Source of the DNA: an uncultured bacterium
GTDB lineage: Bacteria; Pseudomonadota; Alphaproteobacteria; UBA8366; JADFVY01
Length of the DNA stretch: 64,000 bases
Reading direction: 5' to 3'
NCBI GenBank assembly: GCA_965603635.1
Contig: CBFDDT010000003.1
Span: forward strand, 6,978-70,977
Shown: positions 1 through 64,000 of the stretch, in pieces
Layout of the letters: each line of letters starts with the position of its first letter
How positions within the stretch are numbered: position 1 is the stretch's first letter
Translations under genes and position numbers: made by a program
The notes under the pieces: generated by a model
What the model saw: the letters and a program-made list of their open reading frames with translations, nothing else
Databases searched by the model: none
What the model was told of the DNA's origin: nothing

Positions 1-210
1 ATCAAGGCCTTCGTCATGCTGCGCCCCGGTTACGAGGGCACCCCGGCGCTGGCCCGCGAAATCCAGGACCACATAAAAACCCGCCTCGCCGCCCACGAAT
101 ATCCCCGCGAGGTAGAGTTCGTCACCGCCCTGCCGATGACCACCACCGGCAAAATCATGCGCGGCGAGCTAAGGGCGAGAGAGGCGGAGCGAAACGGCGG
201 AGAGAGGTAA
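1..210 (+). CDS. AMP-dependent acyl-CoA synthetase/ligase, C-terminal fragment (5' end lies outside the window)
   Basis: The frame is open from position 1. The C-terminal motif EVEFVTALPMTTTGKIMRGELR is typical of adenylate-forming ANL enzymes. Stop codon at 208-210. Confidence 0.8.
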   Translation: MKAFVMLRPGYEGTPALAREIQDHIKTRLAAHEYPREVEFVTALPMTTTGKIMRGELRAREAERNGGER

Positions 211-252
211 GGACGGCGTCGCTGTCTGTTTTGCCCTATCTTTCCATACGCT

Positions 253-396
253 CCTCATCCAGAGCCTGACGAAGGATGTGCCCGAGGGGAAATGCGTGAA
301 CGGCGAAAGTACTGTTTTTCAAACGGTTGATGGCGATTCCGGTTTCCCGGAAAGAGCCGCCGAGTGGCTGCATCCTTCGTCAGGCTCAGGATGAGG
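253..396. repeat. MITE/REP-like inverted repeat with 26-bp arms and a 92-bp spacer
   Basis: Left arm 253-278 is cctcatccagagcctgacgaaggatg. Right arm 371-396 is catccttcgtcaggctcaggatgagg. The arms are complementary at 25 of 26 positions. The element is intergenic. Confidence 0.7.
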
Positions 397-446
397 ATGG
401 TGTGATAAAGATGGGAGAGAGGCTCCGCCGCTGTGGTTCACCCCTC

Positions 447-1388
447 CTAAAGCCGCGCCAGCCTCTCGACGATCAGCGCGTAGAACCCATCCGCGTTGAT
501 TTCGTTTATCACCAGCGCGTTGGGTTTCTCGCCGGTGATGGACCACCAGTCGGTTACGGTGCGGCCCATGGTAAGCTCGCTCCGCGTTTCGATCTCCACG
601 CGCACATGCCGGCCGGCGAACAGCTCCGGCTTCAATAGATAGGCGATAACGCAGGGGTCGTGCAGCGGCCCGCCCGCCATGCCGTAGCGGTCCATGTCGA
701 AACGGTCGTAGAAATCCAGCATACCGACGACCGCGGCCGAAACCGGCGTGCCGATGGCGCGGATCGCATCCAGGCGCTCGGGCGTGGTGATCGCCTTGTG
801 GGTCACGTCCAGCGGGATCATCACGACCGGCCGGCCGCATTCGAACACCACATGGGCGGCGTGCGGGTCGACATAGATGTTGAACTCGGCCGACGGCGTG
901 GTGTTGCCGGTGATCATCGCGGACCCGCCCATCAGCACGATTTCGGCGATATTGGGCAGGATGCGCGGCTCCTTGACGATGGCCTGGGCAATATTGGTCA
1001 GCGGCCCCAGCGGGCAGAGCGTGATGCCCTCAGGCCCGGCGGCCAGGCACGTCTCGACGATGAAATCCACCGCATGGCCCTCGGCCAGCGCGATTCCGGG
1101 CGGCGGCAGGTCGCAACCGTCCAGCCCGGTCTTGCCATGCACGGATTCCGCCGTCACCAGCGGCCGCAGCAGCGGCCCGGGGCAGCCCGCGAAGACGGGA
1201 ATGTCGGTCCGCCCCGCCAGCTCCACCAGCCGCCGCGCATTGGCGGCGGTGAGTTCCAGCGGAACATTGCCGGCCACGCAGGCGATGCCGCGAATGTCGA
1301 GTTCGTCCGGCGAGGCCATGGCCAGCAGCAGGGCGACGGCGTCGTCCTGGCCGGGATCGCAGTCGATGATGATCTTACGTTGCGTCAT
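447..1388 (-). CDS. Inosine/uridine-preferring nucleoside hydrolase family protein
   Basis: The N-terminal IIIDCDPGQDDAVALLLA aspartate-cluster motif matches this family. I moved the start to ATG 1388 (MTQRKIIID); the longer ORF extension has no homology-like character. Confidence 0.9.
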   Translation of the reverse strand: MTQRKIIIDCDPGQDDAVALLLAMASPDELDIRGIACVAGNVPLELTAANARRLVELAGRTDIPVFAGCPGPLLRPLVTAESVHGKTGLDGCDLPPPGIALAEGHAVDFIVETCLAAGPEGITLCPLGPLTNIAQAIVKEPRILPNIAEIVLMGGSAMITGNTTPSAEFNIYVDPHAAHVVFECGRPVVMIPLDVTHKAITTPERLDAIRAIGTPVSAAVVGMLDFYDRFDMDRYGMAGGPLHDPCVIAYLLKPELFAGRHVRVEIETRSELTMGRTVTDWWSITGEKPNALVINEINADGFYALIVERLARL

Positions 1389-1460
1389 GACAGCAAGTAA
1401 CGCGGCGGAGACAGTGGCTGTCAAGCAGGCAGATAACCGCCAGCCAGCCTCTGAATCGCG

Positions 1461-1535
1461 AAACGAGCCCATGCACAGACGTTTTCCGCGGGCTACAGCG
1501 GCATTTCCGGGGAGGATTTGCCGGAAAAATGAACT
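1461..1535 (+). repeat. Intergenic repeat copy A (about 75 nt); partner copy at 63925-64000
   Basis: The core cccatgcacagacgttttccgcgggctacagcgg...ggaaaaatgaac aligns with cccatgcaaagacgttttccgcgggttacagaggg...ggggaaatgaac at the other end of the window, in the same orientation. Confidence 0.6.
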
Positions 1536-1561
1536 AGAATCCGGTTAAGCAAGCGGAATAG

Positions 1562-1575
1562 ATAAGCATGCTTAT
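1562..1575. promoter_or_regulatory. Perfect 14-bp palindrome ATAAGCATGCTTAT upstream of the nucleoside hydrolase gene
   Basis: The sequence is exactly self-complementary. It lies next to a minus-strand TATAAT-like element (atataat, 1572-1580) in the 228-bp gap between the permease stop and the hydrolase start. Confidence 0.35.
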
Positions 1576-1616
1576 TATATCCCACATCCCGTGGCCGGCG
1601 GTGCCTGATTGGCCCG

Positions 1617-3311
1617 CTATGACCCCGAATGCCCCGGCCGCGACCGCCTTATCGCCCGGCTGAGGATGATCACCGGCACGATCCCCGCCAGCACGATGGT
1701 GAGCGCGGGCAGCGCCGCTTCCGCTATGCGTTCCTCCGACGCGTATTCATACGCCCTCGTCGCCAGGGTCTGGAAATTGAAGGGGCGGAGCAGGATGGTG
1801 GCGGGGAGTTCCTTCAGGACCTCGACGAAGACCAGGATGGCGCCGGCCAGCACGCCACCCCTTATCAGGGGCAGGTGGACACGGGTCAGCGTGCCCCATT
1901 TGCCCTCGCCGAGCGTGCGGGCGGCGGCGTCCATGTTGGGGGTTACGCGCACCAGCGACGATTCCACCGCACCGTTGGCCAACGCCATGAAGCGCACCGT
2001 GTAGGCAAAGATCAGGGCGGCCACCGTGCCGCTGAGGATGAGGCCGGTGGAGATGCCGAAAGTGGCCTGCATGACGGCGTCGATGCCATGGTCGAGGCGA
2101 GCCAGTGGCGGTACCGCGCCGACCGCCAGCACCGAACCCGGTATGGCATAGCCGATGCTGGCGAAACGGGTGAGCCCACCCAGCAGCCGGCCGCCGGACA
2201 GCCGCGCGCCGTAGGCGAGGAAGATCGCGGCCGCGATACAGACCATGGCGGCCAGGGTGGCGAGCATCAGGCTGTTGCCGAAATCCTCGATGAAGCGCGT
2301 ATCCAGCCCGCGCGCAAGATTAGCCAGCGCATGGCCGCCCAGCACCCACGCCGGCAGCGCGAAACCCAGCGCGATGGGCGCTGTGCAGGCTGTAACAGCG
2401 GCCCATTTGCGCGCCCCTGCCAGTTCGTAACCAGGCAATTCGCGATAGCGCGTGGTGGTCTGGTGATAGCGCTGGGACCGGCGCGAGCGGCGCTCGATCC
2501 AGATCAGGGCCAGCACCAGGACGGTGAGGGTCGCCGCCATCTGCGCCGCCGCGGATTCGTTCACGTCCAGCCAGACCCGGTAGATGCCGGTGGTGAAGGT
2601 ATCAACGGCGAAATACTGCACCGTGCCGAAATCCGCCAGGGTTTCCATCAGCGCCAGCGACAGACCGGCGACGATCGCCGGGCGCGCCATCGGCAGGGCG
2701 ACGGTGAAAAAACTGCCCCAGGCGGAACGACCCAGCACGCGGCTGGCCTCCAGCAGGCAGACCGACTGGCTAACGAAGGCGGCGCGCGTCAGCAGGTAGA
2801 CGTAAGGGTAGAAAACCAGGGTCATCATGGTCGCCGCGCCGGGGATGGTGCGGATGTCGGGGAACCAGTAATCGCGCGACGATTGCCACCCGAAGAGTTC
2901 GCGCAATCCCGTCTGCACCGGTCCGGCATATTCCAGCAGGTCGGTATAGACGAAGGCGATGACATAGGCCGGCACGGCGAGTGGCAGCAACAGCGCCCAT
3001 TCGAAAAACCCGCGCCCCGGGAACCGGCAGACCGATACCAGCCAGGCCGGCCCGATACCGACCGCCAGCACGCCCACGCCCACGCCCAGCGCCAGCAGAA
3101 GAGTGTTGAGCAGGTAACCCGGCATCACCGTGGAAATCAGATGTGCCCAAACCCCGTTGTCCGGGGCCAGGGCCATCAGGGCGACGGCGACGATCGGACT
3201 GGCCACGGCGAGGGCCACCAGCACGGCGCCCGCCGTCCAGGCATCGAAGCGCGGCCGCCGCCAGCGCCGCCACTGCTGCAGCGGGCTCTGTATTTCCCCT
3301 ATTACCGCCAA
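1617..3311 (-). CDS. Iron(III)-type ABC transporter permease (fused double permease, FbpB-like)
   Basis: This is a 564-aa polytopic protein with two ABC permease halves. It lies directly downstream of a Fe3+-type binding protein gene. Confidence 0.85.
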   Translation of the reverse strand: MAVIGEIQSPLQQWRRWRRPRFDAWTAGAVLVALAVASPIVAVALMALAPDNGVWAHLISTVMPGYLLNTLLLALGVGVGVLAVGIGPAWLVSVCRFPGRGFFEWALLLPLAVPAYVIAFVYTDLLEYAGPVQTGLRELFGWQSSRDYWFPDIRTIPGAATMMTLVFYPYVYLLTRAAFVSQSVCLLEASRVLGRSAWGSFFTVALPMARPAIVAGLSLALMETLADFGTVQYFAVDTFTTGIYRVWLDVNESAAAQMAATLTVLVLALIWIERRSRRSQRYHQTTTRYRELPGYELAGARKWAAVTACTAPIALGFALPAWVLGGHALANLARGLDTRFIEDFGNSLMLATLAAMVCIAAAIFLAYGARLSGGRLLGGLTRFASIGYAIPGSVLAVGAVPPLARLDHGIDAVMQATFGISTGLILSGTVAALIFAYTVRFMALANGAVESSLVRVTPNMDAAARTLGEGKWGTLTRVHLPLIRGGVLAGAILVFVEVLKELPATILLRPFNFQTLATRAYEYASEERIAEAALPALTIVLAGIVPVIILSRAIRRSRPGHSGS

Positions 3312-3341
3312 GCGGTTACCACCTCTTCCCCATGTCGCCCC

Positions 3342-4424
3342 CTACCGGTACCCCGCCCGATCGTATAGCTTGATCGCGAGCGGCACCTGTTTGGCGATCT
3401 CCGAGAGCGGGGCTTCGTCGGCATGGAAACGGCCCCAGGCCTCGACCGCCGGATGCCAGGCGACGCCCGGCTTCACCGGATATTCGTAGTTACTGGCGGC
3501 ATAATGTTCCTGGGCCCAGTCGCCGCTGAGGAACTCCAGCAGTTTGACCGCGTTGTCCCGGTTCTTGGCGTATTTGGCGACGCCGCCTCCGGAAATGTTG
3601 GCGTGGGTTCCGCGGCCGTCCCGGTTGGGGAAGATCACGCCGATGGCGGCCGCCCATTCCTTCTGTTCGGGCTCGGCCTCATTGAACTGCATCTTGCCGA
3701 TGTAATAGGTGTTGATCAGCGCAATATCGCATTCGCCCTGCCAGATCGCCTTGACCTGGGCGCGGTCGTTGCCCTGGGGTTTACGGGCGAGGTTCTCCTT
3801 CACCCCCTTCGCCCAGCCCTGCGCGATCTCCTCGCCCTTGGCGACGATGATCGAGGCCAGCAGCGACTTCATATAGACATGGCCGGAGGAACGGGTGCAG
3901 ATACGGCCCGCCCATTTCGGTTTGGTAAGATCCTCATAGGTGTTGATCTCGTCCGATTTGACCCGATCCCGCGAATAGACGATGACGCGGGCCCGCGCGG
4001 TCAGCCCGAACCACTTGCCGTCCGGGTCGCGAAACCGCGCCGGAATGTTGGCTTGCAGCACCGCCGATTTCACCGGCTGGAAGGTATCCGCCTCGGCATG
4101 CTGGCTGAGCGTCGCGATGTCGGCGGTCAGCACAAGGTCGGCGACACTAGCCTCGCCCTCTTCCTGCATGCGCTTCAGGATGCCGCCCTTGACGTACTGA
4201 ACATTGACCGCGATGCCGGTCTCGGCGGTGAATTTGTCCAGCAGGGGCCGGATCAGGAATTCCTGGCGGTAGGAATAGAGATTCACCTCGCCACCGGCCG
4301 CCGCCACCGTTTCGGAGAGCCCCGACATGCCGGCCGCCATGATCGCCGCTATCAACAGCCGCCGCGCCTGGCCGGCCAATATCGAATCCGTAAATTTCAA
4401 AATTCTATTCATTACCTTTTCCAC
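3342..4424 (-). CDS. Fe(3+) ABC transporter periplasmic substrate-binding protein (FbpA/AfuA-like)
   Basis: It has a signal-peptide-like N-terminus followed by a binding-protein fold (VNLYSYRQ...). It sits in an operon with the permease. The start may be GTG 4424 or ATG 4412. Confidence 0.85.
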   Translation of the reverse strand: MEKVMNRILKFTDSILAGQARRLLIAAIMAAGMSGLSETVAAAGGEVNLYSYRQEFLIRPLLDKFTAETGIAVNVQYVKGGILKRMQEEGEASVADLVLTADIATLSQHAEADTFQPVKSAVLQANIPARFRDPDGKWFGLTARARVIVYSRDRVKSDEINTYEDLTKPKWAGRICTRSSGHVYMKSLLASIIVAKGEEIAQGWAKGVKENLARKPQGNDRAQVKAIWQGECDIALINTYYIGKMQFNEAEPEQKEWAAAIGVIFPNRDGRGTHANISGGGVAKYAKNRDNAVKLLEFLSGDWAQEHYAASNYEYPVKPGVAWHPAVEAWGRFHADEAPLSEIAKQVPLAIKLYDRAGYR

Positions 4425-4782
4425 AATGTTTCGTTATACGGTGACGCACATATTAATTGCGAATAATTCTCAATTGCAAGTTCATTTTATTGGCAACCGA
4501 CGCGCGGGGCAAGCAAAACCATACGGGGATTAAGGAAATGGCCGGCGCTGCTGAAATACCCGCAAAACCGCCAAAAAGCCCAACAACTCCGAGGCTTACA
4601 GGGCTACAGGGCACTGGATTACCGCCCGCCTCGCCACCCGATGCGACATTATGCCACCGCGTGGACGCGCCGGATTTGCCATCCGCGTCCAGGGAAACCC
4701 TGGGTCGGTGCGCTCCCCTGCCCCCGCAACACTGGAATCCGGGCGCGCCTTGTGCCACATAGGGGCCAGTTATACCGAACCC

Positions 4783-5449
4783 ATGGAGAACCGAACCTTG
4801 CCGGCCAACGAAAAACTAGTCCTTGCCCTGCCGAAGGGGCGCATTCTGGAAGAGGTGATGCCGCTGGTGCGCGCCGCCGGCATCGAGCCGGAGCCCGCCT
4901 TTGACGACCCGAAATCGCGCCTGTTGCAGTTCGACACTAACATCCCCGAGCTGTCGATCATCCGCGTGCGCAGCTTCGACGTGGCGACCTTCGTCGCTTT
5001 TGGCGCGGCGCATCTGGGCGTGGCCGGCAACGACGTGCTGATGGAGTTCAACTATCCCGAACTGTTTGCGCCGGTTGACCTGAAGATCGGCCATTGCCGA
5101 CTGTCCATCGCCGAACCCAGGGAGCTGGTGCAAAAGGACGACCCGGCGCGTTGGAGCCATATCCGCATCGCCACCAAATACCCGGCGATCACGCGGGCGC
5201 ATTTTGCGGCGCGCGGGGTGCGGGCGGAATGTATCAAACTGAACGGCGCCATGGAGCTGGCGCCGGGGCTCGGCCTGTGCCGCCGCATCGTCGACCTGGT
5301 GTCCACCGGCAAAACGCTGGAGGAAAACGGGCTGGTAGAGATCGAGACCATAACCGAGATCACCAGCCGGCTGATCGTCAATCGCGCCGCCCTGAAGACG
5401 CGGCCAGAGGAGGTCGGCGGCTGGGTCGATCGCTTCCGGGAGGTCGCCG

Positions 5450-5460
<11 letters not shown>
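4783..5460 (+). CDS. hisG: ATP phosphoribosyltransferase, short form
   Basis: [13 protein letters not shown]... gives a 225-aa short-form HisG. The start is ATG 4783 (MENRTL). The 3' end overlaps the hisD start. Confidence 0.9.
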
Positions 5461-6759
<1,299 letters not shown>

Positions 6760-6760
<1 letters not shown>

Positions 6761-7233
6761 TGGGCGACCCAAGGATCGTCTCCCTCGACCTCGATGAAAA
6801 GACGGTGCTGCGCCGCAGTCCGGAGATCGAGCATGAGCGCGCCGTGGCGATTTTCGACATCCTGGAGGAAAACCGCTTCGCGCCCATTGGCCATGACGGC
6901 GGCCCTTACGACCTGACTCTCAGCATTGAGGACCGGCAGCGGCTGGTTCTGGACATCCAGGTCGCGAACGGCGGGCCGGTGGAACGGGTGACACTGTCGG
7001 TGACGCCCTTCCGGCGCATCGTGAAGGATTATTTCCAGATCTGCGAAAGCTATTTCGACGCCATCAAGCGGCTGTCGCCATCGCAGATCGAGACCATCGA
7101 CATGGCGCGGCGCGGCCTGCACAACGAGGGCTCGGTTATGCTGAGCGAGCGCCTGCGCGAAAAAATAGACATGGACCAGGACACGTCCCGCCGGCTGTTC
7201 ACGCTGATCTGCGTCCTGCATATCCGCGGATGA
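6760..7233 (+). CDS. UPF0262 family protein
   Basis: This conserved alphaproteobacterial family follows hisD (EIEHERAVAIFDILEENRF). The ATG at 6760 overlaps the hisD stop; GTG 6757 is an alternative start. Confidence 0.8.
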
Positions 7234-7237
7234 TCTA

Positions 7238-7684
7238 TTGAGCGACCTGCCCGGAGCCATCCTGTTCGCCTGCAGCCACAATTCGCTGCGCTCGCCGATG
7301 GCGGAGGGGATCATGAAGCATCTTCACGGGCGGCGGGTTTTTGTCGATTCCGTCGGCGTGCGTGCGCGCGAGGTAGACCCCTTCGCGGCCGAGGCGATGG
7401 AGGAGATTGGCATATCCATCGAAGACCACCACGCCAAGACCTTCGACGAACTGGAAGACAGTTCGTTCGACGTAATTGTCACGCTCTCGCCGGAAGCCCA
7501 GCACAGCGCCGTCGAGATGACGCGTACCATGGCCTGCGAAGTGGAATTCTGGCACACTTTCGACCCGTCGATCGTCGAGGGCAACCGCGAGACCCGCCTG
7601 GACGCCTACCGTCAGGTGCGCGATCAGCTGATGAAACGCATCATGGAACGCTTCCCGGTAGAGGGCGGCATGGCGAGCGTGTGA
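7238..7684 (+). CDS. Low-molecular-weight phosphotyrosine phosphatase / ArsC-like protein
   Basis: It carries the P-loop ILFACSHNSLRSPMAEG (C-X5-R-S). The start codon is TTG. Confidence 0.85.
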   Translation: MSDLPGAILFACSHNSLRSPMAEGIMKHLHGRRVFVDSVGVRAREVDPFAAEAMEEIGISIEDHHAKTFDELEDSSFDVIVTLSPEAQHSAVEMTRTMACEVEFWHTFDPSIVEGNRETRLDAYRQVRDQLMKRIMERFPVEGGMASV

Positions 7685-7693
7685 GGGGGGCAA

Positions 7694-8293
7694 ATGCAAG
7701 ACCCGGCATTGATTGATCGCCTGCTGGATGTAGTGGAATTCGAAATCGCGCCCATGACGGCGACGGGCGTGACGCGGGGGAACAAGCTTTTCGGGGCGGC
7801 GATCCTGCGCAAGTCGGACTGGTCCACGGTGATCGCGGAAACCAACAACGAAACCGAAAACCCGCTTTGGCATGGTGAAATGCATGCGCTGAAACGGTTT
7901 TACGAACTGCCGCGCGAGGCCCGCCCGAAACCGGCCGACTGCATCTTTCTGGCAACGCATGAGCCCTGCTCGCTGTGCCTGTCGGCCATCACCTGGGGCG
8001 GCTACGATAATTTCTGGTACCTGTTCAGCCACGAGGATTCCCGCGATTCATTCAATATCCCCCATGATTTGCGGATATTGAAAGAAGTATTCCGCCTGGA
8101 ACCCGGCGGCTACGCGGCGGAGAACCAGTACTGGAAGAGCCATAATATCGTGAAGACCATTGGCGCCCTGGATGAGCCTGACCGGACGCGCCTGCGCACG
8201 CGCGTGGAGGAATTGTCTGAAATTTATGCCGGCCTGTCGGAAATATACCAGGGCAACAAACATCTGGCCGGGGGCGATATCCCGCTGGATTGA
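7694..8293 (+). CDS. CMP/dCMP-type zinc deaminase family protein
   Basis: It has the HGEMHA and HEPCSLC zinc-binding motifs (H-A-E ... P-C-x-x-C). There is a GAGGGGGG RBS ahead of ATG 7694. Confidence 0.8.
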   Translation: MQDPALIDRLLDVVEFEIAPMTATGVTRGNKLFGAAILRKSDWSTVIAETNNETENPLWHGEMHALKRFYELPREARPKPADCIFLATHEPCSLCLSAITWGGYDNFWYLFSHEDSRDSFNIPHDLRILKEVFRLEPGGYAAENQYWKSHNIVKTIGALDEPDRTRLRTRVEELSEIYAGLSEIYQGNKHLAGGDIPLD

Positions 8294-8318
8294 GGAGCGA
8301 TACCAACCCACACCCCGC

Positions 8319-8351
8319 ACAAAAAGAATGACCGGCTCTTTCGAGCCGGCC
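8319..8351 (-). terminator. Rho-independent terminator acting on the minus strand only
   Basis: On the minus strand, ggccggctc-gaaa-gagccggtc forms a 9-bp stem with a GAAA loop, followed by attctttttgtg. The plus strand has no U-tract after the stem. Confidence 0.65.
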
Positions 8352-8715
8352 ATCCTCGGAGGTACATGAAGAAAGGTCCCTAAACATCCGATCATTCGGG
8401 TGCCTCGGGCTCGGTCAATCTGTCAATCTTCCGCCTTGCGGCCTGGATCGAACCTGACGGAGGGGTTCGTCTGGCTGTTCCTTCGGGGGCACGTCCTAGG
8501 GAACACAAATCATCCGACCTTACAGTTACAAACATCGTCTCTATCGCGTTGAATGTCAAGCGTTTGACTCGAAAAAATTAACTTCGTCGGTTCACCAACG
8601 AGAATCGGGGAAGTTGCAGACCATCCTTTGCCGCTGCAGGCTTGACCGCCGGTCGCCGGAGCGTCAGAACAAGCCCTGCCGCCGACAGGGCAGCGACTGC
8701 CAACGGGATAATTGA

Positions 8716-9303
8716 GTGACCGCTACACCACCACCACGTTTCGTGCTTGCCTCTGCCTCGCCCAGGCGGCTGGATTTGCTGGCCGGAATCGGCATCGCGC
8801 CGGATGTTGTCGACCCGGCGGCGGTCGACGAGACGCCGGGCAAGGCCGAGTTGCCACGCGACCACGCCGCCAGACTGGCCGGCGAGAAGGCCGCCGCCGT
8901 GCGGGCCCGCCATCCCGACGCGGTGGTTCTGGCGGCCGACACCGTGGTGGCGCTGGGCCGGCGCATCCTGCCCAAGGCGGAGGACGAGGCGACGGCGCGG
9001 CGCTGCCTGACGATGCTGTCGGGGCGACGGCACAAGGTAATCGGCGGGGTTACGGTAATCGGCGTGGACGGCGCCGAGTGGCGCCGCCTGGTTACCACAT
9101 CGGTGAGGTTCAAGCGGCTGGATATAGCCGAAATTGAGGCCTATATCGCTAGTGGCGAGTGGGACGGCAAGGCCGGCGGCTACGCTATCCAGGGCCGCGC
9201 GGCCGCACTGATCCCCTGGATCGAGGGGTCCTGGTCGAACGTCGTGGGGCTGCCGCTATACGAAACGGCGCAGCTGCTGCGCAACGCGGGGGTAGTTGCA
9301 TGA
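8716..9303 (+). CDS. maf: Maf-like nucleoside triphosphate pyrophosphatase
   Basis: FVLASASPRRLDLL..., ...GKAGGYAIQG. GTG start. The stop overlaps the next gene's ATG. Confidence 0.9.
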   Translation: MTATPPPRFVLASASPRRLDLLAGIGIAPDVVDPAAVDETPGKAELPRDHAARLAGEKAAAVRARHPDAVVLAADTVVALGRRILPKAEDEATARRCLTMLSGRRHKVIGGVTVIGVDGAEWRRLVTTSVRFKRLDIAEIEAYIASGEWDGKAGGYAIQGRAAALIPWIEGSWSNVVGLPLYETAQLLRNAGVVA

Positions 9304-10667
9304 AGTCCGAAGAGACATGGCTGATCGAGTTTTCCCCCGGCGAGACACGCGCGGCGCTGATCGACGGGCGGGACCGGTTGGTGGAGATGCTGATCGAGCG
9401 CATGGGCGAGAGCGAGATCGTCGGCTCGATCCATCTCGGCAGGGTAACCCGGGTGGAAAAGGGCATCGGCGCGGCCTTCGTGGAATTTGGCGATCGCGAA
9501 CCGGGTTTCCTGGGCAAGGCGAAAAACGTGACCGAGGGCCAAGCGGTGATCGTCCAGGTGATCCGCGCGGCGGGCGGCGGCAAGGGCGCGGTGCTGACGG
9601 TGAATCCGGTGCTGCCGGGGCGCTATCTGTCGCTTGATGCGACACGGCCCGGAATCCACTGGCCGCGCGGCAAGTGGGAGGGTGACAGGGCGGAGCTCGG
9701 CGCGCTTCTGGAGGAGATCGCGCCCGAAGGATCCGGCCTCGCCCCCGGTCCGCTGGCCGCGGAGACGTCGCCCGATACACTCAAGGCCGAGGCCGGGAAG
9801 CTGGCCACCCTGTGGATGGAGATCAACGCGCAAGCCGCCGCCGCAAAGCCCCCGCTACAGTTGCGGGCCGCGCCGTCGCTGACGGACCGTATCCTGTGCG
9901 AGGCGCGCGGGCCGGTGGTGATGGATGACCCAAGGAGCTTTTCCACCATCAATACAGTAGCCGGACAAGAAATGCCCGATCTGGCCGGCGCGCTGGAGCT
10001 GTACATGGGAAAGACACCGCTGTTCGAGGAGACCGGCGTGGAGGAGCAGCTCGAAGAGGCGCTGGGTCCGCGCATGGAAATGCCCGGCGGGGCCAGCCTG
10101 GTGATCGAGGAGACCGAGGCGCTGACTGCCATCGACGTCAATATGGGCGCCAGCGGCGGGCGCATGCAGTCGGACAATGCCATAGTAAAGGCCAACGAGG
10201 CGGCGGCGCTTGCGGTGGCGCGACAGATTCGGTTGCGTAATATCGGCGGACTGATCCTGGTGGATTTCATTTCGATGAAAAGCAAGGCGCACCGCAAGCA
10301 ACTTGTCGAGTTGCTGCGCCGCGCGATGCGGAGAGACCCGGTGCGCCACGACGTGCTGGGCATGACGCCGGCCGGGCTGGTGGAGATTACCCGCCAGCGC
10401 ACCGGCCATCCGCTCGCCGCCCTGTTCGCCCACCCGGCGCGGTATGTCGCGCGGCCGCTGCCCGAAGCGCAAGCCTGCGCGGCCCTGCGCGCGGCGCTAC
10501 GCCGGTCGTGGAGCGGCAAGACCGTGCTGGCCGCCGATCCGGCAATCGTCGAGGCGCTGCAGGGAATACTGGCCCCGGCGCTGGAGGAGGTCGGCCGCAG
10601 ACTGGGGTTGCCGCTGGAACTGCTGGCGGAGCCAGGCCGCGGCGGCTATGAATTCCGCAAGGGCTGA
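9300..10667 (+). CDS. rng: Ribonuclease E/G family protein
   Basis: It has RNase E/G catalytic-domain blocks (EALTAIDVN, GGLILVDFI). The ATG at 9300 overlaps the maf stop (ATGA). Confidence 0.85.
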   Translation: MKSEETWLIEFSPGETRAALIDGRDRLVEMLIERMGESEIVGSIHLGRVTRVEKGIGAAFVEFGDREPGFLGKAKNVTEGQAVIVQVIRAAGGGKGAVLTVNPVLPGRYLSLDATRPGIHWPRGKWEGDRAELGALLEEIAPEGSGLAPGPLAAETSPDTLKAEAGKLATLWMEINAQAAAAKPPLQLRAAPSLTDRILCEARGPVVMDDPRSFSTINTVAGQEMPDLAGALELYMGKTPLFEETGVEEQLEEALGPRMEMPGGASLVIEETEALTAIDVNMGASGGRMQSDNAIVKANEAAALAVARQIRLRNIGGLILVDFISMKSKAHRKQLVELLRRAMRRDPVRHDVLGMTPAGLVEITRQRTGHPLAALFAHPARYVARPLPEAQACAALRAALRRSWSGKTVLAADPAIVEALQGILAPALEEVGRRLGLPLELLAEPGRGGYEFRKG

Positions 10668-10682
10668 TCGGGAGAACGAGGT

Positions 10683-10865
10683 ATGAGCGACAAAAAACCA
10701 TGCCCGATCTGTGGCAAGCCAAAAGCGGAGAAATACGCGCCCTTCTGTTCGAAGCGCTGCGCCGAGGTGGACCTGTCGCGCTGGCTGGGCGGGGTCTACC
10801 GAATCCCCACCGACGAGCCCCCCGAGGGCGGTGACTATCCACCGGAAGAGGACGAGAACGGATGA
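10683..10865 (+). CDS. yacG: DNA gyrase inhibitor YacG (zinc finger)
   Basis: CPICGKP...FCSKRCAEVDLSRW; 60 aa. Confidence 0.85.
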   Translation: MSDKKPCPICGKPKAEKYAPFCSKRCAEVDLSRWLGGVYRIPTDEPPEGGDYPPEEDENG

Positions 10866-10948
10866 AGGTGAATTTCCCTGTCCGATATGCTGGACAGCGC
10901 GCCCGGATTTGATTATGTAAGGCCTCCGTCGCACCCGCGATACCCGGC

Positions 10949-11024
10949 GCCCGGGTAGCTCAGTTGGTAGAGCAGGGGATTGAAAATCCCCGTGTCGGCA
11001 GTTCGAATCTGTCCCCGGGCACCA
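10949..11024 (+). tRNA. tRNA-Phe: tRNA-Phe (anticodon GAA)
   Basis: A 76-nt cloverleaf folded by hand. The acceptor stem is GCCCGGG/CCCGGGC, the anticodon loop is TTGAAAA, the T-loop is TTCGAAT, and the CCA end is encoded. Confidence 0.95.
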
Positions 11025-11283
11025 TTTTTCTTCCCCATGCCTCTGTCTTCCGTTGCCGCCAAATATCAGCGGCATCGGCGCAAACCGAAAACGCGGTTTG
11101 CTTGCGCGTGATGTAGCAATACGATAAATCCGCTCTATCTATGACGCAATCGACTGGGCCCGGCGAAATAGCGGGTGGCGATTTTGGCCGCCGACCCGCC
11201 GGATAATTCGACCGCCTTCCTTGCGTGCCTTGGAACAGATCGCCCCGATCCGAACGGTTTTGTAATCTACGCTGGGCTTTTAT

Positions 11284-12768
11284 ATGCATTCACTCATTGT
11301 TTACCGCGACCAATGGTTCGGCAACATCCGCGGCGATGTCCTGGCCGGACTCGTTGTTGCCCTAGCCCTCATTCCCGAGGCCATCGCCTTTTCCATCATT
11401 GCCGGGGTCGATCCCAAGGTCGGACTCTACGCGTCGTTTTCGATCGCGGTGATCGTCGGAATCACGGGTGGTCGGCCTGGCATGATTTCAGCCGCGACCG
11501 CGGCGACCGCGGTGCTGATGGTAACGCTGGTCCGCGAATACGGGCTTCAATATCTTCTGGCGGCAACGGTCCTCGCCGGGCTGTTGCAGATCGCCGCGGG
11601 GCTTCTGCGGCTCGGTTATGTCATGCGTTTCGTATCGCGGTCGGTGTTGACCGGTTTCGTCAACGCGCTGGCGATCCTGATTTTCATGGCCCAGCTACCC
11701 GAACTGATCGGCGTTCCATGGCTGACCTACGTCATGGTCGCGGCCGGGCTTGGTATCATCTATCTGTTCCCGATGGTGACCAAATCCATTCCGTCGCCGC
11801 TGGTCTGCATCGTCGCCCTGACGGCGATCACTCTCTACTTCGGCTTCGATTTGCGCACCGTGGGGGACATGGGCGAATTGCCGTCGACTTTGCCGGTCTT
11901 CCTGATCCCCGATATCCCCCCGACCCTCGAGACCCTGCTGATCATCCTGCCCTATTCGGCGGCCGTCGCGGCGGTGGGGTTGCTCGAATCCCTGTTGACC
12001 GCGACGATCGTCGAAGACCTCACCGACACGCCCACCAACCTCAGCCAGGAATGCATCGGCCAGGGTCTCGCCAACACGGCGACGGGCTTTATCGGCGGCA
12101 TGGCCGGCTGCGCGATGATCGGCCAGTCGATGATCAATGTTAAATCAGGTGGCCGCGGCCGGCTTTCCACCGTCAGCGCCGGCGTATTTCTGTTGTTCAT
12201 GATCGTCGTGCTTGGCGACCAGGTGAAACAGATCCCGATGGCGGCCCTGGTCGCCATCATGATCATGGTGTCGATCGGCACCTTTAGCTGGTCGTCGATC
12301 AAGAACCTGCGCACCCATCCGCGCAGTTCCTCGCTGGTCATGATCGCGACCGTCATCACCGTCGTTGCGACCCATAATCTTGCGATCGGCGTTCTCGTCG
12401 GCGTGCTGCTGTCCGGCATTTTCTTCGCCTGGAAAATTGCGCAAATTTTCCGGGTTACATCGACCCTGTCGGCGGACGGCAGGTCGCGAATCTACATTGT
12501 GGAGGGGCAGGTTTTCTTCGCCTCGGCGGTAAATTTCACCGCCGCCTTCGACTTCAAGGAGGCGCTTGAGAAGGTCACCATCGACGTAAGCCGGGCCCAT
12601 ATCTGGGATATTTCCAGCGTGGCCGCGCTCGATATGATCGTTCTCAAATTCCGCCGCGAGGGGGCCGAGGTAGAGATCGTCGGCCTGAACGAGGCCAGCG
12701 AGACAATCGTGGATCAGCTTGCGATCCACGACAAGCCCGGGGCGCTCGAACGCCTCATGGGGCATTAA
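11284..12768 (+). CDS. SulP family inorganic anion transporter with a C-terminal STAS domain
   Basis: A 494-aa polytopic protein with typical SulP N-terminal ([20 protein letters not shown]) and STAS C-terminal features. Confidence 0.9.
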
Positions 12769-12779
12769 GGGAGAACGCA

Positions 12780-13634
12780 ATGTCTAAAATATGTGCATTG
12801 GTGGATGGCTCCGTCTATTCCGAAAGCGTCAGCGACCATGCGGCCTGGATCGCGCAAAGAGCGGGATATTCGGTTGAACTGCTGCATGTCCTCGGCCGGC
12901 GCGAGACCTCGGGCGCGCCGTCGAACCTCAGCGGCGCCATAACGCTGGGTGCCCGCACGGCGCTTCTGGAAGAGCTGAGCGCGCTGGACGAACAGCGGGG
13001 GAAACTCGCTCAGAAATACGGAAGGGCGATCCTCGACGACGCCAAGGCCCGCATCGAGGCGGCCGGCGTGACCGACGTCACCGCGGTGCTGAGGATCGGC
13101 GACATCGTCGAAACCGTCGCCGAATTCGAGGCCGACGCGAAAATGGTGGTGGTCGGCAAGCGCGGCGAGGCGGCCGATTTCGCGAAACTGCATCTCGGCT
13201 CCAACCTGGAACGCATCGTGCGCTCCAGCCAGAAACCGGTTTTCGTCGCCTCGCGCGGCTTCCGGCCGATCGAACGTGTCCTCATCGCCCATGACGGCAG
13301 CGCCAGCAGCATGAAGGCGGTCGACCATGTCGCGCGCGGCAAGCTGTTCGCCGGTTTGCAAGTCCGCCTGCTGACTGTCGGCGCCGACAGCCCGGAAAAC
13401 CGCAAGCGGCTGGACGACGCAAAGGCCACGCTGAAGGCGGGCGGCCACGAGGCCGAGGCCAGCATTATGCAGGGCCAGCCCGAGGCGGCAATCGCCCAGG
13501 CCGTCGAATCGGAAGGCGTCGACCTACTGGTAATGGGCGCCTACGGCCACTCCCGCGTCCGCAGCCTGATCATCGGCTCGACCACGACGGGCATGGTCAG
13601 GTCATGCAAAATACCGATCGCGCTCTGCCGTTGA
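12780..13634 (+). CDS. Universal stress protein, tandem Usp domains
   Basis: Two Usp domains, each ending in G-x2-G-x9-G-S/T (VVGKRGEAADF..., VMGAYGHSRVRSLIIGSTT). Confidence 0.9.
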   Translation: MSKICALVDGSVYSESVSDHAAWIAQRAGYSVELLHVLGRRETSGAPSNLSGAITLGARTALLEELSALDEQRGKLAQKYGRAILDDAKARIEAAGVTDVTAVLRIGDIVETVAEFEADAKMVVVGKRGEAADFAKLHLGSNLERIVRSSQKPVFVASRGFRPIERVLIAHDGSASSMKAVDHVARGKLFAGLQVRLLTVGADSPENRKRLDDAKATLKAGGHEAEASIMQGQPEAAIAQAVESEGVDLLVMGAYGHSRVRSLIIGSTTTGMVRSCKIPIALCR

Positions 13635-13721
13635 GACCTGTCTCATGGGGCAATGGGCACGGACAAAAGTGGAGGTGAGGCCGGGGCAATGCTCCCGGCC
13701 CCAGGAATAGCCTGCCGAAAT

Positions 13722-14096
13722 TCAGACGTGGATAATTTGATCTTTTAACGAATAGGCGATCGCCAATACGTCCTTGCGGGTATGCTCATCGATCTTGTGC
13801 TTGTCGAGCGTGCTCAGGATGTCATCGACCGCAGCCATGTATTCCTGCGCGCTGACATTCATACCGCGATGCGCCTCGGGCATTTCGCGGCCGCTATACT
13901 GCTCCGGCCCTCCGGCGCCCGCGCCAAAGAAATCGCACAGATGTTGTTTGATGGTGGCAAGACGCTCCGGCTCGTTGCGGTAAGGCAAGAAGCGGACCTT
14001 GATCAGCGGATTATTCATGTGCGCTTCGACGACGTCGTCCACCAACGTTTTGATACCTTTTTCGCCCCCGAGACGTTCGTACAGACTTTCACTCAT
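13722..14096 (-). CDS. Truncated hemoglobin (group I-like globin)
   Basis: MSESLYERLGGEKGIKTLVDDV... is a trHb-type N-terminus. The start is ATG 14096, preceded by AAGGAG. Confidence 0.8.
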   Translation of the reverse strand: MSESLYERLGGEKGIKTLVDDVVEAHMNNPLIKVRFLPYRNEPERLATIKQHLCDFFGAGAGGPEQYSGREMPEAHRGMNVSAQEYMAAVDDILSTLDKHKIDEHTRKDVLAIAYSLKDQIIHV

Positions 14097-14210
14097 ATTA
14101 TTCTCCTTACTGTTGCCAATTCCATGCTGGAAAGGTCGCGCCAATCAGATTGCGACCGGATTTTGATATACGAATCAAGAGTATATTGTTGACTGCGTTT
14201 TGGGATGTCT

Positions 14211-14227
14211 AGTACAGGATCTGTACT
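14211..14227. promoter_or_regulatory. 7-3-7 perfect palindrome AGTACAG-GAT-CTGTACT in the divergent trHb/hxlR promoter region
   Basis: The inverted repeat was seen directly. It lies about 100 bp upstream of the hxlR-family gene and about 115 bp upstream of the globin gene. Confidence 0.4.
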
Positions 14228-14328
14228 GTCCGCGATTAAATCGTGGGGCAGAAGCTCGAAAGAAAAACATCGTTTGAGCGGTGGGCGTTGGGTTCGCCTG
14301 CAATCTGGCATTTTTTGAAGGAGATGGC

Positions 14329-15045
14329 ATGAAGGGGTATGGTCAATACTGTCCGCTGGCACAGGCCAGCCAGATATTGTGCGAGCGCTGGACACTGCTG
14401 GTCGTGCGAGAATTGATCGCCGGCAGCACAAGATTCAATGAATTGCGACGAGGCGTGCCGCTTATGTCGCCGACGCTGCTATCGCGGCGCCTAAAACAGT
14501 TGGAGACAGCGGGTGTGGTTCGGCGCCAGCGGACCGGCAATGACATTTCCTATGAACTCACCCAGGCCGGTGAAGAACTGCGCCCGGCCATCGAGCTGCT
14601 CGGCGCCTGGGGACACCGCTGGGTGCGCACCCGGTTGGGGCCCGAGGATCTGGATGCCGGGTTGTTGATGTGGGACATGCGGCGCTGCATCGACCCCGCT
14701 CATTTCCCGGAGCATCGCGTGGTCGTGCAACTTCATTACATGGATGCCCCACAGGGGGCGCGGGATTGGTGGCTGGTTTCCGAGAGCCGCGATGTCGACC
14801 TGTGCCTCGCGGACCCGGGTTACGAAGTGGATCTGCTGATCCGCAGCCCGTTGGCCACGATGACGGCGGTCTGGACCTGCCAGTTGCCTTTCCGGGATGC
14901 CGAGCGCAGTGGCGAAATCGAAGTGGTGGGGGACGTTGGGCTGGCGCGGAAACTGCCGGACTGGCTGTGCGCCAGCCCTCTCTCGCGTCTCGGTGAGCTT
15001 TACGAACCGCCGGAAGTGGGTTGGGCCGAGATTAGTCGGGCGTAG
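14329..15045 (+). CDS. HxlR family winged-helix regulator with a C-terminal extension domain
   Basis: YGQYCPLAQASQILCERWTLLVVRELIAGSTRFNELRRGVPLMSPTLLSRRLKQLE. The start is ATG 14329, preceded by GAAGGAG. Confidence 0.85.
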   Translation: MKGYGQYCPLAQASQILCERWTLLVVRELIAGSTRFNELRRGVPLMSPTLLSRRLKQLETAGVVRRQRTGNDISYELTQAGEELRPAIELLGAWGHRWVRTRLGPEDLDAGLLMWDMRRCIDPAHFPEHRVVVQLHYMDAPQGARDWWLVSESRDVDLCLADPGYEVDLLIRSPLATMTAVWTCQLPFRDAERSGEIEVVGDVGLARKLPDWLCASPLSRLGELYEPPEVGWAEISRA

Positions 15046-15287
15046 AGGAACTCCGCGAGCGGCCGGACGACGCCAAGGCCACGCTGAAGGCGGGCGGCCA
15101 CGAGGCCGAGGCCAGCATTATGCAAGGTCAGTCCGAGACGATCGTCGCGCAGACGGTCGAATCGGAAGGCATCGACCTGCTGGTAAAGGGCGCCTACGGC
15201 CACTCCCGCGTCCGCAGCCTGATCATCGGCTCGACCACGACGGGGATGGTCCGGTCATGCAAGATACCGATCGCTCTTTGTCGTTGA
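15036..15287 (+). pseudogene. Remnant of a usp gene (C-terminal about 80 codons only)
   Basis: 15047-15287 matches 13394-13634 (the 3' end of the intact usp) at 216 of 241 positions by hand alignment, with no indels. The frame is preserved (…DDAKATLKAGGHEAEASIMQGQSETIVAQTVESEGIDLLVKGAYGHSRVRSLIIGSTTTGMVRSCKIPIALCR*), but there is no N-terminal domain or credible start. Confidence 0.75.
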
Positions 15288-15382
15288 GGTAATACCCGGG
15301 TTAACCTGCGTCCCGCGCACCCGAACGGAAAATCGGCTATAGCTTGGTGGGTTATCTGATTACAGCCACGGGAGGCGCAACA

Positions 15383-16384
15383 ATGACTGACGGCGGCATG
15401 TCGCCATACGGGTTCACGGCGGCGGCAGATGAGCCGATTGCCTACCTGCGACGTATTCGGGAGTATTATGAGGCGCTGGGTTATGGCGCGCCCTATGAGT
15501 GGGCGCATTACGATGACGCGCCCTTCCAGCCATTGGGGAAACCGCTGGCGGAATGCCGGGTGGCCATCGTCACCACCGCCGCCCCCTACCAGCCCGGCAA
15601 GGGCGACCAGGGGCCGGGCGCGCCCTACAATGCGGAACCCAAATTCTATAAGGTTTACTCGGGCGATACGGATGCGGAGCACGATCTGCGCATTTCGCAC
15701 ATCGCCTACGACCGCGCCCACACCACGGCGGAAGACCACGGCGCCTATTTTCCCCTGCCGGAACTACGGCGAGCGGCGGCGCGCGGGCGCATTGGGGCCG
15801 TTGCGCCGCGTTTCCACGGCATCCCCACCAACCGCAGCCATCGCGTGACCATCGGGACCGACTGCCCGGAGGTCGTTGCGCGGGCGAAGGAAGACAGCGT
15901 GGACGCGGTGCTGCTGCTGCCCAACTGCCCGGTCTGCCACCAGACGGTCAGCCTGGCGGCGCGGATGCTGGAGGAGAACGGCATCGCCACCGTCGTCATG
16001 GGCTGCGCCAGGGATATCGTGGAATATGTGGGCGTGCCGCGCCTGCTGTTTTCCGACTTCCCCCTGGGCAATGCGGCCGGGCGGCCAGGCGACCCGGAGT
16101 CCCAGGCGCTGACGCTGGAGTTGGCTCTGCGGCTGCTGGAAAGCGCACCCGGCCCGCGCACCACAATGCAGTCGCCGCTGAAATGGAGCGACGATGCGGA
16201 CTGGAAGCTGGACTATTCAAACGCCGCGCGGATGACGCCAGAGGAAATCGCCAAACGGCGTGCCGAGTTCGACCGGGTGAAGGCCACGGCAAAAACCCTG
16301 CGCGAGGATGCAGGGGTTACGCGGGACAGGCGCGCCGAGGCGCCGGCGGATTTCCGCCCGGCGCGTGGCGGCGAGACGGCGTAG
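15383..16384 (+). CDS. Glycine/sarcosine/betaine/D-proline reductase component B-like family protein (non-selenoprotein homolog)
   Basis: The family was recognised from blocks such as RVAIVTTAAPY..., LLLPNCPVCHQT..., GIATVVMGCARD. There is no in-frame TGA. The start is ATG 15383, after GGGAGG. Confidence 0.65.
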   Translation: MTDGGMSPYGFTAAADEPIAYLRRIREYYEALGYGAPYEWAHYDDAPFQPLGKPLAECRVAIVTTAAPYQPGKGDQGPGAPYNAEPKFYKVYSGDTDAEHDLRISHIAYDRAHTTAEDHGAYFPLPELRRAAARGRIGAVAPRFHGIPTNRSHRVTIGTDCPEVVARAKEDSVDAVLLLPNCPVCHQTVSLAARMLEENGIATVVMGCARDIVEYVGVPRLLFSDFPLGNAAGRPGDPESQALTLELALRLLESAPGPRTTMQSPLKWSDDADWKLDYSNAARMTPEEIAKRRAEFDRVKATAKTLREDAGVTRDRRAEAPADFRPARGGETA

Positions 16385-16411
16385 GCGGCAGGTCTGCCGA
16401 TAGCCTAAAGT

Positions 16412-16453
16412 TTGATCTCCATCAAAGCGTTACGACGCGATTCTTGTTAGAAT
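16412..16453 (+). promoter_or_regulatory. Class II FNR/FixK-type promoter: perfect TTGATCTCCATCAA box plus a TAGAAT -10 element
   Basis: The box at 16412-16425 matches TTGAT-N4-ATCAA at 10 of 10 positions. TAGAAT at 16448-16453 starts 22 nt after the box end, which centres the box near -41.5. The downstream ATG is at 16530. Confidence 0.7.
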
Positions 16454-16529
16454 TTTATCGTTGATGCGAGCTAACGGCGCCGACGCGTCTGCGATTGCCC
16501 GGCATGCGGAGAAGGAGGTCGGCACAGCA

Positions 16530-17537
16530 ATGCGAAACATGAAATGGACAGCGTTGCCGTTGGTGCTCGCCCTGCTCTGCTTTACCGGCACCGGCCCAGC
16601 CTGGGCGAAGACGGAACCGGACCCGGCGGTCGCCGTGCCGCGGGTACAGAATCCAAGGCGCATCGCCGAAGGGCCGCACGGACTGGTGCTGGTCACCGAC
16701 CGCCGCCTCGGCGCCGTCGTCGCGGTCGACAGGGACAGTCTGGAGCCGATCTGGAGCACCGCGCTGCCGCGGGAGGGCGCACCCTTCGGGCTTGCAGCCA
16801 TGAAGCAGCGGGTCTTCGTCGGCAATACCAGCACAAAGAACGTCGAGGTTTACAGGATGCGCGGGCCCGGCGAGCCTTACACGGCACTCCGTTTCGCCTA
16901 CAACCTCGGTAACGTCCCCGAGGGCGCGACCGGCCCCTTCGAAAATCCGATCGGCATTGCCGTGGACAAGAACGAGAATCTGGTATTCGTTCTCGACGGC
17001 GCGACGAAGCGCATCGACGTGTACAAATCGAGAGGTTCGATTCAGCATTCTTTCGAGCCGCGGGACAGCGAAGGCGTGTTGCTAAGCCCGGTATCGCTAG
17101 CAGTGGACGAACTGCGCCGGGAAATTCTGGTCGGCGATTACGGCAATCCGCGACCGGAGCCCGACTGCAGTTTCTGCACATACACCGCCACCGCACCGGC
17201 GCGCATCCTGATCTACGATTATGGCGGCGAGCTGCTGTTTGAGATCAGGGGCGACGGCACCACCCATTGGTCGACGCGGTTCGCCCGAGTGCAGGGGATG
17301 GCGGCGAGCGGCGACGGGCGGATCTTCGCGGCCGACCCCCTGGGCGGCCGGATTCTCGTCTTCGACCGGTACAGCGGTGCCTTGCTGCAGGAACTGGGCA
17401 CGCAAGGACCGGACGAAGGACAGCTTATGCTGCCGCTGGATGTCTGGCTCGATAGCGAGACCGGCGATCTGTTCGTCTCCAACAACCGGGGCGCCCGCCG
17501 CGTGGAAGTGCTGCGGAACGTCGGGGGGCAGCAATGA
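16530..17537 (+). CDS. Secreted NHL-repeat / six-bladed beta-propeller protein
   Basis: The signal peptide is MRNMKWTALPLVLALLCFTGTGPAWA. Repeated blade motifs are present (PIGIAVD, PVSLAVD, GRILVFD, LFVSNN). There is an AAGGAGG RBS. Confidence 0.8.
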   Translation: MRNMKWTALPLVLALLCFTGTGPAWAKTEPDPAVAVPRVQNPRRIAEGPHGLVLVTDRRLGAVVAVDRDSLEPIWSTALPREGAPFGLAAMKQRVFVGNTSTKNVEVYRMRGPGEPYTALRFAYNLGNVPEGATGPFENPIGIAVDKNENLVFVLDGATKRIDVYKSRGSIQHSFEPRDSEGVLLSPVSLAVDELRREILVGDYGNPRPEPDCSFCTYTATAPARILIYDYGGELLFEIRGDGTTHWSTRFARVQGMAASGDGRIFAADPLGGRILVFDRYSGALLQELGTQGPDEGQLMLPLDVWLDSETGDLFVSNNRGARRVEVLRNVGGQQ

Positions 17538-18343
17538 GAATCTTCGTCAGGTTTTTCGGTGTTGCGTTGCTGGTGTTCGGCTGGCTCGTCCTGGCGCCGG
17601 TTCCCGCGGCGCATGCCGCGATGGAGTGTATCGAATGTCACGCCGACCCGAACGGCGGGGGATTCCATGGCGGATTTCGCTCGCTGACGGGCCTGACCAG
17701 GGCCGAGGTCGATGTCGTCTGCCTGTCCTGCCATGACGGTAGCTATACCAACCCCGCCGGCATCACGGCGCCCGAGGCCGCAGTCCATGAGCAGGTCTAC
17801 AGCGGATCGGGCAAGGCCCCCGAATACGGGACGTTCAGCGCCGGCTGCCTCGATTGTCACAACACCCATGGCCAACTGGCCGGCGACGGCAGCCTGATCG
17901 AAAACCTGCAACTGCTGGGCGCGCTGGTCCGCGAAGCGAGTTCCACCGACGGCGTCGCGCGAATCCGCAAGCCGATCATCGACCCCGGCCCCGACGGCAC
18001 GCTCGGCACCAGCGACGATTTCCATGCCGGCTGGGAATGCGACAGCGGTATCAATGACGATCCCGCCTGCGTCACCGCCGACGACGGCTTCGGCGGCACC
18101 CATGTCCGCGCGCCGGCGTTCTACGGTAATATCTATGAAGGGGGCACCTGGTCCGGCAATGGCGGGGTAAATCCGTGGGCGAACGACACGCTTCCCTACA
18201 ACGGCTCCTGTAATTCCTGCCATACCCGCACCAACCACCACCGCCGGGACAACAGCGGCGGCGACCACACCCACAACATCTCCAAGGCGGGCTGCGTCGC
18301 CTGCCACTCGCACGTGTCCGGCTGGCTGAACAAGGGCGGCTGA
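17534..18343 (+). CDS. Secreted pentaheme c-type cytochrome
   Basis: It has a signal peptide and five CXXCH motifs (CIECH, CLSCH, CLDCH, CNSCH, CVACH). It is translationally coupled to the upstream gene by an ATGA overlap. Confidence 0.85.
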   Translation: MRIFVRFFGVALLVFGWLVLAPVPAAHAAMECIECHADPNGGGFHGGFRSLTGLTRAEVDVVCLSCHDGSYTNPAGITAPEAAVHEQVYSGSGKAPEYGTFSAGCLDCHNTHGQLAGDGSLIENLQLLGALVREASSTDGVARIRKPIIDPGPDGTLGTSDDFHAGWECDSGINDDPACVTADDGFGGTHVRAPAFYGNIYEGGTWSGNGGVNPWANDTLPYNGSCNSCHTRTNHHRRDNSGGDHTHNISKAGCVACHSHVSGWLNKGG

Positions 18344-18432
18344 GGGTTCTACCGGGCGCGGGGTAGAGGCTTGCCCTCTATTCCGCTGCCTCGTCTTCTC
18401 CCGCGTCGAGCCTGACCTAGCAGGCTGCTGGG

Positions 18433-19857
18433 TCACCCCACCACGAATTCCGGCAACTCCGCTGGCCGCCAGTCGCCCAGCGCGTCCTCGATATAACGGG
18501 CGGCGGATATCAGTTCCGCCTCGCCACCGGGGCGGCCGGCGATCTGAATGCCGGCGGGCAGGCCGTCCGGGGTAGTGCCGCAAGGGATACAGATCACCGG
18601 CAGCGAGACCAGGGTGAAGCCGTAGGTGATGGCCAACCAGTCTATGTAAGTCTCGAATTTGCGCCCGTTGCACTCGCCGACATAGCGTTCGTCCTTGGGA
18701 AAAGGCGGGACGATGGCGCCGGGGCAGACGATAACGTCGTGGGTTTCCAGGAACTCACGCACGGCGTGGAACAGCCGCACCCTCTCGCGCTCAGCCTCAA
18801 CGATGGCGCGGCCGTCCAGCGCCAGGCCTTTCTCGACGTTCCAGATCACCTCCGGTTTCAACAGGTCGCGGTGGGATTCCAGCAGCGGCCCGGTCGCCAC
18901 GGCAAAGGCCACCGCGCGCAATACCTGGAACGCCTCGTGCGTTCCGGTGAAATCCGGGCAGGCCTCAACCATCGGCAAACCAGCGCCCTCCAGCCGGCCA
19001 ACCGCGTCCCGGAACACAGCCTCTACCGCCGGGTCGACCGGCGCCAGCCCCAGACCCACGCTGAAAGCAACGCGGGCGGGCTTGCGCGGGTTGCGCGCGG
19101 CGGCCAGGAACATACCGCCGCTGTCGGCGCTGGCCACGGGGACGGTATGGTCGCGCCCCGTCATGGCGTCCAGGCCCAGCGCGGCATCGGTAACGTTGCG
19201 CGCCATCGGCCCCTCGACGGGCAGCAAGCCGTAGGGATTGGTATCGGGACCCGTGGGCACGCGGCCGGGGCTGGGCCGCAAGCCGACGACGCCGCAAAAA
19301 CTCGCCGGGGTGCGCAGCGATCCCGCCATGTCGGAGCCATGGGCAATCCAGGCGCAGCCCGTGGCCAGCGCCGCCGCCGCGCCGCCCGAGGAACCACCCG
19401 CCGAGCGCTCGCGGTTCCAGGGGTTGACGGTGGTTCCGAATACCTCGTTGAAAGTGTGCCCGCCGGCGCCAAATTCCGGGGTGTTCGACTTGGCGTAGAC
19501 AATGCCGCCACGATCCTCCAGCCGCGTAACGATGCTCTCGGACCGCTCCGGCACATGGTCGGCGAAGATCGGCGAGCCGGATGTCGTGCGCACGCCCGCG
19601 ACCGGCACCAGATCCTTGATCGGTATAGGCAACCCCGCCAGCATGCCGCGATCTTCCGGCTTGCGTTCCATCAACCGCCGCGCATGATCGCGCGCCCGGT
19701 CGAGGCACAACGTCGGCAAGGCGTTGACCACCGGGTCGACCTCGGCAATCCTCTGTTCCAGCGTGTCGATGAGGTCCAGCGCCGAAACCTCGCCCTGCTT
19801 CAGGAGGTCGACAATTTCCGTTGCACTCTTTTCAATCAGCGTTTTGTCCGCGCCCAT
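18433..19857 (-). CDS. Amidase (amidase-signature family)
   Basis: It carries the GGSSGGAAAALA signature and is 474 aa long. Confidence 0.9.
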   Translation of the reverse strand: MGADKTLIEKSATEIVDLLKQGEVSALDLIDTLEQRIAEVDPVVNALPTLCLDRARDHARRLMERKPEDRGMLAGLPIPIKDLVPVAGVRTTSGSPIFADHVPERSESIVTRLEDRGGIVYAKSNTPEFGAGGHTFNEVFGTTVNPWNRERSAGGSSGGAAAALATGCAWIAHGSDMAGSLRTPASFCGVVGLRPSPGRVPTGPDTNPYGLLPVEGPMARNVTDAALGLDAMTGRDHTVPVASADSGGMFLAAARNPRKPARVAFSVGLGLAPVDPAVEAVFRDAVGRLEGAGLPMVEACPDFTGTHEAFQVLRAVAFAVATGPLLESHRDLLKPEVIWNVEKGLALDGRAIVEAERERVRLFHAVREFLETHDVIVCPGAIVPPFPKDERYVGECNGRKFETYIDWLAITYGFTLVSLPVICIPCGTTPDGLPAGIQIAGRPGGEAELISAARYIEDALGDWRPAELPEFVVG

Positions 19858-19971
19858 GCACCCTGCCTCGTTTTGTTGTTACATGGCCATGATCCTTTGA
19901 AACGACGACGCTCGCAAGTCATACCGGCAAATACTTGCCCCCCACGCTTCCCGCCCGTAATCTCCCGTACC

Positions 19972-21390
19972 ATGACGGAAATGAACAGAGACGCGCTGGA
20001 GCGCATCAAGGCGACGGTGGGGCCGAAGGGCTGGTCCGATGATTCGGGCGAAATCGCGCCGCTGGTCAGCGATCAGCGCGGGCTGTTCGTCGGCAAGACG
20101 GCGCTGTTGGTGAAGCCGGCCTCGACGGCGGAAGTAGCCGAGGTGGTGAAAATATGCGCGGATGCGGGTATCACCGTCGTTCCGCAGGGCGGCAATACCG
20201 GCCTGGTGGGCGGCGGCGTGCCGTTCGAACATGGCGGCGAGATTCTGCTGAGCATGTCCCGCATGAACCATGTACGCGCGGCGGACCCGGCGAACTATAC
20301 GATGACGGTGGAAGCGGGCTGCGTACTGGCCGACATCCAGGCGGCGGCGGAAAAGATCGACCGGCTGTTCCCGTTGAGCCTGGGCGCGGAAGGGTCTTGC
20401 CAGATTGGCGGCAATATCTCCACCAATGCCGGGGGCGTGGCGGTGCTGCATTACGGCAACATGCGCGAGCTGGTGCTGGGGATCGAGGCGGTGTTGCCCG
20501 ACGGGCAGGTCTGGAACGGGCTGCGCGCGCTGCGCAAGGATAATACGGGTTATGACCTGAAACAGCTGTTCATCGGGGCGGAGGGCACGCTGGGCGTTAT
20601 CACGGCCGCCGTGCTGAAACTGTTCCCGCTGCCCAGGGATGTGCAGACCGCCTTCGTCGCGATCCGCGACCTGGACGCGGCGATCGATTTGTTGGCCGCC
20701 GCGCGCAATGCCAGCGGCGATGCCGTGACGTCGATGGAACTGATCCCGCGAATGTCGCTGGAGTTCGCCTGCCGGCATGTCGCGGGCGTAACCGACCCGC
20801 TGAGCGAGCCACACGAGAACTACCTGCTGGTGGAGTTTTCCGGCGCCCGTTCCGACGGCGGCATGGCGGAAAACATGACCGCCTTTCTGGAGGGCGCCTT
20901 CGAGATCGGCCTTGTGCTGGACGCCGCGCTGGCCCAGTCCGAGGCCCAGCGCGCCGATCTGTGGCGCATCCGGGAGGCCATCGTAGAGGCCCAGAAATTC
21001 GAGGGCGGCAGCATCAAACACGACATCGCCGTGCCGGTCGACAAATCCCCCGAATTCATCCGCCGCGCCGTGGCCGCGGTGACGGCGGCGATGCCCGGCA
21101 TCCGCCCCCTGCCCTTCGGCCATATCGGCGACGGCAACATCCACTTCAACCTAAGCCAGCCGCCCGGCATGGACGCGGGCGAATTCCTCACCCACTGGGC
21201 GGAAATGAACCGCATTGTGCACGATATCGTCGCGGATCTGGATGGCTCAATCAGCGCCGAACACGGCGTCGGCCGCCTGAAGCGGGAGGAAATCACCCGC
21301 TACAAAAGTGCGCTGGAACTGGAAATGATGCGCAAGGTGAGGGCCGCACTGGACCCCAAGGGGATCATGAACCCGGGGAAGGTTATTTAG
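19972..21390 (+). CDS. FAD-linked oxidase (D-2-hydroxyacid/D-lactate dehydrogenase, GlcD-like)
   Basis: It has an FAD_binding_4-type N-terminus (VVPQGGNTGLVGG) and a C-terminal HGVGRLK motif. The true start is ATG 19972; the upstream part of the 883-aa ORF is antisense to the amidase gene. Confidence 0.9.
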   Translation: MTEMNRDALERIKATVGPKGWSDDSGEIAPLVSDQRGLFVGKTALLVKPASTAEVAEVVKICADAGITVVPQGGNTGLVGGGVPFEHGGEILLSMSRMNHVRAADPANYTMTVEAGCVLADIQAAAEKIDRLFPLSLGAEGSCQIGGNISTNAGGVAVLHYGNMRELVLGIEAVLPDGQVWNGLRALRKDNTGYDLKQLFIGAEGTLGVITAAVLKLFPLPRDVQTAFVAIRDLDAAIDLLAAARNASGDAVTSMELIPRMSLEFACRHVAGVTDPLSEPHENYLLVEFSGARSDGGMAENMTAFLEGAFEIGLVLDAALAQSEAQRADLWRIREAIVEAQKFEGGSIKHDIAVPVDKSPEFIRRAVAAVTAAMPGIRPLPFGHIGDGNIHFNLSQPPGMDAGEFLTHWAEMNRIVHDIVADLDGSISAEHGVGRLKREEITRYKSALELEMMRKVRAALDPKGIMNPGKVI

Positions 21391-21412
21391 GAGGCCCGGT
21401 CCTGCAGGCTAC

Positions 21413-21721
21413 TCAGCTCAGCGACAGCCAGTACAGGAAGGCGTAGAGGGCGAGGAATGCGCCGTTAAGCAGCAGGCCGGCCCAAGCCATGGCGCGGCGG
21501 GATGTTCCGCGCAATACCGCAAAAAGGCCAGCGACGAGCCCGGCCAGCGGCAGCGCCGGCATCAAAAATTTGACGAAGTCCCCCATGCCCGGCGACATCG
21601 AGTGGATCATCAACATGGCGTAGAGAGTGACGAGCCAGACGAGGATCCCGCATATGAGCGAAATTGTCCCGGCGACGCCCGACGTCGTTTTCCTTGTCTG
21701 TCTTGTCTCGTCTTCGCTCAT
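21413..21721 (-). CDS. Small membrane protein (3 predicted TM helices), hypothetical
   Basis: Hydrophobic helices follow the MSEDETRQTRK start. I recognise no family. Confidence 0.5.
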   Translation of the reverse strand: MSEDETRQTRKTTSGVAGTISLICGILVWLVTLYAMLMIHSMSPGMGDFVKFLMPALPLAGLVAGLFAVLRGTSRRAMAWAGLLLNGAFLALYAFLYWLSLS

Positions 21722-21853
21722 GCCGTTTTCAGTTACTTTGGGTAGCTTTGGGCAACATATCATAAGCCCCAGAAATGCGCACGGCCGGGGCATGGACTTG
21801 TGCCGGCGGCGGCGTTTAGGATGGTTGGTTCCACGAATTCATTGCGAGGCCCC

Positions 21854-22621
21854 ATGCACCCCATCATCGCCCTTTGGAGCCATCCCCGGTCGATGTCGAC
21901 CGCGACCGAGCGCATCATGCGCGAGCGGGGCGATTTTCGCTGTTTTCACGAGCCATTCATGTATCTTTATTACGTCGGGGATGGCGTAAAGGAAATGCCG
22001 CTTTTCGAGGCAGACCCGGACCTGCCCACGAGTTACGAGGACATCCGCGACATGCTGCTGGCGGCCGGCGAGGCGGGGCCCGTTTTCTTCAAGGATATGA
22101 GCTATTACATCGCCGACCGGATGATGGCGGATGAGGCTTTCGCGCGGCGGCTGACCAACACCTTCCTGATCCGCGATCCGGCGAAGACCATCGTATCGTT
22201 TCACCGGAAGGATCCGGACGTCCGGCTGGAGGAAATCGGGTTGGAACAACAATGGCGGCATTTCGAATGGCTGACTGGATTGCTGGGCGCGCCGCCGCCG
22301 CTGATGGACGCGGCCGACATCCAGGCCAACCCGGCAGGCATGATCCGCACCTGGTGCGCGGCGGCAGGCATCGAATTCCTGCCGCATTCTCTGGAATGGG
22401 ACAGCCCGCCGCCGGCCGAATGGGAACAAGTGTCCGGCTGGCACAGAGAGGTCATGGCGTCGGGCGGCATCGCCAGGGAAAGGGCGGCCGGCGCGAATGG
22501 CGAGTCCGAGGTCACACTAGACAGCGTCCCCCAACTTCGCCGCTATTACGAACATCACCTGCCGTTTTATGAAAAATTGCGGAGACATCGATTGGCGCGT
22601 GTTAAACCGGAAGTACGGTAG
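21854..22621 (+). CDS. Sulfotransferase-like P-loop protein
   Basis: The N-terminal LWSHPRSMSTA resembles the PAPS-binding PKxGTT loop. This family assignment is from memory only. Confidence 0.55.
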   Translation: MHPIIALWSHPRSMSTATERIMRERGDFRCFHEPFMYLYYVGDGVKEMPLFEADPDLPTSYEDIRDMLLAAGEAGPVFFKDMSYYIADRMMADEAFARRLTNTFLIRDPAKTIVSFHRKDPDVRLEEIGLEQQWRHFEWLTGLLGAPPPLMDAADIQANPAGMIRTWCAAAGIEFLPHSLEWDSPPPAEWEQVSGWHREVMASGGIARERAAGANGESEVTLDSVPQLRRYYEHHLPFYEKLRRHRLARVKPEVR

Positions 22622-24511
22622 TTACTCCTCCACCTCCACGACCTTGGCCGGACGGCAATCGACGGCCTGGACGGGCAGGCGGACGGTGAAGCGGCTACCC
22701 TCGCCGGGTTTGCTGTCGACCGAAATGGCGCCGCCCATCATCTCGGAGTAGTGGCGGCATATGGCGAGCCCCAGGCCGGTGCCGCCATATTTCGAATCGC
22801 GGCCTGTTTCGGTCCGCTCGAAGGCCACGAACACGCTTTCCAGGCTGTCGCGCGCGATGCCGATGCCGCTGTCGGCAACGTAAAAGCGAATCCATTCCTT
22901 GCCGCCGGTGTGGGCATCGTCATGGAAGCGCGACATACCAAAGTGGATTTCGCCCTCGTCGGTGAATTTCGCGGCATTTGCCAGCAGGTTGAACAGAATC
23001 TGCTTCAACTTGGTGGCGTCCGCGCGCATGCGCCCCGGTTTGGTCGGGATGTCCAGGATCAGCTGGTTGCCATTGGCCTCCACAAGTGGGCGGACCGTCG
23101 CGGCGATCTCGCCTATCAGCACCGTCAGGTCGATTTCCTCCAAATGGAACTCAGTGCGCCCGGCCTCGATCCGCGACAAATCCAGTACTTCATTGATCAA
23201 CTGCAGCAGATGCCGGCCCGCGATATTAATGCGCTCCAGATCGGGTGCAAGATCGGATTGCCCGCGTTCCTCGACATCTTCCTTCAAAATTTCGCTGTAG
23301 CCGATAACCGCGTTCAGCGGGGTTCGCAATTCGTGGCTCATATTGGCGAGAAACTGCGATTTCGCCGCATTGGCCTCTTCGGCCTGAAACTTCGCGGCGA
23401 GCAATTCCTGTTCCACCTCGTAACGTTCTGTAATGTCCAGATTTGTGCCTGTTACGCGAATCGCCCTGCCCTCGGCGTCGCTGGCGATGTCCGCCTGTTC
23501 GAAGATCACCTTTTCGCTGCCGTCGGGCAGGATAATCCGGTAATCGCAGCTGTAGGGTTTGCATTGTGCGACGGCATCCCTGATCACCGCGTCGACGCGC
23601 TCGCGGTCCTCGGCGTGAACGATATTCAAGGTCGTGTCGTAGTCATAGGCCGTGGCGTTCATGTCCCGTCCGAACAGGCGGTTGTTTTCGTCGGACGAAA
23701 TAATCCTGTCATTGACGATGTCCCACTCCCAGCTACCAAGGCGCGCGATGCGCTGGGCGTTGGCCAGCGCCTTTTCCCGGTCGCGCAACATTTCTTCCAC
23801 CCGCTCGCGATCTGCGATTTCATTGCGCAAATTCTCGTTCAGGCTTTCCGCGCGCTCTTTCGCCTCAAGCGCCTTCTCGGTCTCTTCGATCAGGTTCGCC
23901 ACGAGTCCACGATTTTCGCCGGTCAGGCGTACGGCTTCGAGAACGACCCTTTCCTGCCGCTTTCCGGTCATCAACAGGAATGCCAGCAACACCGTGCCCA
24001 TTACCGCCATGGACCAGCCGATCTCACCGCCTTGCCAAGCGAAATAGAGGACTGCCGGCCCCAGAACCGGGATGACGAACAACAGGTAAGTCATGAAAAC
24101 GCGGGCCAGCGACGGCAGCCCACCCGCGGCCATCCCGCCCAACACGAAGGCCGTGAACACCTTGTGAAGCGGCGGCGCCTCGGACATCACGACCAGGCAA
24201 CCGACGCCCCAGCCGATGCCCGTTAATGTAGTGAGTACAGCCAGGCGCAGCAGCCACGCCCGTGCTTCGACTTCATCATAGCTACCGGCACGGCGGTGCC
24301 AGGCATACAGGGCAATGCGCGACATCATTACGCTGGCGATAAAGGCAAACCATCCTAGCAATATCGGGGATGGCAGTTCGCCGCGCATGACGAAGGACAG
24401 GACCGCGGCGTTTAACAGATTTACCGCAACCGTGGCCGGCGCGTCGGAATAGATCAACCGGACTCTGCCGGCGAGATAGGGTTCCCTGTCGTGTATGTCG
24501 GCGGAAGCCAT
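22622..24511 (-). CDS. Membrane sensor histidine kinase (multi-TM N-terminus, coiled coil, PAS, HisKA, HATPase_c)
   Basis: The H-box is [21 protein letters not shown], and the N/G boxes are LLANAAKFT and [11 protein letters not shown]. Confidence 0.9.
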
Positions 24512-24540
24512 ATTCGATTACCCCGTCCCGGTCCGGTCGA

Positions 24541-26484
24541 TCAATTCGTTGCCCCGGCAATCGCCGGAGCGAGGGACGCGCTGGCTTTAGCCGGCAAGCG
24601 AACCGTAAAGACGCTGCCCCGGCCGAGCTCGCTCTCGGCCGATATCGCGCCGCCCATCATCTCACAGTAATGCCGGCTTATGGCCAGACCCAGGCCGGTG
24701 CCCCCATATTTTCGCGTAGTGGAGGGGTCCAGTTGGTCGAAGGCCCGGAAGGCGGCCTCGATCCGGTTCGCCGCCATGCCGATGCCGCTGTCGGTTACGG
24801 TGAATAGGATCCAGCCATCATGGCCCTCCGCCTCTGGCTCCTCCAGGCGATGCACCTTGACGGTTATCCGTCCCTCTTCGGTGAATTTCGCGGCGTTCGA
24901 TAACAGATTATACAGGATCTGACGGACCTTGGTCGCGTCGGCGGCCATTTCGCCCAAGTCCGGGTCGCAATCGACGGTCAACTCGTTGCCCTTGGCCGCG
25001 GCAAGTGGGCGAACCGTCGAGACCACATCGCCGACCAATTCAGAGACTCTGAACGATTCAATATACAGTTCCATCCGTCCGGCTTCGATTTTCGACAGGT
25101 CCAGCACCTCATTGACCAGCGCCAGCAGATGCCGCCCCGCCGTGTTGATTCGGTCCAGATCGACCGAGCTTTCCTCCTGGCCCGCCTCCACCGCATCTTC
25201 CTTCAGGATTTCGCTGTAGCCAATAATGGCGTTCAGCGGGGTCCGGAATTCGTGGCTCATATTAGCCAGGAACCGTGACTTGGCGCGGCTTCCCTCCTCG
25301 GCCTGAGATTTCGCCGCCTCCAGTTCCCGCAATACCCGGTGCTGTTCGGTAATGTCATGGGTTGTCCCGGTCATGCTCGCGGGACGGCCACTATCGTCGA
25401 ACATCGTCTCACCACGTTCATGCAGGACTCGCGCCGTGCCGTCAGCCAGAAAAGCGCGATGTACCACGCTATAGATCGAGCCATCTTCGAGTGAAGCGTT
25501 GACCGCTTTGGTAACGGCGTCCCGGTCATCCGGGTGCACCATTCCCATGAACTGATCGAACGTGATGGATTCAGTGGCCCGGTCGATAGCGAAGATACTA
25601 TAAGCCTCATCCGATCCACGAATTTCGTTCGTTACCAGGTTCCATGTCCAGCTTCCAAGCCCGGCTATACGCTGTGCATTCGCAAGGCTTGCCTCTCGCT
25701 CTCGCAACTCACCACCGACCTTTTCGCGTTCAGCCATTTCGTGCCGCAGCTCAGCGTTCAACTGCTCGGCCCGGGCTTTCTCAGCCGTCAGATGTTCGAT
25801 CAGCCCCTGGTTTTCCATTGATAACCCGAGCGATTGTTCCAGTGAGTCGCTTTGTTTTCGTCCGGCAAGCAGCAAAAAAGTCAGGAACAGAACCGACATG
25901 GCGGCCATGCCGTACCCGGATTCTCCTCCCACCCTTGCGAAATGGACGGCGACAGGGGTTACCGACGGAATCACGAAGGCCAGATATGCCGGATAATAAC
26001 GCGTCAGGGTAATTACCGCGCCCGCGGCCGACCCACCGAGCACACCGACGGTGATTATCTGATACGGTGGCCCCGCCTCCGGCAGCATGAAAATGCCCGC
26101 AAGACCCCAAGCCACGCCGGTCCACAGGGCTCCGAGCGAATAGTACCGCGCCCAGTTCCCCATCGCGCCATCCGTTGGCGCGGCCGCCCTGAACCTGCTT
26201 ACCAGCCAAACCCGCCAGAGGATGCCAGCCGCCATGAAGGCCGACCACCCAGCCAGGATACCGGCATCCACCATGTTGCGAAAAACTATTGCCAGGATCA
26301 CGGTATTTATGACGTTTACTGTCGTGGTCTGCCCAATGCCCGAGTACAGCAGCCGCACACGCGCCGCATATATCCGCTGCTCCAGTCCACCGGACAGGAC
26401 CGTGGTTGGCATGGGGGCGACGAAGGAACCGCCGGTATCCAATTCGTTCTTGATCTGGCTTGTCATAAATTCGGTGCGACTCAC
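24541..26484 (-). CDS. Membrane sensor histidine kinase, tandem paralog of the downstream kinase
   Basis: It has the same architecture. The H-box is [21 protein letters not shown], with [11 protein letters not shown]. Confidence 0.9.
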   Translation of the reverse strand: MSRTEFMTSQIKNELDTGGSFVAPMPTTVLSGGLEQRIYAARVRLLYSGIGQTTTVNVINTVILAIVFRNMVDAGILAGWSAFMAAGILWRVWLVSRFRAAAPTDGAMGNWARYYSLGALWTGVAWGLAGIFMLPEAGPPYQIITVGVLGGSAAGAVITLTRYYPAYLAFVIPSVTPVAVHFARVGGESGYGMAAMSVLFLTFLLLAGRKQSDSLEQSLGLSMENQGLIEHLTAEKARAEQLNAELRHEMAEREKVGGELREREASLANAQRIAGLGSWTWNLVTNEIRGSDEAYSIFAIDRATESITFDQFMGMVHPDDRDAVTKAVNASLEDGSIYSVVHRAFLADGTARVLHERGETMFDDSGRPASMTGTTHDITEQHRVLRELEAAKSQAEEGSRAKSRFLANMSHEFRTPLNAIIGYSEILKEDAVEAGQEESSVDLDRINTAGRHLLALVNEVLDLSKIEAGRMELYIESFRVSELVGDVVSTVRPLAAAKGNELTVDCDPDLGEMAADATKVRQILYNLLSNAAKFTEEGRITVKVHRLEEPEAEGHDGWILFTVTDSGIGMAANRIEAAFRAFDQLDPSTTRKYGGTGLGLAISRHYCEMMGGAISAESELGRGSVFTVRLPAKASASLAPAIAGATN

Positions 26485-26640
26485 GCGTTCGGTTCCCGCA
26501 AAAGATACAACAGCATACGGAAGTAGTCACGCCCTCAAAAAGGGCAGTCTCGTAGGGCAAGAATATTGCGCCGCACCGGTATGGGGTTGCAGCCGCACGT
26601 CCGGTCCGCGATAACTATAACGACCAAGGGAGACTGAAAA

Positions 26641-28428
26641 ATGACATCCTACGACGCGCCGCTTGCGGATATGCGTTTCCTGTTGCACGACCTCGGCCTG
26701 TTGAAATCGGTGAACGGTTTGCCGGGGCTGGAGGAGGCCACCGGCGATCTGGTGGACGCGGTTCTGGAAGAAGCGAACAAACTGGCGCGCGACAAGCTGG
26801 CCCCGATCAATCATACGGCCGACCTTGCCGGTGGTTCGAAGCTGGAAAACGGCGTCGTGCGCACTCCGGACGGCTGGAAGAACGCTTATGACGCGTTTGT
26901 CGAGGGTGGCTGGAACGCCGTGCCGTTCAATCCCGATTTCGGCGGCCAGGGCCTGCCCTGGCTGGTCGGCATTACCCTGCAGGAAATGTGGCAGTCGGCG
27001 AACATGTCCTGGGCCCTCTGTCCGCTATTGACCCAGGGCGCGGTGGAGTTGTTGAGCGCCCATGGGACGGACGAGCAGAAGGCGGCCTGGCTACCCAAAC
27101 TGGTCTCCGGCGAATGGACGGGAACGATGAACCTGACCGAACCGGGCGCGGGGTCGGATGTCGGCGCCCTGAAAACCAGGGCGGAAAAGTCGGGCGACCA
27201 CTACCTGATTCGGGGCCAGAAGATTTTCATTACCTACGGCGAACACGACATGACCGACAACACGGTCCATATGGTGCTGGCCCGCACGACGGATGCGCCG
27301 GCGGGCGTGAAGGGAATCTCGCTTTTCATCGTGCCCAAGGTGATGGTCAATTCTGATGGTTCACCGGGCGCACGCAACGACCTGCGCTGCGTGTCGCTGG
27401 AGGAAAAGCTCGGTATCCATGGCAGCCCGACCTGCGTCATGGCCTTTGGCGATAACGAGGGCGCGGTGGGCTATCTGGTTGGCGAGAAAAACCATGGCAT
27501 GGAATACATGTTCACCATGATGAACAACGCCCGGATCAGCGTCGGTCTGGAAGGCGTGGCAATCGGTGAGCGTGCTTACCAGCAGGCACGCGCCTATGCC
27601 CGTGAGCGGACGCAGGGCAAGACGGGCACCGACGGCAGCGGGGCAATTATCGGCCATCCGGATGTGCGGCGCATGCTGATGATGATGCGCGCCCTGACCG
27701 AGGCCGGCCGCGTCATTACCTACGATCTGGCAGCCATGCTGGACATATCGAAGCGCCACAAGGAAGAAAACTGGCGGGCCTATGCGGCGCGGCGCGTGGC
27801 GCTGCTGACGCCGGTGGTCAAGGCCTGGTGCACCGATATGGGCGTCGAGGTCGCGTCGCTGGGCATCCAGGTGCATGGCGGCATGGGTTATATCGAGGAA
27901 TCGGGCGCGGCCCAGCATTACCGGGACGCCCGCATCGCGCCGATCTACGAGGGCACCAACGGCATACAGGCGCTGGACCTGGTCGCGCGGAAGCTGCTGC
28001 GCGACGAAGGCGAAGGGGCGCTGGAATATATCGACGAGGTGCATTCGCTGATCAACGGGCTGAACCAGCATTCGGAGGAGGATCTGGTAGTCATAAGACG
28101 GCATCTGGCGGCGGCGGTGGATGCGCTGGATAACGCCACCCACTGGCTGTTGGATGCGGCGGCCGAAAACAAGATCGACGCCATCGCCGGCGCCACACCT
28201 TATTTAAGGCTGTTTGGGACCGTCGCCGGCGGCGCCATGCTCGCCCGTTCCGCATTGCGCGCGACGGAATCCATCGAGGCCGGCAGCGGTGACGAAGCGG
28301 TACTGGTCGACAAACTGGTCGTCGCCCGGTTTTATGCGGAACAGGTTCTGCCGCAAGCCAGCGGCCTGGCCACTTCCATCACAGCCGGTTCAGGCACCAT
28401 CATGGCGCTGGCGGAAGATAGATTTTAG
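26641..28428 (+). CDS. Long acyl-CoA dehydrogenase with a C-terminal extension
   Basis: The 595-aa protein has ACAD blocks (YEGTNGIQALDL, GGMGYIEE) and a GGGAG RBS. Confidence 0.9.
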   Translation: MTSYDAPLADMRFLLHDLGLLKSVNGLPGLEEATGDLVDAVLEEANKLARDKLAPINHTADLAGGSKLENGVVRTPDGWKNAYDAFVEGGWNAVPFNPDFGGQGLPWLVGITLQEMWQSANMSWALCPLLTQGAVELLSAHGTDEQKAAWLPKLVSGEWTGTMNLTEPGAGSDVGALKTRAEKSGDHYLIRGQKIFITYGEHDMTDNTVHMVLARTTDAPAGVKGISLFIVPKVMVNSDGSPGARNDLRCVSLEEKLGIHGSPTCVMAFGDNEGAVGYLVGEKNHGMEYMFTMMNNARISVGLEGVAIGERAYQQARAYARERTQGKTGTDGSGAIIGHPDVRRMLMMMRALTEAGRVITYDLAAMLDISKRHKEENWRAYAARRVALLTPVVKAWCTDMGVEVASLGIQVHGGMGYIEESGAAQHYRDARIAPIYEGTNGIQALDLVARKLLRDEGEGALEYIDEVHSLINGLNQHSEEDLVVIRRHLAAAVDALDNATHWLLDAAAENKIDAIAGATPYLRLFGTVAGGAMLARSALRATESIEAGSGDEAVLVDKLVVARFYAEQVLPQASGLATSITAGSGTIMALAEDRF

Positions 28429-28444
28429 GGCTGGCGCCGCACGC

Positions 28445-28723
28445 TCACGCGGCCGCGGCGGTTTTCCGGCCGTACCAGATTTCGCAATGATCCGCCAGTT
28501 CAGCGCGGTCAAGGCCAAAGGCCAACGCAATAGCCGAGTGCGTGAATTCCGGCAGCGCGATCTCGCCCCGTTCAATCTCTTCTATCAGCGAGGCATCGCC
28601 AATCCCGGCCTGTTCGGCGAGTTCGGCCTGGGTGATCTTCCAATGCTGACGCTGCTTGCGCAGCCACTCACCAGCTTCGGCGTAAAATAGATCGCCATTT
28701 TTCGGGTTTTCGTTCCGGAGCAT
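28445..28723 (-). CDS. XRE family helix-turn-helix transcriptional regulator
   Basis: The HTH is WKITQAELAEQAGIGDASLIEEIERGE; 92 aa. Confidence 0.8.
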   Translation of the reverse strand: MLRNENPKNGDLFYAEAGEWLRKQRQHWKITQAELAEQAGIGDASLIEEIERGEIALPEFTHSAIALAFGLDRAELADHCEIWYGRKTAAAA

Positions 28724-28812
28724 CGCTTCAGGCCTCCATTTTCAGTCATTCATCATTTATGTTGCGCTGCAACAATAACACGGATAATTGTGCATCGCAA
28801 CATTCTATTTAT

Positions 28813-29307
28813 CTAATGAACAACTCGGAGCTGGAAGGGTATCAGCCCGCCATCGTCATCGAGGGCATCAAGCATTTCGCCAATGCCGGCTCCGGTTATC
28901 GGGTGGATCCTGGCCGTTGCGATGTCCGCCAGGGGCCGAAGCACGAAGGCGCGTTCCGCCAGCCGGGGGTGGGGCACTAAGAGATCTGGCAGGTCGATCA
29001 CCTCATCACCGAAGAAAACGATATCGAGGTCAATCGGCCGGGGTCCGTTGCGTTCACCCGGCCCGCGGCCCAGCTTTTTCTCAATACTCTTCAGAAATGC
29101 CAGCAGAGCCGACGCACCCAGACCCGTCTCGGCCGACAGCACCATGTTCAGGAAGCGCGGCTGATCGGTCACATATTTCGGGTCGGTTTCATAGACCGGC
29201 GAGCGTTCCAGCACCGTAACCTTGGGCGCCAGTGCCGTGATTGCGGCCTCAAGATTCGCCATGCGGTCGCCAATATTGCCGCCCAGCGCGATATAGACCA
29301 GGGTCAT
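28813..29307 (-). CDS. folK: 2-amino-4-hydroxy-6-hydroxymethyldihydropteridine diphosphokinase
   Basis: VYIALGGNIGDR..., GPRPIDLDIVFF. Confidence 0.9.
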   Translation of the reverse strand: MTLVYIALGGNIGDRMANLEAAITALAPKVTVLERSPVYETDPKYVTDQPRFLNMVLSAETGLGASALLAFLKSIEKKLGRGPGERNGPRPIDLDIVFFGDEVIDLPDLLVPHPRLAERAFVLRPLADIATARIHPITGAGIGEMLDALDDDGGLIPFQLRVVH

Positions 29308-30188
29308 GCGTCATCGCCCGCCGGGTCGGCGCGCAGCATGGCGTCCATCATGCGCGCAACCCGCACCATTTCCCTGGTGTCATGCACCCGCACGATATCG
29401 GCGCCCCGCACAATCGACAGCGCAATCGTGGCGGCGGTGCCCTCCACGCGCTGGTCCGGCGGCAGGTCCAGAACACGGCCGATGAAAGATTTCCGGCTCG
29501 GGCCGGACAGGATCGGATAACCGAGCGCCTTGAAGCGCTCCATATGATTGATCAGCGCCATGTTCTGCTGGATCGTCTTGCCGAAGCCGATGCCCGGATC
29601 CAGAATGATCTGGTCGCGCGCCACGCCGGCGGCGAGCGCGGCCTCGGCCAGCGACTCCATCTCACGCGATACATCCGCCAGCAGATCGTCGTAACTGGCG
29701 CCCAGATAGCTGCCACCCAACTGATCGACAATTAATTCGTTGGGCCGGCTGCGGTTATGCATCAGAATCACCGGCGCGCCACGTTCCGCCGCCATGCGCC
29801 CCATCGCGGGGTCGGCCCTGAGGCCCCAGACGTCGTTGACGATATGCGCGCCGGCGTCCAGTGCGGCGGCGGCGACTTCCGCCTTGAACGTGTCTATCGA
29901 TATCAGGAGATCGGGAAATTCATCGGCCAGCGTCTCGATCACCGGCAGGACGCGTTCCATTTCCTCAGCCGCGCCAAGAGGCGTGGAGCCCGGCCGCGTG
30001 CTTTCCCCGCCGACGTCCAGAATATCCGCTCCCGCGTCCACGAAATCGCGGGCCTGGGCCATGGCACGGTCGAGGGCACCCTTGGCTTCCACGCGCAGAC
30101 CATCGCCCGAGAATGAGTCGGGCGTGACATTCAGGATGCCCATGACATAGGTGCGCGATCCCCAGTCGAACCGGTCCGTCAGGCGCAT
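29304..30188 (-). CDS. folP: Dihydropteroate synthase
   Basis: IMGILNVTPDSFSGDG, GADILDVGGESTRPG. It overlaps folK by 4 nt. Confidence 0.95.
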   Translation of the reverse strand: MRLTDRFDWGSRTYVMGILNVTPDSFSGDGLRVEAKGALDRAMAQARDFVDAGADILDVGGESTRPGSTPLGAAEEMERVLPVIETLADEFPDLLISIDTFKAEVAAAALDAGAHIVNDVWGLRADPAMGRMAAERGAPVILMHNRSRPNELIVDQLGGSYLGASYDDLLADVSREMESLAEAALAAGVARDQIILDPGIGFGKTIQQNMALINHMERFKALGYPILSGPSRKSFIGRVLDLPPDQRVEGTAATIALSIVRGADIVRVHDTREMVRVARMMDAMLRADPAGDDA

Positions 30189-30260
30189 GGATTATTGCTC
30201 CGCAGGTTGCTTCGTTCTGTTGCGCCTTATCCCCCAGCACCCCGTCCGATGCAAGCCCGA

Positions 30261-31901
30261 TCAGGCGGTGGGTAGTTTGTAGCCCTCGAAACGCTGGCGC
30301 AACTGGCGCTTGGAGACCTTGCCGGTCGCGGTTAGCGGCAGTTCATCGGCAAAGGCAATGTCGTCGGGCACCCAAAAATTGGCGACTGCACCGCGCAGGT
30401 ATTCCAGAATGGACTCCTTGTCCGCGTCATGGCCCTCGGCGGCAACGACGACCAGCAGGGGTCTCTCGCCCCATTTGGGATGCGGAATGGCGATTGCCGC
30501 GGCAGCCGCGACTGCCGGATGCCCCAGCGCCGCGCCTTCGAGGTCGATGGAGCTGATCCATTCGCCGCCGGACTTTATCAGATCCTTGGCGCGGTCGGTA
30601 AGCTGCAGGTTGCCATGCTCGTCGATCACGCCGATATCGCCGGTGCGGAACCAGCCGTCCTCGTCGAAGGCGGCTTCGCTGGCCTCTGCATCATTGTAAT
30701 ACCCGCTGATCACCGTATTTCCGCGCAACAGAACCTCGCCCGCCGTGGCGCCATCATGTGGCGCGGCAACACCGTCATCGTCAACGAGTTTGAATTCCAC
30801 ACAAAATGTTGGCCGACCCTGCTTGAGCTTGAACTTTTGTTGGTCCTCTCCTTCCAGATTATCCGGGATAGAGCTCGGCATGGTGGCGGAGCCGATCGGG
30901 CTGATTTCCGTAAGACCCCATCCCTGAATAAACTCCACGCCGTGATCCTCAATATCCTTGATCAATTGTAGCGAAGGCGCCGCGCCGCCGCAGATAACAT
31001 TCTTGAGGCTGGAAAAGGCGGATCCGGTCTCGGCCACATGTTGCATCATACCGTGCCACAATGTCGGCACGCCCGCGGTAGCCGTTACCTGTGCACGTTC
31101 CACCATGTCATACAGCCCGGCGCCATCCAGTTTCGGCCCCGGCATCGCCATGGACGCACCAATAATCGGGCAGGCATAGGGGTATCCCCATGCGCAGACG
31201 TGGAACATCGGCACCGCCGGCATGAACACGTCTCTGCGCGTAAGCCACCCATCAAATAATGCGATGGAGGACAGGGCATGCAACACCGTCGAGCGGTGAC
31301 TGTATAACGCGCCCTTGGGGTTCCCAGTTGTGCCGGATGTATAACAGAGCGCCGCCGCCGTTCGTTCGTCCAGTTCGGGCCAGTCAATCATTTCTGGCTG
31401 GCCGTCCAGCAGATCCTCGTAACATTGCAGATTGTCGATCGCGCTTTCGGGCATACCGGCCGCATCTGTCATCACAATCACGCCCTCTATCGTGTTCAGG
31501 GCCGGCGCCAGACCTTCGATCAGAGCAAACAGTGTCGGATCGATGAAAACGAAGCGATCCTCCGCGTGATTGAAAATGTGGACCAACTGTTCGTGGAACA
31601 GGCGTGGATTGACAGTGTGACAGACCGCGCCGATGCCGGAGATCGCATAGTAGAGCTCGAAATGCCGGTAATCGTTCCAGGCCACGGTGGCAATGCGGTC
31701 GCCCGGCCTTACTCCCATCGCCATCAGGCCATGCGCCAGCCTGGCAATGCGCTTGGCGGCATCGCGGTAACCGTGGCTGTGGATATTTCCCGCCGCGTCC
31801 CGCGAAATAATCTGTCTGCCACCATGCGCTTTCGCGGCGTAGTCGATAATCGACGAGATCAGGAGCGGTCGCTCCATCATCTGTCCGAATATTGCAGTCA
31901 T
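30261..31901 (-). CDS. Medium/long-chain acyl-CoA ligase (AMP-forming)
   Basis: The AMP-binding motifs are YTSGTTGNPKG and GWFRTGD. The start is ATG 31901 (MTAIFGQMMERPLL), after GGAGGAG. Confidence 0.9.
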   Translation of the reverse strand: MTAIFGQMMERPLLISSIIDYAAKAHGGRQIISRDAAGNIHSHGYRDAAKRIARLAHGLMAMGVRPGDRIATVAWNDYRHFELYYAISGIGAVCHTVNPRLFHEQLVHIFNHAEDRFVFIDPTLFALIEGLAPALNTIEGVIVMTDAAGMPESAIDNLQCYEDLLDGQPEMIDWPELDERTAAALCYTSGTTGNPKGALYSHRSTVLHALSSIALFDGWLTRRDVFMPAVPMFHVCAWGYPYACPIIGASMAMPGPKLDGAGLYDMVERAQVTATAGVPTLWHGMMQHVAETGSAFSSLKNVICGGAAPSLQLIKDIEDHGVEFIQGWGLTEISPIGSATMPSSIPDNLEGEDQQKFKLKQGRPTFCVEFKLVDDDGVAAPHDGATAGEVLLRGNTVISGYYNDAEASEAAFDEDGWFRTGDIGVIDEHGNLQLTDRAKDLIKSGGEWISSIDLEGAALGHPAVAAAAAIAIPHPKWGERPLLVVVAAEGHDADKESILEYLRGAVANFWVPDDIAFADELPLTATGKVSKRQLRQRFEGYKLPTA

Positions 31902-31912
31902 CCGCTCCTCCG

Positions 31913-32674
31913 TTACTCCGCGGCCGCCTGGCCTGATGCCACCTCCACGCTGTCGACCAGTTCGGCGCCTCGCGACGCCATGAAATAGAGGCCCAGATAA
32001 TGTGTCGCTTCTTGCGGGTGGGCGACTGTTTCCGACAGCCCCAAACCCGTGGCGACATCGCGCGGCAGATCGTAGGTCGAACAGCCCGCCGCATAGACCG
32101 AAATGTCCTTCAATGTCGGCATCATATCGTGATTGCGGGCCGACAACGTGGTGAGGACAAAATCCATGACGCAGATGTCGGTGCAAATTCCGACGACAAG
32201 CAGCCGGGTAAGCCCGTTACCGTTTACCCAGTCCACAACGCTGTTGCCGCCGTCCGGGCGTATCGCCCCGACGAAACCATTGATGCAGTCCTTGCGCACC
32301 AGTGTCGCCGCCTGCTCGTCTTCCAGCCATTTCAGTTCGGGCACCAGTTCCTCTTCGCCGGTGCCCTTCTCGCAATGAGGCGGATAGGGCGGCTCCGGCT
32401 TGCCGGGATCATGGGTGTCGAGGAAGGCCAGGATCGGCCAGCCCCGTGCCTGATATTCCCGGGCCAGCCGGTTCGTTTCATCGATCATCCGGGTCACCTG
32501 CGGGTTATCGACCGGCGGCGCCAGATTGCCGCATCCGACCGATGCAAAGCCGTTTACCTCGTCGACGATGACCAGTCCGGTACCGCTCCCGGTAATGTGA
32601 AGTCCGTTTATGGCGAGCGGCATGGCCTCTCGCAACATGCCGCTCAGCGTTGATTCCACGGGGTTTGAATTCAT
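31913..32674 (-). CDS. Isochorismatase-family cysteine hydrolase
   Basis: It has the D...K...C triad context (VIVDEVNGF, VVGICTDICV). Confidence 0.85.
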   Translation of the reverse strand: MNSNPVESTLSGMLREAMPLAINGLHITGSGTGLVIVDEVNGFASVGCGNLAPPVDNPQVTRMIDETNRLAREYQARGWPILAFLDTHDPGKPEPPYPPHCEKGTGEEELVPELKWLEDEQAATLVRKDCINGFVGAIRPDGGNSVVDWVNGNGLTRLLVVGICTDICVMDFVLTTLSARNHDMMPTLKDISVYAAGCSTYDLPRDVATGLGLSETVAHPQEATHYLGLYFMASRGAELVDSVEVASGQAAAE

Positions 32675-32739
32675 TCCTGCCTCTACTGTTTGCCTTAATT
32701 TAGCTTAAATTTTATAATAATTGTAATATTAATATATAT

Positions 32740-32775
32740 TTAACGTTATGTTAACGTTTGATGTTTGGTTATAAT
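32740..32775 (+). promoter_or_regulatory. Two TTAACGTT direct repeats spaced 11 bp apart, overlapping a candidate promoter (TATAAT at 32770-32775)
   Basis: TTAACGTT occurs at 32740-32747 and again at 32751-32758. They lie inside a roughly 120-bp AT-rich island between divergent genes. Confidence 0.4.
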
Positions 32776-32822
32776 ACACCATCGGGGAAAATTTGGATCA
32801 GAGGTTCTTTGGGGAGAAATCG

Positions 32823-33476
32823 ATGATAATGGGTGTGATAGATCGCCAATGGCTGCAGGGAATTGTTACGGGATTCGCTTTTGCGATTCTGGCGGCAATG
32901 CTGGCGCCATCGGCTAACGCGGCCGCGCCTGGGGAGGAGGCGGAAGCGTTTATGAATGACTTGGCGGTAACCGGGATCGCCCTGCTGGAAAAGGGCGATT
33001 ACACGAAGAGTGAGCGCGAACTGAAATTCCGCGAAATCGTCAGCAAGGGTTTCGCCCTGAAGGCTATCGGAAAATTCGTGGTCGGCCGCTACTGGCGCAA
33101 GATGGACTCGGTGCAGCAGGATGAATATCAGGAACTATTCTCCGAATGGCTGCTTAAGACCTATGCGAACCGCTTGGGCGGTTACCGCGGGCAGACGGTG
33201 GAAATCGTCAAGAGCATTGAGACTGCCTCCCGACATAAGGACGTCATCGTTACGACTCGGATAAACTTGGCGAACGGGCAGCCACCGATCAACATCGATT
33301 GGCGCGTGCGAAAATTTGGCGACGAATACAAGATCATCGACTTAGCCTTTGAAGGCGCAAGCATGATCGGCACACAGCGCAAGGAATTCGAATCGATCAT
33401 ACGGAAGGTGGGCGTTACCGGCCTGATAGACAGTCTGCGCGAGCGTCTCTCCGTGCTTCTGGCGGACACCGGCTGA
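32823..33476 (+). CDS. MlaC/Ttg2D-family phospholipid-binding periplasmic protein
   Basis: FREIVSKGFALKAIGKFVVGRYWRKM...EYQELFSEWLLKTYANRL. It has a signal peptide. The start is ATG 32823 after GGGGAG; TTG 32793 is an alternative. Confidence 0.8.
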   Translation: MIMGVIDRQWLQGIVTGFAFAILAAMLAPSANAAAPGEEAEAFMNDLAVTGIALLEKGDYTKSERELKFREIVSKGFALKAIGKFVVGRYWRKMDSVQQDEYQELFSEWLLKTYANRLGGYRGQTVEIVKSIETASRHKDVIVTTRINLANGQPPINIDWRVRKFGDEYKIIDLAFEGASMIGTQRKEFESIIRKVGVTGLIDSLRERLSVLLADTG

Positions 33477-33539
33477 GATTCATAAATTTAATAGTCTCCT
33501 GAATGGAATTGGGCTGCCCTTAGGTGGCCCGATTTCTTT

Positions 33540-34844
33540 TCAGTTGCCGCGCTCGGGATCGGTTATGTGTTTCAGATAGGCGATCAGTTCGGCGCGGTCC
33601 CGCGGTTCGTTCATGCGTTGCAGCGGCATCTTGGAACCCGGGGTGAACAGGTCGGGACCCTCGGCAAATAGCCTGTCTATATTTTCTTCTGTCCATATTA
33701 TGTCCGTGCCGACCAGCGCATCGGAATAGGGATACCCTTCGACGGTTCCGGCCGGGCGGCCGAATACACCGTATAAAGTCGGTCCCGCCTTGTCGGCGCC
33801 ATCAATTTCCGTAGTGTGGCAGGCCCGGCATTTACGAAACAGGCGGGCGCCCCGACTGCCGTCTTCCTCGTGCCCGGCGCCGGCGGTTTCCGTCAATTCG
33901 CCACCTAGCGGAATGCCGTATTCAACGTCCCAGATACGAACGATCCCGTCGGCGCCGGCCGACAGCAACAATCTGCCGTCTGGTGTAAAGGAAAGAGACC
34001 AGACCGGACCTTCATGACCTTCCATGGCATGGACGATTTTACCGCTGGCGAGGTGCCAGATCCTGACAGCCTTGTCGATACCGCCAGACGCAACCAGTTT
34101 TCCATTCGCGGAAATCGCGATCCCTATTATGGGGCCCGCATGGCCATACCAAATGGCCAGTTCCCGCCCGGTTTCCAGGTCCCACAAGCGGACGGTTTCG
34201 TCCACGCTGCCCGAGATCGCCTGGCGGCCGTCCGGCGTGAAGACGACGCTGTTTACGGCAAAGTCGTGGCCGGTTACCGTCAACAGCAATGCGCCGTCGG
34301 CGACGTTCCACAGATGCATGCTGGAATCATGCGCGCCCGAAAGCAACTTCTTGCCGTCCGGCGAGAACGCCACCGCATTGAAATTAGTATCGCGGCCTTC
34401 AAGTATACTCAGCGTTTCGCCCGACTCGATATCCCAGATCCGGATACTGCGATCCCAGGCCGCCGTGGCAGCGAGTTGGCCGTCCGGCGATACCGTCACG
34501 GCCGCTATCTTTCCCCTGTGCCCTGAGTATTTCCGGAGGACGGTTCCATCATCCAGTGACCAGAGAATCATCATTCCGTCGTCTGCGCCGGAAACAGCGC
34601 GGGCGCCGTCAGGCAGGAAGGCGACGCTGTTAACGCCGCCCTCATGGCCGTTGAACCGACCCGCCCTGCCGCTGTCCGGCAGGTTCCAGTGCATAACGGA
34701 ATAATCGAAGCTGGCGGTTAGCGCATGCCGGCCGTCCGGGGATATGGCGACGTCCTTGACGAAGCCGCCATGCCCCACGAGGTCGGCGCGCGCCACCGCC
34801 GACACGAACAGAACGGCCAGCGCGCTTGCTGTCCAGAACTTCAC
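33540..34844 (-). CDS. Secreted 7-blade WD40 beta-propeller fused to a C-terminal class I cytochrome c domain
   Basis: The signal peptide is VKFWTASALAVLFVSAVARA. Seven GH...W(D/N/S/H) repeats are present. The C-terminus reads FRKCRACH...GPTLYGVFGR...GSKMP...IAYLK. GTG start at 34844 after GGAGAG. Confidence 0.85.
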   Translation of the reverse strand: MKFWTASALAVLFVSAVARADLVGHGGFVKDVAISPDGRHALTASFDYSVMHWNLPDSGRAGRFNGHEGGVNSVAFLPDGARAVSGADDGMMILWSLDDGTVLRKYSGHRGKIAAVTVSPDGQLAATAAWDRSIRIWDIESGETLSILEGRDTNFNAVAFSPDGKKLLSGAHDSSMHLWNVADGALLLTVTGHDFAVNSVVFTPDGRQAISGSVDETVRLWDLETGRELAIWYGHAGPIIGIAISANGKLVASGGIDKAVRIWHLASGKIVHAMEGHEGPVWSLSFTPDGRLLLSAGADGIVRIWDVEYGIPLGGELTETAGAGHEEDGSRGARLFRKCRACHTTEIDGADKAGPTLYGVFGRPAGTVEGYPYSDALVGTDIIWTEENIDRLFAEGPDLFTPGSKMPLQRMNEPRDRAELIAYLKHITDPERGN

Positions 34845-34935
34845 GACCAGTACCCTCTCCTGTCCCGGTTCATGGTTCGGGAAACGGCGCGGCACGAAGG
34901 ACCACCTTTCAGGCAGCCCTTCGCGCCTTGCCCAA

Positions 34936-36102
34936 TCAGGCGGTCTGCGGTTTGGCGTCCCCGGCCACGGCCGTGGAACCGCCATCACCATCGTGATCCG
35001 GCGGCGGCGCCTCGCCTTTGACCTCGGCGACCCAAAGCCCATGATGTTCACGGGCCCAGTTCTCATCGACCATGCCGCTACCCATGGCGTCCCATGCACC
35101 TTCCATGCCCACTGATCCAATATAGATATGAGAGATGATGATGGCGATCATCACCGCGGCCATGACGGCATGCCAGAGAAGTGAAAGCTGCAGCTCCTCG
35201 ATCCCCGTAAGCGCGGTCGGGAGGTTCAGTCCAAAGACATTCAATAACGAGAAGGTCGGCCCAAACACGCTGAACGTGGAGGGGAACATCATCGACAATC
35301 CAGAAACGCTAAGCGTAACGCCCCCCAAAACAACGGACCAGAAAATGAATTTCTGACCGGCATTGAATTTTTTTGCGGGCGGGTGAACGTCCTTGGTAAA
35401 CAGCCCGCCGCCGACGGCAAGCCATTTCAGGTCGATACCCCGTGGGATATTATCCTTTACCCACAGCACGAAGATCAGCACGATCCCCGCCATAAAGGCG
35501 AAGGCGACGTAATGGTGAAGCAGTTTTCCATAGTAGGCGGTAAAGGCAAAAATTTGGTGCAACGCCCCGAATTCGCCAGGCGTCTCGCCCGCCTTGCCGA
35601 AAAGATAGCGGCCGTACATGACATTCAGTCCGGTTAACCCCAGCACGATGAAGCTGCCCGCGGTCAGCCAATGACCGATAAGTTCGATGCGGCTGAAACG
35701 TTCTATCAGCCTGCCGCTGAGCCCCGAGTCGATGCGTATGCGACCGCGCAGACCAAAGAAAAATCCCAGAATGACAAGCATGCCAACAATCATCCAGCCG
35801 CCGAAACTGGCAACGGGCCCATTGCGAGCATTACGCCAGTTCTCGCCCTCTGACTGGATCATCACCCCGGCCTTTTTGTCCGGGATCGAGACCGTGAATT
35901 GCTCTCCCTGGCGCACGGAGCGCCAAAACTCTGCGTCACTGTTCGCGCCAAGCGACTCGCCCGGCACCTCACCGGCTTGTTGCGCCATCGCCATGCCGGA
36001 GAAACCCGGCAGTTCGATCGTCGCCACGCCGAAGCCGGCCGCAAGCGTCAGCACGACCATAAATCGTGCAACATAACTGAAAGATTTGATTATTTTAGAC
36101 AT
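34936..36102 (-). CDS. Formate dehydrogenase gamma subunit (cytochrome b) with an N-terminal periplasmic extension
   Basis: The FdnI-type 4-TM core has conserved His residues (IGHWLTAG, LLHHYVAF, NAGQKFIFW, SHIYIG). The start is ATG 36102 after GGAGAG. Confidence 0.85.
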   Translation of the reverse strand: MSKIIKSFSYVARFMVVLTLAAGFGVATIELPGFSGMAMAQQAGEVPGESLGANSDAEFWRSVRQGEQFTVSIPDKKAGVMIQSEGENWRNARNGPVASFGGWMIVGMLVILGFFFGLRGRIRIDSGLSGRLIERFSRIELIGHWLTAGSFIVLGLTGLNVMYGRYLFGKAGETPGEFGALHQIFAFTAYYGKLLHHYVAFAFMAGIVLIFVLWVKDNIPRGIDLKWLAVGGGLFTKDVHPPAKKFNAGQKFIFWSVVLGGVTLSVSGLSMMFPSTFSVFGPTFSLLNVFGLNLPTALTGIEELQLSLLWHAVMAAVMIAIIISHIYIGSVGMEGAWDAMGSGMVDENWAREHHGLWVAEVKGEAPPPDHDGDGGSTAVAGDAKPQTA

Positions 36103-36136
36103 TCGCCCTCTCCGAAGAAATGGGTTTGCCGGATCG

Positions 36137-36337
36137 TTACCGTTGGCCATTGGCCCGATAACGAAGTTCGGTTAATTGCTCGTCCGTCAGGTTCTGGTCC
36201 GGCTTACCCATATAGGTCCCCTTTTCGAACTCCAGCGTTCTGTTCTGTTCTTCCTTGCGGCAACCACTGATCGCCAGTCCGGCCACCAACAGGCAGCCCA
36301 GCAACAGTGGCAAACGCGCTCTGCTCATTCCGTTCAT
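36137..36337 (-). CDS. 66-aa lipoprotein, hypothetical
   Basis: The lipobox is LLGCLLVAGLAISGC, after MNGMSRARLP. It sits between the FDH beta and gamma genes. Confidence 0.5.
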   Translation of the reverse strand: MNGMSRARLPLLLGCLLVAGLAISGCRKEEQNRTLEFEKGTYMGKPDQNLTDEQLTELRYRANGQR

Positions 36338-36407
36338 GGCCTCATATACCCTTTCATTCTCATGCTCTTCCGGCGCGGCGGTAACATACAGCTTTTTGTC
36401 GTCAATC

Positions 36408-36459
36408 TTCCCTGAAAATAAGAACAGGGGAGGCGCGGCCCGAAAGCCCCGCCCCCCCC
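36408..36459 (-). terminator. GC-rich hairpin plus T-rich tail between fdh beta and the lipoprotein/gamma genes (possible attenuator)
   Basis: The arms ggggaggcg (36427-36435) and cgccccccc (36450-36458) pair at 8 of 9 positions. On the minus strand the stem is followed by tgttcttattttc. A C8/G8 homopolymer lies at 36452-36459. Confidence 0.4.
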
Positions 36460-36491
36460 GGGTTATCTTGCAACAAGATCCTGTATCCGGC

Positions 36492-37088
36492 TCAGCTTCC
36501 CGATTTAAGCTGATAAGCCGTTCCCCAGCCCCAGGCGCCCGAGCCGAAGCCACGCGCTACAACGCGTTCGCGATAGATGTCGGATACGACATTGCCATCG
36601 CCGGCGAGTAGCGCCTTGGTCGAGCACATTTCCGCGCAAAGCGGGAGCTTGCCCTCGGCCAGACGGTTACGGCCATATTTCTGGAACTCAGCGTCGGACA
36701 TATCTTCTTCCGGGCCACCATTGCAGAAGGTGCATTTATCCATCTTGCCGCGGCTGCCAAAATTACCGGCGCTTGGATATTGGGGCGCGCCAAACGGGCA
36801 GGCGTAGAAGCAATAACCGCAACCGATGCACAGATCCTTGGAATGCAGAACCACGCCTTCCTCGGTTGAGTAGATGCAGTCGACCGGACACACCGCAATA
36901 CACGGTGCGTCCGAACAATGCATGCAAGCCACCGAAATCGAGCGTTCACCCGGTTTGCCGTCATTGATAGTAACGACCCGCCGGCGGTTTACACCCCACG
37001 GAACTTCGTTTTCGTTCTTACATGCAGTAACACAGGCGTTGCACTCGACACAGCGCTCGGCGTCACAAAGGAATTTCATGCGTGCCAT
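36492..37088 (-). CDS. Formate dehydrogenase iron-sulfur (beta) subunit, 4x[4Fe-4S] ferredoxin type, no membrane anchor
   Basis: The cysteine clusters are CVECNACVTAC, CMHCSDAPC, CIGCGYCFYAC and CTFC; 198 aa. Confidence 0.9.
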   Translation of the reverse strand: MARMKFLCDAERCVECNACVTACKNENEVPWGVNRRRVVTINDGKPGERSISVACMHCSDAPCIAVCPVDCIYSTEEGVVLHSKDLCIGCGYCFYACPFGAPQYPSAGNFGSRGKMDKCTFCNGGPEEDMSDAEFQKYGRNRLAEGKLPLCAEMCSTKALLAGDGNVVSDIYRERVVARGFGSGAWGWGTAYQLKSGS

Positions 37089-37101
37089 GATTTATGCCTC
37101 C

Positions 37102-39969
37102 TCACGCTTTCTCGATGTTGCACAGGGTGACCTTCGACTCCTGCATGTGGGTTACCACATCATAGCCGTAAGTGCCGCAGGTGTTCGATGACTCGCCAAC
37201 AACGTACGGCACGGTGCCGTCCGGATATTTGTGGCTAAAGTCCTCGCCCTGGAAATGCCCGCCGAAATGGAACGGCATAAAGGCAACGCCTTGTCCGACA
37301 CGTTCGGTGATCATCGCCTTGACCTTGACCTTGGTGTTCTCCGGGCTGTGGACCCAGATATCGTCACCCTCGCGAATGCCGAGATTGTTGGCGTCGATCG
37401 TGTTGATTTCGCAGAACATGTCCTGCTGCAACTCGGCCAGCCAGGGGTTCGACCGGGACTCGTCGCCGCCGCCCTCATATTCGACCAGACGGCCGGAAGT
37501 GAGGATGATCGGATGCGACTGCGAGAAGTCCTGATCCTGGATCGTCTTGTACATGGTCGGCAAGCGGTACTTCTTGCGATCCTCGTAGGTCGGATAATCG
37601 GCCACGAGATCACGCCGCGGCGTGTAGAGCGGTTCGCGATGCAGCGGAACCGGATCCGGGAAAGTCCAGACCACCGCCCTTGCCTTCGCATTACCGAAGG
37701 GTGCACAGCCATGCTTGATGGCGACCCGCTGGATACCGCCGGAAAGGTCGGTCTTCCAGTTGGTCTTGTCGCCGGCAACCTTGTCGATAGAGGCCTGTTC
37801 TTCGGCCGTCAGGTCGCCTTCCCAACCAAGCTTCTTGAGCACGCCCATGTTGAACTCGGGATAACCGTCCTCGATCTCCGAGCCGACCGAATAGGAGCCT
37901 TCGGCAAGCAGGTTGTCGCCCTCCCGTTCCACGCCGAAGCGTGCACGGAAGTTGAGACCGCCCTCGGCCACGGACTTGGAGGTGTCATAAAGGATAGGCG
38001 TGCCCGGATGTTTCATCTCCGGCGTTCCCCAGCACGGCCAGGGAAGGCCGTAATATTCACCGTCGACCGGCCCGCCAATCGCCTGCAGCGTGGTCTTGTC
38101 GAAGGTGTGCTGGTTTTCCATGTGAAGTTTCAGGCGCTCCGGCGACTGGCCGGTATAACCGATGGTCCACATGCCGCTATTGAACTCACGGGTCGTGTCC
38201 TCGATCGAAGGCTCGTTATTCTCGACCTTGATGTTTTTGAACATCTCGTCGGCGAAACCGAGCTTCTGGGCCAGGAGATACAGAATCTCATGGTCGGTCT
38301 TGGAATTCCACACCGGATCGACGACCGTTTCGCGCCACTGCAGTGAACGGTTGGACGCGGTGACCGAGCCGTAAGTCTCGAACTGCGTCGCCGCCGGCAA
38401 CAGATAGACGCCGTCCTTGCGATCATGCAGCACGGCGGAGACCGTCGGATAGGGGTCGATCACGACCATCAAATCCAGTTTCTCCATCGCCACCTTCATT
38501 TCCGCGAGGCGGGTTTGCGAGTTCGGTGCATGGCCATCGAACACCATGGCGCGGACATTGTCCGGCTGATCCATGTTCGCCTTGTCTTCCAGCACGCCGT
38601 CGATCCAGCGCGATACCGGAATGCCAGCCGATTCCATCAATTTCTGGTCGGCGAACCGGCCCAGCAGATAGTCGTAATCGACATCCCAGACACGGGCCCA
38701 ATGCTTCCAGGATCCGGTCTTCAGACCGTAATATCCCGGCAGCGAATGGCTGAGCACGCAGAAGTCCGTGGCGCCCTGCACATTGTCATGGCCGCGGAAG
38801 ATGTTGGCGCCGCCGCCGGCGGTACCCATGTTGCCCAAGGCCAACTGCAGTACGCAGTAGGCGCGGGTGTTGCTGCTACCCGTGGTGTGCTGGGTGCCAC
38901 CCATGCACCAGACGATGGTACCCGGGCGGTTATTGGCCAGCGTCCGCGCGACGCGCTTCATCTGCGAGCCGGGAACGCCGGTGACCCGCTCGGTCTCTTC
39001 CGGGGTCCACTTCGCGACCTCGGCCTTGATCTGATCCATGCCCCAGACGCGGCGGCGGATGAATTCCTTGTCCTCCCAGCCGTTCTCGAACACATGCCAC
39101 AGAATGCCCCAGATCAGCGCGACGTCCGTGCCAGGACGGAACCGGACATATTCGTCGGCATGAGCCGCCGTGCGTGTAAAGCGCGGATCGCAAACGATCA
39201 GCGGCGCGTTATTCTGCTCCTTGGCCTTGAGGATATGCTGCATCGCAACCGGATGCGCCTCGGACGGGTTGGAGCCAATCAGGAACATCGCACGGGAATT
39301 GTGGATGTCGTTGAAGCTGTTGGTCATCGCACCATAGCCCCAGGTGTTCGCAACACCAGCGACCGTGGTCGAATGACAGATACGGGCCTGATGGTCACCG
39401 TTGTTCGAGCCCCAGAAGGCATAGAACTTGCGGAACAGATAAGCCTGCTCGTTGTTATGCTTCGCCGAGCCGAGCCAGTAGACCGAATCCGGCCCCGACT
39501 CTTCGCGGATCTTCAGCATTTTGTCGCCGATCTCGTTGATGGCGTCTTCCCAACTGACCGCCTTGTACTTGCCGTCAATCAGCTTCATTGGTGTCCGCAG
39601 TCGCTTTTCGCCGATCTGATGTTCGCGAACCGAGGCGCCCTTGGCGCAATGCGAACCGAGATTAAAGGGGCTGTCAAAACCGGGTTCCTGCCCGATCCAG
39701 ACGCCTTTCTGGACTTCGGCGACGACCGTGCAGCCCACGGAACAATGGGTGCAAACGGACTTCTTGATTTCGATATCGGCGCCACCGGCCGCGGCTTCGG
39801 CCTTCTTGACCATGCCGCCGCTCAGCAGGCTGCCGGCCGCGATGCCGCCAGCCGCCAGGCCCGAATTACGCAGGAAGGTACGGCGATCGACCGCCCCGCC
39901 CGTCACGCCGGCCAGGGCCCGCGAGATGTTGGTGCTCCGTGCGAGCCCCTTTGATTTTTTTCTAAGCAT
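37102..39969 (-). CDS. Formate dehydrogenase alpha subunit (Mo/W-bis-PGD), Tat-exported, cysteine-type
   Basis: The twin-arginine signal is VDRRTFLRNSG. The N-terminal FeS motif is CTHCSVGC. The active-site block ARICHSTTVAG aligns to ARVUHGPTVA of E. coli FdnG, with the Cys codon TGT at 39376-39378. Confidence 0.95.
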   Translation of the reverse strand: MLRKKSKGLARSTNISRALAGVTGGAVDRRTFLRNSGLAAGGIAAGSLLSGGMVKKAEAAAGGADIEIKKSVCTHCSVGCTVVAEVQKGVWIGQEPGFDSPFNLGSHCAKGASVREHQIGEKRLRTPMKLIDGKYKAVSWEDAINEIGDKMLKIREESGPDSVYWLGSAKHNNEQAYLFRKFYAFWGSNNGDHQARICHSTTVAGVANTWGYGAMTNSFNDIHNSRAMFLIGSNPSEAHPVAMQHILKAKEQNNAPLIVCDPRFTRTAAHADEYVRFRPGTDVALIWGILWHVFENGWEDKEFIRRRVWGMDQIKAEVAKWTPEETERVTGVPGSQMKRVARTLANNRPGTIVWCMGGTQHTTGSSNTRAYCVLQLALGNMGTAGGGANIFRGHDNVQGATDFCVLSHSLPGYYGLKTGSWKHWARVWDVDYDYLLGRFADQKLMESAGIPVSRWIDGVLEDKANMDQPDNVRAMVFDGHAPNSQTRLAEMKVAMEKLDLMVVIDPYPTVSAVLHDRKDGVYLLPAATQFETYGSVTASNRSLQWRETVVDPVWNSKTDHEILYLLAQKLGFADEMFKNIKVENNEPSIEDTTREFNSGMWTIGYTGQSPERLKLHMENQHTFDKTTLQAIGGPVDGEYYGLPWPCWGTPEMKHPGTPILYDTSKSVAEGGLNFRARFGVEREGDNLLAEGSYSVGSEIEDGYPEFNMGVLKKLGWEGDLTAEEQASIDKVAGDKTNWKTDLSGGIQRVAIKHGCAPFGNAKARAVVWTFPDPVPLHREPLYTPRRDLVADYPTYEDRKKYRLPTMYKTIQDQDFSQSHPIILTSGRLVEYEGGGDESRSNPWLAELQQDMFCEINTIDANNLGIREGDDIWVHSPENTKVKVKAMITERVGQGVAFMPFHFGGHFQGEDFSHKYPDGTVPYVVGESSNTCGTYGYDVVTHMQESKVTLCNIEKA

Positions 39970-40007
39970 TTCCTCAGTCTCCCGTTTAACGGATCAGCGA
40001 GCGATTA

Positions 40008-40205
40008 TTAGAATTTCGCAAGGTCGTAATAGGTGCGAACATGCTCCGTTTCACGATAACCGGAGCTCTTGGTGTTTATTTCTGCCGCCGCCTCGGCCTT
40101 GCTGGCCGACGTGGCAATTGCCGCGGCGCCCACAACGCCGCCCAGACCTGCAATCTTCAGAAGATCGCGGCGTGCGACCTGCTGTTTTTCTTTTTTCGTT
40201 TCCAT
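40008..40205 (-). CDS. Formate-dehydrogenase-region TAT target small protein
   Basis: This 65-aa protein has the Tat signal ARRDLLKIAG and the C-terminal motif YRETEHVRTYY, which matches Y-[HRK]-x-[TS]-x-H-[IV]-x-x-[YF]-Y. Confidence 0.85.
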   Translation of the reverse strand: METKKEKQQVARRDLLKIAGLGGVVGAAAIATSASKAEAAAEINTKSSGYRETEHVRTYYDLAKF

Positions 40206-40268
40206 CGCCTCAACCTTTCACTGCTCTTACATACCCACAGCCGCCATTATCGGGATTGCCCCCCGATT

Positions 40269-40925
40269 TCAGGCCGCCATCTCAAACGCCGTAGACTCGA
40301 TTACCATGAAAATACGGCCAATCGCGCCCACGGGCGCATAAAAATCCGTTGCCTTCGCCACTTCAAGATCGGCAAAAAACTGCCCCGCCCACGGACCTAT
40401 ATGGGCGTCGAAAAAGGCGCGCTGCGCCCCAATGTCCGCGGGATCGCCAAACGCGCCCTCGATCAGCCCGGCCATCATTTCGCACAGGGCGGCAATGTGG
40501 TCCTCGGGTTCCTTGACGTCTTCGGCGCGCGCGATTCCCAGGCGGTCCATATCGACGCGCAGCCTGGCCAGAGGTTTTTCGTATACAAACCCGGTGAGGT
40601 AATAGGAGCAGTAGGGCATAAGCTCGCCACGCCCGACGCCGATAAACAAGTCATGAAATTCGTCGTCGACGCGGGCAGGATCCGCCGCCGCGGCCGTCCG
40701 GCCCAGCGTGCTCAGCGCCTGGCCCAGTTCGCTCGCATCGCCAGTAATTTCGGCGATCCGGCCCAGCGCTTCCCGGTCCGGTATTCGAGCGAGCAGGCCC
40801 GCAAGCAGCCGGTATAGCTGCGCGCGCTGACTGTCTTCTTCTGTGATCGTGGACGCAGAAGATGCGCCCTTGGGTTTATCGCTCACGGCGACTTTTGCCC
40901 CATATTGTTTCCTCCCGAAGTGCAT
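40269..40925 (-). CDS. TorD/DmsD-family redox enzyme maturation chaperone
   Basis: YRLLAGLL..., DEFHDLFIGVG..., EDHIAALCEMMAGL. The start is uncertain (ATG 40925, GTG 40886 or ATG 40979). Confidence 0.8.
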   Translation of the reverse strand: MHFGRKQYGAKVAVSDKPKGASSASTITEEDSQRAQLYRLLAGLLARIPDREALGRIAEITGDASELGQALSTLGRTAAAADPARVDDEFHDLFIGVGRGELMPYCSYYLTGFVYEKPLARLRVDMDRLGIARAEDVKEPEDHIAALCEMMAGLIEGAFGDPADIGAQRAFFDAHIGPWAGQFFADLEVAKATDFYAPVGAIGRIFMVIESTAFEMAA

Positions 40926-41101
40926 ACAATACAGCAGCAGAAAGCGAGACGTCAACTCGTAGTGTGGGCAGTTGGGCAAAAAAAGTCGCCACTAATACAT
41001 ACAATTCATTGGGTTTTTCGATTGAAACCCGCCCAAACGAGCAGGAAACCGGGCCTACCCGGAGGCCTGCAACCCGATATCAAATTTTTGTCGGCGCGAG
41101 T

Positions 41102-41662
41102 TTAACCGAGGTCTTCGTCATCTTCATCCGGGATATCACCGGCACCATCGTCGATTGTCGGGTGCACGTCCGGGATACCTTTCTCGTCGGACTCGCCGTC
41201 GGCGCTTTCCTCACTGCCCACGGGCTCCTCCGGGTCCAACGCTGCTTCCTGTTTTTCTTTCTTGGGATAACCCTTGCCGACCTCCCAGGCGCTTTTCATG
41301 CCCTTGATCACCGTCGCGGCGTCCGTGTAGTCCTCGCCATATTCTTCCATGCCATCGATAACGTTGAAGACCGGGTCGCTGGACCACAGCTTGCGCAGGG
41401 CTTGGCGGCGGAGCGCCTTGGGCACGCCTTGCTTCATGAAGGCCGTGAAGTCGGAGTCAGCGGTCAGCGATTCGATATCCGGCAAATCCGGCGGCGGCGT
41501 CTCATCCGCTGGCGCATCCTGTCCGGTTTCGTCGGGCTGTGCCGCATCCACGGGCAGGTCGGCATTTTCCTCGCGCAGTTCCGGCGCCGCGCCGCCGCGG
41601 CCGTCGCGCACTTCCGCCTTGCGCCGCGACCAGCGGCTTAGCCTGCTTTCGTCAGAGGTCAT
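41102..41662 (-). CDS. DUF3306-like protein
   Basis: The N-terminus is LSRWSRRKAEV, followed by an acidic low-complexity region and a conserved C-terminal half. The ATG at 41662 overlaps the upstream gene by 11 nt. The family name is from memory. Confidence 0.7.
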   Translation of the reverse strand: MTSDESRLSRWSRRKAEVRDGRGGAAPELREENADLPVDAAQPDETGQDAPADETPPPDLPDIESLTADSDFTAFMKQGVPKALRRQALRKLWSSDPVFNVIDGMEEYGEDYTDAATVIKGMKSAWEVGKGYPKKEKQEAALDPEEPVGSEESADGESDEKGIPDVHPTIDDGAGDIPDEDDEDLG

Positions 41663-42203
41663 GGCCGTCGCTCCATCCCGAACCGCGACCGTATCTGGGC
41701 TTGTCGCCCGAATCCTCGTCGAAATGCCGGCGCTGTTTGCGTTTCTTGAATGGCTCATCCACATGATGAAATTCAATAAAATCGCGCAGCCAGGCGACCA
41801 TGCCGTCAGGCATCGGCACTGCCTCTACGACATCCTCGCCGTCGAGATAATCCTGCGCCTCGAACGACGACACCGTGGCGACGAAGGGCTTCAGTTCATG
41901 TTCGCCCTCAAGATCCTCGCGCAGAACCACATAGACCGACGGCGGATCGCCGGTCAGGCAATCCAGGTAGGCCTGGGTATCGGTGCGGAACACCTCGATC
42001 TCCAGCGTGCCCGCGTGATAATGCTCCCAGTCCTCGCCTTCTTTCAATTTTTTCCAGGGACCATCGGGGTCCATCGGCGCCGCGCCCGGTATCACCGCGA
42101 CCGGCAGCCATATGTTATCCGCCCAGGGGTGACTGCTGTCGCGGCGTTCAACGACAATGCCCACGGGCATGGTTTCAATCCGGTTTTTGATTTCTTCGCC
42201 CAA
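41652..42203 (-). CDS. DUF3305-like protein
   Basis: PVGIVVERRDSSHPWADNIWLPVAVIPGA... The start is TTG 42203 after AAGGGG, or ATG 42170. The family name is from memory. Confidence 0.7.
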   Translation of the reverse strand: MGEEIKNRIETMPVGIVVERRDSSHPWADNIWLPVAVIPGAAPMDPDGPWKKLKEGEDWEHYHAGTLEIEVFRTDTQAYLDCLTGDPPSVYVVLREDLEGEHELKPFVATVSSFEAQDYLDGEDVVEAVPMPDGMVAWLRDFIEFHHVDEPFKKRKQRRHFDEDSGDKPRYGRGSGWSDGHDL

Positions 42204-42349
42204 AGCGCGCCCCTTGAAATTTCCGTTCAGGCACAGACTTTAGTCCCGCGCGCCGACAAGGCAAGCGTCAATATAGGCGACACCCTTGGCAGCGCGCGGC
42301 CAAACCGTTAGGGATTGCCCCCACGAAGACAAACCAACCTGGAAAACGA

Positions 42350-43366
42350 ATGACAGAACTCTGGCCCAGCTCCGGCTATCGGCTTCTTCAAACTGACGCG
42401 CAAGGGCGTCTGGCGGTGACCGACGATTTTCTGCGCGCCTATCTGACGCGGCCCGAAATTGCGCCGGTCGAGGAATCGCTGGATGCCGAACGCGAACTGC
42501 ATGCGGAATTGCTGGTCGATCCTCGCATGACGGTGGAGCCGGTCAGGCTGGCCGCGCTTGGCGATGCGGACGCGGCGGAAAATTACCAGGTCGTGTTGTC
42601 TTTTCGCGATCGCCTGGTCGCGGCCGGCACGATCGAGGCCTGTTATCGTGGGCTTTTCGACGGCAATCCGCCCGCCATACCCGTGCCGCCGCTGTTCGTG
42701 GATCAACTTGCCCATGTAATCATGCGCAATATTCTGGACGGCAATGACGACCCGTTCCGCGCCCGCGCCGGCGAATTGTTCTTCCGCAAGCAGACCGGCA
42801 TGAATCAGGACGGCGCGATCCTGCTGGGCGACGATGAGACCGTCGATATGTACCGCCAGCACGGATTCGGCAATATCGGCAAGCTGCTGGCCGAAGCGGG
42901 AACGCCGACCCGCCAGGTGGAACTGGATGTGCTGAACGCGGAAAATGCCGGGCAATTCTGGGATCGCAGCGACCGTTTCGACATGGTGCTGGACCTGACC
43001 TTCGGCCGCGAGGGGTTGGACGCGCTGTGCCGGGTGCTGGAGCAATGGGTCGGCCATTTTTTCGATCTGAAAGTTTCCGTGCAACCGGCACAAAGCGTAA
43101 AGGACGAACACTGGGTCTGGCATATCGGGCTGGATGCAATGGCCAGCGGAATATTGAATGACCTTTATAACGGCGTCGATGTCGAGGAAGAACGGCTGGC
43201 CCGTCTGATATCCCTGTTCCGGCTGGAATTCGCCGATCCCCGGGCCTCCCTGCCACGCGTGGCTGGCCGGCCAATCTATCTGGCGCTGGCCATGGCGGAG
43301 GACAATTCGGTGCGGCTGAAGCCGCAGAATCTACTGGTCAATCTGCCGGTGGCGGAAATCGTTTAA
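42350..43366 (+). CDS. Conserved hypothetical protein (338 aa)
   Basis: A long ORF with good coding character. I recognise no catalytic motif. It is the first gene of a three-gene plus-strand unit. Confidence 0.7.
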   Translation: MTELWPSSGYRLLQTDAQGRLAVTDDFLRAYLTRPEIAPVEESLDAERELHAELLVDPRMTVEPVRLAALGDADAAENYQVVLSFRDRLVAAGTIEACYRGLFDGNPPAIPVPPLFVDQLAHVIMRNILDGNDDPFRARAGELFFRKQTGMNQDGAILLGDDETVDMYRQHGFGNIGKLLAEAGTPTRQVELDVLNAENAGQFWDRSDRFDMVLDLTFGREGLDALCRVLEQWVGHFFDLKVSVQPAQSVKDEHWVWHIGLDAMASGILNDLYNGVDVEEERLARLISLFRLEFADPRASLPRVAGRPIYLALAMAEDNSVRLKPQNLLVNLPVAEIV

Positions 43367-43386
43367 AGAAAATGGAGAAGAAGAGC

Positions 43387-43593
43387 ATGAACGAAGACGC
43401 ATTTAATATGAGCATCCGCAAGTTCCTGAAGAAGGTCGGCGTGACCTCGCAGCGCGAGATCGAGCATGCGGTGCACGAAGCGCTCGCCGACGGCAAAATC
43501 ACCGGCGACACGACCCTGAAGGCCAAGGTGGTGCTGACCGTCGACGGCATCGACCTGTCGGCGACCATCGAAAGCGACATCGAACTGGAATGA
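43387..43593 (+). CDS. Small conserved hypothetical protein (68 aa)
   Basis: MNEDAFNMSIRKFLKKVGVTSQREIEHAV... A GGAGAAG RBS precedes ATG 43387; ATG 43372 is an alternative. Confidence 0.6.
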   Translation: MNEDAFNMSIRKFLKKVGVTSQREIEHAVHEALADGKITGDTTLKAKVVLTVDGIDLSATIESDIELE

Positions 43594-43892
43594 CCGGCGA
43601 GGATAGAACATCGCCGCTGGACCACCCCGCCGCGCGCCTTGCCGCGGTGACGATTGCACTGGCCGGTTTGGCCTTCCTGGGCTGGATGCACCGCAACGAT
43701 TTGTTCCCGCCGGAACCCGGCGCGGCCCCGGGCGACCCCAGAGAGGCCGCCTTCCAGGCCTGCTTCGCACCCCAGGCCGCGCGCATCGCGAAGGACGCGG
43801 AAAGCGGCCAGATCAGCGCCGAGCAGGCCACCCTGTTCCGCGGCCGCGCCGAAGCCTTCTGCGCCGACAAGGCGGCGAAGGGCAGGCAATAG
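43590..43892 (+). CDS. Small membrane-anchored hypothetical protein (100 aa)
   Basis: It has an ATGA overlap with the upstream gene and one TM helix (LAAVTIALAGLAFLGWM). Confidence 0.5.
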   Translation: MTGEDRTSPLDHPAARLAAVTIALAGLAFLGWMHRNDLFPPEPGAAPGDPREAAFQACFAPQAARIAKDAESGQISAEQATLFRGRAEAFCADKAAKGRQ

Positions 43893-43895
43893 CCG

Positions 43896-45971
43896 TCAGC
43901 CCTCGCCCTCTTCCTTCGCCCGTTCGGCCAGCACCCGCGCCCTCTCCTTTACGATCTCTTCCTCGCGTTCGCGCAGATCGTCGTCGGTGGTCCGGGGTTT
44001 GGGGCGGTCGGCGCCCTTGAAGGGGTCGTCCTTGGCATCGAACTGGTCGATAACCCGGCAGTCGTCGCACATCTTGATGCGCTCGGCCATCGGGCCGTCG
44101 GCGAACATCGGGTTCTTGCCGGCCAGCTTTTCGAAAATATGCTCGATCGAGCTCTTGGTGCCGAAGGGCTTGCCGCAACGCACGCATTCGAAGGGTTCTT
44201 CCTCCTTCAGGACGACGGCGCGGCGGGAGTCGGCGGTAAAGGCCAGGCGTGGCTCCAGCTTGATCACCGATTCCGGACAGGTGCTGCGGCACAGCCCGCA
44301 TTGCACGCAGGCCTGTTCGTCGAACGAGAGTTGCGGTTTGTCTGGATTGTCGCGCAGCGCACCCGTGGGGCAGGCGCCGATGCAGGACAGGCACAGCGTA
44401 CAGCCGGCGTCGTCCACCACCAACCGACCGAAGGGCGCGCCGTCGGGTAGCGGCACGATATCGGCGGGCGTCGGCGCGACCTCGTGCAAATGAGCCAGCG
44501 CCAGCCCGATCACCGCGCGCTTGCCACCCGCCGCCAGGAACGAGCCAGGCTTTGCCGACGCGGGGCTCTTCGTGTCCCACAGCAGGCGCTCCACGGCGTC
44601 CGGGTCGGCCTCGGCGATTACCGACACCCGGCCGCCGCCATAACCCAGACCGTCCGTCACCGCCTCGGCAAGGCCGATCTGCTGGGCCAGCCCGGCCAGT
44701 TCATCGCGGCGGTCCGGCCCCACCAGGATACGCAGGGCCGACGCCCCCCATCCCAGCGCGCAGGAGATCAGGTCAAAGCCCGCCATGGTGACCTCATGCA
44801 CCGCAAAGGGCAGCACATTGGCCGGCAGCCCGCGCCCGAACCGCGCCATGGCGTCGATCACATCCGCGCCGTGGCCCTCGTCATGCAGCAACAGCACGGC
44901 ATCCTTGCCGCCCGCCGCGTGGTAGGTGGTCAGCATCGTGCGCAGGCGGCCCAGCAGCGCGTCGGCCGGGGGCATGTCGTAGCGCGCGGCGCCCGTCGGG
45001 CAGACGCTGTTACAGCCGCCGCAGCCGCCACAGACATAATTGTCGATCTCCACATGGTCGCCGGCCGGGGTAATGGCCGAGACCGGGCAGACATCGATGC
45101 AGCGGGTGCAGCCGATTTTCATGCTGCGCGAATGGGCGCAAAGATCGGGCGTGAAATTCACATAGCGCGGTTTCTCGAACTCGCCCACCATATCGGCCAG
45201 CTCGAACAGCGCCTTCTGTACTGCGGCCGGGTTCCCGGGGTCGGGGCGCAGATAGCCGTCGATGCGCTCACCGGCGGGGAACAGGGGTGCGCCGCCGGTA
45301 AGGTCCAGGATCAGGTGGCATTTGGACACCGCCCCGTTGCGGGGATTCTCAAAGGAGAGAGTTCCACGCGACGACACGCTGGCCGGCGCGTAATCGTCGA
45401 CGCCGATCTCGAAGGCGCCCATATGGCCCTTCGCCATTCTGACCGTTCCCCGAAAAACGGGAACGTCCATAATTCGCGGCGGCATGATATCGCCGGGGCG
45501 GTCCAGCAGCAGGGTGACGTCCAGCCGCCCGGCAAGCTGTTGCGCGGCCTCCAGCGCGACCTCGTCGCGGCCATAGACCAGGCAGACACCATCGGATGCC
45601 AGGGTAACCGTCGGGGTCGGCGGAATGTCCAGGGCGGCCTCGGCCAGCAGGGCGGCAATTTTCGCCGTCGCCTTCGCGCCATTCTCGGACCAGCCGGCAC
45701 GCTCGCGGATATTCACATGGCCCAGCGCAGCCGCGCCCTCGCCCACTTCCCCGGCGACCTCGTCGAACAGCGGCGCTTCCTGGGTGCAGGCGACCAGCGC
45801 CTGGCCGCCCTTGGCGATTTCGCCCCGGAAATTGTCGATCTGCGCGCGGCAGAGCTGGCTGGCGATCTCGGGCGCGCCATCGGCGCCGCAAGCCTTGGCC
45901 AGCGCCTTGCCGTCCAGCGCCATGCTGTGCTCGCAATCGCAGAGCAATATCCGTCTGCCGTTGATTTCCAT
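43896..45971 (-). CDS. Large polyferredoxin-like 4Fe-4S protein (691 aa)
   Basis: It has several CxxCxxCxxxCP clusters (CTRCIDVCP, CGGCGGCNSVCP, CTLCLSCIGACP, CVQCGLCRSTCP). The start is ATG 45971 after GGGAGAGG. Confidence 0.85.
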   Translation of the reverse strand: MEINGRRILLCDCEHSMALDGKALAKACGADGAPEIASQLCRAQIDNFRGEIAKGGQALVACTQEAPLFDEVAGEVGEGAAALGHVNIRERAGWSENGAKATAKIAALLAEAALDIPPTPTVTLASDGVCLVYGRDEVALEAAQQLAGRLDVTLLLDRPGDIMPPRIMDVPVFRGTVRMAKGHMGAFEIGVDDYAPASVSSRGTLSFENPRNGAVSKCHLILDLTGGAPLFPAGERIDGYLRPDPGNPAAVQKALFELADMVGEFEKPRYVNFTPDLCAHSRSMKIGCTRCIDVCPVSAITPAGDHVEIDNYVCGGCGGCNSVCPTGAARYDMPPADALLGRLRTMLTTYHAAGGKDAVLLLHDEGHGADVIDAMARFGRGLPANVLPFAVHEVTMAGFDLISCALGWGASALRILVGPDRRDELAGLAQQIGLAEAVTDGLGYGGGRVSVIAEADPDAVERLLWDTKSPASAKPGSFLAAGGKRAVIGLALAHLHEVAPTPADIVPLPDGAPFGRLVVDDAGCTLCLSCIGACPTGALRDNPDKPQLSFDEQACVQCGLCRSTCPESVIKLEPRLAFTADSRRAVVLKEEEPFECVRCGKPFGTKSSIEHIFEKLAGKNPMFADGPMAERIKMCDDCRVIDQFDAKDDPFKGADRPKPRTTDDDLREREEEIVKERARVLAERAKEEGEG

Positions 45972-46189
45972 TAATGCGTTCCTCTCCCGCCATTTCCGGC
46001 TGTTGAAATCTTTACCACCACGGAAATAGTCCGCCGCGCCGCTGGTACCATAGCGCGGCCCCTGGCGGAAGCCCATGCGGGGCAGAAAAGGGGCCGGCGG
46101 GGCGTGATTACCGGCAACCGGTCGCCAATCGAGCGGCCTTGAAACGCCATTGATCCCGCCTGCGATGTTTTTTTTCCAACTATGTCAGG

Positions 46190-46237
46190 CACAATAACAA
46201 AAGACCCGCCAACCGCAATTCTGCGGCAGCGGGTCTT
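46190..46237 (-). terminator. Rho-independent terminator (minus strand)
   Basis: On the minus strand, aagacccgc...gcgggtctt forms a 9-bp stem with an inner ccgca/tgcgg mini-stem, followed by ttgttattgtg. Confidence 0.6.
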
Positions 46238-46289
46238 TCGAGCGAACCGGTCGAATACCCTGGGAGAGCTGGTAGCGAGTAGCGTGGCG

Positions 46290-46490
46290 TCAGACGTTCG
46301 ACGTCGCGCAATTCAATTCCGAAAGCATTCGAACCTGGTCGCGAATCAGAGACCGGGCTTCCTCACTAGGCGTGAGAATCGCCCGAACCCCGTGACGGCC
46401 GTCTTCCTCGACGGCCGCAATGGCGCGTGAAACCGTGGGCAGCTGGATTCTGGCGCCAGAGATAAAATCGTAAAAAGAATTGCAAACCAT
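46290..46490 (-). CDS. Small hypothetical protein (66 aa from ATG 46490; 89 aa from TTG 46559)
   Basis: The ORF lies between a near-consensus FNR-type box and a terminator. Third-position GC is visibly lower than in neighbouring genes, and I recognise no family. Confidence 0.35.
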   Translation of the reverse strand: MVCNSFYDFISGARIQLPTVSRAIAAVEEDGRHGVRAILTPSEEARSLIRDQVRMLSELNCATSNV

Positions 46491-46565
46491 GTCTCTTAAC
46501 CCCTGTCTTGAAATGCCAGACTGGAGGATCACGGGCCAACCCTCATTGATGTATGTCAAGCATAC

Positions 46566-46820
46566 CTAAGTATTATGCGTTCGGCGACGTCCGCCGCGGC
46601 GTCCCGGGGACACAGTGGGCGCCCCGTCAACGGGAGCGATAGCCTCGACATCGGCCAGATCGGTCCGACCAGTGACACAAACCGGGCAGACGCAGCCCAT
46701 GGCGCCGGTGCGCAGGATCATTTCCTCGTAATCGAATTTACGCTCGACTTTCAGGCACCAGCATTCCTCGCCGCCATCGCAGTTGAAACCCCGGCCGCAA
46801 TTTGGGCATTTGCCACGCAT
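46566..46820 (-). CDS. Cysteine-rich CWC family protein
   Basis: CPNCGRGFNCDGGEECWCLKV...CVCPVC. Confidence 0.75.
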   Translation of the reverse strand: MRGKCPNCGRGFNCDGGEECWCLKVERKFDYEEMILRTGAMGCVCPVCVTGRTDLADVEAIAPVDGAPTVSPGRRGGRRRTHNT

Positions 46821-46838
46821 GGAATGACTCGCGAAAAA

Positions 46839-47366
46839 TCAGACGTCGGCTTCGATCTTGAAGCGTTCCTTCACCACGTCGGTGAAAAGGTGGTTGACGA
46901 GAATGCCCCGCACCGCCGCATCTTCAGGCACCACTTCGGAATCGAGGCTGCCGTCGGCGAACATCCCGAGCGCCTGTTCGCGGGCCTTCAGGACGACGGG
47001 GTCGAGCGCGGCCATGGTGACGCCGGAGATGAAACGCACCAGCTTGTCGGCCATTTTCATGGCATCCAGGTAAACCAGGCTTCCCGAATTCTGCAATTCA
47101 CCAACCCGGTCCTTCATCGCGTCGGCGCCCTTGCCGGACATCTCGCCCAGCGCCTCAAAAGTGGCGTCGGCCGCTGCCAATTGTTCCAGTTCGTCGCCAT
47201 GCCGGGCCTCGGTGAGCATTACCGTGCTGCACATCAGGAAACCCAAAACGTAATCGTCGTCCCAGAACCCATCAGGCAGGGGCAGCGCCTTCAGCCGGTC
47301 ATCCACGAATATAGAGATAACCCGCTCGGCGGTATCCTTCGGGCCAGTCGTGAGGTTTTCAATCAT
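46839..47366 (-). CDS. Hypothetical protein (175 aa)
   Basis: The ORF has good coding character and is the first gene of a minus-strand small-gene unit. I recognise no family. Confidence 0.6.
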   Translation of the reverse strand: MIENLTTGPKDTAERVISIFVDDRLKALPLPDGFWDDDYVLGFLMCSTVMLTEARHGDELEQLAAADATFEALGEMSGKGADAMKDRVGELQNSGSLVYLDAMKMADKLVRFISGVTMAALDPVVLKAREQALGMFADGSLDSEVVPEDAAVRGILVNHLFTDVVKERFKIEADV

Positions 47367-47466
47367 TCAGTACTCCCCCGCGGCCGGACCGCCGGTTGCA
47401 ATGTTCAATCCGACAAACCTAAACCATTCCCACGCGCCACGTAAAGGGCGGGGCGGGCGAGGTCCG

Positions 47467-48207
47467 TCAAGAGGTCAGCGCACCGAACACCCGCTGCAGC
47501 AGTTCCGTCGTGCGCTTGGCCGGATCCTTGCGGATCGCGGCTTCTTCCTTGGCGACATAGGTGAACAACCCACCCAGGGCCTTCTTGACGGTATAGCGGG
47601 TCAGGTCGCCCTTCACGTCGGGCACAAAGGGGATCGATTCGTATTTCGACATCATGCGGTCGTAGGATCGGATGGCGCCCACCTCGCTCATCGCATCCAG
47701 TATGATCGGCGTGAAGCGGTCGGTCAGGGGCAGGGTCATATTGCCGCGAAAATACTGCGTTGCCGCGTCGTCCGGGCCTTTCCAGATGCCGCGCACGTCA
47801 TCCAGCGTCATTTCGGTGATGGCGTTCCAGAACACATCCTTGGCCTCTGGCGCGGCGCGCTCGGCGGACCGGTTCAGTTTCAATTCCAGATCCGCGGTCA
47901 TGCTGGCCAGGCCGACCTTGTCCAGTACGTCATGCACCTTGCGCAGGTCCTCGGGCAGCGGAATATGGATCAGCGAATCGGCATTATAACCATCGACCGC
48001 GCCGACCTGGCCGACAACGCGCTGGGTGCCGATGCGCAAGGCTTCCTTCAGCCCGTTGCCGATATCAAGGTCGGTCAGCGGCCGCGAACCGCCGCCGCCG
48101 AGCGCCTGCGAGGCTAGCGACAACCCGCCGCTGCTCAATTTGGTGGTTTGGCATCCGGCCAGGGCGGCGCCCGAAAGAAGGGCTACGAAATTTCTGCGAC
48201 CGATCAT
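47467..48207 (-). CDS. DUF4197-like secreted/lipoprotein
   Basis: The signal is MIGRRNFVALLSGAALAGC, after GGGAG. The conserved block GLKEALRIGTQRVV is present. The family name is from memory. Confidence 0.75.
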   Translation of the reverse strand: MIGRRNFVALLSGAALAGCQTTKLSSGGLSLASQALGGGGSRPLTDLDIGNGLKEALRIGTQRVVGQVGAVDGYNADSLIHIPLPEDLRKVHDVLDKVGLASMTADLELKLNRSAERAAPEAKDVFWNAITEMTLDDVRGIWKGPDDAATQYFRGNMTLPLTDRFTPIILDAMSEVGAIRSYDRMMSKYESIPFVPDVKGDLTRYTVKKALGGLFTYVAKEEAAIRKDPAKRTTELLQRVFGALTS

Positions 48208-48348
48208 TGGTAATTCTCCCGGTGAAACTGCTCTGTGCACATTAGCCGCAAACCCTTGCTTAACAGTAAACATAAATCATCAGGCTCGCTTTCCAATCAG
48301 GTTTGCCAAATCCGTCCGTGGCGATACAGTGCGATCAGGGAGAATGCC

Positions 48349-49743
48349 ATGCGAAGTTACTGGCTCAATCAGGTACTCGAACAATCGCCGGCACAGCCGC
48401 AACCGCTGTCGGGCGACATCACGGCCGACATATGCATCGTCGGCGGCGGTTTTACCGGCCTGTGGACGGCGCTGCACATCAAGGAATCCGACCCGTCGGC
48501 CGACATAGCCATAATCGAGCGCGACATATGCGGCGGCGGGGCCAGCGGGCGCAATGGTGGATTCTGCATGACCTGGGTCTCCAAGGCGCCCCTGCTCTAT
48601 CCGGTTTGCGGCGGGCAGGAGACGGTGCGCATGGTTGAGGCGTCGGAGGCCGCGGTGCGCGCCATCGGGCAGTTCTGCGCCGACAACGGCATCAAATGCG
48701 AGTTCCGCCACGACGGCTGGCTGTGGACCGCCAGCAGCGAGGTCCAGCGGGATGCCTGGCGCAGCAGCATAGACATTCTCGACAAGCTTGGCCTGCATCC
48801 CTTCGACGAGTTGTCGGCCGACGAGGTTGCGCGACGCAGCGGATCGGAACGGCATATCGCCGGCGTATACGAAAAAGGCACGGCGACGGTTCAGCCCGCG
48901 GCGCTGGCCCGTGGCCTGGCGCGAGTCTGCGCCGAGCGGGGCGTGCGGATATACGAAAACACCACGATGACAGAGCTGGGCCGGTCGGCGCAACCCCATG
49001 TACGTACGGATCGCGGCATGGTGAAGGCAACCAGGGTCATTCTGGCGCTGAACGCCTGGGCCCACGAACTGCCGGAATTCCGGCGCGCCGTCATGCCGAT
49101 CTGCGCCGACGGGATCGCGACCGCGCCAATCCCGGAACAGCTTGAAAAACTGGGCTTGCGCGACGGGATGGCAATTTCCGATTCGCGCACCATGGTCGAT
49201 TATTACAGACGTACGGCAGACGGGCGCATGGTGTATGGCAAGGGCGGCGGCGGCTTTCCCTTCGCTGGCCGGGTCGGCAGCCGCTTCGATACTGAATCCT
49301 CGCGCCCCGACGAGGTGCGTACGGCCATGTTGCGCAATTATCCCGGACTTGCCGATGCCCCCATCGCCGCGACCTGGCGCGGGCCGGCAACACGCACGGC
49401 TACCGGCCTGCCGATGTTCGGGCGCCTGAAGGGGGCGCCGGCGATCGTCTACGGGCACGGCTATATCGGCAACGGCGTCGGGCCCAGCTATAATGGCGGG
49501 CGCATCCTGGCCGCCTTGGCGCTGGACCGCAAGGACGAGTGGTCGGAATGCCCGCTGGTCGGCGGCGAGGGTAAATTGCTGCCGCCGGAACCATTCCGCT
49601 ATATCGGGGGACTGGCCGTGCGCGCGGCCGTGCACGCCAAGGACAACGCCGACGACCAGGGGCGGACATCCAACCCGCTTACGCGGTATCTGGCGGGACT
49701 GGCGCCTTCCGGCCTGACGGCCCGGACCGGCGACCGCGACTGA
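48349..49743 (+). CDS. FAD-dependent oxidoreductase (DAO family)
   Basis: The dinucleotide fold is DICIVGGGFTGLWTAL. The start is ATG 48349 after GGGAG. Confidence 0.85.
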   Translation: MRSYWLNQVLEQSPAQPQPLSGDITADICIVGGGFTGLWTALHIKESDPSADIAIIERDICGGGASGRNGGFCMTWVSKAPLLYPVCGGQETVRMVEASEAAVRAIGQFCADNGIKCEFRHDGWLWTASSEVQRDAWRSSIDILDKLGLHPFDELSADEVARRSGSERHIAGVYEKGTATVQPAALARGLARVCAERGVRIYENTTMTELGRSAQPHVRTDRGMVKATRVILALNAWAHELPEFRRAVMPICADGIATAPIPEQLEKLGLRDGMAISDSRTMVDYYRRTADGRMVYGKGGGGFPFAGRVGSRFDTESSRPDEVRTAMLRNYPGLADAPIAATWRGPATRTATGLPMFGRLKGAPAIVYGHGYIGNGVGPSYNGGRILAALALDRKDEWSECPLVGGEGKLLPPEPFRYIGGLAVRAAVHAKDNADDQGRTSNPLTRYLAGLAPSGLTARTGDRD

Positions 49744-49773
49744 TACCAAGGCTCGTTTCCGCAAATTCAACAC

Positions 49774-49812
49774 AAAAAAAAGGGCGGCGCATGATCATGC
49801 CGGCCGCCGCCC
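49774..49812 (-). terminator. Strong rho-independent terminator acting on the minus strand
   Basis: On the minus strand, gggcggcg...cgccgccc forms the stem, with an inner GCATGATCATGC palindrome, followed by T8. The plus strand has no U-tract after the stem. Confidence 0.7.
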
Positions 49813-50052
49813 AGGATATGAGATATTCCGTTCCACGGCGCCAATGCATACAGAATACGGAGAAGGTAACGTCGGAAGAAACCAAACTCCACGGCAATGG
49901 GCTGTGCGCGCTCATCGGTCGCCCGGCTGGCGGGCTACGCCGCATATTGCGCATGAACGGGCGGTAAGCGGAAAACCGGCTCCGTATCGGTCTTCCCTCT
50001 CTAACCCGCGCGGACAAGGTAGCACACTTAGTTACTAATAAACTATCTTTAG

Positions 50053-50083
50053 TTGTATATTTTCTGTATTTCCCCTGTATTTC
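50053..50083 (+). repeat. Three direct repeats (T/C)TGTAT(A/T)T(T/C) phased at exactly 11 bp
   Basis: The repeats are ttgtatatt at 50053, ctgtatttc at 50064 and ctgtatttc at 50075. They lie in an AT-rich 80-bp island and are followed by a tandem ctacttctactt. Confidence 0.6.
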
Positions 50084-50120
50084 TTATACACTACTTCTAC
50101 TTCTTTTTTTGTCGCCGCGG

Positions 50121-50516
50121 TCAGTTCAGGAAGCTGTCGCAGTCGTTGCCTTCCAAGTTGTGGGCGCGTACGATTCCCTTGGCATCGACCTCGAAACTTG
50201 CGGTGCATTCGTAGTGAAATTCGAAGGTCGGCTCCTGGCGGGTTACCGGTACGATGACGGTTTGCCCGTTGACGATCCGGGTTTCGGTCTCCGTCGTGGT
50301 TTCGCCGCCCTGGCTTTCGGTATGGTTGCGGCGCCAGGTCAGGATACTGCTGCCGTTCTTTAACTCATGGACGGCATCCGGCGCGCCCGCGGCCAGCACC
50401 AGTTTCCGCTCCTTCTTGCCGATCCAGACGTCCAGCCGGTGCCGCTCGCGCCTGTCTCCCCACCGCGCGCAACCGGCGACAATGGCGACTATCAGCATGA
50501 CGGCAACGAGGCGCAA
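50121..50516 (-). CDS. Hypothetical lipoprotein
   Basis: The lipobox is VAIVAGC. The likely start is TTG 50516 after GGGAG; ATG 50555 is an alternative. Confidence 0.55.
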   Translation of the reverse strand: MRLVAVMLIVAIVAGCARWGDRRERHRLDVWIGKKERKLVLAAGAPDAVHELKNGSSILTWRRNHTESQGGETTTETETRIVNGQTVIVPVTRQEPTFEFHYECTASFEVDAKGIVRAHNLEGNDCDSFLN

Positions 50517-50645
50517 GATCGGGCACTCCCATATGAGCCAGTCCGAACATCGCATGATTCGCGCTTTTCGTCACCCCGACGCTTGCATCGGCGCGCCGCT
50601 GGTCGCAAGCTCTGCCCGCAAGCGCCCGAACCTGGAGATCCAAAG

Positions 50646-51449
50646 ATGACCAAATGCACACCTTGCAGCCCCTTCCCCACCGCGCGTGACGACGAAGAGG
50701 CCGCCCGCCGCGCAGAGGATACGGCGCAGACACGCTCGCCCAGCTACCGGCTGGCGTTTGCAGACCCTGATTTTTTGGTGCGCGATGAACTTCGGCCGGT
50801 ACGGCTGCAACTGGAGCTTCTGAAGCCCGAGTTGGCGTTTCAGGAAGAGGGGATCGAATCGACCATCGTCGTGTTCGGCAGCGCCCGCACGCCGGCGCCT
50901 GAAGACGACGGGGCCAGCCCGGAAAAGGTCGTCATCTACGAGGAGGCGCGGCGCTTCGCCCGCATAATGTCGGAACGCAAATCACCCGACGGCCTGCGCA
51001 ACGTAATCGTCACGGGTGGCGGCCCCGGTGTCATGGAGGCCGCCAACCGCGGCGCTGATGAAGCGGGCGAACGCTCCGTGGGGCTGAATATCGTGCTGCC
51101 GCATGAGCAGGCGCCGAACCACTACGGCACGCCGGAACTCAGCTTCCAGTTTCACTATTTCGCCATCCGCAAAATGCATTTCCTGATGCGCGCGCGGGCG
51201 CTGGTCTGCTTCCCCGGCGGCTTCGGCACGATGGACGAGCTGTTCGAGACGCTGACCCTGATCCAGACCGGCAAGGTGATGCCGATCCCGGTGCTGCTGT
51301 TCCGCGAGGCCTGGTGGCGCCGCATCGTCAATTTCGAGGCGATGGTCGAGGAAGGCGTCATCTCGCCCGCCGACCTCGACATCTTCCAGTTCGTCGAAAC
51401 CGCCGAGCAGGCCCAGGCGGCGATAGAGAGCTTTTACCGCGAGGATTAA
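50646..51449 (+). CDS. LOG/TIGR00730 family Rossmann-fold nucleotide-binding protein
   Basis: GGGPGVMEAANRGA and PGGFGTMDELFE motifs. The start is ATG 50646. Confidence 0.85.
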   Translation: MTKCTPCSPFPTARDDEEAARRAEDTAQTRSPSYRLAFADPDFLVRDELRPVRLQLELLKPELAFQEEGIESTIVVFGSARTPAPEDDGASPEKVVIYEEARRFARIMSERKSPDGLRNVIVTGGGPGVMEAANRGADEAGERSVGLNIVLPHEQAPNHYGTPELSFQFHYFAIRKMHFLMRARALVCFPGGFGTMDELFETLTLIQTGKVMPIPVLLFREAWWRRIVNFEAMVEEGVISPADLDIFQFVETAEQAQAAIESFYRED

Positions 51450-51976
51450 ACCGCGATGGCCTGTTCAGGCAGTCGGCGCCGTAGCTGCGCGGCTGTCGGG
51501 CGGGCGTCGGCCCCGGGCTGGTAAGCAACACTGATTTCATCGAACGCCGGGATGGCGGATGCCGCGCTCTTGCCCGCCGGCAGTTCGAATTCGTCGAATC
51601 CGCAACGCCTCAGCGGGTCGAGTTGATCATGCAGCACCTGGCCGGTGGCGCGCAATCGGCCTGCAAAACCATGCCGTTCGCGCAGCAGACGCGCCGTCGT
51701 GAAATGGCGGCCATCGTTGAGATTGGAAAAATTCAGCGCAATCAACGCGAACCGGGACAGGTCCGGCAGAATTTCATCGATGCGCTCATGGCTGTCCAGC
51801 CGCAGCCCCAGGGGCTGATTGCGCCCGGCCAGATCCCGGCGCGCGGCCTTCCAGCGTTCCAGCGATATCGTGGCCGGGCGGTCCGGCGGCAGCGACTCGC
51901 CGTCCGCGACATGGATCCAGACGTCGCTTTCGACGGTGGGGCGGGCGTTTCTGTAGTCGATCAACGGCATGGTCAT
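51446..51976 (-). CDS. DUF934-like protein (sulfite-reduction associated)
   Basis: FSNLNDGRHFTTARLLRERHGF... It lies immediately downstream of the sulfite reductase gene. Confidence 0.8.
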   Translation of the reverse strand: MTMPLIDYRNARPTVESDVWIHVADGESLPPDRPATISLERWKAARRDLAGRNQPLGLRLDSHERIDEILPDLSRFALIALNFSNLNDGRHFTTARLLRERHGFAGRLRATGQVLHDQLDPLRRCGFDEFELPAGKSAASAIPAFDEISVAYQPGADARPTAAQLRRRLPEQAIAV

Positions 51977-51983
51977 TACTCCT

Positions 51984-53633
51984 TTAGCCGGTTCCGTAAA
52001 GTGCCGTGCGAAACGGGCCCAGGCCGACGCGCCTCAGGCTGTCCAGGAAGCGTTCGCCGTCCTGGCGCAACTCCAGCCAGGTGACGACGATCGTCTCGAT
52101 CGCAGCGACGATTTCGTCCGCGCCAAACCCGCGCCCGACAATCTTGCCAATCGCCGCATCCTCCGCCGAACTGCCGCCCAGCGTCACCTGGTAGGACTCG
52201 GCGCCGGCCTTCTCCAGACCCAGGATGCCGATATGCCCAACATGGTGATGGGCGCAGGAGTTGATGCAGCCGGAAATATTGATCGTCAGCTCGCCCAGAT
52301 CGTGGCGCTCGTCGATTTCGGCCAGCCGTTCGCTCAGGCGTTGCGCCACGGGGATCGATCGCGCCGTCGCCAGCCCGCAGAAATCCAGGCCGGGGCAGGC
52401 GATTATATCGGTTACGCGCATCAGGTTCGGCGTCGCCAGACCCAGTGAATCCAGGGCTCGCCACAGATCGTAAAGCCTGTCCTGGCGCACATGCGCGAGA
52501 ACCAGGTTCTGGCGATGGGTCACGCGAATCTCGCCGAAACTGTATTCGTCCGCCAGATCGGCGAGCGCATCCATCTGGCCCACATTCATGTCACCGGGAA
52601 TGCCGCCAGCGGGCTTCAGGGAAACCGTAACCGCCGCGTAACCGGGCTGCTTGTGGGGAAACAGATTGGCCGCCGACCAGCGGGCGAAGGCCGAATCCTC
52701 GAAACGCCGGCCCGCAAATAAACCGGGGGCAACCGCCTCGTAGGCCGGCGGCGCGAACCGCGCACGAATACCCGCGACCTCCATCTCGTCCAGGCGCAGC
52801 GCGGAATCGCGGATATGTGCCCACTCGGCCTCCACCAGTTCGCGGAACCGGTCGATTCCCAGCGCGGACACCAGAATCTTGATGCGCGACTTATAGAGAT
52901 TGTCGCGCCGGCCCTCGATATTGAAGACGCGCAGAATGGCCTCCAGGTAACTCAGCAGATCGGCGCCCGGCAGGAAATCGCGGATCGCCTCGGCCAGCAT
53001 CGGGGTGCGGCCCAGCCCGCCGCCGACCCAAACCTTGAACCCGGTCTTGCCATCCGGGCCGCGCCGCATGCTCAGCCCGATATCGTGGACGGCGATGGCG
53101 GCGCGATCGTTCGGCGAACCGCTGATCGCGATCTTGAACTTGCGCGGCAGGAACGAGAATTCCGGATGCAGCGTCGACCATTGCCGGATGATTTCCGCCC
53201 AGGGCCGCGGGTCCTCGATCTCGTCCGCCGCGACGCCGGCGAACTGGTCGGTGGTGGTATTGCGGATGCAATTGCCGCTGGTCTGGATGGCGTGCATTTC
53301 AGCGGTCGCCAATTCGTCCAGAATGTCCGGCGCATCCGCCAGCCTGGTCCAATTGAACTGGATGTTCTGGCGCGTGGTGAAATGCCCGTAACCGCGGTCG
53401 TAACGCCGCGCGATCCGCGCCAGGACGCGAAGCTGGGCGGCATTCAACAGGCCATAGGGAATGGCGACCCGCAGCATGTAGGAATGAAGCTGCAGATAGA
53501 GCCCGTTGCGGAGCCTTAGGGGCTTGAATTCATCCTCGGAAAGCTCGCCGGAAATCCGCCGGACGACCTGGCCGCGGAACTGCGCGGCGCGTTCGCGTAC
53601 AAGCGTGTCGTCAAGCTCGTCATAGGCATACAT
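51984..53633 (-). CDS. cysI: Nitrite/sulfite reductase hemoprotein (assimilatory sulfite reductase)
   Basis: The siroheme/4Fe-4S cysteine motifs are IIACPGLDFCGLA and SGCINSCAHHHVGHIG; 549 aa. Confidence 0.9.
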   Translation of the reverse strand: MYAYDELDDTLVRERAAQFRGQVVRRISGELSEDEFKPLRLRNGLYLQLHSYMLRVAIPYGLLNAAQLRVLARIARRYDRGYGHFTTRQNIQFNWTRLADAPDILDELATAEMHAIQTSGNCIRNTTTDQFAGVAADEIEDPRPWAEIIRQWSTLHPEFSFLPRKFKIAISGSPNDRAAIAVHDIGLSMRRGPDGKTGFKVWVGGGLGRTPMLAEAIRDFLPGADLLSYLEAILRVFNIEGRRDNLYKSRIKILVSALGIDRFRELVEAEWAHIRDSALRLDEMEVAGIRARFAPPAYEAVAPGLFAGRRFEDSAFARWSAANLFPHKQPGYAAVTVSLKPAGGIPGDMNVGQMDALADLADEYSFGEIRVTHRQNLVLAHVRQDRLYDLWRALDSLGLATPNLMRVTDIIACPGLDFCGLATARSIPVAQRLSERLAEIDERHDLGELTINISGCINSCAHHHVGHIGILGLEKAGAESYQVTLGGSSAEDAAIGKIVGRGFGADEIVAAIETIVVTWLELRQDGERFLDSLRRVGLGPFRTALYGTG

Positions 53634-53648
53634 GGCTGCAATCTCCCG

Positions 53649-53924
53649 TCAGGCGACTGATACGGTAGGGCCATCGGCCCGGATGCGTTCCCGCAGGCGC
53701 GCCGGCAGGATACGGCTGTCTCGCATTTCGATTTCCACCTCATAGACCCCGATGATCCGGCCGCTAGCCTCTTCAAGCCGCCCCGCGTCCAGGTCTTTCG
53801 CCAACTGCCCGTCGGCCAGGTAAATGGCGGCATCGGCGATGTCCCACGACCAGTGCCCGTCCGGGTCGCGCCAGACAACGGCGCCGTCATGCAACCTGTT
53901 ACCCGTAACCACCATTTGCGCCAT
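53649..53924 (-). CDS. DUF2849-like protein
   Basis: VVTGNRLHDGAVVWRDPDGHW... This is the usual first gene of alphaproteobacterial cysI clusters. The family name is from memory. Confidence 0.8.
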   Translation of the reverse strand: MAQMVVTGNRLHDGAVVWRDPDGHWSWDIADAAIYLADGQLAKDLDAGRLEEASGRIIGVYEVEIEMRDSRILPARLRERIRADGPTVSVA

Positions 53925-54116
53925 GGAAACCGCCTCCGGGACTATTTATTAAACTCATGTGAGGCTGTATATCTTCCAATATAGTGATTAGTCAATGTTA
54001 TTTATTTTATATCACAGTTTTTTTAAGTTATTTACACACCCAGCAAATTCAAAAATAAACATCAACTCGCTTTTTGAAGCCCGCAATCTCCCGAACAAAC
54101 AGCCGGTAAACCGCGA

Positions 54117-56924
54117 TTACCGCGGCCAGTCCGGTCGATACTCCGCCCCCTCCGCCTCCGCCTCGCCATCCGGTTCCGGCTGGCTGCTCCCCTTGACGAA
54201 GCGGGTATAGATCAGACTCAACAGAAACAGGCCGAGGCCAAGGCCAAGGAATGACACGACCCGGTACAGCCCGCCCATCTCGCCCATGTCGAACAGGAAC
54301 ACCTTGCAGATCGAGATCGCCAGCACCGCGACGGAGGCATAACGCACCGCGATGCTGTTGCGCCAGATGCCCAGCACCAGCAGGGCGGCGCCGTAGAGCA
54401 GCCAGGCGCCGGAATAGGCATACCATTCCGCATCCGACGTCCATCCCCGCGAAAGCCAACTGCCGTGGAACGCGTGGCGGACTTCCAGGGAAATCCAGAC
54501 GAACGCCAAAACGAGCGCGCTGATGCCCGCGATGACCGGCCCCGAGGGATGGCCCTGTCTGGTGGTTTCCATGTGGAAAATCACCGCGAAAGCAGCCGGA
54601 ATTGCATAGGCCAGCAGCAGGAGATTGAAGATCCAGTACGACCCCACCGCGCCGCCGAACATCAGCGGGTTGAGCCCGATCAGATGCACCATGACGATAT
54701 GTCCGCCTGACAGCAACGCCAGGATCTGCCAGCCCCAAACCGCCACCACGCGCGGTTTTTCGGCGCGGCACTGGTACAGCAGCGCCAGCGATATGGATAG
54801 CCAGGCTATGGTCCGCAGGCTCGCCTCCAGCAGGCTATCGCCGGGCTGGAACTCGCCGCGTTGCACGATATCGGCGATCTCCATGGTGGCGAACATGGTC
54901 AGGAAGACCAACGCACCCGATTCCAGCATCAGCACCAAGGCATCGTCGGCCCGGCGGCGGAACAGGCGCGACGCCACATAGAAGGCGATCGTCGGAATAC
55001 CATAGCCATAAAACATCCAGTTCAGTCCCGGCGTGGCGGCCAGCCCATAATCGAAGATTTCGGGATTGAACACCAGCCGGCCCAGGATGATAACCGCCAG
55101 CAGCATGGCGACGGCGCGCAAGGGGCCGACCCGGGTGCGTTCGTGAATCCAGCCAATGGCCGGCAGTTGCAGCGCCAGGGCGACGGTCAGCCAGGCATTC
55201 TCCAGGGACATCGCCATGGCCAGCGACAGCGAGGCCACGACACCCACCGCATAGGCGGCCAGCGCGCCCTCCATGCCGGCTCCGGCGCGTTGGCGGGCGA
55301 CCATCATGGCCGCGCCCAAGCAGAGCGCGCCCAGCAACAGCCCAAACACCGCCCAGGTCAGATCGACCTCGAAACCCTTGATGCGGCCGTAGGCTATGGC
55401 CAGGGTGACGATCGGCACGCCCGCCGACAGGCCGGCCCACAGGCCCGGCCGCGCGGCGCCCCGCAGCAGCCCGAAACCGGCGACACCGAACAGGCCGGCG
55501 TAACAAACGGCGGTCAGGACATAGGGCACGAGACCTGGCGGCAGGGTATCCATGATATCGATATCGCCCGGCCAGAATGGCAAATCCCAGGACAGGAGGA
55601 CCAGCCCCACCATGATTGCGGCGCCGATGGAAAGCGCGTCGAAAGTCACGTCGCGCCGCCCGGCGAACATCAGGAAGGCGGCCAGCAGGCCGGCCCAGGC
55701 CACCGACCCCCACGCAAAATCGTCGGCCCAGGTCAGCAACAGCGCCAGCACAAGCATCAGGACCGAAGCAGTCCAGGCCAGAATTGCCGGCAGCGGGATC
55801 GTGCTGAACATGGTTTTGAGGGTGAAGGGCGCGTTATGGGCCCTCAGGCCCGCCGGCACATAGATGAACAGGGCCGCCGTCGCCGTCAGGTAGGCGCCGA
55901 TGATCGTTGCGCCAAGATCGGCCGCTGGCTGATCCACCAGCCACAGCACCGGCCAGCCGGCCGCGCCGGACAGCGCCCCCCAGGCCAGCCAGCCCCAACC
56001 TTTGTATCGCAGCACCCCGAGCGCCGCGCCGGTTACCGCCAGGACGTAGGGGAACAGGCCATATGCCGAGGGATGCCCGGTCTGCACTAGGATCGGCACC
56101 AGGAACCCGCCCAGGATGCCCAGCGCCGCGACGAAAGGCCCCTGCAGAAGCGACAGCGCCATCGCCAGCACCCAGACTACGCCCAGCGCGATGAAGGCGG
56201 CCATGGGGGGCAGCAGGTCATAGAGCGCGTAGGCGGCGTAGATGCTGACGAACAGGGCCGAAACCCCGGCCGCCGACAGCGCCGGCGGAACCAGCGAGGG
56301 TTTGACGAAACCCGCGGCCTGGTGCAACGGGTGACGCCGCAGATATTCGCCGGCGGCGATCAGGATCAGGCCCAGCAGCGCGCCAAGGGAACATTGGATA
56401 ACCGGCGTCAACCAGCCCACCTGCATGGCGTGGCGGACAAGGAAAACAACGGACAGCGCAACCGCGATGCCACCGATCACCACGAACACGCGGCGAAAAA
56501 GCTTCTCTTCCAGATTTTCGCGGGTCTTCGCCAGTTCCTTTTCCCTGAAAGGGCCAGTCGCGGGCGGGCGGCCCGCCGACGCGCGGGGCGGTTTGGTGGG
56601 TGGTTCGGGCATTTGGGGTTTTTCCGCCACGGGTTCTTCCGGCGCGGGCTCTTTCGGCGTTTCCGCGACCGTTCGTTCCGGTGGGGCCGTTCTTTCCGGA
56701 ACCGCCGGCGCCGGTTGCGGTTCATCCGGTTTTGCTGCTTCAGGATCAACTTTGGGCGACTCGCGCAACTGAGCAAGCTGAGTCTGCATCTCACGCAATA
56801 TGCGGTGCAGGCGCGCTATCTCGTAGCGAAGGTTCGATGTCTTCACCAACGCGACAATTGCAAGAACCGGGGCAACCAGCAGCAGCACCCCGATAATCCA
56901 CAAAAACGAATCCAGCCCATACAT
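54117..56924 (-). CDS. DUF2339-like large polytopic membrane protein
   Basis: An N-terminal TM helix is followed by a coiled coil (LRYEIARLHRILREMQTQLAQLRE), a Pro/Glu-rich linker and more than 20 TM helices. The start is ATG 56924 after GGAAGGG. Confidence 0.8.
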   Translation of the reverse strand: MYGLDSFLWIIGVLLLVAPVLAIVALVKTSNLRYEIARLHRILREMQTQLAQLRESPKVDPEAAKPDEPQPAPAVPERTAPPERTVAETPKEPAPEEPVAEKPQMPEPPTKPPRASAGRPPATGPFREKELAKTRENLEEKLFRRVFVVIGGIAVALSVVFLVRHAMQVGWLTPVIQCSLGALLGLILIAAGEYLRRHPLHQAAGFVKPSLVPPALSAAGVSALFVSIYAAYALYDLLPPMAAFIALGVVWVLAMALSLLQGPFVAALGILGGFLVPILVQTGHPSAYGLFPYVLAVTGAALGVLRYKGWGWLAWGALSGAAGWPVLWLVDQPAADLGATIIGAYLTATAALFIYVPAGLRAHNAPFTLKTMFSTIPLPAILAWTASVLMLVLALLLTWADDFAWGSVAWAGLLAAFLMFAGRRDVTFDALSIGAAIMVGLVLLSWDLPFWPGDIDIMDTLPPGLVPYVLTAVCYAGLFGVAGFGLLRGAARPGLWAGLSAGVPIVTLAIAYGRIKGFEVDLTWAVFGLLLGALCLGAAMMVARQRAGAGMEGALAAYAVGVVASLSLAMAMSLENAWLTVALALQLPAIGWIHERTRVGPLRAVAMLLAVIILGRLVFNPEIFDYGLAATPGLNWMFYGYGIPTIAFYVASRLFRRRADDALVLMLESGALVFLTMFATMEIADIVQRGEFQPGDSLLEASLRTIAWLSISLALLYQCRAEKPRVVAVWGWQILALLSGGHIVMVHLIGLNPLMFGGAVGSYWIFNLLLLAYAIPAAFAVIFHMETTRQGHPSGPVIAGISALVLAFVWISLEVRHAFHGSWLSRGWTSDAEWYAYSGAWLLYGAALLVLGIWRNSIAVRYASVAVLAISICKVFLFDMGEMGGLYRVVSFLGLGLGLFLLSLIYTRFVKGSSQPEPDGEAEAEGAEYRPDWPR

Positions 56925-57139
56925 TACTATGTCCCTTCCAAATCCCGCCCAATAATGGCACAGCCCTGTATGATTTGCTGGGTAAAGATGAAAATCAAAG
57001 CAGTTTGTGATTCCGCTATCCACCAGTTTTCCGACCGACGGCCGACGCGGGCGTCAAAAACTCTTTATCTCCTGTTGGCCTGTTTCTTCGGAATCTGGTA
57101 ATGCTCTAACACTATTATCGGCAAACGGCAGGGAATGGC

Positions 57140-58312
57140 ATGCTGGCCTTCGACAAACAGGAATATCTCGACAGAATCGAGAACGTAAAGCTTCGGATGA
57201 TGCAGTTCGGGCTCGACGTCCTGATCGTCAGCGATCCCGCAAACATGAACTATCTGACCGGCTATGACGGCTGGTCCTTCTATACCCCGCAGGCCGTGGT
57301 GGTCGCGCTGGCCCAGGACGAACCCTATTGCGTCGTGCGCGGCATCGACCTGAACGGCGCCAGGGTCACCACCTTCCTGGACGATTCCAACCTGATCGGC
57401 TATCCGGACGATTACGTCCAGACCAAGCGCAAGCATCCGATGGACTTCCTGGCCGAGGTGCTGGAGGCGCGCGGACTGGGCCGCGGCAATATCGGGCTGG
57501 AAATGGATTCATACTATTTCACGGCCGCCAGCGCCGAGGCGCTGTACCAGCAACTGCGCAACGCCACCTTCAAGAATGCCGACACGCTGGTGAACTGGAT
57601 TCGCTCGATCAAATCGCCAGCCGAGCTGGACTATATGCGCCAGGCGGCGCGCATCCTGGAAAATGTCATGACGGTGGGCATCGATGCCGTGGAACCCGGC
57701 GTGCGCCAGTGTGACGCAGTGGCTAAAATTCTCGCGGCGCAGACCTCCGGCACACCGGAATTCGGCGGCGACTATACCTCGATCGTACCCATGCTGCCGA
57801 CCGGGATCGGAACCTCGACCCCGCATCTGACCTGGTCGGACAAACCCTTCGTCAAGGGCGAGGCGACGATCCTGGAACTGGCCGGCTGCCGGCGGCGCTA
57901 TCACTGCCCGCAGGCGCGAACGGTATTCCTCGGCAAGCCGCCGCAAAAACTTGTCGACGCCGCCAAGGTCGTGGTCGAGGGGCTGAACACGGTCATCAAC
58001 GTAGCGGCGCCCGGCCTGACCTGCGAAGAGGTCGAGGGCGTGTGGCGCGGCGTAATCGCAAAGGCCGGCATCAAGAAGGACTCACGGATGGGCTATTCCG
58101 TGGGCCTGAACTATCCGCCCGACTGGGGCGAGCATACGATCAGCCTGCGGCCCGGCGACAAGACGGTGCTGCAGCCCGACATGACGATTCACCTGATGCC
58201 CGGCATCTGGGAGGATGACTGGGGCATCGAGATCAGCGAATGTATCCACCTGACCGAAAACGGCGCGGCGCCTCTGGCCAACACCCCGCGCGAGTTGATC
58301 ATAAAGAATTAA
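57140..58312 (+). CDS. M24 family metallopeptidase (creatinase/ectoine-hydrolase-like)
   Basis: The creatinase-type N-domain has LIVSDPANMNYLTGYDGWSFY, and the C-terminal pita-bread domain follows. Confidence 0.85.
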   Translation: MLAFDKQEYLDRIENVKLRMMQFGLDVLIVSDPANMNYLTGYDGWSFYTPQAVVVALAQDEPYCVVRGIDLNGARVTTFLDDSNLIGYPDDYVQTKRKHPMDFLAEVLEARGLGRGNIGLEMDSYYFTAASAEALYQQLRNATFKNADTLVNWIRSIKSPAELDYMRQAARILENVMTVGIDAVEPGVRQCDAVAKILAAQTSGTPEFGGDYTSIVPMLPTGIGTSTPHLTWSDKPFVKGEATILELAGCRRRYHCPQARTVFLGKPPQKLVDAAKVVVEGLNTVINVAAPGLTCEEVEGVWRGVIAKAGIKKDSRMGYSVGLNYPPDWGEHTISLRPGDKTVLQPDMTIHLMPGIWEDDWGIEISECIHLTENGAAPLANTPRELIIKN

Positions 58313-58400
58313 ACGCGCGGAAAAGGCCATCTTTTGTTTCGATTCCGGAACAACAGCCTAACATTTCAGTAGTTTTTTTGAGCCCGGCCGGACGCGCAAC

Positions 58401-58871
58401 CTACCGGTGAGAGATCGGCTTGGCGTAAGTCAACTCGACATCCCAGGGAAACAGTATCCAGGTGTCCTGGCTGACCTCGGTGATGAAGGTGTCGACCATC
58501 GGCCGGCCCGCCGGCTTGGCGTAAATGGTCGCGAAATGGGCCTTGGGCAGCATGTCGCGCACGATCTTGGCCGTGGCCCCGGTATCCACCAGGTCGTCCA
58601 CGATCAGCCAACCCTCGCCATCGCCCTCCACGCCCTTCAGGATCTTGGCGCTGCCCTGGTCCTTATGGTCGTAGGTCGCGACGCAGACGGTATCGACCAG
58701 CCGAACCTCCAACTCGCGCGCGACAATCGCCGCCGGCACCAGCCCGCCGCGGGTAATCGCGACGATCCCCTCGAAGGGCCCCTGTTCATGCAGCCGCCAA
58801 GCCAGCGCCTTCGCATGGCGGTGCAGCTCGTCCCAGGAAACGGGAAAGTCCATGGAAGGGGAATCGCTCAT
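58401..58871 (-). CDS. gpt: Xanthine-guanine phosphoribosyltransferase
   Basis: It is near-collinear with E. coli Gpt ([47 protein letters not shown]). The start is ATG 58871 after GAGGA. Confidence 0.9.
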
Positions 58872-59036
58872 CGTCGCATCCTCTGTCATTGCCGGTGTTC
58901 GGTCGGTTTTAGCCGATGCCCCGCCGCACGGCAACGCGGATAGCAGGGTTTCGGCACAGTATTTTAACAGCCGGTTCATATTTTTGGTACAGTATCCTGA
59001 TCGCGTCTTACGGTTGCACAAAAAAAGGGGTAGCCG

Positions 59037-61373
59037 ATGAACTCGTTTTACAAAATCCTGCGGCCTGCCGCGGCATCATTTCTGTTTACGCTCGCTGCGT
59101 GCGGTGGTGGTGGCGGCGGTGGCGGCGGCCTTCCGACTCCAGGTCCCCTGGGGTCGGAACAACCTGCCTCCAATTTCACTTCCACGGGGGATTACGACCC
59201 CTGTATCACGGCAATGGGCGGCGGCACATATTGCAATTACGGTCTCGGCCAGATCGGCGCGGCAGACGTCTATGCGAAGGGCGCCGATGGCGACGGCGTG
59301 GTCGTGGCCGTCATCGACAGCGGTATCGATACGGCGCATGTGGAACTGGACACCAGGATATCCGCCGATAGTACGGACATTGTGAGTCCTATAACACCAC
59401 TCGACGATGCAACGGGGCACGGCACCATGGTTGCGGGGGTTATCGCGGCCGAGCGAAACGACGTCGGAACGCATGGCGTGGCATTCGGTTCGACGATCCT
59501 CGCAATCCGTACCGACGGTCGCTATCTGGACGGCACAAGTACCGGTATGTACTCTATTCTGGATGTAACAGCCGGCATATCCTACGCGGCAGGCAAGGCG
59601 CACGTGATCAATATCAGCCTTGGTGCGACTGGCACACAACTGGGCGATCCTTTCGGGAGCCCTGCCGAACAGGCAATGTTTGAGCGGGCGCTGATCGACG
59701 CGATGGCCGCCAAAGCAATCATCGTCGTCTCGACCGGAAACGATAGCGCGACGGAAGCCTCGCTTCCATCCGCCTACGCCGGCGATACAGCGGTCAATGC
59801 CAGCGGGCAGATGCTTGCCGTCGGTGCAGTCAATAACGCCGCCAACGCCATCGCGGATTTTTCCAACCACTGCGGCCTGGCGAAGGATTTCTGTCTTGTC
59901 GCCCCTGGCGATGGACTTTGGACAACTTACCCCGGCGATTATCTTGCTTACACCGCTGGCACGTCATTTTCGGCGCCGTATGTTGCCGGTTCGGCGGCCC
60001 TGTTGATCCAGCTTTGGCCGACACTAGCGCCATCGGAAGTCGTTAATATCATGCTGACCACGGCGACAGACATGGGAGACGTCGGCGTCGACACGGTATA
60101 CGGCCACGGCCTCTTGTACCTTTCCGCCGCCATCCTGCCGGCGGGCGCGCTGGAAGTGCCTCTGACGCCGCTGGCCGACGGCGATGGCGTTACGCTGGAC
60201 GGCACGGCGCTGGCGTTGGGGCCGGCCTTTGGCGACGCGCTGACGAATTCGGCCCTGCTGGGCCAAGCCTTCGCGCTGGACGATTACGACCGGAACTACG
60301 ACATCGATCTCAACGGATTCGTGGCTCATTCATCGCGCGGCTTCGGGCTTCAGGCGCTGCTTGGCGGCGGGTCCGTTGAATCAGTAGATGCCGAACTTCC
60401 CAACGGCATGAAAGTCGCCATGGGCGTCTCGGACGACGACCAAACCGAATCGCCCGCCGATTGGGCCGGCATGGCCGTTGAGGACGGCGAAGAACAGCAA
60501 CTGCACGGCATGAGCCTTGAGGTCGAAAGTGGCCTCGGCGCCAGCGTCCGCTTCGGCTACGACGTCACGCCGGAACAGCAGATGGCCGGGCTGGCGGCCA
60601 GCGAGCCGGCCGGGCTGTTCTGGATGCCGGGCGACCTGCTGGGCGCACAGCATGGCCTGGTCGACGCGGGGACCGGCGTTTCCCTGTCCCGCCAATTAGA
60701 TCCCTCGTCGATCCTCTCGATCGGCTGGGTCGATCAGGCGGACGACGCGGATGAGTGGACGCCGGACGCGAAGATCGGCGAGATCACGCTGGCGCACCGT
60801 TTCGACAATGGCGCGATCGGCTATGCGGGTTTCTCGACGGTGGACGAACAGGGCGGTTTCCTGGGCAGCGACGCCGCGGGCGGCTTTGCGGTCGACGGCG
60901 CCGATACGCAATTCTACTCGCTGGGCGGCCGTTACCCGATGACGGCCGGGCTGGAACTGATCGGCAACTATACGCTGGCCGAGGCCGACATGAGGGCGGA
61001 CGGAACCAGCCTGCTGAGCGAATGGAGCGAGATCCGCGCCGAGGCCTTCGGCGTCGGGTTGGTGAAAAACGGCGTCCTGGGCCGCCATGACCGCGTCGGC
61101 CTGCTGGCCGGCCAGCCCTTGCGGGTGAGCAGCGGCGAGGCCACGGTGACGGCGCCGGTCGATTATCTGATCGACAAGACGGTGGTCCAGGACTCCGAGC
61201 GGGTCTCCATGACCCCGTCGGGCCGGGAGATCGACCTGCAGCTTGCATACGATACGCCGCTGGGCGCCGGCGCCGCCATTTCCGGCTGGGTGATGATGCA
61301 TCTGGAGCCGGGCCACGTGGCGAGCGCCGACCCGGCCTATGGGGTAGGACTCAGGTTCAGCGCGGCGTTTTAA
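59037..61373 (+). CDS. Lipoprotein-type S8 subtilisin-like serine protease with a C-terminal autotransporter-like beta-barrel
   Basis: The lipobox is LFTLAAC, followed by Gly9. The catalytic residues are D (VAVIDSGID), H (HGTMVAG) and S ([11 protein letters not shown]). The C-terminus ...[10 protein letters not shown] ends in an aromatic residue, as outer-membrane barrels do. Confidence 0.85.
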
Positions 61374-61416
61374 GATAGCGCTTCCCCGGCGCGGTTTCCC
61401 GGCATAAGGTCCGGGA

Positions 61417-62340
61417 ATGACCGAGGCCGCACCCAGCACCCTGCCCATCGATAGCGCCGCCGTTTTACGCGGCCGCGTCCTCGTGCTGCTTTCCGGCGCG
61501 GGGATGAGCCTGGGCGGGTTGTTCATCCGCTCCATCCAGGAGGCCAACGAGTGGCAGATCCTGTTCTGGCGTTCGCTGGGTTTAATCGCGGCGCTGCTGG
61601 TTTTTATCACCTTCCGAAATCAGGGGCGCGTCTTTCAAACCTTCCGGGCCGCCGGCACGAAAAGCGTAATCGCCGGGCTCTGTCTGGCCACTGGCTTTAC
61701 CTGCTTTATCTTTTCGATCACCCACACGACGGTGGCCAATACGCTGTTCATGTTGAGCGCGGCGCCGTTCATCACCGCGGCCCTGAGCCGCGTCCTGCTG
61801 GGCGAGGATGTGACGCGCGGGACCTGGGCGGCCATGCTGGGCGCCGGAGCCGGCATCGCCATCATGGTGGGCGAGGGCATGGCGGCCGGTGACCTGTTCG
61901 GCAACCTGATGGCGCTCGCCGCCGCCGTCGGCTTCGCCGGCTTTTCCATTGCCCTGCGCAGCGGCCGCGGGGTGGACATGATGCCCGCGACATGCCTGGC
62001 GGGTCTGTTCGGCGCCATCGGGTCAGCCGCGATCATTATCGCAACGGGTGGCGATTTCGAGGCGCCGGCCATGGATATCGGCATCTGCGTGACCTATGGC
62101 GTGGTCGCGATCGGCGGCAGCCTGATTGTCTTTACCATGGGGTCGCGCCTTGTATCGGCCGCCGAGTTGACGCTGTTGTCGCTTACCGAGGTAGTGCTCG
62201 GCCCGGTCTGGGTTTGGTTGGCCTTCGCCGAGACTCCAAGCGGCCTGACGCTGCTGGGCGGCGCGATCCTGCTGGCCGCGATCGTCGGGCGCGCGGCGAC
62301 CGGCATAAAGCGCCGCCGGCCGCCCATCGGAGTCGTGTGA
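61417..62340 (+). CDS. DMT/EamA family transporter
   Basis: A 10-TM protein with duplicated EamA halves. Confidence 0.85.
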   Translation: MTEAAPSTLPIDSAAVLRGRVLVLLSGAGMSLGGLFIRSIQEANEWQILFWRSLGLIAALLVFITFRNQGRVFQTFRAAGTKSVIAGLCLATGFTCFIFSITHTTVANTLFMLSAAPFITAALSRVLLGEDVTRGTWAAMLGAGAGIAIMVGEGMAAGDLFGNLMALAAAVGFAGFSIALRSGRGVDMMPATCLAGLFGAIGSAAIIIATGGDFEAPAMDIGICVTYGVVAIGGSLIVFTMGSRLVSAAELTLLSLTEVVLGPVWVWLAFAETPSGLTLLGGAILLAAIVGRAATGIKRRRPPIGVV

Positions 62341-62440
62341 CGCTCTTGCGGGCCGCCGCAACACTCATCACATAGGGTGTACAGGCGTTTCATTCAGCGG
62401 GAGCCGACCCATCGTTTCAGACGGCAACAAGCAAACCCTT

Positions 62441-62710
62441 ATGCGCCGGTTGCGCCGGGCGTCCGCCTGGGGCCGGCTGAAAATTCCCTTCGGTATCCGC
62501 GCGGTGCTGGGCGGGCTGTTCGTGATGGGGGGCATATTCGGATTTCTGCCGATACTCGGCTTCTGGATGATCCCGGTGGGGCTGGTGCTGATCGCGCTGG
62601 ACGTGCCGCCGCTGCGCCGCTGGTTGCGGTCCTGGCTGCATAACGGCATCCGCCCGCGCCGCCGCTGGCAAGGCCAGAAGCGGACTGGACATGACAAGGA
62701 CAAGAAGTAA
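62441..62710 (+). CDS. Small two-TM membrane protein, hypothetical
   Basis: A basic N-terminus is followed by two hydrophobic helices (GGLFVMGGIFGFLPILGFWMIPVGLVLIAL) and a basic C-terminus. Confidence 0.5.
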   Translation: MRRLRRASAWGRLKIPFGIRAVLGGLFVMGGIFGFLPILGFWMIPVGLVLIALDVPPLRRWLRSWLHNGIRPRRRWQGQKRTGHDKDKK

Positions 62711-62745
62711 GACTGGCGCGGTAATTGCCATGGGAGACTGACCGC

Positions 62746-63879
62746 ATGTTCGGACGAGGCATTCCGCTGTTCAGAATACTCGGCTTCCAGGTCAAGCTGG
62801 ACGCCAGCTGGCTGATCCTGGCCGTGCTGGTCACCTGGTCGCTTGCCGCCGGCTATTTCCCGGCCCGCTACGAAGGCCTGTCGGGGCCGACCTATCTGTG
62901 GATGGGGGTTGCCGGGGCGCTCGGCCTGTTCGCCTCGATCGTCTTCCACGAACTCAGCCATTCGCTGGTGGCGCGCCGCTATGGCATGCAGATCAGGGGA
63001 ATCACGCTGTTCATTTTCGGCGGCGTCGCCGAAATGGAGGATGAACCGCCGACCGCGAAGGCCGAGTTCCTGATGGCCATCGCCGGGCCCATCGCCAGCG
63101 CATTGCTGGCTGTCTTGTTTCATATTCTCGAGGGATTCGGCGTGCGTATGGGGATGGCGGCGCCGGTTCCGGCCGTGCTTGGTTATCTGTCTTTCATCAA
63201 TATGCTGCTCGCCGGCTTCAACCTTGTCCCCGCCTTTCCGCTGGATGGCGGGCGAATGCTGCGCGCCACCCTGTGGGGCTGGAAGGGCGATCTGCGCTGG
63301 GCCACCCGCATCGCCGCCAACGCGGGGGCGAGCTTCGGATTCGGGCTTATCGCCTTCGGCCTGTTCAATCTCGTCACCGGCAATCTGATCGGCGGCATCT
63401 GGTTCATGCTGATCGGCTTCTTCGTGCGCGGGGCCGCCGCCGGCTCCTACAGCCAGATGCAGACCCGCCGATTTTTCGAAGGCGAACCGGTGCACCGCTT
63501 CATGGTGACCGACCCGATTGCCGCGCCCCCGGACATCACCGTCCATCGACTCGTAGAGGACTATATCTACCGCCATTATCACGAGCTGTTCCCGGTGGTG
63601 GAGGATTCACGCCTGCTGGGCTGCATCGGCATCGCCGAGATCAGGCATATCCCGCGCGACCGGTGGGATCTGGTGCGGGTGTTCGACGCCATGTCGCCGG
63701 CCGCGCCGGAAAACACCGTCGATGCGAATACCGATGCGGTCGAGGCGCTGGCCATCATGCGCCGCACCGGCAACAGCCGGCTGATGGTTGTCGAGGACGG
63801 CAGGCTCGTCGGCCTGGTAACGCTGAAGGACCTGTTGCGCCTGATCGCCTTCAAGATGGATTTGGAGGGGATGGGTTAG
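62746..63879 (+). CDS. M50 site-2 protease family protein with C-terminal tandem CBS domains
   Basis: HELSHSLVARR (HExxH) and NLVPAFPLDGGR motifs are present, with a CBS pair at the C-terminus. The start is ATG 62746 after GGGAG. Confidence 0.85.
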   Translation: MFGRGIPLFRILGFQVKLDASWLILAVLVTWSLAAGYFPARYEGLSGPTYLWMGVAGALGLFASIVFHELSHSLVARRYGMQIRGITLFIFGGVAEMEDEPPTAKAEFLMAIAGPIASALLAVLFHILEGFGVRMGMAAPVPAVLGYLSFINMLLAGFNLVPAFPLDGGRMLRATLWGWKGDLRWATRIAANAGASFGFGLIAFGLFNLVTGNLIGGIWFMLIGFFVRGAAAGSYSQMQTRRFFEGEPVHRFMVTDPIAAPPDITVHRLVEDYIYRHYHELFPVVEDSRLLGCIGIAEIRHIPRDRWDLVRVFDAMSPAAPENTVDANTDAVEALAIMRRTGNSRLMVVEDGRLVGLVTLKDLLRLIAFKMDLEGMG

Positions 63880-63924
63880 GGCGTTTCAAAGTTGATCGGC
63901 CCCGGCCGCCGACATCCAAAACGC

Positions 63925-64000
63925 GAGAACGACCCCATGCAAAGACGTTTTCCGCGGGTTACAGAGGGTTTTGCGGGTGGTTTCGGGCGGGGAAATGAAC
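63925..64000 (+). repeat. Intergenic repeat copy B (truncated by the window end); partner at 1461-1535
   Basis: gaccccatgcaaagacgttttccgcgggttacagagggttttgcgggtggtttcgggcggggaaatgaac aligns with copy A in the same orientation. Confidence 0.6.

Follow-up and report, generated by a model that had tools for sequence, protein, structure and literature searches.

How did a truncated haemoglobin gene and an HxlR-type regulator gene come to lie between an intact universal stress protein gene (usp) and a second copy of the 3′ end of that same gene? The arrangement is found in a 64,000-nucleotide stretch of a contig from an uncultured alphaproteobacterium, the whole of which is referred to here as the window (features are listed in Table 1). 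From the anatomy of the repeats and the comparison with related loci, we conclude that one insertion-duplication event, by Campbell-type single crossover or one-sided homology-assisted integration, probably produced the arrangement and that it has since aged.

A repeat finder reported a direct repeat in two copies (13394-13635 and 15047-15288) with a spacing of 1653 bp and 90% identity. An ungapped count over 13394-13634 (copy A) and 15047-15287 (copy B) gave 216 identities in 241 positions and zero indels, the same figures as those given by the first-pass annotation, which had described the end of usp as recurring downstream. At p = 0.30, the binomial tail for at least 216 matches in 241 is ~1e-83. 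The 25 differences fall on codon positions 1, 2 and 3 in the proportion 9/4/12 and alter 10 of 80 residues. Copy B can be translated in frame without stops and keeps the motif G-AY-G-HSRVRSLII-G-S; it covers only positions 71-141 of the 141 in the Pfam Usp profile (E 3.9e-10), and tblastn with Usp found no N-terminal part of a second usp in the whole window, in agreement with the earlier description of an in-frame copy that retains the motif and lacks its N-terminal part.

Ungapped comparison showed that the homology ends abruptly on both sides, its end falling exactly 1 nt beyond the usp stop codon. On the left, the insert joins usp at about 13635/13636. On the right, the hxlR stop codon occupies 15043-15045 and homology to usp resumes at 15047, 1 nt after it, which bears out the observation that the second copy starts right after hxlR. 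Both junctions are thus no more than 1-2 nt from a stop codon (usp TGA+G, hxlR TAG+A). The right joint reads TAG/TAA-A-GGAAAACC, whereas beyond hxlR two loci with the same gene pair elsewhere, L081 and L167, go on with GGTGCGAC. The HxlR C-terminus aligns with that of L081 up to the stop; this codon is native and common to both, so we rejected the idea that the remnant supplied hxlR of the window with an out-of-frame stop. The repeat finder detected no inverted repeats at the insert ends (13636/15046), an Rfam scan of 12500-16500 gave no match at E values up to 1, and the insert (13636-15046) encodes only the haemoglobin and HxlR, with no integrase or transposase. Its first 47 nt are unlike the sequence after copy B and unlike that after usp in the related loci L001, L172 and L170; they are kept in the closest relatives, L175 and L171, and homology to L081 begins behind them, at 13683.

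Table 1 Features of the usp locus in the window (positions are those of the whole window).
Feature	Position	Strand	Basis or remark
tRNA-Phe gene	10949..11024	+	ARAGORN; upstream of SulP-Usp pair
SulP-family anion transporter with STAS domain, conserved usp partner	11284..12768	+	Pfam Sulfate_transp E 1e-54, STAS
Tandem-domain universal stress protein gene usp, intact, 284 aa	12780..13634	+	Pfam Usp PF00582 E 1.3e-33, two stretches
Repeat copy A	13394..13634	+	Last 241 nt of living usp, codons 206-284 plus stop
Spacer, 47 nt	13636..13682		Between usp stop and start of module homology
G+C-rich hairpin between convergent usp and trHb	13679..13701		Centroid stem in both strands; partly conserved in L081
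Group 1 truncated haemoglobin (trHb), 124 aa	13722..14096	-	Pfam Bac_globin E 6e-11, above cut-off
Divergent intergenic region of module	14097..14328		A+T-richer: G+C 0.46-0.54 versus 0.62-0.68 around
HxlR-family winged-helix regulator, 238 aa, ~130-aa C-terminal extension	14329..15045	+	Pfam HxlR E 1.3e-21, residues 17-100
Repeat copy B	15047..15287	+	Displaced or duplicated usp 3′ end; pseudogene fragment without 5′ part
Conserved motif ACGGAAAATCGGCTATAG...	15326..15355	+	Upstream of next gene; no Rfam match
PrdB/GrdB-like gene	15383..16384	+	NCBIfam TIGR04483 E 1.4e-23, below cut-off; Pfam GRDB E 0.002

The inserted genes form a unit that occurs elsewhere. The trHb product matched PDB entry 7tt9 ("Group 1 truncated hemoglobin") and related entries over residues 4-122 (E 2e-29), and its sequence assigns it to the group 1 truncated haemoglobins. 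The regulator has 6049 homologues, the best of which are 230-268 aa long and some of which carry an SCP2 domain. The same divergent pair, trHb on the minus strand (124 aa) and HxlR on the plus strand (~238 aa), occurs with other neighbours and without usp in L081, L082-86, L167, L168 and L169, and nucleotide homology to L081 begins at 13683 and breaks off exactly with the hxlR stop codon (15045). Judged by these loci, the pair is a portable divergent module with at least five other genomic contexts that lack usp, and the cassette proposed by the first-pass annotation, including its arrival at usp, is supported. The intergenic region, which falls inside a stretch of 82% nucleotide homology to L081, presumably contains both promoters and the operator of the regulator. 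The hairpin at 13679-13701 is likely to act as the transcription stop for trHb; statistically it does not stand out (z 0.13 and -1.0), nor did the terminator scan flag it. A scan for promoters and terminators scored no higher than expected from shuffled sequence and revealed no promoter for copy B. In every case, the group 1 trHb gene had as its partner an HxlR-type regulator with a C-terminal extension, and none of the papers in the searched literature mentions both HxlR and truncated hemoglobin.

The site that received the module is strongly conserved. The neighbour of usp is SulP in 78 of the 80 loci from genomes and in 74 of the 80 from metagenomes, and the amino-acid identity of SulP across Alphaproteobacteria is 75-93%. 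Residues 1-284 of the window Usp align with orthologues in most of ~160 loci, and dN/dS for the whole gene is 0.09 between the window and L175, indicating purifying selection; a metagenome scan with Usp gave a best match of 74% identity. One related protein, P0127 (195 aa), stops no more than 3 codons from the boundary of the repeat. In L171, the 3′ end of tRNA-Phe directly precedes the remains of SulP.

Relatives preserve the uninterrupted site. L172-174 (88-89% nucleotide identity) and L001 have a single usp followed by the sequence that, in the window, follows copy B, and these loci as well as L170 (83%) contain neither globin, hxlR nor remnant. In L170, which lacks the PrdB-like gene, the single usp leads directly into the region of the NHL gene (from window position 16412), and the upstream synteny hisGD...RNase G-SulP-usp is kept. 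L172-174 carry a different, A+T-rich insert that starts a few bases from the usp stop. The motif at 15326-15355 stands shortly after the single usp in L001, after the alternative insert in L172 and after copy B in L171, a distribution that identifies it as part of what ancestrally lay downstream of usp. The PrdB-like gene, collinear in L172-174 and L171, is by the same kind of comparison the original downstream neighbour of usp in the clade of the window. None of ~165 SulP-Usp loci, among them L001, L170 and L172-175, has a second usp at the position seen here; the intact second usp that the first-pass annotation had proposed looking for in related genomes is thus missing from them, and so, in L172-174, L001 and L170, is the globin/hxlR pair.

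Other relatives share the insertion itself. L171 (93% nucleotide identity) has both junctions at the same nucleotides as the window, and L175 (96%) has the left junction as in the window. Since L171 and L175 are independent metagenome contigs, the shared junctions rule out an assembly error and indicate one ancestral event. Between the window and L171, synonymous divergence is 0.07-0.08 in the module, much lower than the 0.32 in the neighbouring PrdB-like gene, so that the locus does not have one simple genealogy. The loci can be arranged as a series of stages: L001 and L170 show the site still empty, L172-174 have another insert in the same place, the window and L175 have the insertion together with the duplicated tail, and in L171 the host operon around the insertion has later decayed.

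Copy B originated within this clade and is in decay. Its identity to own-clade usp genes is 216 and 224 of 241, compared with 205, 193 and 184 to outgroup usps. The orthologous remnant in L171 lacks most of the changes specific to copy B, which therefore arose after the event. M252, invariant in 154 of 154 orthologues, has become M252K in copy B of the window and M252I in L171, whose remnant also carries Y255H at a residue invariant in 154 orthologues; M252K, L211P and I238V of copy B occur in 0 of 154 orthologues. Copy B and the L171 remnant differ by 16 non-synonymous and 11 synonymous substitutions (dN/dS 0.44), as against 6 and 36 in living usp (dN/dS 0.05; Fisher p = 1.5e-4 for the difference in counts), whereas copy B did not differ from neutral expectation (p = 0.12). 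By these substitution patterns, copy B is a decaying, non-functional usp fragment. Its frame-preserving substitutions had earlier been taken to favour an old paralog, but they are no evidence of constraint: with 25 substitutions and no indels over 80 codons, an open frame is expected even without constraint, and it is invariant residues that were replaced.

The history of the two copies is partly overwritten. At four sites (13592, 13599, 13610 and 13625), the A copies differ from the B copies in both the window and L171, which means either that ~2% of positions already differed between the copies when the event took place or that the copies had time to diverge before the two lineages separated. 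Tracts of mosaic sequence lie at 13439-13472 and 13485-13490, with conversion in L171 over 13542-13625. Three derived sites in L171 are common to both of its repeat copies, which suggests that the copies exchange sequence. Recombination has blurred the history of the repeats, the record of which is limited to 241 nt, and site patterns polarised with five outgroups, and then with L172, displayed no clear switch point that would identify A or B as the incoming copy. Nucleotide identity of usp to L001 is 88% in codons 1-205 and 81% in codons 206-284; both A and B are more distant from L001 in the latter because this is the faster-evolving part of the gene, so the drop does not help to identify the incoming copy.

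We propose that in the common ancestor of the window, L175 and L171, a narrow clade of uncultured marine Alphaproteobacteria, 1.41 kb of foreign DNA became joined to the usp 3′ end. The integrated piece would have been a self-contained module of a group 1 trHb and a divergently transcribed HxlR-type regulator, and the same event would have duplicated the last 241 bp of usp. Upstream copy A would have kept usp intact, leaving downstream copy B promoterless, 5′-truncated and still attached to the DNA that originally lay downstream. Most likely, a circularised DNA with the module and a usp 3′ fragment would have recombined with usp by a single crossover; a closely related alternative would be homology-anchored integration with one illegitimate joint or a template switch. 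Afterwards, copy B would have decayed near-neutrally with occasional gene conversion from copy A, with the module genes (dN/dS against L171 of 0.21 for trHb and 0.11 for HxlR) and usp staying under purifying selection. The repeats would allow loss of the module by homologous recombination, and nothing pointed to an excision system that is regulated or dedicated to the task. When a circle with a partial gene end was integrated by one crossover in E. coli, the insert came to be flanked by gene-end duplications (lacZ) of 109-950 bp, and such duplications were far commoner than true one-sided illegitimate events, which gave deletions (PMC3240628). At the locus studied here, the insert likewise lies between direct repeats that copy a segment of the target gene, one completing the gene and the other truncated, and the outer flanks are collinear with the uninterrupted site of L001 and L172-174. 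The loci compared contained neither a donor arrangement (usp fragment beside module) nor a circular form, and the Campbell step is therefore something we infer from the anatomy alone. That both junctions abut stop codons is not predicted by a random recombination joint and counts against this explanation.

The first-pass annotation had preferred an old tandem usp paralog, the 5′ two-thirds of which were replaced by the globin/hxlR pair. The 10% divergence of the copies and the open reading frame would fit such a history, as would two distant loci (L145, L150) with two full usp genes ~4 kb apart, but close relatives have no second usp, and the single usp of the empty-site relatives joins the flank of copy B. 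Moreover, copy B nests within the usp diversity of its own clade, its divergence is mostly private to the window and non-synonymous at conserved sites, and the homology ends exactly one nucleotide beyond the stop codon. This reading is already largely refuted, and we regard it as highly improbable; the structure is a target duplication after all, only no longer the fresh one that had been thought less likely. It is scarcely credible that copy B is an expressed, functional mini-Usp or that the repeat is an assembly artefact. An open 55-codon ATG ORF (15120-15287) and the retained nucleotide-binding motif speak for a mini-Usp, yet copy B spans no more than the C-terminal half of a single Usp domain, nothing resembling a promoter was found, and the high dN/dS of the remnant, together with the different replacements of invariant residues in two lineages, argues against a conserved small protein. 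As for an artefact, the same junctions recur in independent assemblies of other samples that differ by 4-7%.

Two further readings also invoke an incoming module. A linear donor with usp followed by the module could have come from a close relative, pairing homologously in SulP/usp at one end and, at the other, forming an illegitimate joint or switching template 241 bp upstream of the usp end, so that the 3′ end of the recipient became copy B. The anatomy is equally compatible with this course of events, SulP/usp offers a highly conserved anchor, usp is visibly mosaic among close relatives, and the same model has been proposed for orphaned 3′ end strings in T6SS and Rhs loci (PMC5361080). We nevertheless consider it unlikely: no genome was found in which usp directly precedes the module without a remnant, duplications in one experimental comparison came from single crossovers of a circle, one-sided events being rarer and yielding deletions (PMC3240628), and microhomology at the joint cannot be read without the donor sequence. 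Alternatively, the usp 3′ end could act as a dedicated attachment site for the module, which would be a small integrative cassette, non-autonomous and moved by a recombinase encoded elsewhere, in which case the duplicated usp end would be equivalent to the attL/attR of islands in gene 3′ ends. The junctions abut stop codons, the different A+T-rich insert of L172-174 lies within a few bases of the usp stop, and in the unrelated locus L089 an intact usp is followed by two successive usp 3′ remnants that separate different cargo, accompanied by a low-G+C island and by the stop region of usp in tandem copies of 25 nt. Against this, the insert has no integrase or transposase and no inverted repeats at its ends, the flanks are housekeeping genes collinear with relatives, the remnants differ in length (241, 131 and ~90 nt) and thus define no fixed crossover point, and remnants occur in only 2 of ~165 loci. 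A dedicated site is in our view very improbable.

In L089, the intact usp is followed by a desaturase gene and a usp tail of 131 nt, then by the stop region of usp in five copies of 25 nt, genes for a cupin and an acyl-CoA dehydrogenase, a second usp tail of ~90 nt and, last, the low-G+C island. Here, an out-of-frame stop supplied by the remnant is possible (TAAGAG versus GTAGAG). It is conceivable, though rather doubtful, that the SulP-linked usp 3′ end, in which the DNA of the nucleotide-binding motif is nearly invariant across Alphaproteobacteria, is a recurrent capture point at which small cassettes are added successively, each pushing a usp tail downstream. If so, L089 (an array with three tails) and the window (with a single tail) would represent an integrase-less, homology-driven analogue of the integron or of Rhs/T6SS orphan arrays, serving ordinary metabolic and stress genes.

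Under the preferred insertion-duplication, the locus would be a clean natural example of a small accessory module entering a core locus without an integrase or transposase and without damage to the target gene. The duplicated tail would then keep time like a built-in clock, and ordinary homologous recombination could use it to remove the module or to spread it later. In annotations, the open frame of 80 codons should be given as a pseudogene fragment of usp and not as a small Usp. The scar itself is a well-documented but ordinary recombination scar, and the current understanding of recombination is unchanged by it.

Among known systems, the target-site duplication of transposons is similar in that a direct duplication flanks an insertion. 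The window differs in having no terminal inverted repeats, no transposase, only globin and hxlR genes in the insert, and a duplication of 241 bp, far beyond transposase stagger lengths. Islands in the 3′ ends of tRNA or protein genes share the direct repeat of the gene 3′ end around an insert that leaves the target intact, but here the insert is 1.4 kb, its repeat length is unlike those of L089 (241 nt compared with 131 and ~90 nt), and independent insertions share no crossover core that could act as an att core. No recombinase gene was found in the insert or among the neighbours tested (the PrdB-like, NHL-repeat, cytochrome c7-like and FAD-linked oxidase genes and others). Homology-facilitated illegitimate recombination, and with it the orphaned 3′ ends described for effector loci of the Rhs, CDI and T6SS types (PMC5361080), is alike in that incoming DNA on a conserved anchor displaces the resident 3′ end, which persists downstream, and repeated events can give arrays, as in L089. 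In those loci, the displaced ends encode variable toxin tips, come with immunity genes and are reusable, whereas the end displaced in the window repeats the active one, lacks a partner gene and decays. Compared with the Campbell-type insertion-duplications obtained experimentally (PMC3240628), the event at usp is natural and old, with 10% repeat divergence, junctions at two stop codons and a circle that we infer. The resemblance extends to the insert between direct repeats of a few-hundred-bp target-gene segment, to the one copy that completes the gene and the other that is truncated, and to outer flanks that are collinear with the empty site.

The repeat bracketing the globin and hxlR genes is the sole long direct repeat that the repeat finder returned within 11000-18000, with a spacing of 1653 nt and 90% identity. 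The first-pass annotation had reported a repeat of the 241-bp usp end at this spacing, and ungapped comparison of copy A (the end of the intact usp) with copy B confirmed it at 216/241 identities; since the binomial tail for this match is ~1e-83, chance is ruled out. Outside the repeat limits, similarity drops off at once on either side. The Pfam assignments (SulP, Usp, trHb, HxlR) agree with the earlier gene identities, and comparison with solved structures identified the globin as a group-1 truncated haemoglobin (7tt9, E 2e-29). Copy B, separated from the hxlR stop codon by one base, had been described as lacking an N-terminal part: indeed, it covers (15048-15287) only positions 71-141 of the Pfam Usp profile, and a second N-terminal usp piece is absent throughout the 64-kb window. 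Elsewhere in the window, two adjoining histidine-kinase genes apparently form a tandem duplicate pair.

Features of the window and of compared loci
Feature	Locus	Coordinates	Strand	Source or detail
SulP/STAS transporter	window	11284-12768		Pfam
Usp, intact, 284 aa, two-domain	window	12780-13634		Pfam
Direct repeat, copy A	window	13394-13635		repeat finder
Between usp stop and module homology	window	13636-13682		47 nt
Bacterial-type globin (trHb)	window	13722-14096	minus	Pfam
HxlR-family regulator	window	14329-15045	plus	Pfam
Direct repeat, copy B	window	15047-15288		repeat finder
Motif, ~29 nt	window	15326-15355		ACGGAAAATCGGCTATAGCTTGGTGGGT; upstream of PrdB-like gene
PrdB-like gene	window	15383-16384	plus	
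Histidine-kinase genes	window	22622-24511, 24541-26484	minus	both PAS_3-HisKA-HATPase_c
Whole locus	L089	5992-10750		metagenome contig Ga0233427_10000135
usp end and first usp tail (131 nt)	L089	6726-6856, 8222-8352		85% identity
Five 25-nt tandem units	L089	8338-8463		CCTGTATCGCTAGGCGCGTTGCCGT
Second usp tail	L089	10660-10745		~90 nt
733-nt insert	L172	2930-3663		also L173, L174

A 124-aa globin and a ~238-aa HxlR protein, divergently transcribed, also occur as a pair in the Dongiaceae MAG L081 (82% nt identity to window 13683-15045) and in four more unrelated contexts (L082-86, L167, L168 and L169), never adjacent to usp. The globin/HxlR cargo is therefore a cassette, as initially suggested. 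Homology with L081 stops exactly at the hxlR stop, and the continuation downstream of hxlR (GGTGCGAC...) common to L081 and L167 is absent from the window. In every context examined (window, L081, L082-86, L167-169, L171) the gene for the ~238-aa HxlR protein, which has a C-terminal extension of ~130 aa, stands back to back with one for a group-1 truncated haemoglobin; an SCP2 domain (PF02036) is present in some homologues of the regulator. A full-text literature search combining HxlR with 'truncated hemoglobin' matched no paper, and the partnership may be undescribed. Group-1 truncated haemoglobins are known for NO or oxygen-radical handling. The module probably supplies this function, controlled by an HxlR-type regulator of its own that senses redox state or electrophiles; that it sits beside a stress-protein gene is probably incidental.

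SulP-Usp is a very widespread two-gene unit. Among loci retrieved with Usp, it occurs in 78 of 80 from species-representative genomes and in 74 of 80 from metagenomes; no globin, hxlR or second usp tail immediately follows usp in any of them except L089. The decisive close relatives came from 90%-identity Usp and HxlR clusters. L170 (83% nt) is fully syntenic with the window from hisG to usp, which is followed directly by NHL and cytochrome genes. In L001, whose Usp is 87% identical in amino acids, ~80 nt past usp lead to the motif ACGGAAAATCGGCTATAG, located in the window 38 nt downstream of copy B. L172-174 (88-89% nt) carry a single usp, and an A+T-rich insert unlike the window's that begins a few bases from the usp stop, beyond which the motif and the PrdB-like gene recur; for the minus-strand 155-aa ORF of this insert, no Pfam hit is recorded, nor is there any to NCBIfam. 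L175 (96% nt) contains SulP, usp and trHb with a left junction identical to the window's, its contig stopping within trHb, while L171 (93% nt, another sample) comprises usp tail, trHb, hxlR (stop TAA, then A-GGAAAACC), remnant and PrdB-like gene, with both junctions at the same nucleotides as the window. From these comparisons, the arrangement is genuine, goes back by inheritance to a single event and is a derived state of a narrow clade. What lies 3' of copy B is the DNA that ancestrally flanked the 3' end of usp, and the spot just 3' of usp varies between close relatives. The motif that precedes the PrdB-like gene is retained in L001, L171 and L172 within otherwise diverged spacers; it matches nothing in Rfam and may be a promoter or operator.

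In L171 (1-300 and 2978-3323), a tRNA-Phe 3' end precedes a SulP piece of just 77 nt and usp from the 13494 equivalent on, and the NHL and cytochrome c7-like genes are absent too; either the host operon was deleted around a kept module or the scaffold is misjoined. P0127, a 195-aa cluster member called as Usp on a 4.6-kb JGI contig, ends ...LLTVGA at most three codons from the repeat boundary 13394. The assembly of that other sample may have broken here at the repeat, in which case the duplication would seem to be present there too.

Of 241 positions, window copy B shares 216 with copy A, 214 with L171 copy B, 205 with L172, 193 with L170 and 184 with L001; L171 copy B shares 224 with window copy A. 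Clade-specific states common to copies A and B, such as the C-terminal ALCR, show that copy B derives from the usp residing at the locus or from an almost identical allele. The old paralog preferred in the first-pass annotation is rejected in favour of an aged insertion-duplication. Most A/B differences in the window are private to its copy B and absent from the L171 remnant (including AA to CT, K209E, L211P, P234S, I238V and M252K). The preserved frame, previously taken as a sign of an old paralog, says nothing for function, because there are no indels and a stop seldom arises from 25 substitutions in 80 codons. Across 154 orthologues, M252 and Y255 are invariant and P211 and V238 never occur; residue 252 is K in window copy B and I in L171 copy B, which also has H255. 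The remnants differ from living usp in dN/dS (Fisher p=1.5e-4) and show no difference from neutrality (binomial p=0.12), which argues against a conserved mini-Usp. Copy B is a pseudogene fragment in decay, today probably serving hxlR at most as a 3' untranslated tail. Neither a promoter nor a terminator signal is conspicuous at the locus.

Nei-Gojobori estimates
Comparison	dN/dS	dS
Two remnants (16 non-synonymous : 11 synonymous)	0.44	0.215
usp codons 1-205, window vs L175	0.05	0.272
hxlR, window vs L171	0.11	0.084
trHb, window vs L171	0.21	0.066
PrdB-like gene, window vs L171	0.20	0.318

The repeats appear to have exchanged sequence. L171 copies A and B share three derived sites (13542, 13563 and 13580) and are near-identical from 13542 through the stop, the signature of gene conversion between them. 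Sites 13592, 13599, 13610 and 13625 split A copies (window, L175) from B copies (window, L171), so the copies either were ~2% different at formation or had a short time to diverge ahead of the lineage split. In the tract 13439-13472, window copy A groups with the B copies and L001 against L175 and L172: ASIMQGQ is encoded in the window, both remnants and L001, and ADILPGQ in L175 (the window's closest relative), L172 and L170. The usp gene is mosaic among close relatives, the tract indicating allelic recombination or conversion from remnant to living usp. When the window is compared with L171, synonymous divergence comes out ~4x lower in the module (13694-14993; 0.07-0.08) than in the PrdB-like gene (15383-16323; 0.32). 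Module and neighbours do not share a single genealogy, which, for a 241-nt repeat and two or three genomes, suggests that one or the other was swapped by homologous recombination after the original event.

In L089, an independent locus, an intact usp is followed by a fatty-acid desaturase gene whose stop abuts a 131-nt usp tail, then by cupin and acyl-CoA dehydrogenase genes, a second, further decayed tail, and a low-G+C stretch that includes a DUF4145 gene. Directly 3' of the first remnant lie tandem units, each composed of the final usp codons, the stop and 11 nt of usp downstream sequence. The locus looks like usp ends displaced in succession. These tails and the alternative insert in L172-174 raise the idea of repeated capture at the usp tail, which we regard as improbable.

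A single insertion of 1653 nt (1412-nt module plus 241-nt usp tail) kept usp whole, and the sequences outside it are still collinear with the empty site. The locus has the anatomy of an insertion-duplication in which a circular molecule bearing a gene-end fragment recombines with the chromosome by a single crossover, and we infer this route as the probable one. One-sided homology-anchored integration, or a template switch back into usp 241 bp upstream, would yield an identical product; this model has been put forward for orphaned 3' ends in T6SS and Rhs arrays (PMC5361080). Support is lacking for an integrase-borne island, with no recombinase within the insert, housekeeping genes all around it and a remnant length unlike that in L089. 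Transposon insertion is excluded because transposase and inverted repeats are lacking and 241 bp are duplicated. Both joints lie 1-2 nt from stop codons, a proximity that none of the crossover, one-sided, transposon and integrase models accounts for. Excision of the module by recombination between the repeats is plausible.

For the single crossover there is a precedent in E. coli, where this outcome outnumbered true homology-facilitated illegitimate recombination and the insert was flanked by lacZ-end duplications of 109-950 bp (PMC3240628). As in the window, the insert there is bracketed by a duplicated gene end, that of lacZ rather than usp. The arrangement is a recombination scar of an already known kind, of which this locus provides a further, well-resolved case.

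Follow-up and report, generated by a model that had tools for sequence, protein, structure and literature searches.

The window analyzed here, a stretch of 64,000 nucleotides from an uncultured alphaproteobacterium, contains a pair of overlapping genes for an NHL-repeat β-propeller and a small pentahaem c-type cytochrome. This raises the question of what such a pair does and under which conditions the cell would make it. The earlier note on this DNA had described the locus as an oxygen-limited redox module behind an FNR/FixK-type promoter. Based on promoter conservation, protein family and structure comparisons, and the gene neighborhoods of orthologous pairs, our main reading, to which we give a probability of roughly 55%, is that the locus is an activator-dependent bicistronic operon for a periplasmic, NHL-docked pentahaem electron relay used under oxygen limitation. 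The coordinates of its features are collected in Table 1.

Table 1. Features of the NHL-cytochrome locus (positions are those of the window)
Feature	Position	Strand	Basis
CRP/FNR-family (FNR/FixK-type) binding box, TTGATCTCCATCAA	16412..16425	.	sequence match and conservation
-10-like hexamer, TAGAAT	16448..16453	+	read from sequence; 22 nt downstream of box
Shine-Dalgarno AGGAGG, 11 nt before NHL ATG	16513..16518	+	invariant in promoter alignment
NHL-repeat six-bladed β-propeller gene, 335 aa	16530..17537	+	Pfam NHL, AF2, Foldseek
Pentahaem c-type cytochrome gene, 269 aa	17534..18343	+	five CXXCH, Cytochrome_C7
CXXCH motifs	nt 17627-17641, 17720-17734, 17846-17860, 18209-18223, 18293-18307	+	sequence
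GC-rich hairpin, possible terminator without T-run	18353..18393	+	RNA fold; between cytochrome stop and convergent amidase gene

Class II FNR/FixK-dependent promoters carry the FNR consensus TTGAT-N4-ATCAA centered at -41.5. The box upstream of the NHL gene is the sole perfect match to this consensus within the 64-kb window, where shuffled sequences lead one to expect 0.03. If TAGAAT spans positions -12 to -7, with +1 near 16460, then the center of the box falls at -41.5, a position derived from the letters only. The consensus promoter scan detected no sigma-70 -35/-10 pair at the promoter of the NHL-cytochrome operon, which agrees with an activator-dependent promoter. The features shared with class II FNR/FixK promoters are a perfect box, the 22-nt gap, a -10-like hexamer, the lack of a -35 element, and conservation. 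Orthologous promoters, all from related alphaproteobacterial metagenome-assembled genomes (MAGs), have box half-sites that are unchanged or differ by one change (L002/L015, L007/L008/L014, L009-L011, and L016), and five distinct promoters keep the half-sites and, largely, the -10, while the flanks diverge around the box (mean column identity of the aligned promoter region, 58%). In the promoter alignment, the -10 position of close relatives reads TAGAAT, TAGAAG, or TAGATT. The L016 promoter has the spacer CCGA and diverged flanks, yet both half-sites are kept and TATCAT lies at the same 22-nt distance from the box. The perfect consensus and the hexamer that the earlier note had claimed are thus both present where it placed them, the former being unique in 64 kb, and its class II reading is supported by phylogenetic footprinting across the orthologous promoters. 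In distant clades no box was found upstream of the NHL gene, which suggests that control through the box is lineage-specific. A riboswitch or attenuator in the 5' leader was considered and dropped, as the RNA structure of the leader is not unusual (z 0.0).

The NHL gene starts at the ATG at 16530 rather than at the mechanically assigned TTG at 16461. This ATG and its AGGAGG are conserved in relatives, and a 335-aa entry in the protein database (P0063) is 100% identical, over its full length, to the translation from it. Both proteins of the operon have a basic N-terminal n-region, a hydrophobic core, and an AxA site, from which we read a predicted Sec signal peptide of residues 1 to 26 for the NHL protein (AWA-K) and of residues 1 to 28 for the cytochrome (AHA-A), as had been claimed for both. 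The description of the first protein as a six-bladed NHL-type propeller holds: the score for Pfam NHL (PF01436) is 36.5 bits (cutoff, 20), a profile run against PDB sequences finds the TRIM71 NHL domain (E 9e-30), and the AF2 model (pLDDT 87, pTM 0.83, 23 strands) has as its best Foldseek matches the NHL domains of Thin, TRIM71, and TRIM2 (E 8e-17; TM 0.76-0.80 on target), with the best 25 PDB matches all being six-bladed NHL or Pizza6 structures. Six polar residues of the propeller are invariant (D193, E198, D203, R253, Q255, and D304) and could equally be compatible with a catalytic or a metal site, and the alphaproteobacterial clade has an extra CxxC loop. For the cofactor-binding families PQQ_2 and SGL, the propeller scores under the cutoffs. 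A hydrazine synthase-like enzyme was rejected, because the relevant structure (5c2v_B) ranks only 43rd in the Foldseek list, a generic propeller similarity.

The second protein is indeed a 269-aa cytochrome with five CXXCH motifs (residues 32-36, 63-67, 105-109, 226-230, and 254-258). In 30 homologues all five motifs are unchanged, and H45, H85, H112, H235, H247, H260, and M30 are invariant too. Since these invariant His and Met residues suffice for six-coordination of every haem, the cytochrome is most likely, judging from its sequence, an electron relay and not a catalytic haem enzyme. It matches Pfam Cytochrome_C7 (28 bits; cutoff, 24.8), and its several CXXCH motifs, candidate distal ligands, and predicted export fit a multihaem c-type cytochrome of the c3/c7/MtrC-like superfamily. 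Two further cysteines, C169 and C179, are conserved, which suggests a disulfide that would fit an oxidizing compartment. Of the low-complexity features described earlier, the Gly/Asp-rich loops are variable and carry indels; the His-rich segment, in contrast, is the most conserved part of the family and holds invariant candidate distal haem ligands, so that it is a conserved haem-ligand motif rather than low complexity. The C-terminal dihaem unit that includes this segment occurs in up to 15 copies in giant multihaem proteins with MtrC/MtrF-like domains, and the protein ends in a conserved GW(L/V)NKGG tail. The AF2 model made from the 30 homologues (pLDDT 46) is too poor for fold comparison. 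NapC/NirT proteins carry a membrane anchor. One homologue (P0003) bears the NapC/NirT name at NCBI; we rejected this identity for the window cytochrome, which has no PF03264 match, five haem motifs, and a cleavable AxA signal peptide instead of an anchor.

The stop codon of the NHL gene overlaps the start codon of the cytochrome gene in an ATGA at 17534-17537, which bears out the proposed translational coupling. The two-gene operon is bounded by a convergent amidase gene, and a PrdB/GrdB-like gene lies upstream. The RNA fold of 18338-18435, which includes the hairpin in Table 1, has an energy of -51.8 kcal/mol (z -2.9 versus shuffles); the consensus terminator scan made no call on the hairpin. 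We looked for co-conservation of the gene pair elsewhere and found it to be strict in every locus recovered: an orthologue of the NHL gene is immediately upstream of the cytochrome gene in 26 of 26 loci (L001-L026) in which the cytochrome query has a tblastn match, and which come from Alpha- and Gammaproteobacteria, Acidobacteriota, and other groups. Strict adjacency together with translational coupling suggests a 1:1 complex. The family is small, with 14 loci among 185,579 species genomes, all of them MAGs and none characterized; in these sequence collections the pair is rare and seen only in uncultured bacteria.

The neighbors of orthologous pairs bear on the function. Undecahaem, tetrahaem, and NHL genes lie next to the pair in MAGs that include Rhodospirillales, Kiloniellales, and Acidobacteriota. 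In four loci (L017, L020, L023, and L026) the adjoining genes encode an undecahaem protein (about 600-630 aa), a tetrahaem protein, and an NHL protein of a second type; L017 also has trihaem c7 proteins, and both L017 and L020 have a gene for a putative β-barrel. In L018 the undecahaem match is partial, and L022/L024 have tetrahaem and second-type NHL genes. Neighboring proteins of 656 aa in L003 and 612 aa in L012 have signal-peptide-like N termini and a C-terminal Phe; they are likely outer-membrane β-barrels, an assignment resting on these two features only, and they have no mutual similarity detectable by tblastn. A Rhodospirillales MAG has a perfect intergenic box upstream of the tetrahaem gene in the Uet-like cluster next to the pair, and the same locus encodes a CRP/FNR-family regulator. 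The undecahaem, tetrahaem, and NHL neighbors of orthologous pairs in other phyla support the link to extracytoplasmic electron transfer that had been proposed for this locus. The attribution to a deltaproteobacterial metal-reducing type was too narrow, as the closest analogue in gene content is the Uet cluster of Gamma- and Betaproteobacteria. Since Uet belongs to electron-uptake and iron-oxidizing bacteria, electrons may flow in either direction.

Across its 64 kb, the window itself lacks any porin or undecahaem gene, and the cytochrome is its one multihaem ORF, which makes a periplasmic location more likely than an extracellular role here. The earlier note had allowed for either; the periplasmic half of that claim is the more likely one, and the extracellular half lacks a porin or a second multihaem cytochrome in the window. 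The window pair is tied to extracellular electron transfer by association only. A porin-cytochrome conduit of the MtrCAB/PCC type was rejected, given the one multihaem ORF in 64 kb and flanks that consist of the PrdB/GrdB-like and amidase genes.

Taken together, these observations suggest that the pair is a real periplasmic electron-transfer module, probably induced by oxygen limitation. In the model that we favor, the operon would be transcribed from an activator-dependent promoter with a CRP/FNR-family box centered near -41.5. When oxygen runs short, RNA polymerase would be brought there by a dimeric regulator of the FNR/FixK type, whose gene would lie elsewhere in the genome. A tblastn search with an E. 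coli FNR query and with the CRP/FNR regulator of L003 found no CRP/FNR gene in the 64 kb. Sec would export both products, and the cytochrome would gain five covalent haems in the periplasm. The two proteins would then form a 1:1 complex in which the propeller serves for docking or partner recognition and the cytochrome is the wire. Under micro-oxic or anoxic conditions, the module would link the respiratory chain of the inner membrane with a periplasmic or outer partner by shuttling electrons between the two. The alphaproteobacterial lineage would keep the pair as a stand-alone unit, while other lineages would attach it to Uet-like clusters, some with a putative porin. What we say of the identity of the regulator and its signal, the complex, the periplasmic location, the relay role, the direction of electron flow, and the partner or substrate is what we infer from the data above.

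Propeller enzymes include peptidyl-alpha-hydroxyglycine lyase (PAL) and the quinohaemoprotein dehydrogenases, and the pair might accordingly be a self-contained periplasmic oxidoreductase in which the NHL propeller is the catalytic subunit that binds the substrate and the cytochrome is dedicated to accepting its electrons or supplying it with them. We regard this as possible but doubtful. The strict 1:1 adjacency and coupling, the invariant acidic and basic residues of the propeller, and the CxxC loop added to it in the alphaproteobacterial clade would all suit an enzyme, as would the fact that this lineage has the pair without a porin or a large cytochrome; among the Foldseek matches, moreover, are the catalytic propeller of PAL (3fvz) and that of a hydrazine synthase subunit (5c2v_B). 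However, the best matches in both structure and sequence are non-catalytic NHL interaction domains, no cofactor-binding family was matched, and at least six other contexts put the pair beside cluster-type NHL, undecahaem, or tetrahaem genes, a setting in which NHL proteins are regarded as scaffolds. Somewhat less probable still is a reading in which the pair would be a new self-sufficient redox enzyme or shuttle of the periplasm in uncultured marine-sediment Alphaproteobacteria, induced by oxygen limitation, with a propeller that binds either a specific substrate, inorganic or organic, or the GW(L/V)NKGG tail of the cytochrome; it would then represent a minimal, detachable core with which Uet-like extracellular electron-transfer clusters exchange electrons.

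Two further alternatives concern the promoter rather than the proteins. NO-responsive regulators of the Dnr/NnrR type bind boxes similar to the FNR/FixK box, the motif TTGAT-N4-ATCAA being common to FNR, FixK, and Dnr- and NnrR-type regulators, so the box alone cannot distinguish among these paralogues. It may serve such a regulator, one that senses something other than oxygen directly, and place the operon in a denitrification or nitrosative-stress regulon instead of one for oxygen limitation. The cluster at the N terminus of FNR involves three Cys residues, and the N-terminal region of the L003 regulator has just two; this protein is only a generic CRP/FNR-family member in NCBIfam (FixK model, 33 bits; cutoff, 300), and the window has a gene for a truncated globin 2.3 kb upstream. 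Nevertheless, the window has no nir, nor, or nos genes and the sequence offers no discrimination among the paralogues, and we consider this explanation unlikely. It is very improbable that the box is a chance palindrome and that the operon is constitutive or transcribed by read-through from the PrdB/GrdB-like gene, although that gene ends 27 nt before the box with no terminator between them and 3 of 100 window shuffles yield one perfect box. Against chance stand the half-sites and the -10 spacing, which are conserved in orthologous promoters, one of them with diverged flanks, and the box is intergenic, at a plausible 118 nt from the NHL start codon. Moreover, the box is kept with a different upstream gene in both L001 and L002; in L001 it is directly preceded by a Usp gene, which indicates that the box goes with the gene pair and not with the upstream gene.

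As it stands, the result is a well-supported annotation of an uncharacterized family, not a new mechanism. The value of the NHL-cytochrome pair is that it offers the simplest test case, with one propeller and one small cytochrome that are strictly paired and have a clean predicted regulatory input. Should the two proteins form a complex and their operon respond to low oxygen, one could test directly what NHL partners do in multihaem electron transfer, and components of Uet-like electron exchange would extend to uncultured sediment Alphaproteobacteria.

Comparison with known systems places each half of the pair. The six-bladed fold is common to the window protein and to eukaryotic and bacterial NHL domains (TRIM71/Lin41, Thin, TRIM2, and Brat; PF01436), from which the window protein differs in being secreted, single-domain, and paired with a cytochrome. 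NrfB, the pentahaem electron-transfer subunit of cytochrome c nitrite reductase, is a small, soluble, periplasmic pentahaem relay, as the window cytochrome would be, and its structure (PDB 2ozy) is the only solved one with detectable profile similarity to the window cytochrome (E 0.0026, over the N-terminal three-haem part); neither the C-terminal dihaem unit nor the central Cys-containing region is related to NrfB. Identity with NrfB was rejected (TIGR03146, 15.3 bits; cutoff, 166.6), and no nrfA or other nrf gene was found in the window, where the cytochrome is the one multihaem ORF.

For the pair as a whole, NHL proteins have been recorded in extracytoplasmic electron-transfer clusters (10.1101/2022.05.06.490989; PMC5815863), and in the cited literature their role in extracellular electron-transfer clusters is only hypothesized, as scaffolds or in adhesion. 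In Desulfovibrio ferrophilus IS5, the NHL-repeat proteins DFE_0451 and DFE_0463 are encoded in outer-membrane cytochrome clusters, where their genes are co-located and co-expressed with those of multihaem cytochromes and the proteins are proposed to stabilize cytochrome complexes (PMC5815863; PMC9769857). The window differs from this system in phylum and in cytochromes, and the likeness is one of gene association only. In the Uet (undecahaem electron transfer) cluster, described from Ca. Tenderia electrophaga and some Gallionella, the secreted NHL propellers UetH/I occur together with multihaem c-type cytochromes (10.1101/2022.05.06.490989; PMC10734462). The likeness of the L017, L020, L023, and L026 clusters to Uet is one of gene content only. 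The undecahaem protein of L017 has a homologue family of more than 7,500 proteins, including those of Ca. Thiodiazotropha and tubeworm symbionts; there are no Tenderia or Gallionella names among its matches, and the Tenderiales preprint makes no mention of Ca. Thiodiazotropha or tubeworm symbionts (10.1101/2022.05.06.490989). Compared with Uet, the window has the pair alone, lacking undecahaem, tetrahaem, c7, porin, PPIase, and cupredoxin genes, and the list of UetA-J contains no pentahaem protein. With only ~24% identity to NHL proteins of the cluster type, that of the window falls into a separate paralogue group. The pair of the window is a stand-alone variant of the known association between NHL propellers and multihaem cytochromes.

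The sequence TTGATCTCCATCAA upstream of the NHL gene is the sole perfect match to TTGAT-N4-ATCAA within the 64-kb window, against an expectation of 0.03 per window; 3 of 100 dinucleotide-preserving shuffles gave one. With 2 or fewer mismatches allowed, a window scan gives 23 box-like sites versus 15 expected, and among these box-like sites the perfect site alone stands out. If the hexamer TAGAAT, 22 nt beyond the box, is the -10 element, transcription would start near 16460 and the box would be centered at -41.5. A consensus scan of positions 16000-18700 found no sigma-70 -35/-10 pair, which is expected if an activator site stands in for the -35 region. FNR promoters are textbook, and FNR, FixK, and Dnr/NnrR-type paralogues are not distinguishable from the box sequence. 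No CRP/FNR-type regulator gene was found within the window. The box, the hexamer and its spacing, the ATGA overlap of the two genes, and the five CXXCH motifs of the cytochrome are all as the earlier note described them.

Both half-sites of the box are kept in the alphaproteobacterial clade, meaning the relatives with a cytochrome 77-90% identical to that of the window, whose loci are syntenic (SulP, Usp, ..., NHL, cytochrome, amidase, FAD oxidase, PAS kinases). In the intergenic alignment, TTGATCTCCATCAA is found in the window and in loci L007/L008/L014 and L009-L011 from other genomes, and the promoters of L001/L002/L015 carry TTGATCTCCGTCAA. The -10 position is conserved across the aligned promoters, and the region 5' of the box diverges. 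The most informative promoter locus is L016, which is largely unalignable, yet has TTGATCCGAATCAA, in which the half-sites are identical and the spacer is different, with TATCAT exactly 22 nt 3' of it. Locus L001 (3982-4991) lacks the three genes that lie between Usp and the box in the window (PrdB/GrdB-like, HxlR, and globin) and has Usp immediately 5' of the box and the pair, indicating that the box belongs to the pair. These alignments show that the CRP/FNR-type box is conserved and that its placement with respect to a -10-like hexamer has class II geometry. In distant clades there is no box upstream of the NHL gene. In a Rhodospirillales MAG (L003/L017), a perfect intergenic TTGATATAAATCAA precedes the cluster's next cytochrome gene by ~150 nt and has AATTAT 22 nt downstream; this locus also holds a generic CRP/FNR-family regulator gene. 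The predicted transcription start also coincides with a separate TTGAT half-site; the promoters of close relatives keep it without variation (alignment A1), and L016 does not.

The NHL start that is conserved is ATG 16530, not the TTG 16461 at which the mechanical ORF begins. P0063, a 335-aa database protein, is 100% identical over its full length to the translation from this ATG. The unit is closed by a convergent amidase gene.

Features of the window
Feature	Position	Strand	Remarks
Truncated globin gene	13722-14144	minus	between Usp and box
HxlR regulator gene	14281-15045		between Usp and box
PrdB/GrdB-like gene	15344-16384		between Usp and box
Perfect box TTGATCTCCATCAA	16412-16425		
TAGAAT	16448-16453		candidate -10 hexamer, 22 nt 3' of box
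TTGAT half-site	16462-16466		
AGGAGG	16513-16518		5' of ATG 16530; both invariant in relatives
NHL gene	16530-17537		335 aa
CSFC loop	~17160-17175		NHL residues ~212-215
Cytochrome gene	17534-18343		269 aa; start overlaps NHL gene end (ATGA)
GW(L/V)NKGG	18320-18340		cytochrome C terminus
GC-rich hairpin	18353-18393		between cytochrome and amidase genes; z -2.9
Amidase gene	18433-19857	minus	convergent; Pfam Amidase E 4e-92
Two tandem PAS-HisKA-type sensor kinase genes	22622-26484	minus	629 and 647 aa; downstream of FAD oxidase and sulfotransferase genes
Formate-dehydrogenase-like molybdoenzyme cluster	33543-39969	minus	
526-aa protein of this cluster	33543-35120	minus	C-terminal c550-like monohaem domain
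Cytochrome-b gamma subunit of this cluster	34939-36150	minus	
Alpha subunit of this cluster	37105-39969	minus	TIGR01591 E 6e-138, below its cutoff
726-aa protein	43899-46076	minus	several 4Fe-4S domains
One-mismatch FNR-like box TTGATTTCCATTAA	45961-45974		inside 5' end of 726-aa protein gene
One-mismatch FNR-like box TTGATGTATGTCAA	46546-46559		16 nt 5' of unassigned 289-aa ORF
289-aa ORF	46575-47444		

Elsewhere in the window, the region of TTGATTTCCATTAA and TTGATGTATGTCAA is a possible second target of the pair's regulator. The sensor kinases take their assignment from syntenic genes of L007, L009, and L010 that Pfam annotates; in L007, three PAS-HisKA-type kinases stand in a row.

The pair is rare. 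A word-indexed search across 5.8 billion proteins yielded 62 homologues of the cytochrome and 94 of the NHL protein; all come from metagenomes or MAGs, and none bears a functional name. When 1.84 billion cluster representatives were scanned in full with a HMMER profile, just 14 clusters had E < 1e-30. Among 185,579 species represented by one genome each, there are 14 loci, every one in a MAG, labeled as Pseudomonadota, Alphaproteobacteria, Rhodospirillales, Kiloniellales, Gammaproteobacteria, Acidobacteriota/Terriglobia, a Nitrospiraceae bin, a Flavobacteriales bin, and Zixiibacteriota. The NHL orthologue is immediately 5' of the cytochrome gene, on the same strand, in 26/26 loci with a tblastn cytochrome match (L001-L026, several of which duplicate one genomic place), with NHL identities of 37-84% and a gap of usually 0-10 nt. 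Neither tblastn query matched L027, a borderline Zixiibacteriota locus at 24% identity. A lack of co-conservation elsewhere, which would have told against the earlier note's reading, is clearly not seen, and the two genes are a strictly co-conserved, translationally coupled pair.

The NHL protein begins with a signal-peptide-like segment ending in AWA|K. Its Pfam NHL match is 36.5 bits versus a cutoff of 20; a 38-homologue profile matches the NHL domains of TRIM71, Thin, TRIM2, and Brat in the PDB at E 9e-30 to 1e-18; the AlphaFold2 model built from the 38-homologue alignment has pLDDT 87, pTM 0.83, and 23 strands; and NHL domains rank first in Foldseek against the PDB (E 8e-17, target TM 0.76-0.80). 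Based on these four lines of evidence, we conclude that it is a genuine six-bladed NHL propeller, one that its N terminus marks as exported. D193, E198, D203, R253, Q255, and D304 are invariant in the family alignment, and the C-terminal strand NNRGARRVE is nearly so. A loop insertion containing a CxxC motif (CSFC), where AlphaFold2 confidence is low (~55), is restricted to the alphaproteobacterial clade, which also bears the FNR box. In the orthologues P0092, P0094, P0096, and P0097, a lipobox-like ...G(A/S)xC N terminus replaces the AxA signal peptide (alignment A3), and in that lineage the propeller may be a lipoprotein.

The cytochrome begins with a signal peptide (AHA|A at its end) and carries five CXXCH motifs, each invariant across an alignment of 30 homologues with identities down to 48%. 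H45, H85, H112, H235, H247, H260, and M30 are invariant as well, which is enough for a sixth ligand on every haem, so that all five haems of this predicted exported cytochrome could be six-coordinate. Near-invariance of C169 and C179 points to a disulfide. The Gly/Asp-rich regions that the earlier note considered to be of low complexity are variable loops with indels, but the His-rich HTRTNHHRRDNSGGDHTHN that it listed beside them is conserved more strongly than any other part of the family. The near-invariant GW(L/V)NKGG at the extreme C terminus could serve as a tail for docking or sorting. The sole Pfam match, Cytochrome_C7, is marginal (28 bits versus 24.8), and no NCBIfam model scores above its cutoff; NrfB identity is ruled out by a score of 15 bits versus 167. 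Among PDB sequences, NrfB alone shows profile similarity (E 0.0026, N-terminal three-haem part only), and the AlphaFold2 model is unusable (pLDDT 46). The HMMER profile scan of cluster representatives divides the protein into an N-terminal three-haem unit, also found at the N termini of giant cytochromes, and a C-terminal dihaem unit (profile positions ~195-267), of which there are up to 15 copies in proteins of 1,000-3,300 aa that bear MtrC/MtrF-like, c7, and c3 domains.

We propose that an FNR/FixK-type regulator would switch on the operon at low oxygen and that the two proteins would form a 1:1 complex in the periplasm, with the cytochrome as relay and the propeller as docking or recognition subunit. 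Such a module would sit between the respiratory chain and a partner, periplasmic or outer, and electrons could flow either way, by uptake, as proposed for the undecahaem electron transfer (Uet) cluster, or by export. In the main rival explanation, the propeller would be catalytic and the two proteins together would make up a small periplasmic oxidoreductase.

Uet, described for Ca. Tenderia electrophaga and present in some Gallionella, comprises tetrahaem UetA, porin UetC, c7 trihaems UetD/E/G, NHL proteins UetH/I, and undecahaem UetJ (bioRxiv 10.1101/2022.05.06.490989; PMC10734462). In other phyla, the pair is often physically linked to clusters that resemble Uet at the level of gene content. 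In L017 (Rhodospirillales), the gene order runs from an NHL gene through the pair (NHL orthologue and pentahaem) to a tetrahaem gene, two c7 trihaem genes, the gene of a 656-aa signal-peptide protein with a C-terminal Phe, another NHL gene, and that of a 631-aa undecahaem protein. L020 (Terriglobia) and L026 (Acidobacteriota) have 16-haem, NHL, tetrahaem, NHL, and undecahaem genes, with a 612-aa putative barrel in L020. These genes in L026 (433-10645) are followed on one strand by the NHL orthologue and the pentahaem gene, so that the pair, in last place, resembles the end of a Uet-like operon. L023 has undecahaem and NHL genes beside the pair, L022 and L024 (Kiloniellales) have a second NHL type and a tetrahaem, and L018 has a partial undecahaem. 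The context differs in L005 (tetrahaem and cytochrome b/Rieske genes) and L013 (Big_5/PKD surface proteins). Undecahaem proteins form a very large family (>7,500 members). The window has no multihaem ORF besides the cytochrome and no homologue of the Uet-like cluster genes, and its NHL protein shares only ~24% identity with those of the cluster type, which indicates a distinct paralogue group.

In Desulfovibrio ferrophilus IS5, NHL proteins are co-expressed with outer-membrane cytochromes and have been proposed to stabilize their complexes (PMC5815863, PMC9769857). The association of NHL proteins with cytochromes is already documented, though its function is so far a matter of hypothesis. The novelty lies in the orthologous pair family itself, with no family-level curated model match, no solved close relative, and no cultured host, and in the stand-alone, FNR-box-bearing form of the pair in the alphaproteobacterial lineage.

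Follow-up and report, generated by a model that had tools for sequence, protein, structure and literature searches.

The gene at positions 33540..34844 (minus strand) of the 64,000-nt stretch of alphaproteobacterial DNA analyzed here (the window) encodes a protein that, judged from its sequence and predicted fold, is a Sec-exported WD40 propeller joined by a linker to a monoheme His/Met class I cytochrome c. By sequence comparison, it belongs to a large, widespread, conserved and uncharacterized family encoded almost always inside clusters for formate dehydrogenase (FDH) of the FDH3 type, and it probably serves FDH3 as an additional, optional electron-transfer subunit.

The coding sequence specifies 434 aa between a GTG start codon (34844-34842) and a TGA stop codon (33542-33540). 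A ribosome-binding site, GGAGAG (34860-34855), lies 10 nt 5' of the GTG, and close relatives begin at the position matching this codon. A 526-aa ORF starting from TTG 35120, proposed by a mechanical ORF call, was rejected because it overlaps fdhG and lacks a ribosome-binding site, and because the relatives begin at the GTG. The N-terminus of the protein holds a hydrophobic segment (residues 5-24) that ends in A-R-A followed by D and resembles a cleavable signal peptide; we predict a Sec-type signal peptide of residues 1-21 (34782..34844, minus strand like all features of this gene) with cleavage after A-R-A. N-termini within the family are variable, yet remain hydrophobic in the alignment. Attachment of c-type heme requires periplasmic export.

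The mature protein begins with a seven-bladed WD40 propeller (residues 22-310; 33915..34781). Pfam WD40 (PF00400) identifies seven repeats (E 3.7e-69, 226.7 bits against a cut-off of 27), and the AF2 model places 28 strands in seven four-stranded blades (residues 21-306, pLDDT >90). Foldseek matches this model to seven-bladed WD40 crystal structures with TM-scores of 0.95-0.97 (normalized to target). The propeller is followed by a flexible linker of ~20 residues (311-330; 33855..33914), modeled with a pLDDT of ~50 and varying in both sequence and length among family members. The C-terminal part (33543..33854) is a class I cytochrome c domain of the mitochondrial/c2 type: residues 314-434 match PF00034 Cytochrom_C (38.5 bits, cut-off 21.3) and, among proteins in the PDB, yeast iso-1 cytochrome c (E 8e-24). 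The NCBIfam CycA c550 model scores below its cut-off (54 vs 240), which sets the domain apart from that specific ortholog.

A single heme motif, C339-R-A-C-H343 (nt 33816-33830), holds both of the cysteines of the protein and the only ones, and the axial ligand Met406 (nt 33627-33629) lies in P402-G-S-K-M406, the GSKMP motif of the domain. C339, C342, H343 and M406 are invariant in an alignment of 25 family members, as is most of the cytochrome domain, or almost so, across the family. Of the architecture proposed from the sequence in the earlier note, Pfam, AF2, the PDB match and the family alignment confirm the seven blades of the WD40 propeller, the short linker and the CRACH/GSKMP cytochrome c, and the hydrophobic N-terminus agrees with the proposed signal peptide. 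The near-invariance of the CxxCH motif, the Met ligand and the cytochrome domain argues for a working heme. It also weakens the proposal of a non-redox role as scaffold or assembly factor, in which the propeller would stabilize or assemble FdhAB on the membrane and the cytochrome domain would be incidental. Such a role would suit WD40 propellers as generic protein-interaction scaffolds, and related clusters do hold other small periplasmic accessories (a lipoprotein, a PepSY-like protein and a 42-aa peptide), but many FDH3 clusters assemble without the WD40-cytochrome c, and we consider a purely structural role improbable.

The earlier note knew of no characterized example, and our searches bear this out. 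Sequence and fold searches of the PDB returned structures with either a WD40 or a cytochrome c domain but no relative with both domains, no specific Pfam or NCBIfam model was found, and a literature search found no paper on the WD40-cytochrome c. Family members have so far been annotated just as 'c-type cytochrome'. A 2026 review of FDHs lists only multiheme cytochromes c as periplasmic partners.

The genes upstream of the WD40-cytochrome c gene encode what is, on the evidence of profile matches and gene content, an FDH3-type (Fdh3DABC) molybdenum/tungsten formate dehydrogenase of predicted periplasmic location. The nearest is fdhG (34936..36150, minus strand), encoding the gamma subunit, a diheme cytochrome b that matches TIGR01583 (135.2 bits, cut-off 115.85) and PF01292; it has an N-terminal signal or anchor, a periplasmic extension of ~60 aa, and transmembrane segments with His160, His212/213, His327 and His341. 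Between fdhB and fdhG lies a gene (36137..36337, minus) for a small lipoprotein of ~66 aa with the lipobox LAISGC, which is conserved in most related loci and matched no Pfam family. The beta subunit FdhB (36492..37088, minus) exceeds the cut-off of the FDH3_beta equivalog NF038355 (340 bits vs 240); it carries 16 cysteines for four [4Fe-4S] clusters and has neither a transmembrane segment nor a membrane anchor. The alpha subunit FdhA (37102..39969, minus; PF04879, PF00384, PF01568) is a Mo/W-bisPGD protein with an RRTFLR Tat motif and Cys198 at the selenocysteine position, and scores below the cut-offs of both NCBIfam alpha equivalogs. Next come a 65-aa twin-arginine-signal protein (40008..40205, minus), a homolog of L006_63 and of genes annotated as coding for Tat-signal proteins, and equivalent to Fdh3D, and a TorD-family chaperone (40269..40979, minus; PF02613). 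The accessories of FDH3 clusters that synteny identifies are represented by DUF3306 and DUF3305 genes (41102..42203, minus; also assigned by Pfam), a DUF6352 gene (42350..43366, plus) and a 726-aa multi-[4Fe-4S] protein (43896..46076, minus). Neither the PepSY-like gene nor the 42-aa peptide gene known from relatives was found in a search of the window.

The stop codon of fdhG occupies 34936-34938, which leaves a spacer of 91 nt (34845..34935, minus) before the WD40-cytochrome c gene and agrees with the distance and shared strand first reported for the pair. Besides the ribosome-binding site (34855-34860), the spacer holds a 17-bp GC-rich hairpin (34891-34927; -55.2 kcal/mol, z -4.3) with counterparts in two related loci (L002 and L008). 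In view of the hairpin, co-transcription of the FDH genes and the WD40-cytochrome c gene is no more than possible. On the 3' side, the next gene (32793-33476, plus strand) is MlaC/HpnM-like and convergent, so that the WD40-cytochrome c gene is the last minus-strand gene of the FDH cluster. A hairpin of this strength could mark an independent periplasmic cytochrome that sits behind the FDH genes by chance. This reading is already contradicted by conserved synteny, as the linkage is conserved over a set of 66 sequence clusters, through three different gene orders and in no fewer than three orders of Alphaproteobacteria, and it deserves very little credence.

Relatives were gathered by a metagenome scan with alignment, by exact-protein look-ups and by tblastn against PLSDB, giving a synteny set of 89 related loci (80 fetched plus others) that form 66 clusters at 90% identity. 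A contig scan of genomes with the single window protein had yielded no more than two close relatives plus an unrelated WD40 protein, a small yield explained by peptide patterns that were too specific. An exact-match search of a 15-billion-protein collection found no copy of the window protein itself, and the nearest relatives come from metagenome-assembled genomes labeled Proteobacteria or Alphaproteobacteria. In 46 of 53 clusters the gene immediately upstream encodes a gamma cytochrome b; FdhB is encoded nearby in 28 of 35 clusters and FdhA in 25 of 27. Just two loci lack FDH genes altogether, and in both the upstream sequence is shorter than 800 nt. Several loci also adjoin an NAD-linked FDH, which ties the neighborhood to formate metabolism. 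Orthologs are thus not scattered: almost all lie in FDH3-type clusters, in three gene orders and down to 37% identity. This conserved linkage lends good support to the suggestion that the protein is dedicated to FDH, and a functional link to FDH3 may be regarded as well supported by gene neighborhood.

The gamma cytochrome b is the closest and most constant neighbor, which raises the question of whether the WD40-cytochrome c partners this type of cytochrome b and not formate oxidation as such. FdhAB would then be one possible input to a module of gamma, WD40-cytochrome c, lipoprotein and PepSY-like protein that exchanges electrons between quinone and periplasmic cytochrome c. Besides the count of 46 of 53, this is favored by a subclade with an operon of its own, ordered lipoprotein-gamma-PepSY-WDcytc-42aa. 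In two of its loci (L004 and L005) the lipoprotein and gamma genes adjoin and fdhAB is absent within 10 kb, and in a third (L006) fdhA lies 7 kb away on the opposite strand. The absence in L004 and L005, which together with the strong spacer hairpin also counts against an FDH subunit, applies to the 10 kb around the gene. Other gene arrangements speak against a gamma partner: the gene lies ~11 kb from gamma, at the opposite cluster end, in Sinorhizobium, Bradyrhizobium and Methylobacterium, and one locus (L014, fdhB-lipoprotein-WDcytc) retains it with the gamma gene missing, which fits a cytochrome able to serve FdhAB directly. Cytochromes b of the FdnI type (as in E. coli FdnGHI) have a quinone site that faces the cytoplasm, and a flow from quinol to cytochrome c would oppose the membrane potential. 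We hold such a partnership with gamma, in place of formate oxidation, to be unlikely.

Among cultured Alphaproteobacteria the linkage to FDH3 survives in two gene orders, with identities of 37-39%. The order in Salipiger is fdhA-fdh3B-gamma-WDcytc, and in Sinorhizobium, Bradyrhizobium and Methylobacterium the gene is found at the far cluster end beside a 4Fe-4S protein. FDH3 clusters as such do not need the gene, which is in this sense optional, because many of them are without it, including those of Pseudosulfitobacter, Azospirillum and Variovorax; approximately 20 of 99 PLSDB replicons with Fdh3B also carry it. The Pseudosulfitobacter cluster has the Salipiger layout minus only the WD40-cytochrome c, a clean difference that is easier to reconcile with an optional electron outlet than with an essential maturation factor. 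Optional presence, with carriers among aerobic marine and soil Alphaproteobacteria, would also suit a redox sensor or a protective electron sink, for example one that feeds a cytochrome c peroxidase or shields the oxygen-sensitive FDH, in place of a respiratory branch. A sigma-54 regulator adjoins the FDH3 cluster in Roseobacteraceae, in keeping with such a role, but it does so equally where the WD40-cytochrome c is absent. Six-coordinate His/Met class I cytochromes c are typical electron carriers and unlike typical ligand-binding sensors, and a sensor or sink has a low probability in our estimation.

Considering these observations together, we give roughly even chances to the proposal that the protein is a periplasmic accessory subunit of FDH3 whose propeller docks on the enzyme and whose tethered heme domain passes formate electrons to the c-type pool. 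Through this mechanism, the WD40 propeller would act as a protein-docking module on the periplasmic face of the FDH3 complex, with the anchorless FdhB, the periplasmic extension of gamma and/or the small lipoprotein as candidate docking surfaces. The heme domain could then swing on its tether, be reduced by the outer heme b of gamma or the distal [4Fe-4S] cluster of FdhB, and deliver the electrons to high-potential c-type acceptors such as cbb3 or aa3 oxidases or periplasmic reductases. The outcome would be an outlet from formate to cytochrome c parallel to the route from formate to quinone via gamma. Lack of an anchor on FdhB, a trait also of periplasmic FDHs that reduce cytochromes c, counts for a direct outlet. 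Against it, formate electrons (~-420 mV) passed straight to cytochrome c would forgo energy conservation, and with a gamma cytochrome b of the quinone-reducing type in the window a second outlet is not required. WD40 propellers in bacteria belong mostly to cytoplasmic signaling proteins. It is a tentative suggestion, and one we would not favor outright, that a propeller recruited to the periplasm leashes a c2-type cytochrome to FDH3 and so creates a branched enzyme, which could send electrons either to quinone through cytochrome b or, bypassing bc1, straight into the cytochrome c pool and on to terminal oxidases or reductases.

In the one-carbon metabolism of methylotrophs, rhizobia and marine bacteria of the Roseobacter group, formate is a central intermediate; FDH3 is the sole periplasmic formate dehydrogenase of those bacteria, and its acceptor beyond the predicted cytochrome b has been little explored. 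If the suggestion of a branched enzyme is true, the WD40-cytochrome c would join NAD, ferredoxin, F420, quinone and multiheme cytochromes c as a new class of redox partner for FDH, and would give a WD40 protein its first respiratory role in bacteria. A working subunit of this kind would change the view of how electrons from formate oxidation enter aerobic or denitrifying respiration, as well as estimates of energy yield on formate and methanol, and would extend the list of natural FDH redox partners for CO2-reduction biocatalysis. As a remote and speculative corollary, covalent pairing of WD40 and cytochrome c in Alphaproteobacteria could bear on how WD40 propellers acquired their recognition of cytochrome c in Apaf-1. 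Members of the family are found in strains of Sinorhizobium, Bradyrhizobium, Methylobacterium and Sagittula that can be cultured and genetically manipulated, including Sinorhizobium medicae WSM419 and Sagittula stellata E-37, and these carriers, together with natural pairs with and without the gene (Salipiger vs Pseudosulfitobacter), make the hypothesis directly testable.

Among known enzymes, FdhABC3 of Desulfovibrio/Nitratidesulfovibrio has an operon-encoded c-type cytochrome thought to take electrons from FdhAB (PMC13397495). FdhABC3, with the soluble acceptor TpIc3, resembles the window system in having a periplasmic Mo/W FdhAB, an anchorless small iron-sulfur subunit and a co-encoded c-type cytochrome. 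The FdhABC3 cytochrome is a tetraheme class III c3 with bis-His, low-potential hemes and no propeller, and the enzyme is without a cytochrome b, whereas the window protein has one CxxCH motif, one His/Met class I heme and a WD40 propeller, with a gamma cytochrome b in its cluster. This integral membrane subunit, which distinguishes the window FDH from FdhABC3, is absent only from L014 among the examined loci. A closer likeness is FDH3 of Methylobacterium extorquens (fdh3DABC, the reference of the NCBIfam FDH3_beta model), which comprises a small Tat-signal protein, alpha, an anchorless beta and a cytochrome b gamma. The published account of this enzyme names four genes and predicts that it is periplasmic, and no mention of a WD40-cytochrome c was found in the accessible literature on this enzyme; in Methylobacterium bullatum, the gene adjoins the FDH3 cluster. 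E. coli FDH-N (FdnGHI) shares a periplasm-facing alpha-beta unit and a quinone-reducing diheme cytochrome b gamma with four heme-ligand histidines in matching helices. It differs in the C-terminal membrane helix of FdnH and the selenocysteine of FdnG, and it has neither a cytochrome c nor a lipoprotein or propeller protein; both the alpha and the gamma subunit of the window score below the cut-offs of the FDH-N models.

For the fusion itself, the known parallels come from other enzymes. Type II quinohemoprotein alcohol dehydrogenases and cytochrome cd1 nitrite reductase carry a class I cytochrome c domain on the same polypeptide as a periplasmic beta-propeller, and their propellers have eight blades and hold a catalytic cofactor, PQQ or heme d1. 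The window propeller, in contrast, is a canonical WD40 propeller of seven blades that shows no hint of a cofactor site, and its best structural matches are all plain cofactor-free WD40 proteins. A PQQ- or d1-type cofactor propeller was rejected on the basis of the blade number (seven) and the canonical WD40 sequence. Rhodobacter cytochrome cy and Paracoccus c552 hold a c2-type heme domain near its partners on a flexible linker, as a swinging arm, and the window protein resembles them in its low-confidence linker of variable length and its class I heme domain. Those cytochromes have a membrane helix as their anchor and work with bc1 and the oxidases; in the window protein a propeller intervenes between the N-terminal segment and the linker as the would-be anchor, and the genomic partner is FDH3.

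The WD40-cytochrome c (WDcytc) gene lies on the minus strand at 33540-34844, where reverse translation gives an uninterrupted 434-aa reading frame starting at a GTG codon with GGAGAG 10 nt upstream. A longer frame from a TTG at 35120 was rejected because it runs into the end of the gene upstream, and because the GTG position is where close relatives begin. The product contains seven WD40 repeats (Pfam, E 3.7e-69), and its last 121 residues score above the PF00034 threshold and also match mitochondrial cytochromes c, with yeast iso-1 as the best PDB match (E 8e-24). Its only two cysteines both fall within CRACH, and the axial methionine is located in GSKMP. The N-terminus has a single hydrophobic segment ending in A-R-A, a pattern expected of Sec signal peptides. 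In an AlphaFold2 model based on an alignment of 25 family members (mean pLDDT 87), a propeller of 28 strands, i.e. seven blades, with pLDDT above 90 is followed by a linker at residues 311-330 (pLDDT ~50) and a helical cytochrome domain. These results uphold the earlier note's description of a signal peptide, seven blades, a linker and a cytochrome c domain, as well as its placement of the gene start 91 nt past the FDH gamma gene on the same strand.

Searched against 5.8 billion proteins, WDcytc gave more than 4000 matches at E<=1e-10, the majority of which are probably generic WD40 proteins. The best 120 of these are nearly all 420-470 aa long with ~50% identity over the full length and both domains, and any names given among them are "cytochrome c" or "c-type cytochrome". 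WDcytc is a periplasmic fusion of propeller, linker and haem domain in which the haem ligands are conserved: the 25 aligned members share them without exception, together with much of both domains, while linker length and sequence differ from member to member. NCBIfam yielded no model for this family, and the PDB no two-domain relative by sequence or fold. No publication on the protein was found either, in literature that included few subscription journals, so the negative result does not amount to proof. The match in Sinorhizobium sp. K101 and M103 (PLSDB; NZ_CP104132.1 652279-653325 and NZ_CP104128.1 99256-100302) breaks off at query residue 374, short of the region with the methionine ligand; these copies, annotated as hypothetical, may be truncated or decaying.

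The formate dehydrogenase genes of the window agree with the FDH3 enzyme of Methylobacterium extorquens (fdh3DABC), described as a periplasmic system. They encode, on the minus strand, a 65-aa Fdh3D-like twin-arginine-signal protein (RRDLLK motif, 40008-40205) and the Tat-exported molybdopterin alpha subunit FdhA, with cysteine at the selenocysteine position and the motif RRTFLR (37102-39969); twin-arginine motifs on both mean that a single exported enzyme comes with two Tat signals. FdhB has four clusters and no membrane anchor and reaches the NCBIfam FDH3_beta cut-off. The gamma cytochrome b reaches the formate-DH-gamma cut-off and carries all four histidines that a dihaem cytochrome b should have. 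Between fdhB and fdhG, a small lipoprotein of ~66 aa with the lipobox LAISGC is encoded at 36137-36337 (-); it matched no Pfam family, and its gene is kept, often unannotated, in most related FDH3 loci. At this position, and equated by position alone, Variovorax CP063167 has an 83-aa gene (lipobox LAAC) whose RGI flag as "CAE-1 beta-lactamase" looks like an annotation artefact. Farther upstream in the window are genes for a TorD-family chaperone, DUF3306, DUF3305, DUF6352 and a 726-aa multi-[4Fe-4S] protein. DUF3305, DUF3306, DUF6352 and a multi-[4Fe-4S] protein of ~700 aa (window 41102-46076; equivalents in related loci L088-L090) recur as an uncharacterised cytoplasmic set beside FDH3 clusters, which in Hyphomicrobiales also have DUF6505 and a biotin/lipoate-ligase-like gene. 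Downstream of WDcytc, the next gene is MlaC-like and convergent. Elsewhere in the window, two histidine kinase genes lying side by side, 22622-24511 (-) and 24541-26484 (-), share the domain order PAS-HisKA-HATPase and look like a tandem duplication.

Scanning metagenomes with the family alignment turned up 448 relatives; 80 loci were fetched from among them, and the set was extended by exact-protein look-ups and annotated plasmids and chromids. The window FDH proteins were mapped onto every locus before collapse at 90% identity into 66 clusters. Counting only representatives with enough upstream sequence, and in a metagenomic set biased toward kin of the window protein, gamma is directly upstream of WDcytc in 46 of 53, FdhB is at the locus in 28 of 35 and FdhA in 25 of 27; the two loci lacking FDH genes each have <800 nt of upstream sequence. 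The usual order is DUF3305, DUF3306, TorD, Tat-signal protein, FdhA, FdhB, lipoprotein, gamma, often a PepSY-like gene, WDcytc and often a 42-aa membrane peptide. In cultured Alphaproteobacteria with only 37-39% identity the linkage is kept in a different arrangement: WDcytc comes after gamma in Salipiger, and it is found at the opposite cluster end, convergent with the 4Fe-4S protein and ~11 kb from gamma, in Sinorhizobium meliloti, Bradyrhizobium and Methylobacterium bullatum. The gene thus passes the orthologue synteny check that the earlier note had proposed, and belongs to FDH3 clusters. Linkage that outlasts gene rearrangement is strong evidence for a functional tie, and we consider an association of WDcytc with FDH3 highly probable. 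A cytoplasmic NAD-linked FDH (an FdsA-like alpha above the TIGR01591 cut-off and a fused NuoE/NuoF-like subunit) is convergent just downstream of WDcytc in L023 (3111-7582, -), L038 (2281-6776, -), L030, L032, L035 and L058; together with FDH3 it forms formate islands.

Two small genes accompany many of these loci and are absent from the window. Most relatives, some at 70-78% identity, have between gamma and WDcytc a gene for a secreted 135-171-aa protein (L016 2253-2663, L012 about 3870-4270, L004 9475-9990, L006 9476-9982) with a weak, below cut-off PepSY match (E 3.8e-4); at the window locus just the 91-nt spacer remains. A single-helix peptide of 41-43 aa (MKAF...) is conserved after the FDH3 cluster in genomes with and without WDcytc (L004 11391-11519, L006 11385-11513, L089 10222-10353, L093 10930-11055). 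The 91-nt spacer contains a 17-bp GC-rich hairpin at 34891-34927 (-; -55 kcal/mol, z -4.3), comparable to hairpins in L002 and L008, with no U-tract following it. Co-transcription of WDcytc with gamma is therefore likely but not certain on this sequence, and the hairpin could be an attenuator or mRNA-stability element setting subunit stoichiometry.

The WDcytc gene is optional in FDH3 clusters. Among the plasmids and chromids of PLSDB, Fdh3B is encoded on 99 replicons and full-length WDcytc on only ~20; Pseudosulfitobacter has gamma-41aa-sigma54 where Salipiger has gamma-WDcytc-43aa-sigma54, and the clusters of Azospirillum and Variovorax are without it. WDcytc is thus unlikely to be essential for maturation or structure. 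In one metagenomic contig, L014 (67% identity), gamma is cleanly absent from the order fdhB-lipoprotein-WDcytc (6849-9143), with 18 nt from the lipoprotein stop to the WD40 start. The contig may represent an FDH3 that naturally lacks gamma, and its gene order is as expected if FdhAB can be served directly by the cytochrome. The alternative, that WDcytc partners primarily with the gamma cytochrome b, is kept alive by a subclade (L004-L007 and L086) in which lipoprotein-gamma-PepSY-WDcytc-42aa forms an operon detached from fdhAB: fdhA is 7 kb off on the other strand in L006, and no fdhAB was found within 10 kb of the operon in L004 and L005.

In our proposed mechanism, the propeller would dock onto the periplasmic face of the FDH3 complex, and the tethered c2-type domain would pick up electrons at the distal iron-sulfur cluster or at the outer haem b and ferry them to high-potential acceptors, providing a formate-to-cytochrome-c route alongside the formate-to-quinone route. 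We draw the analogy to cytochromes cy and c552, which are tethered too, and to Desulfovibrio FdhABC3 with its dedicated cytochrome c3 subunit. We give this specific path roughly an even chance. A 2026 review (PMC13397495) describes multihaem cytochromes c as the partners of periplasmic FDHs and mentions neither a monohaem class I cytochrome nor a propeller in this role. WDcytc lacks the four haems that define the FdhABC3 cytochrome. Quinohaemoprotein and cd1 propellers are defined by eight cofactor-binding blades, which WDcytc also lacks. By this comparison, we take WDcytc to be of a known kind in how it would work, as a cytochrome dedicated to serving a periplasmic dehydrogenase, but new in its architecture.
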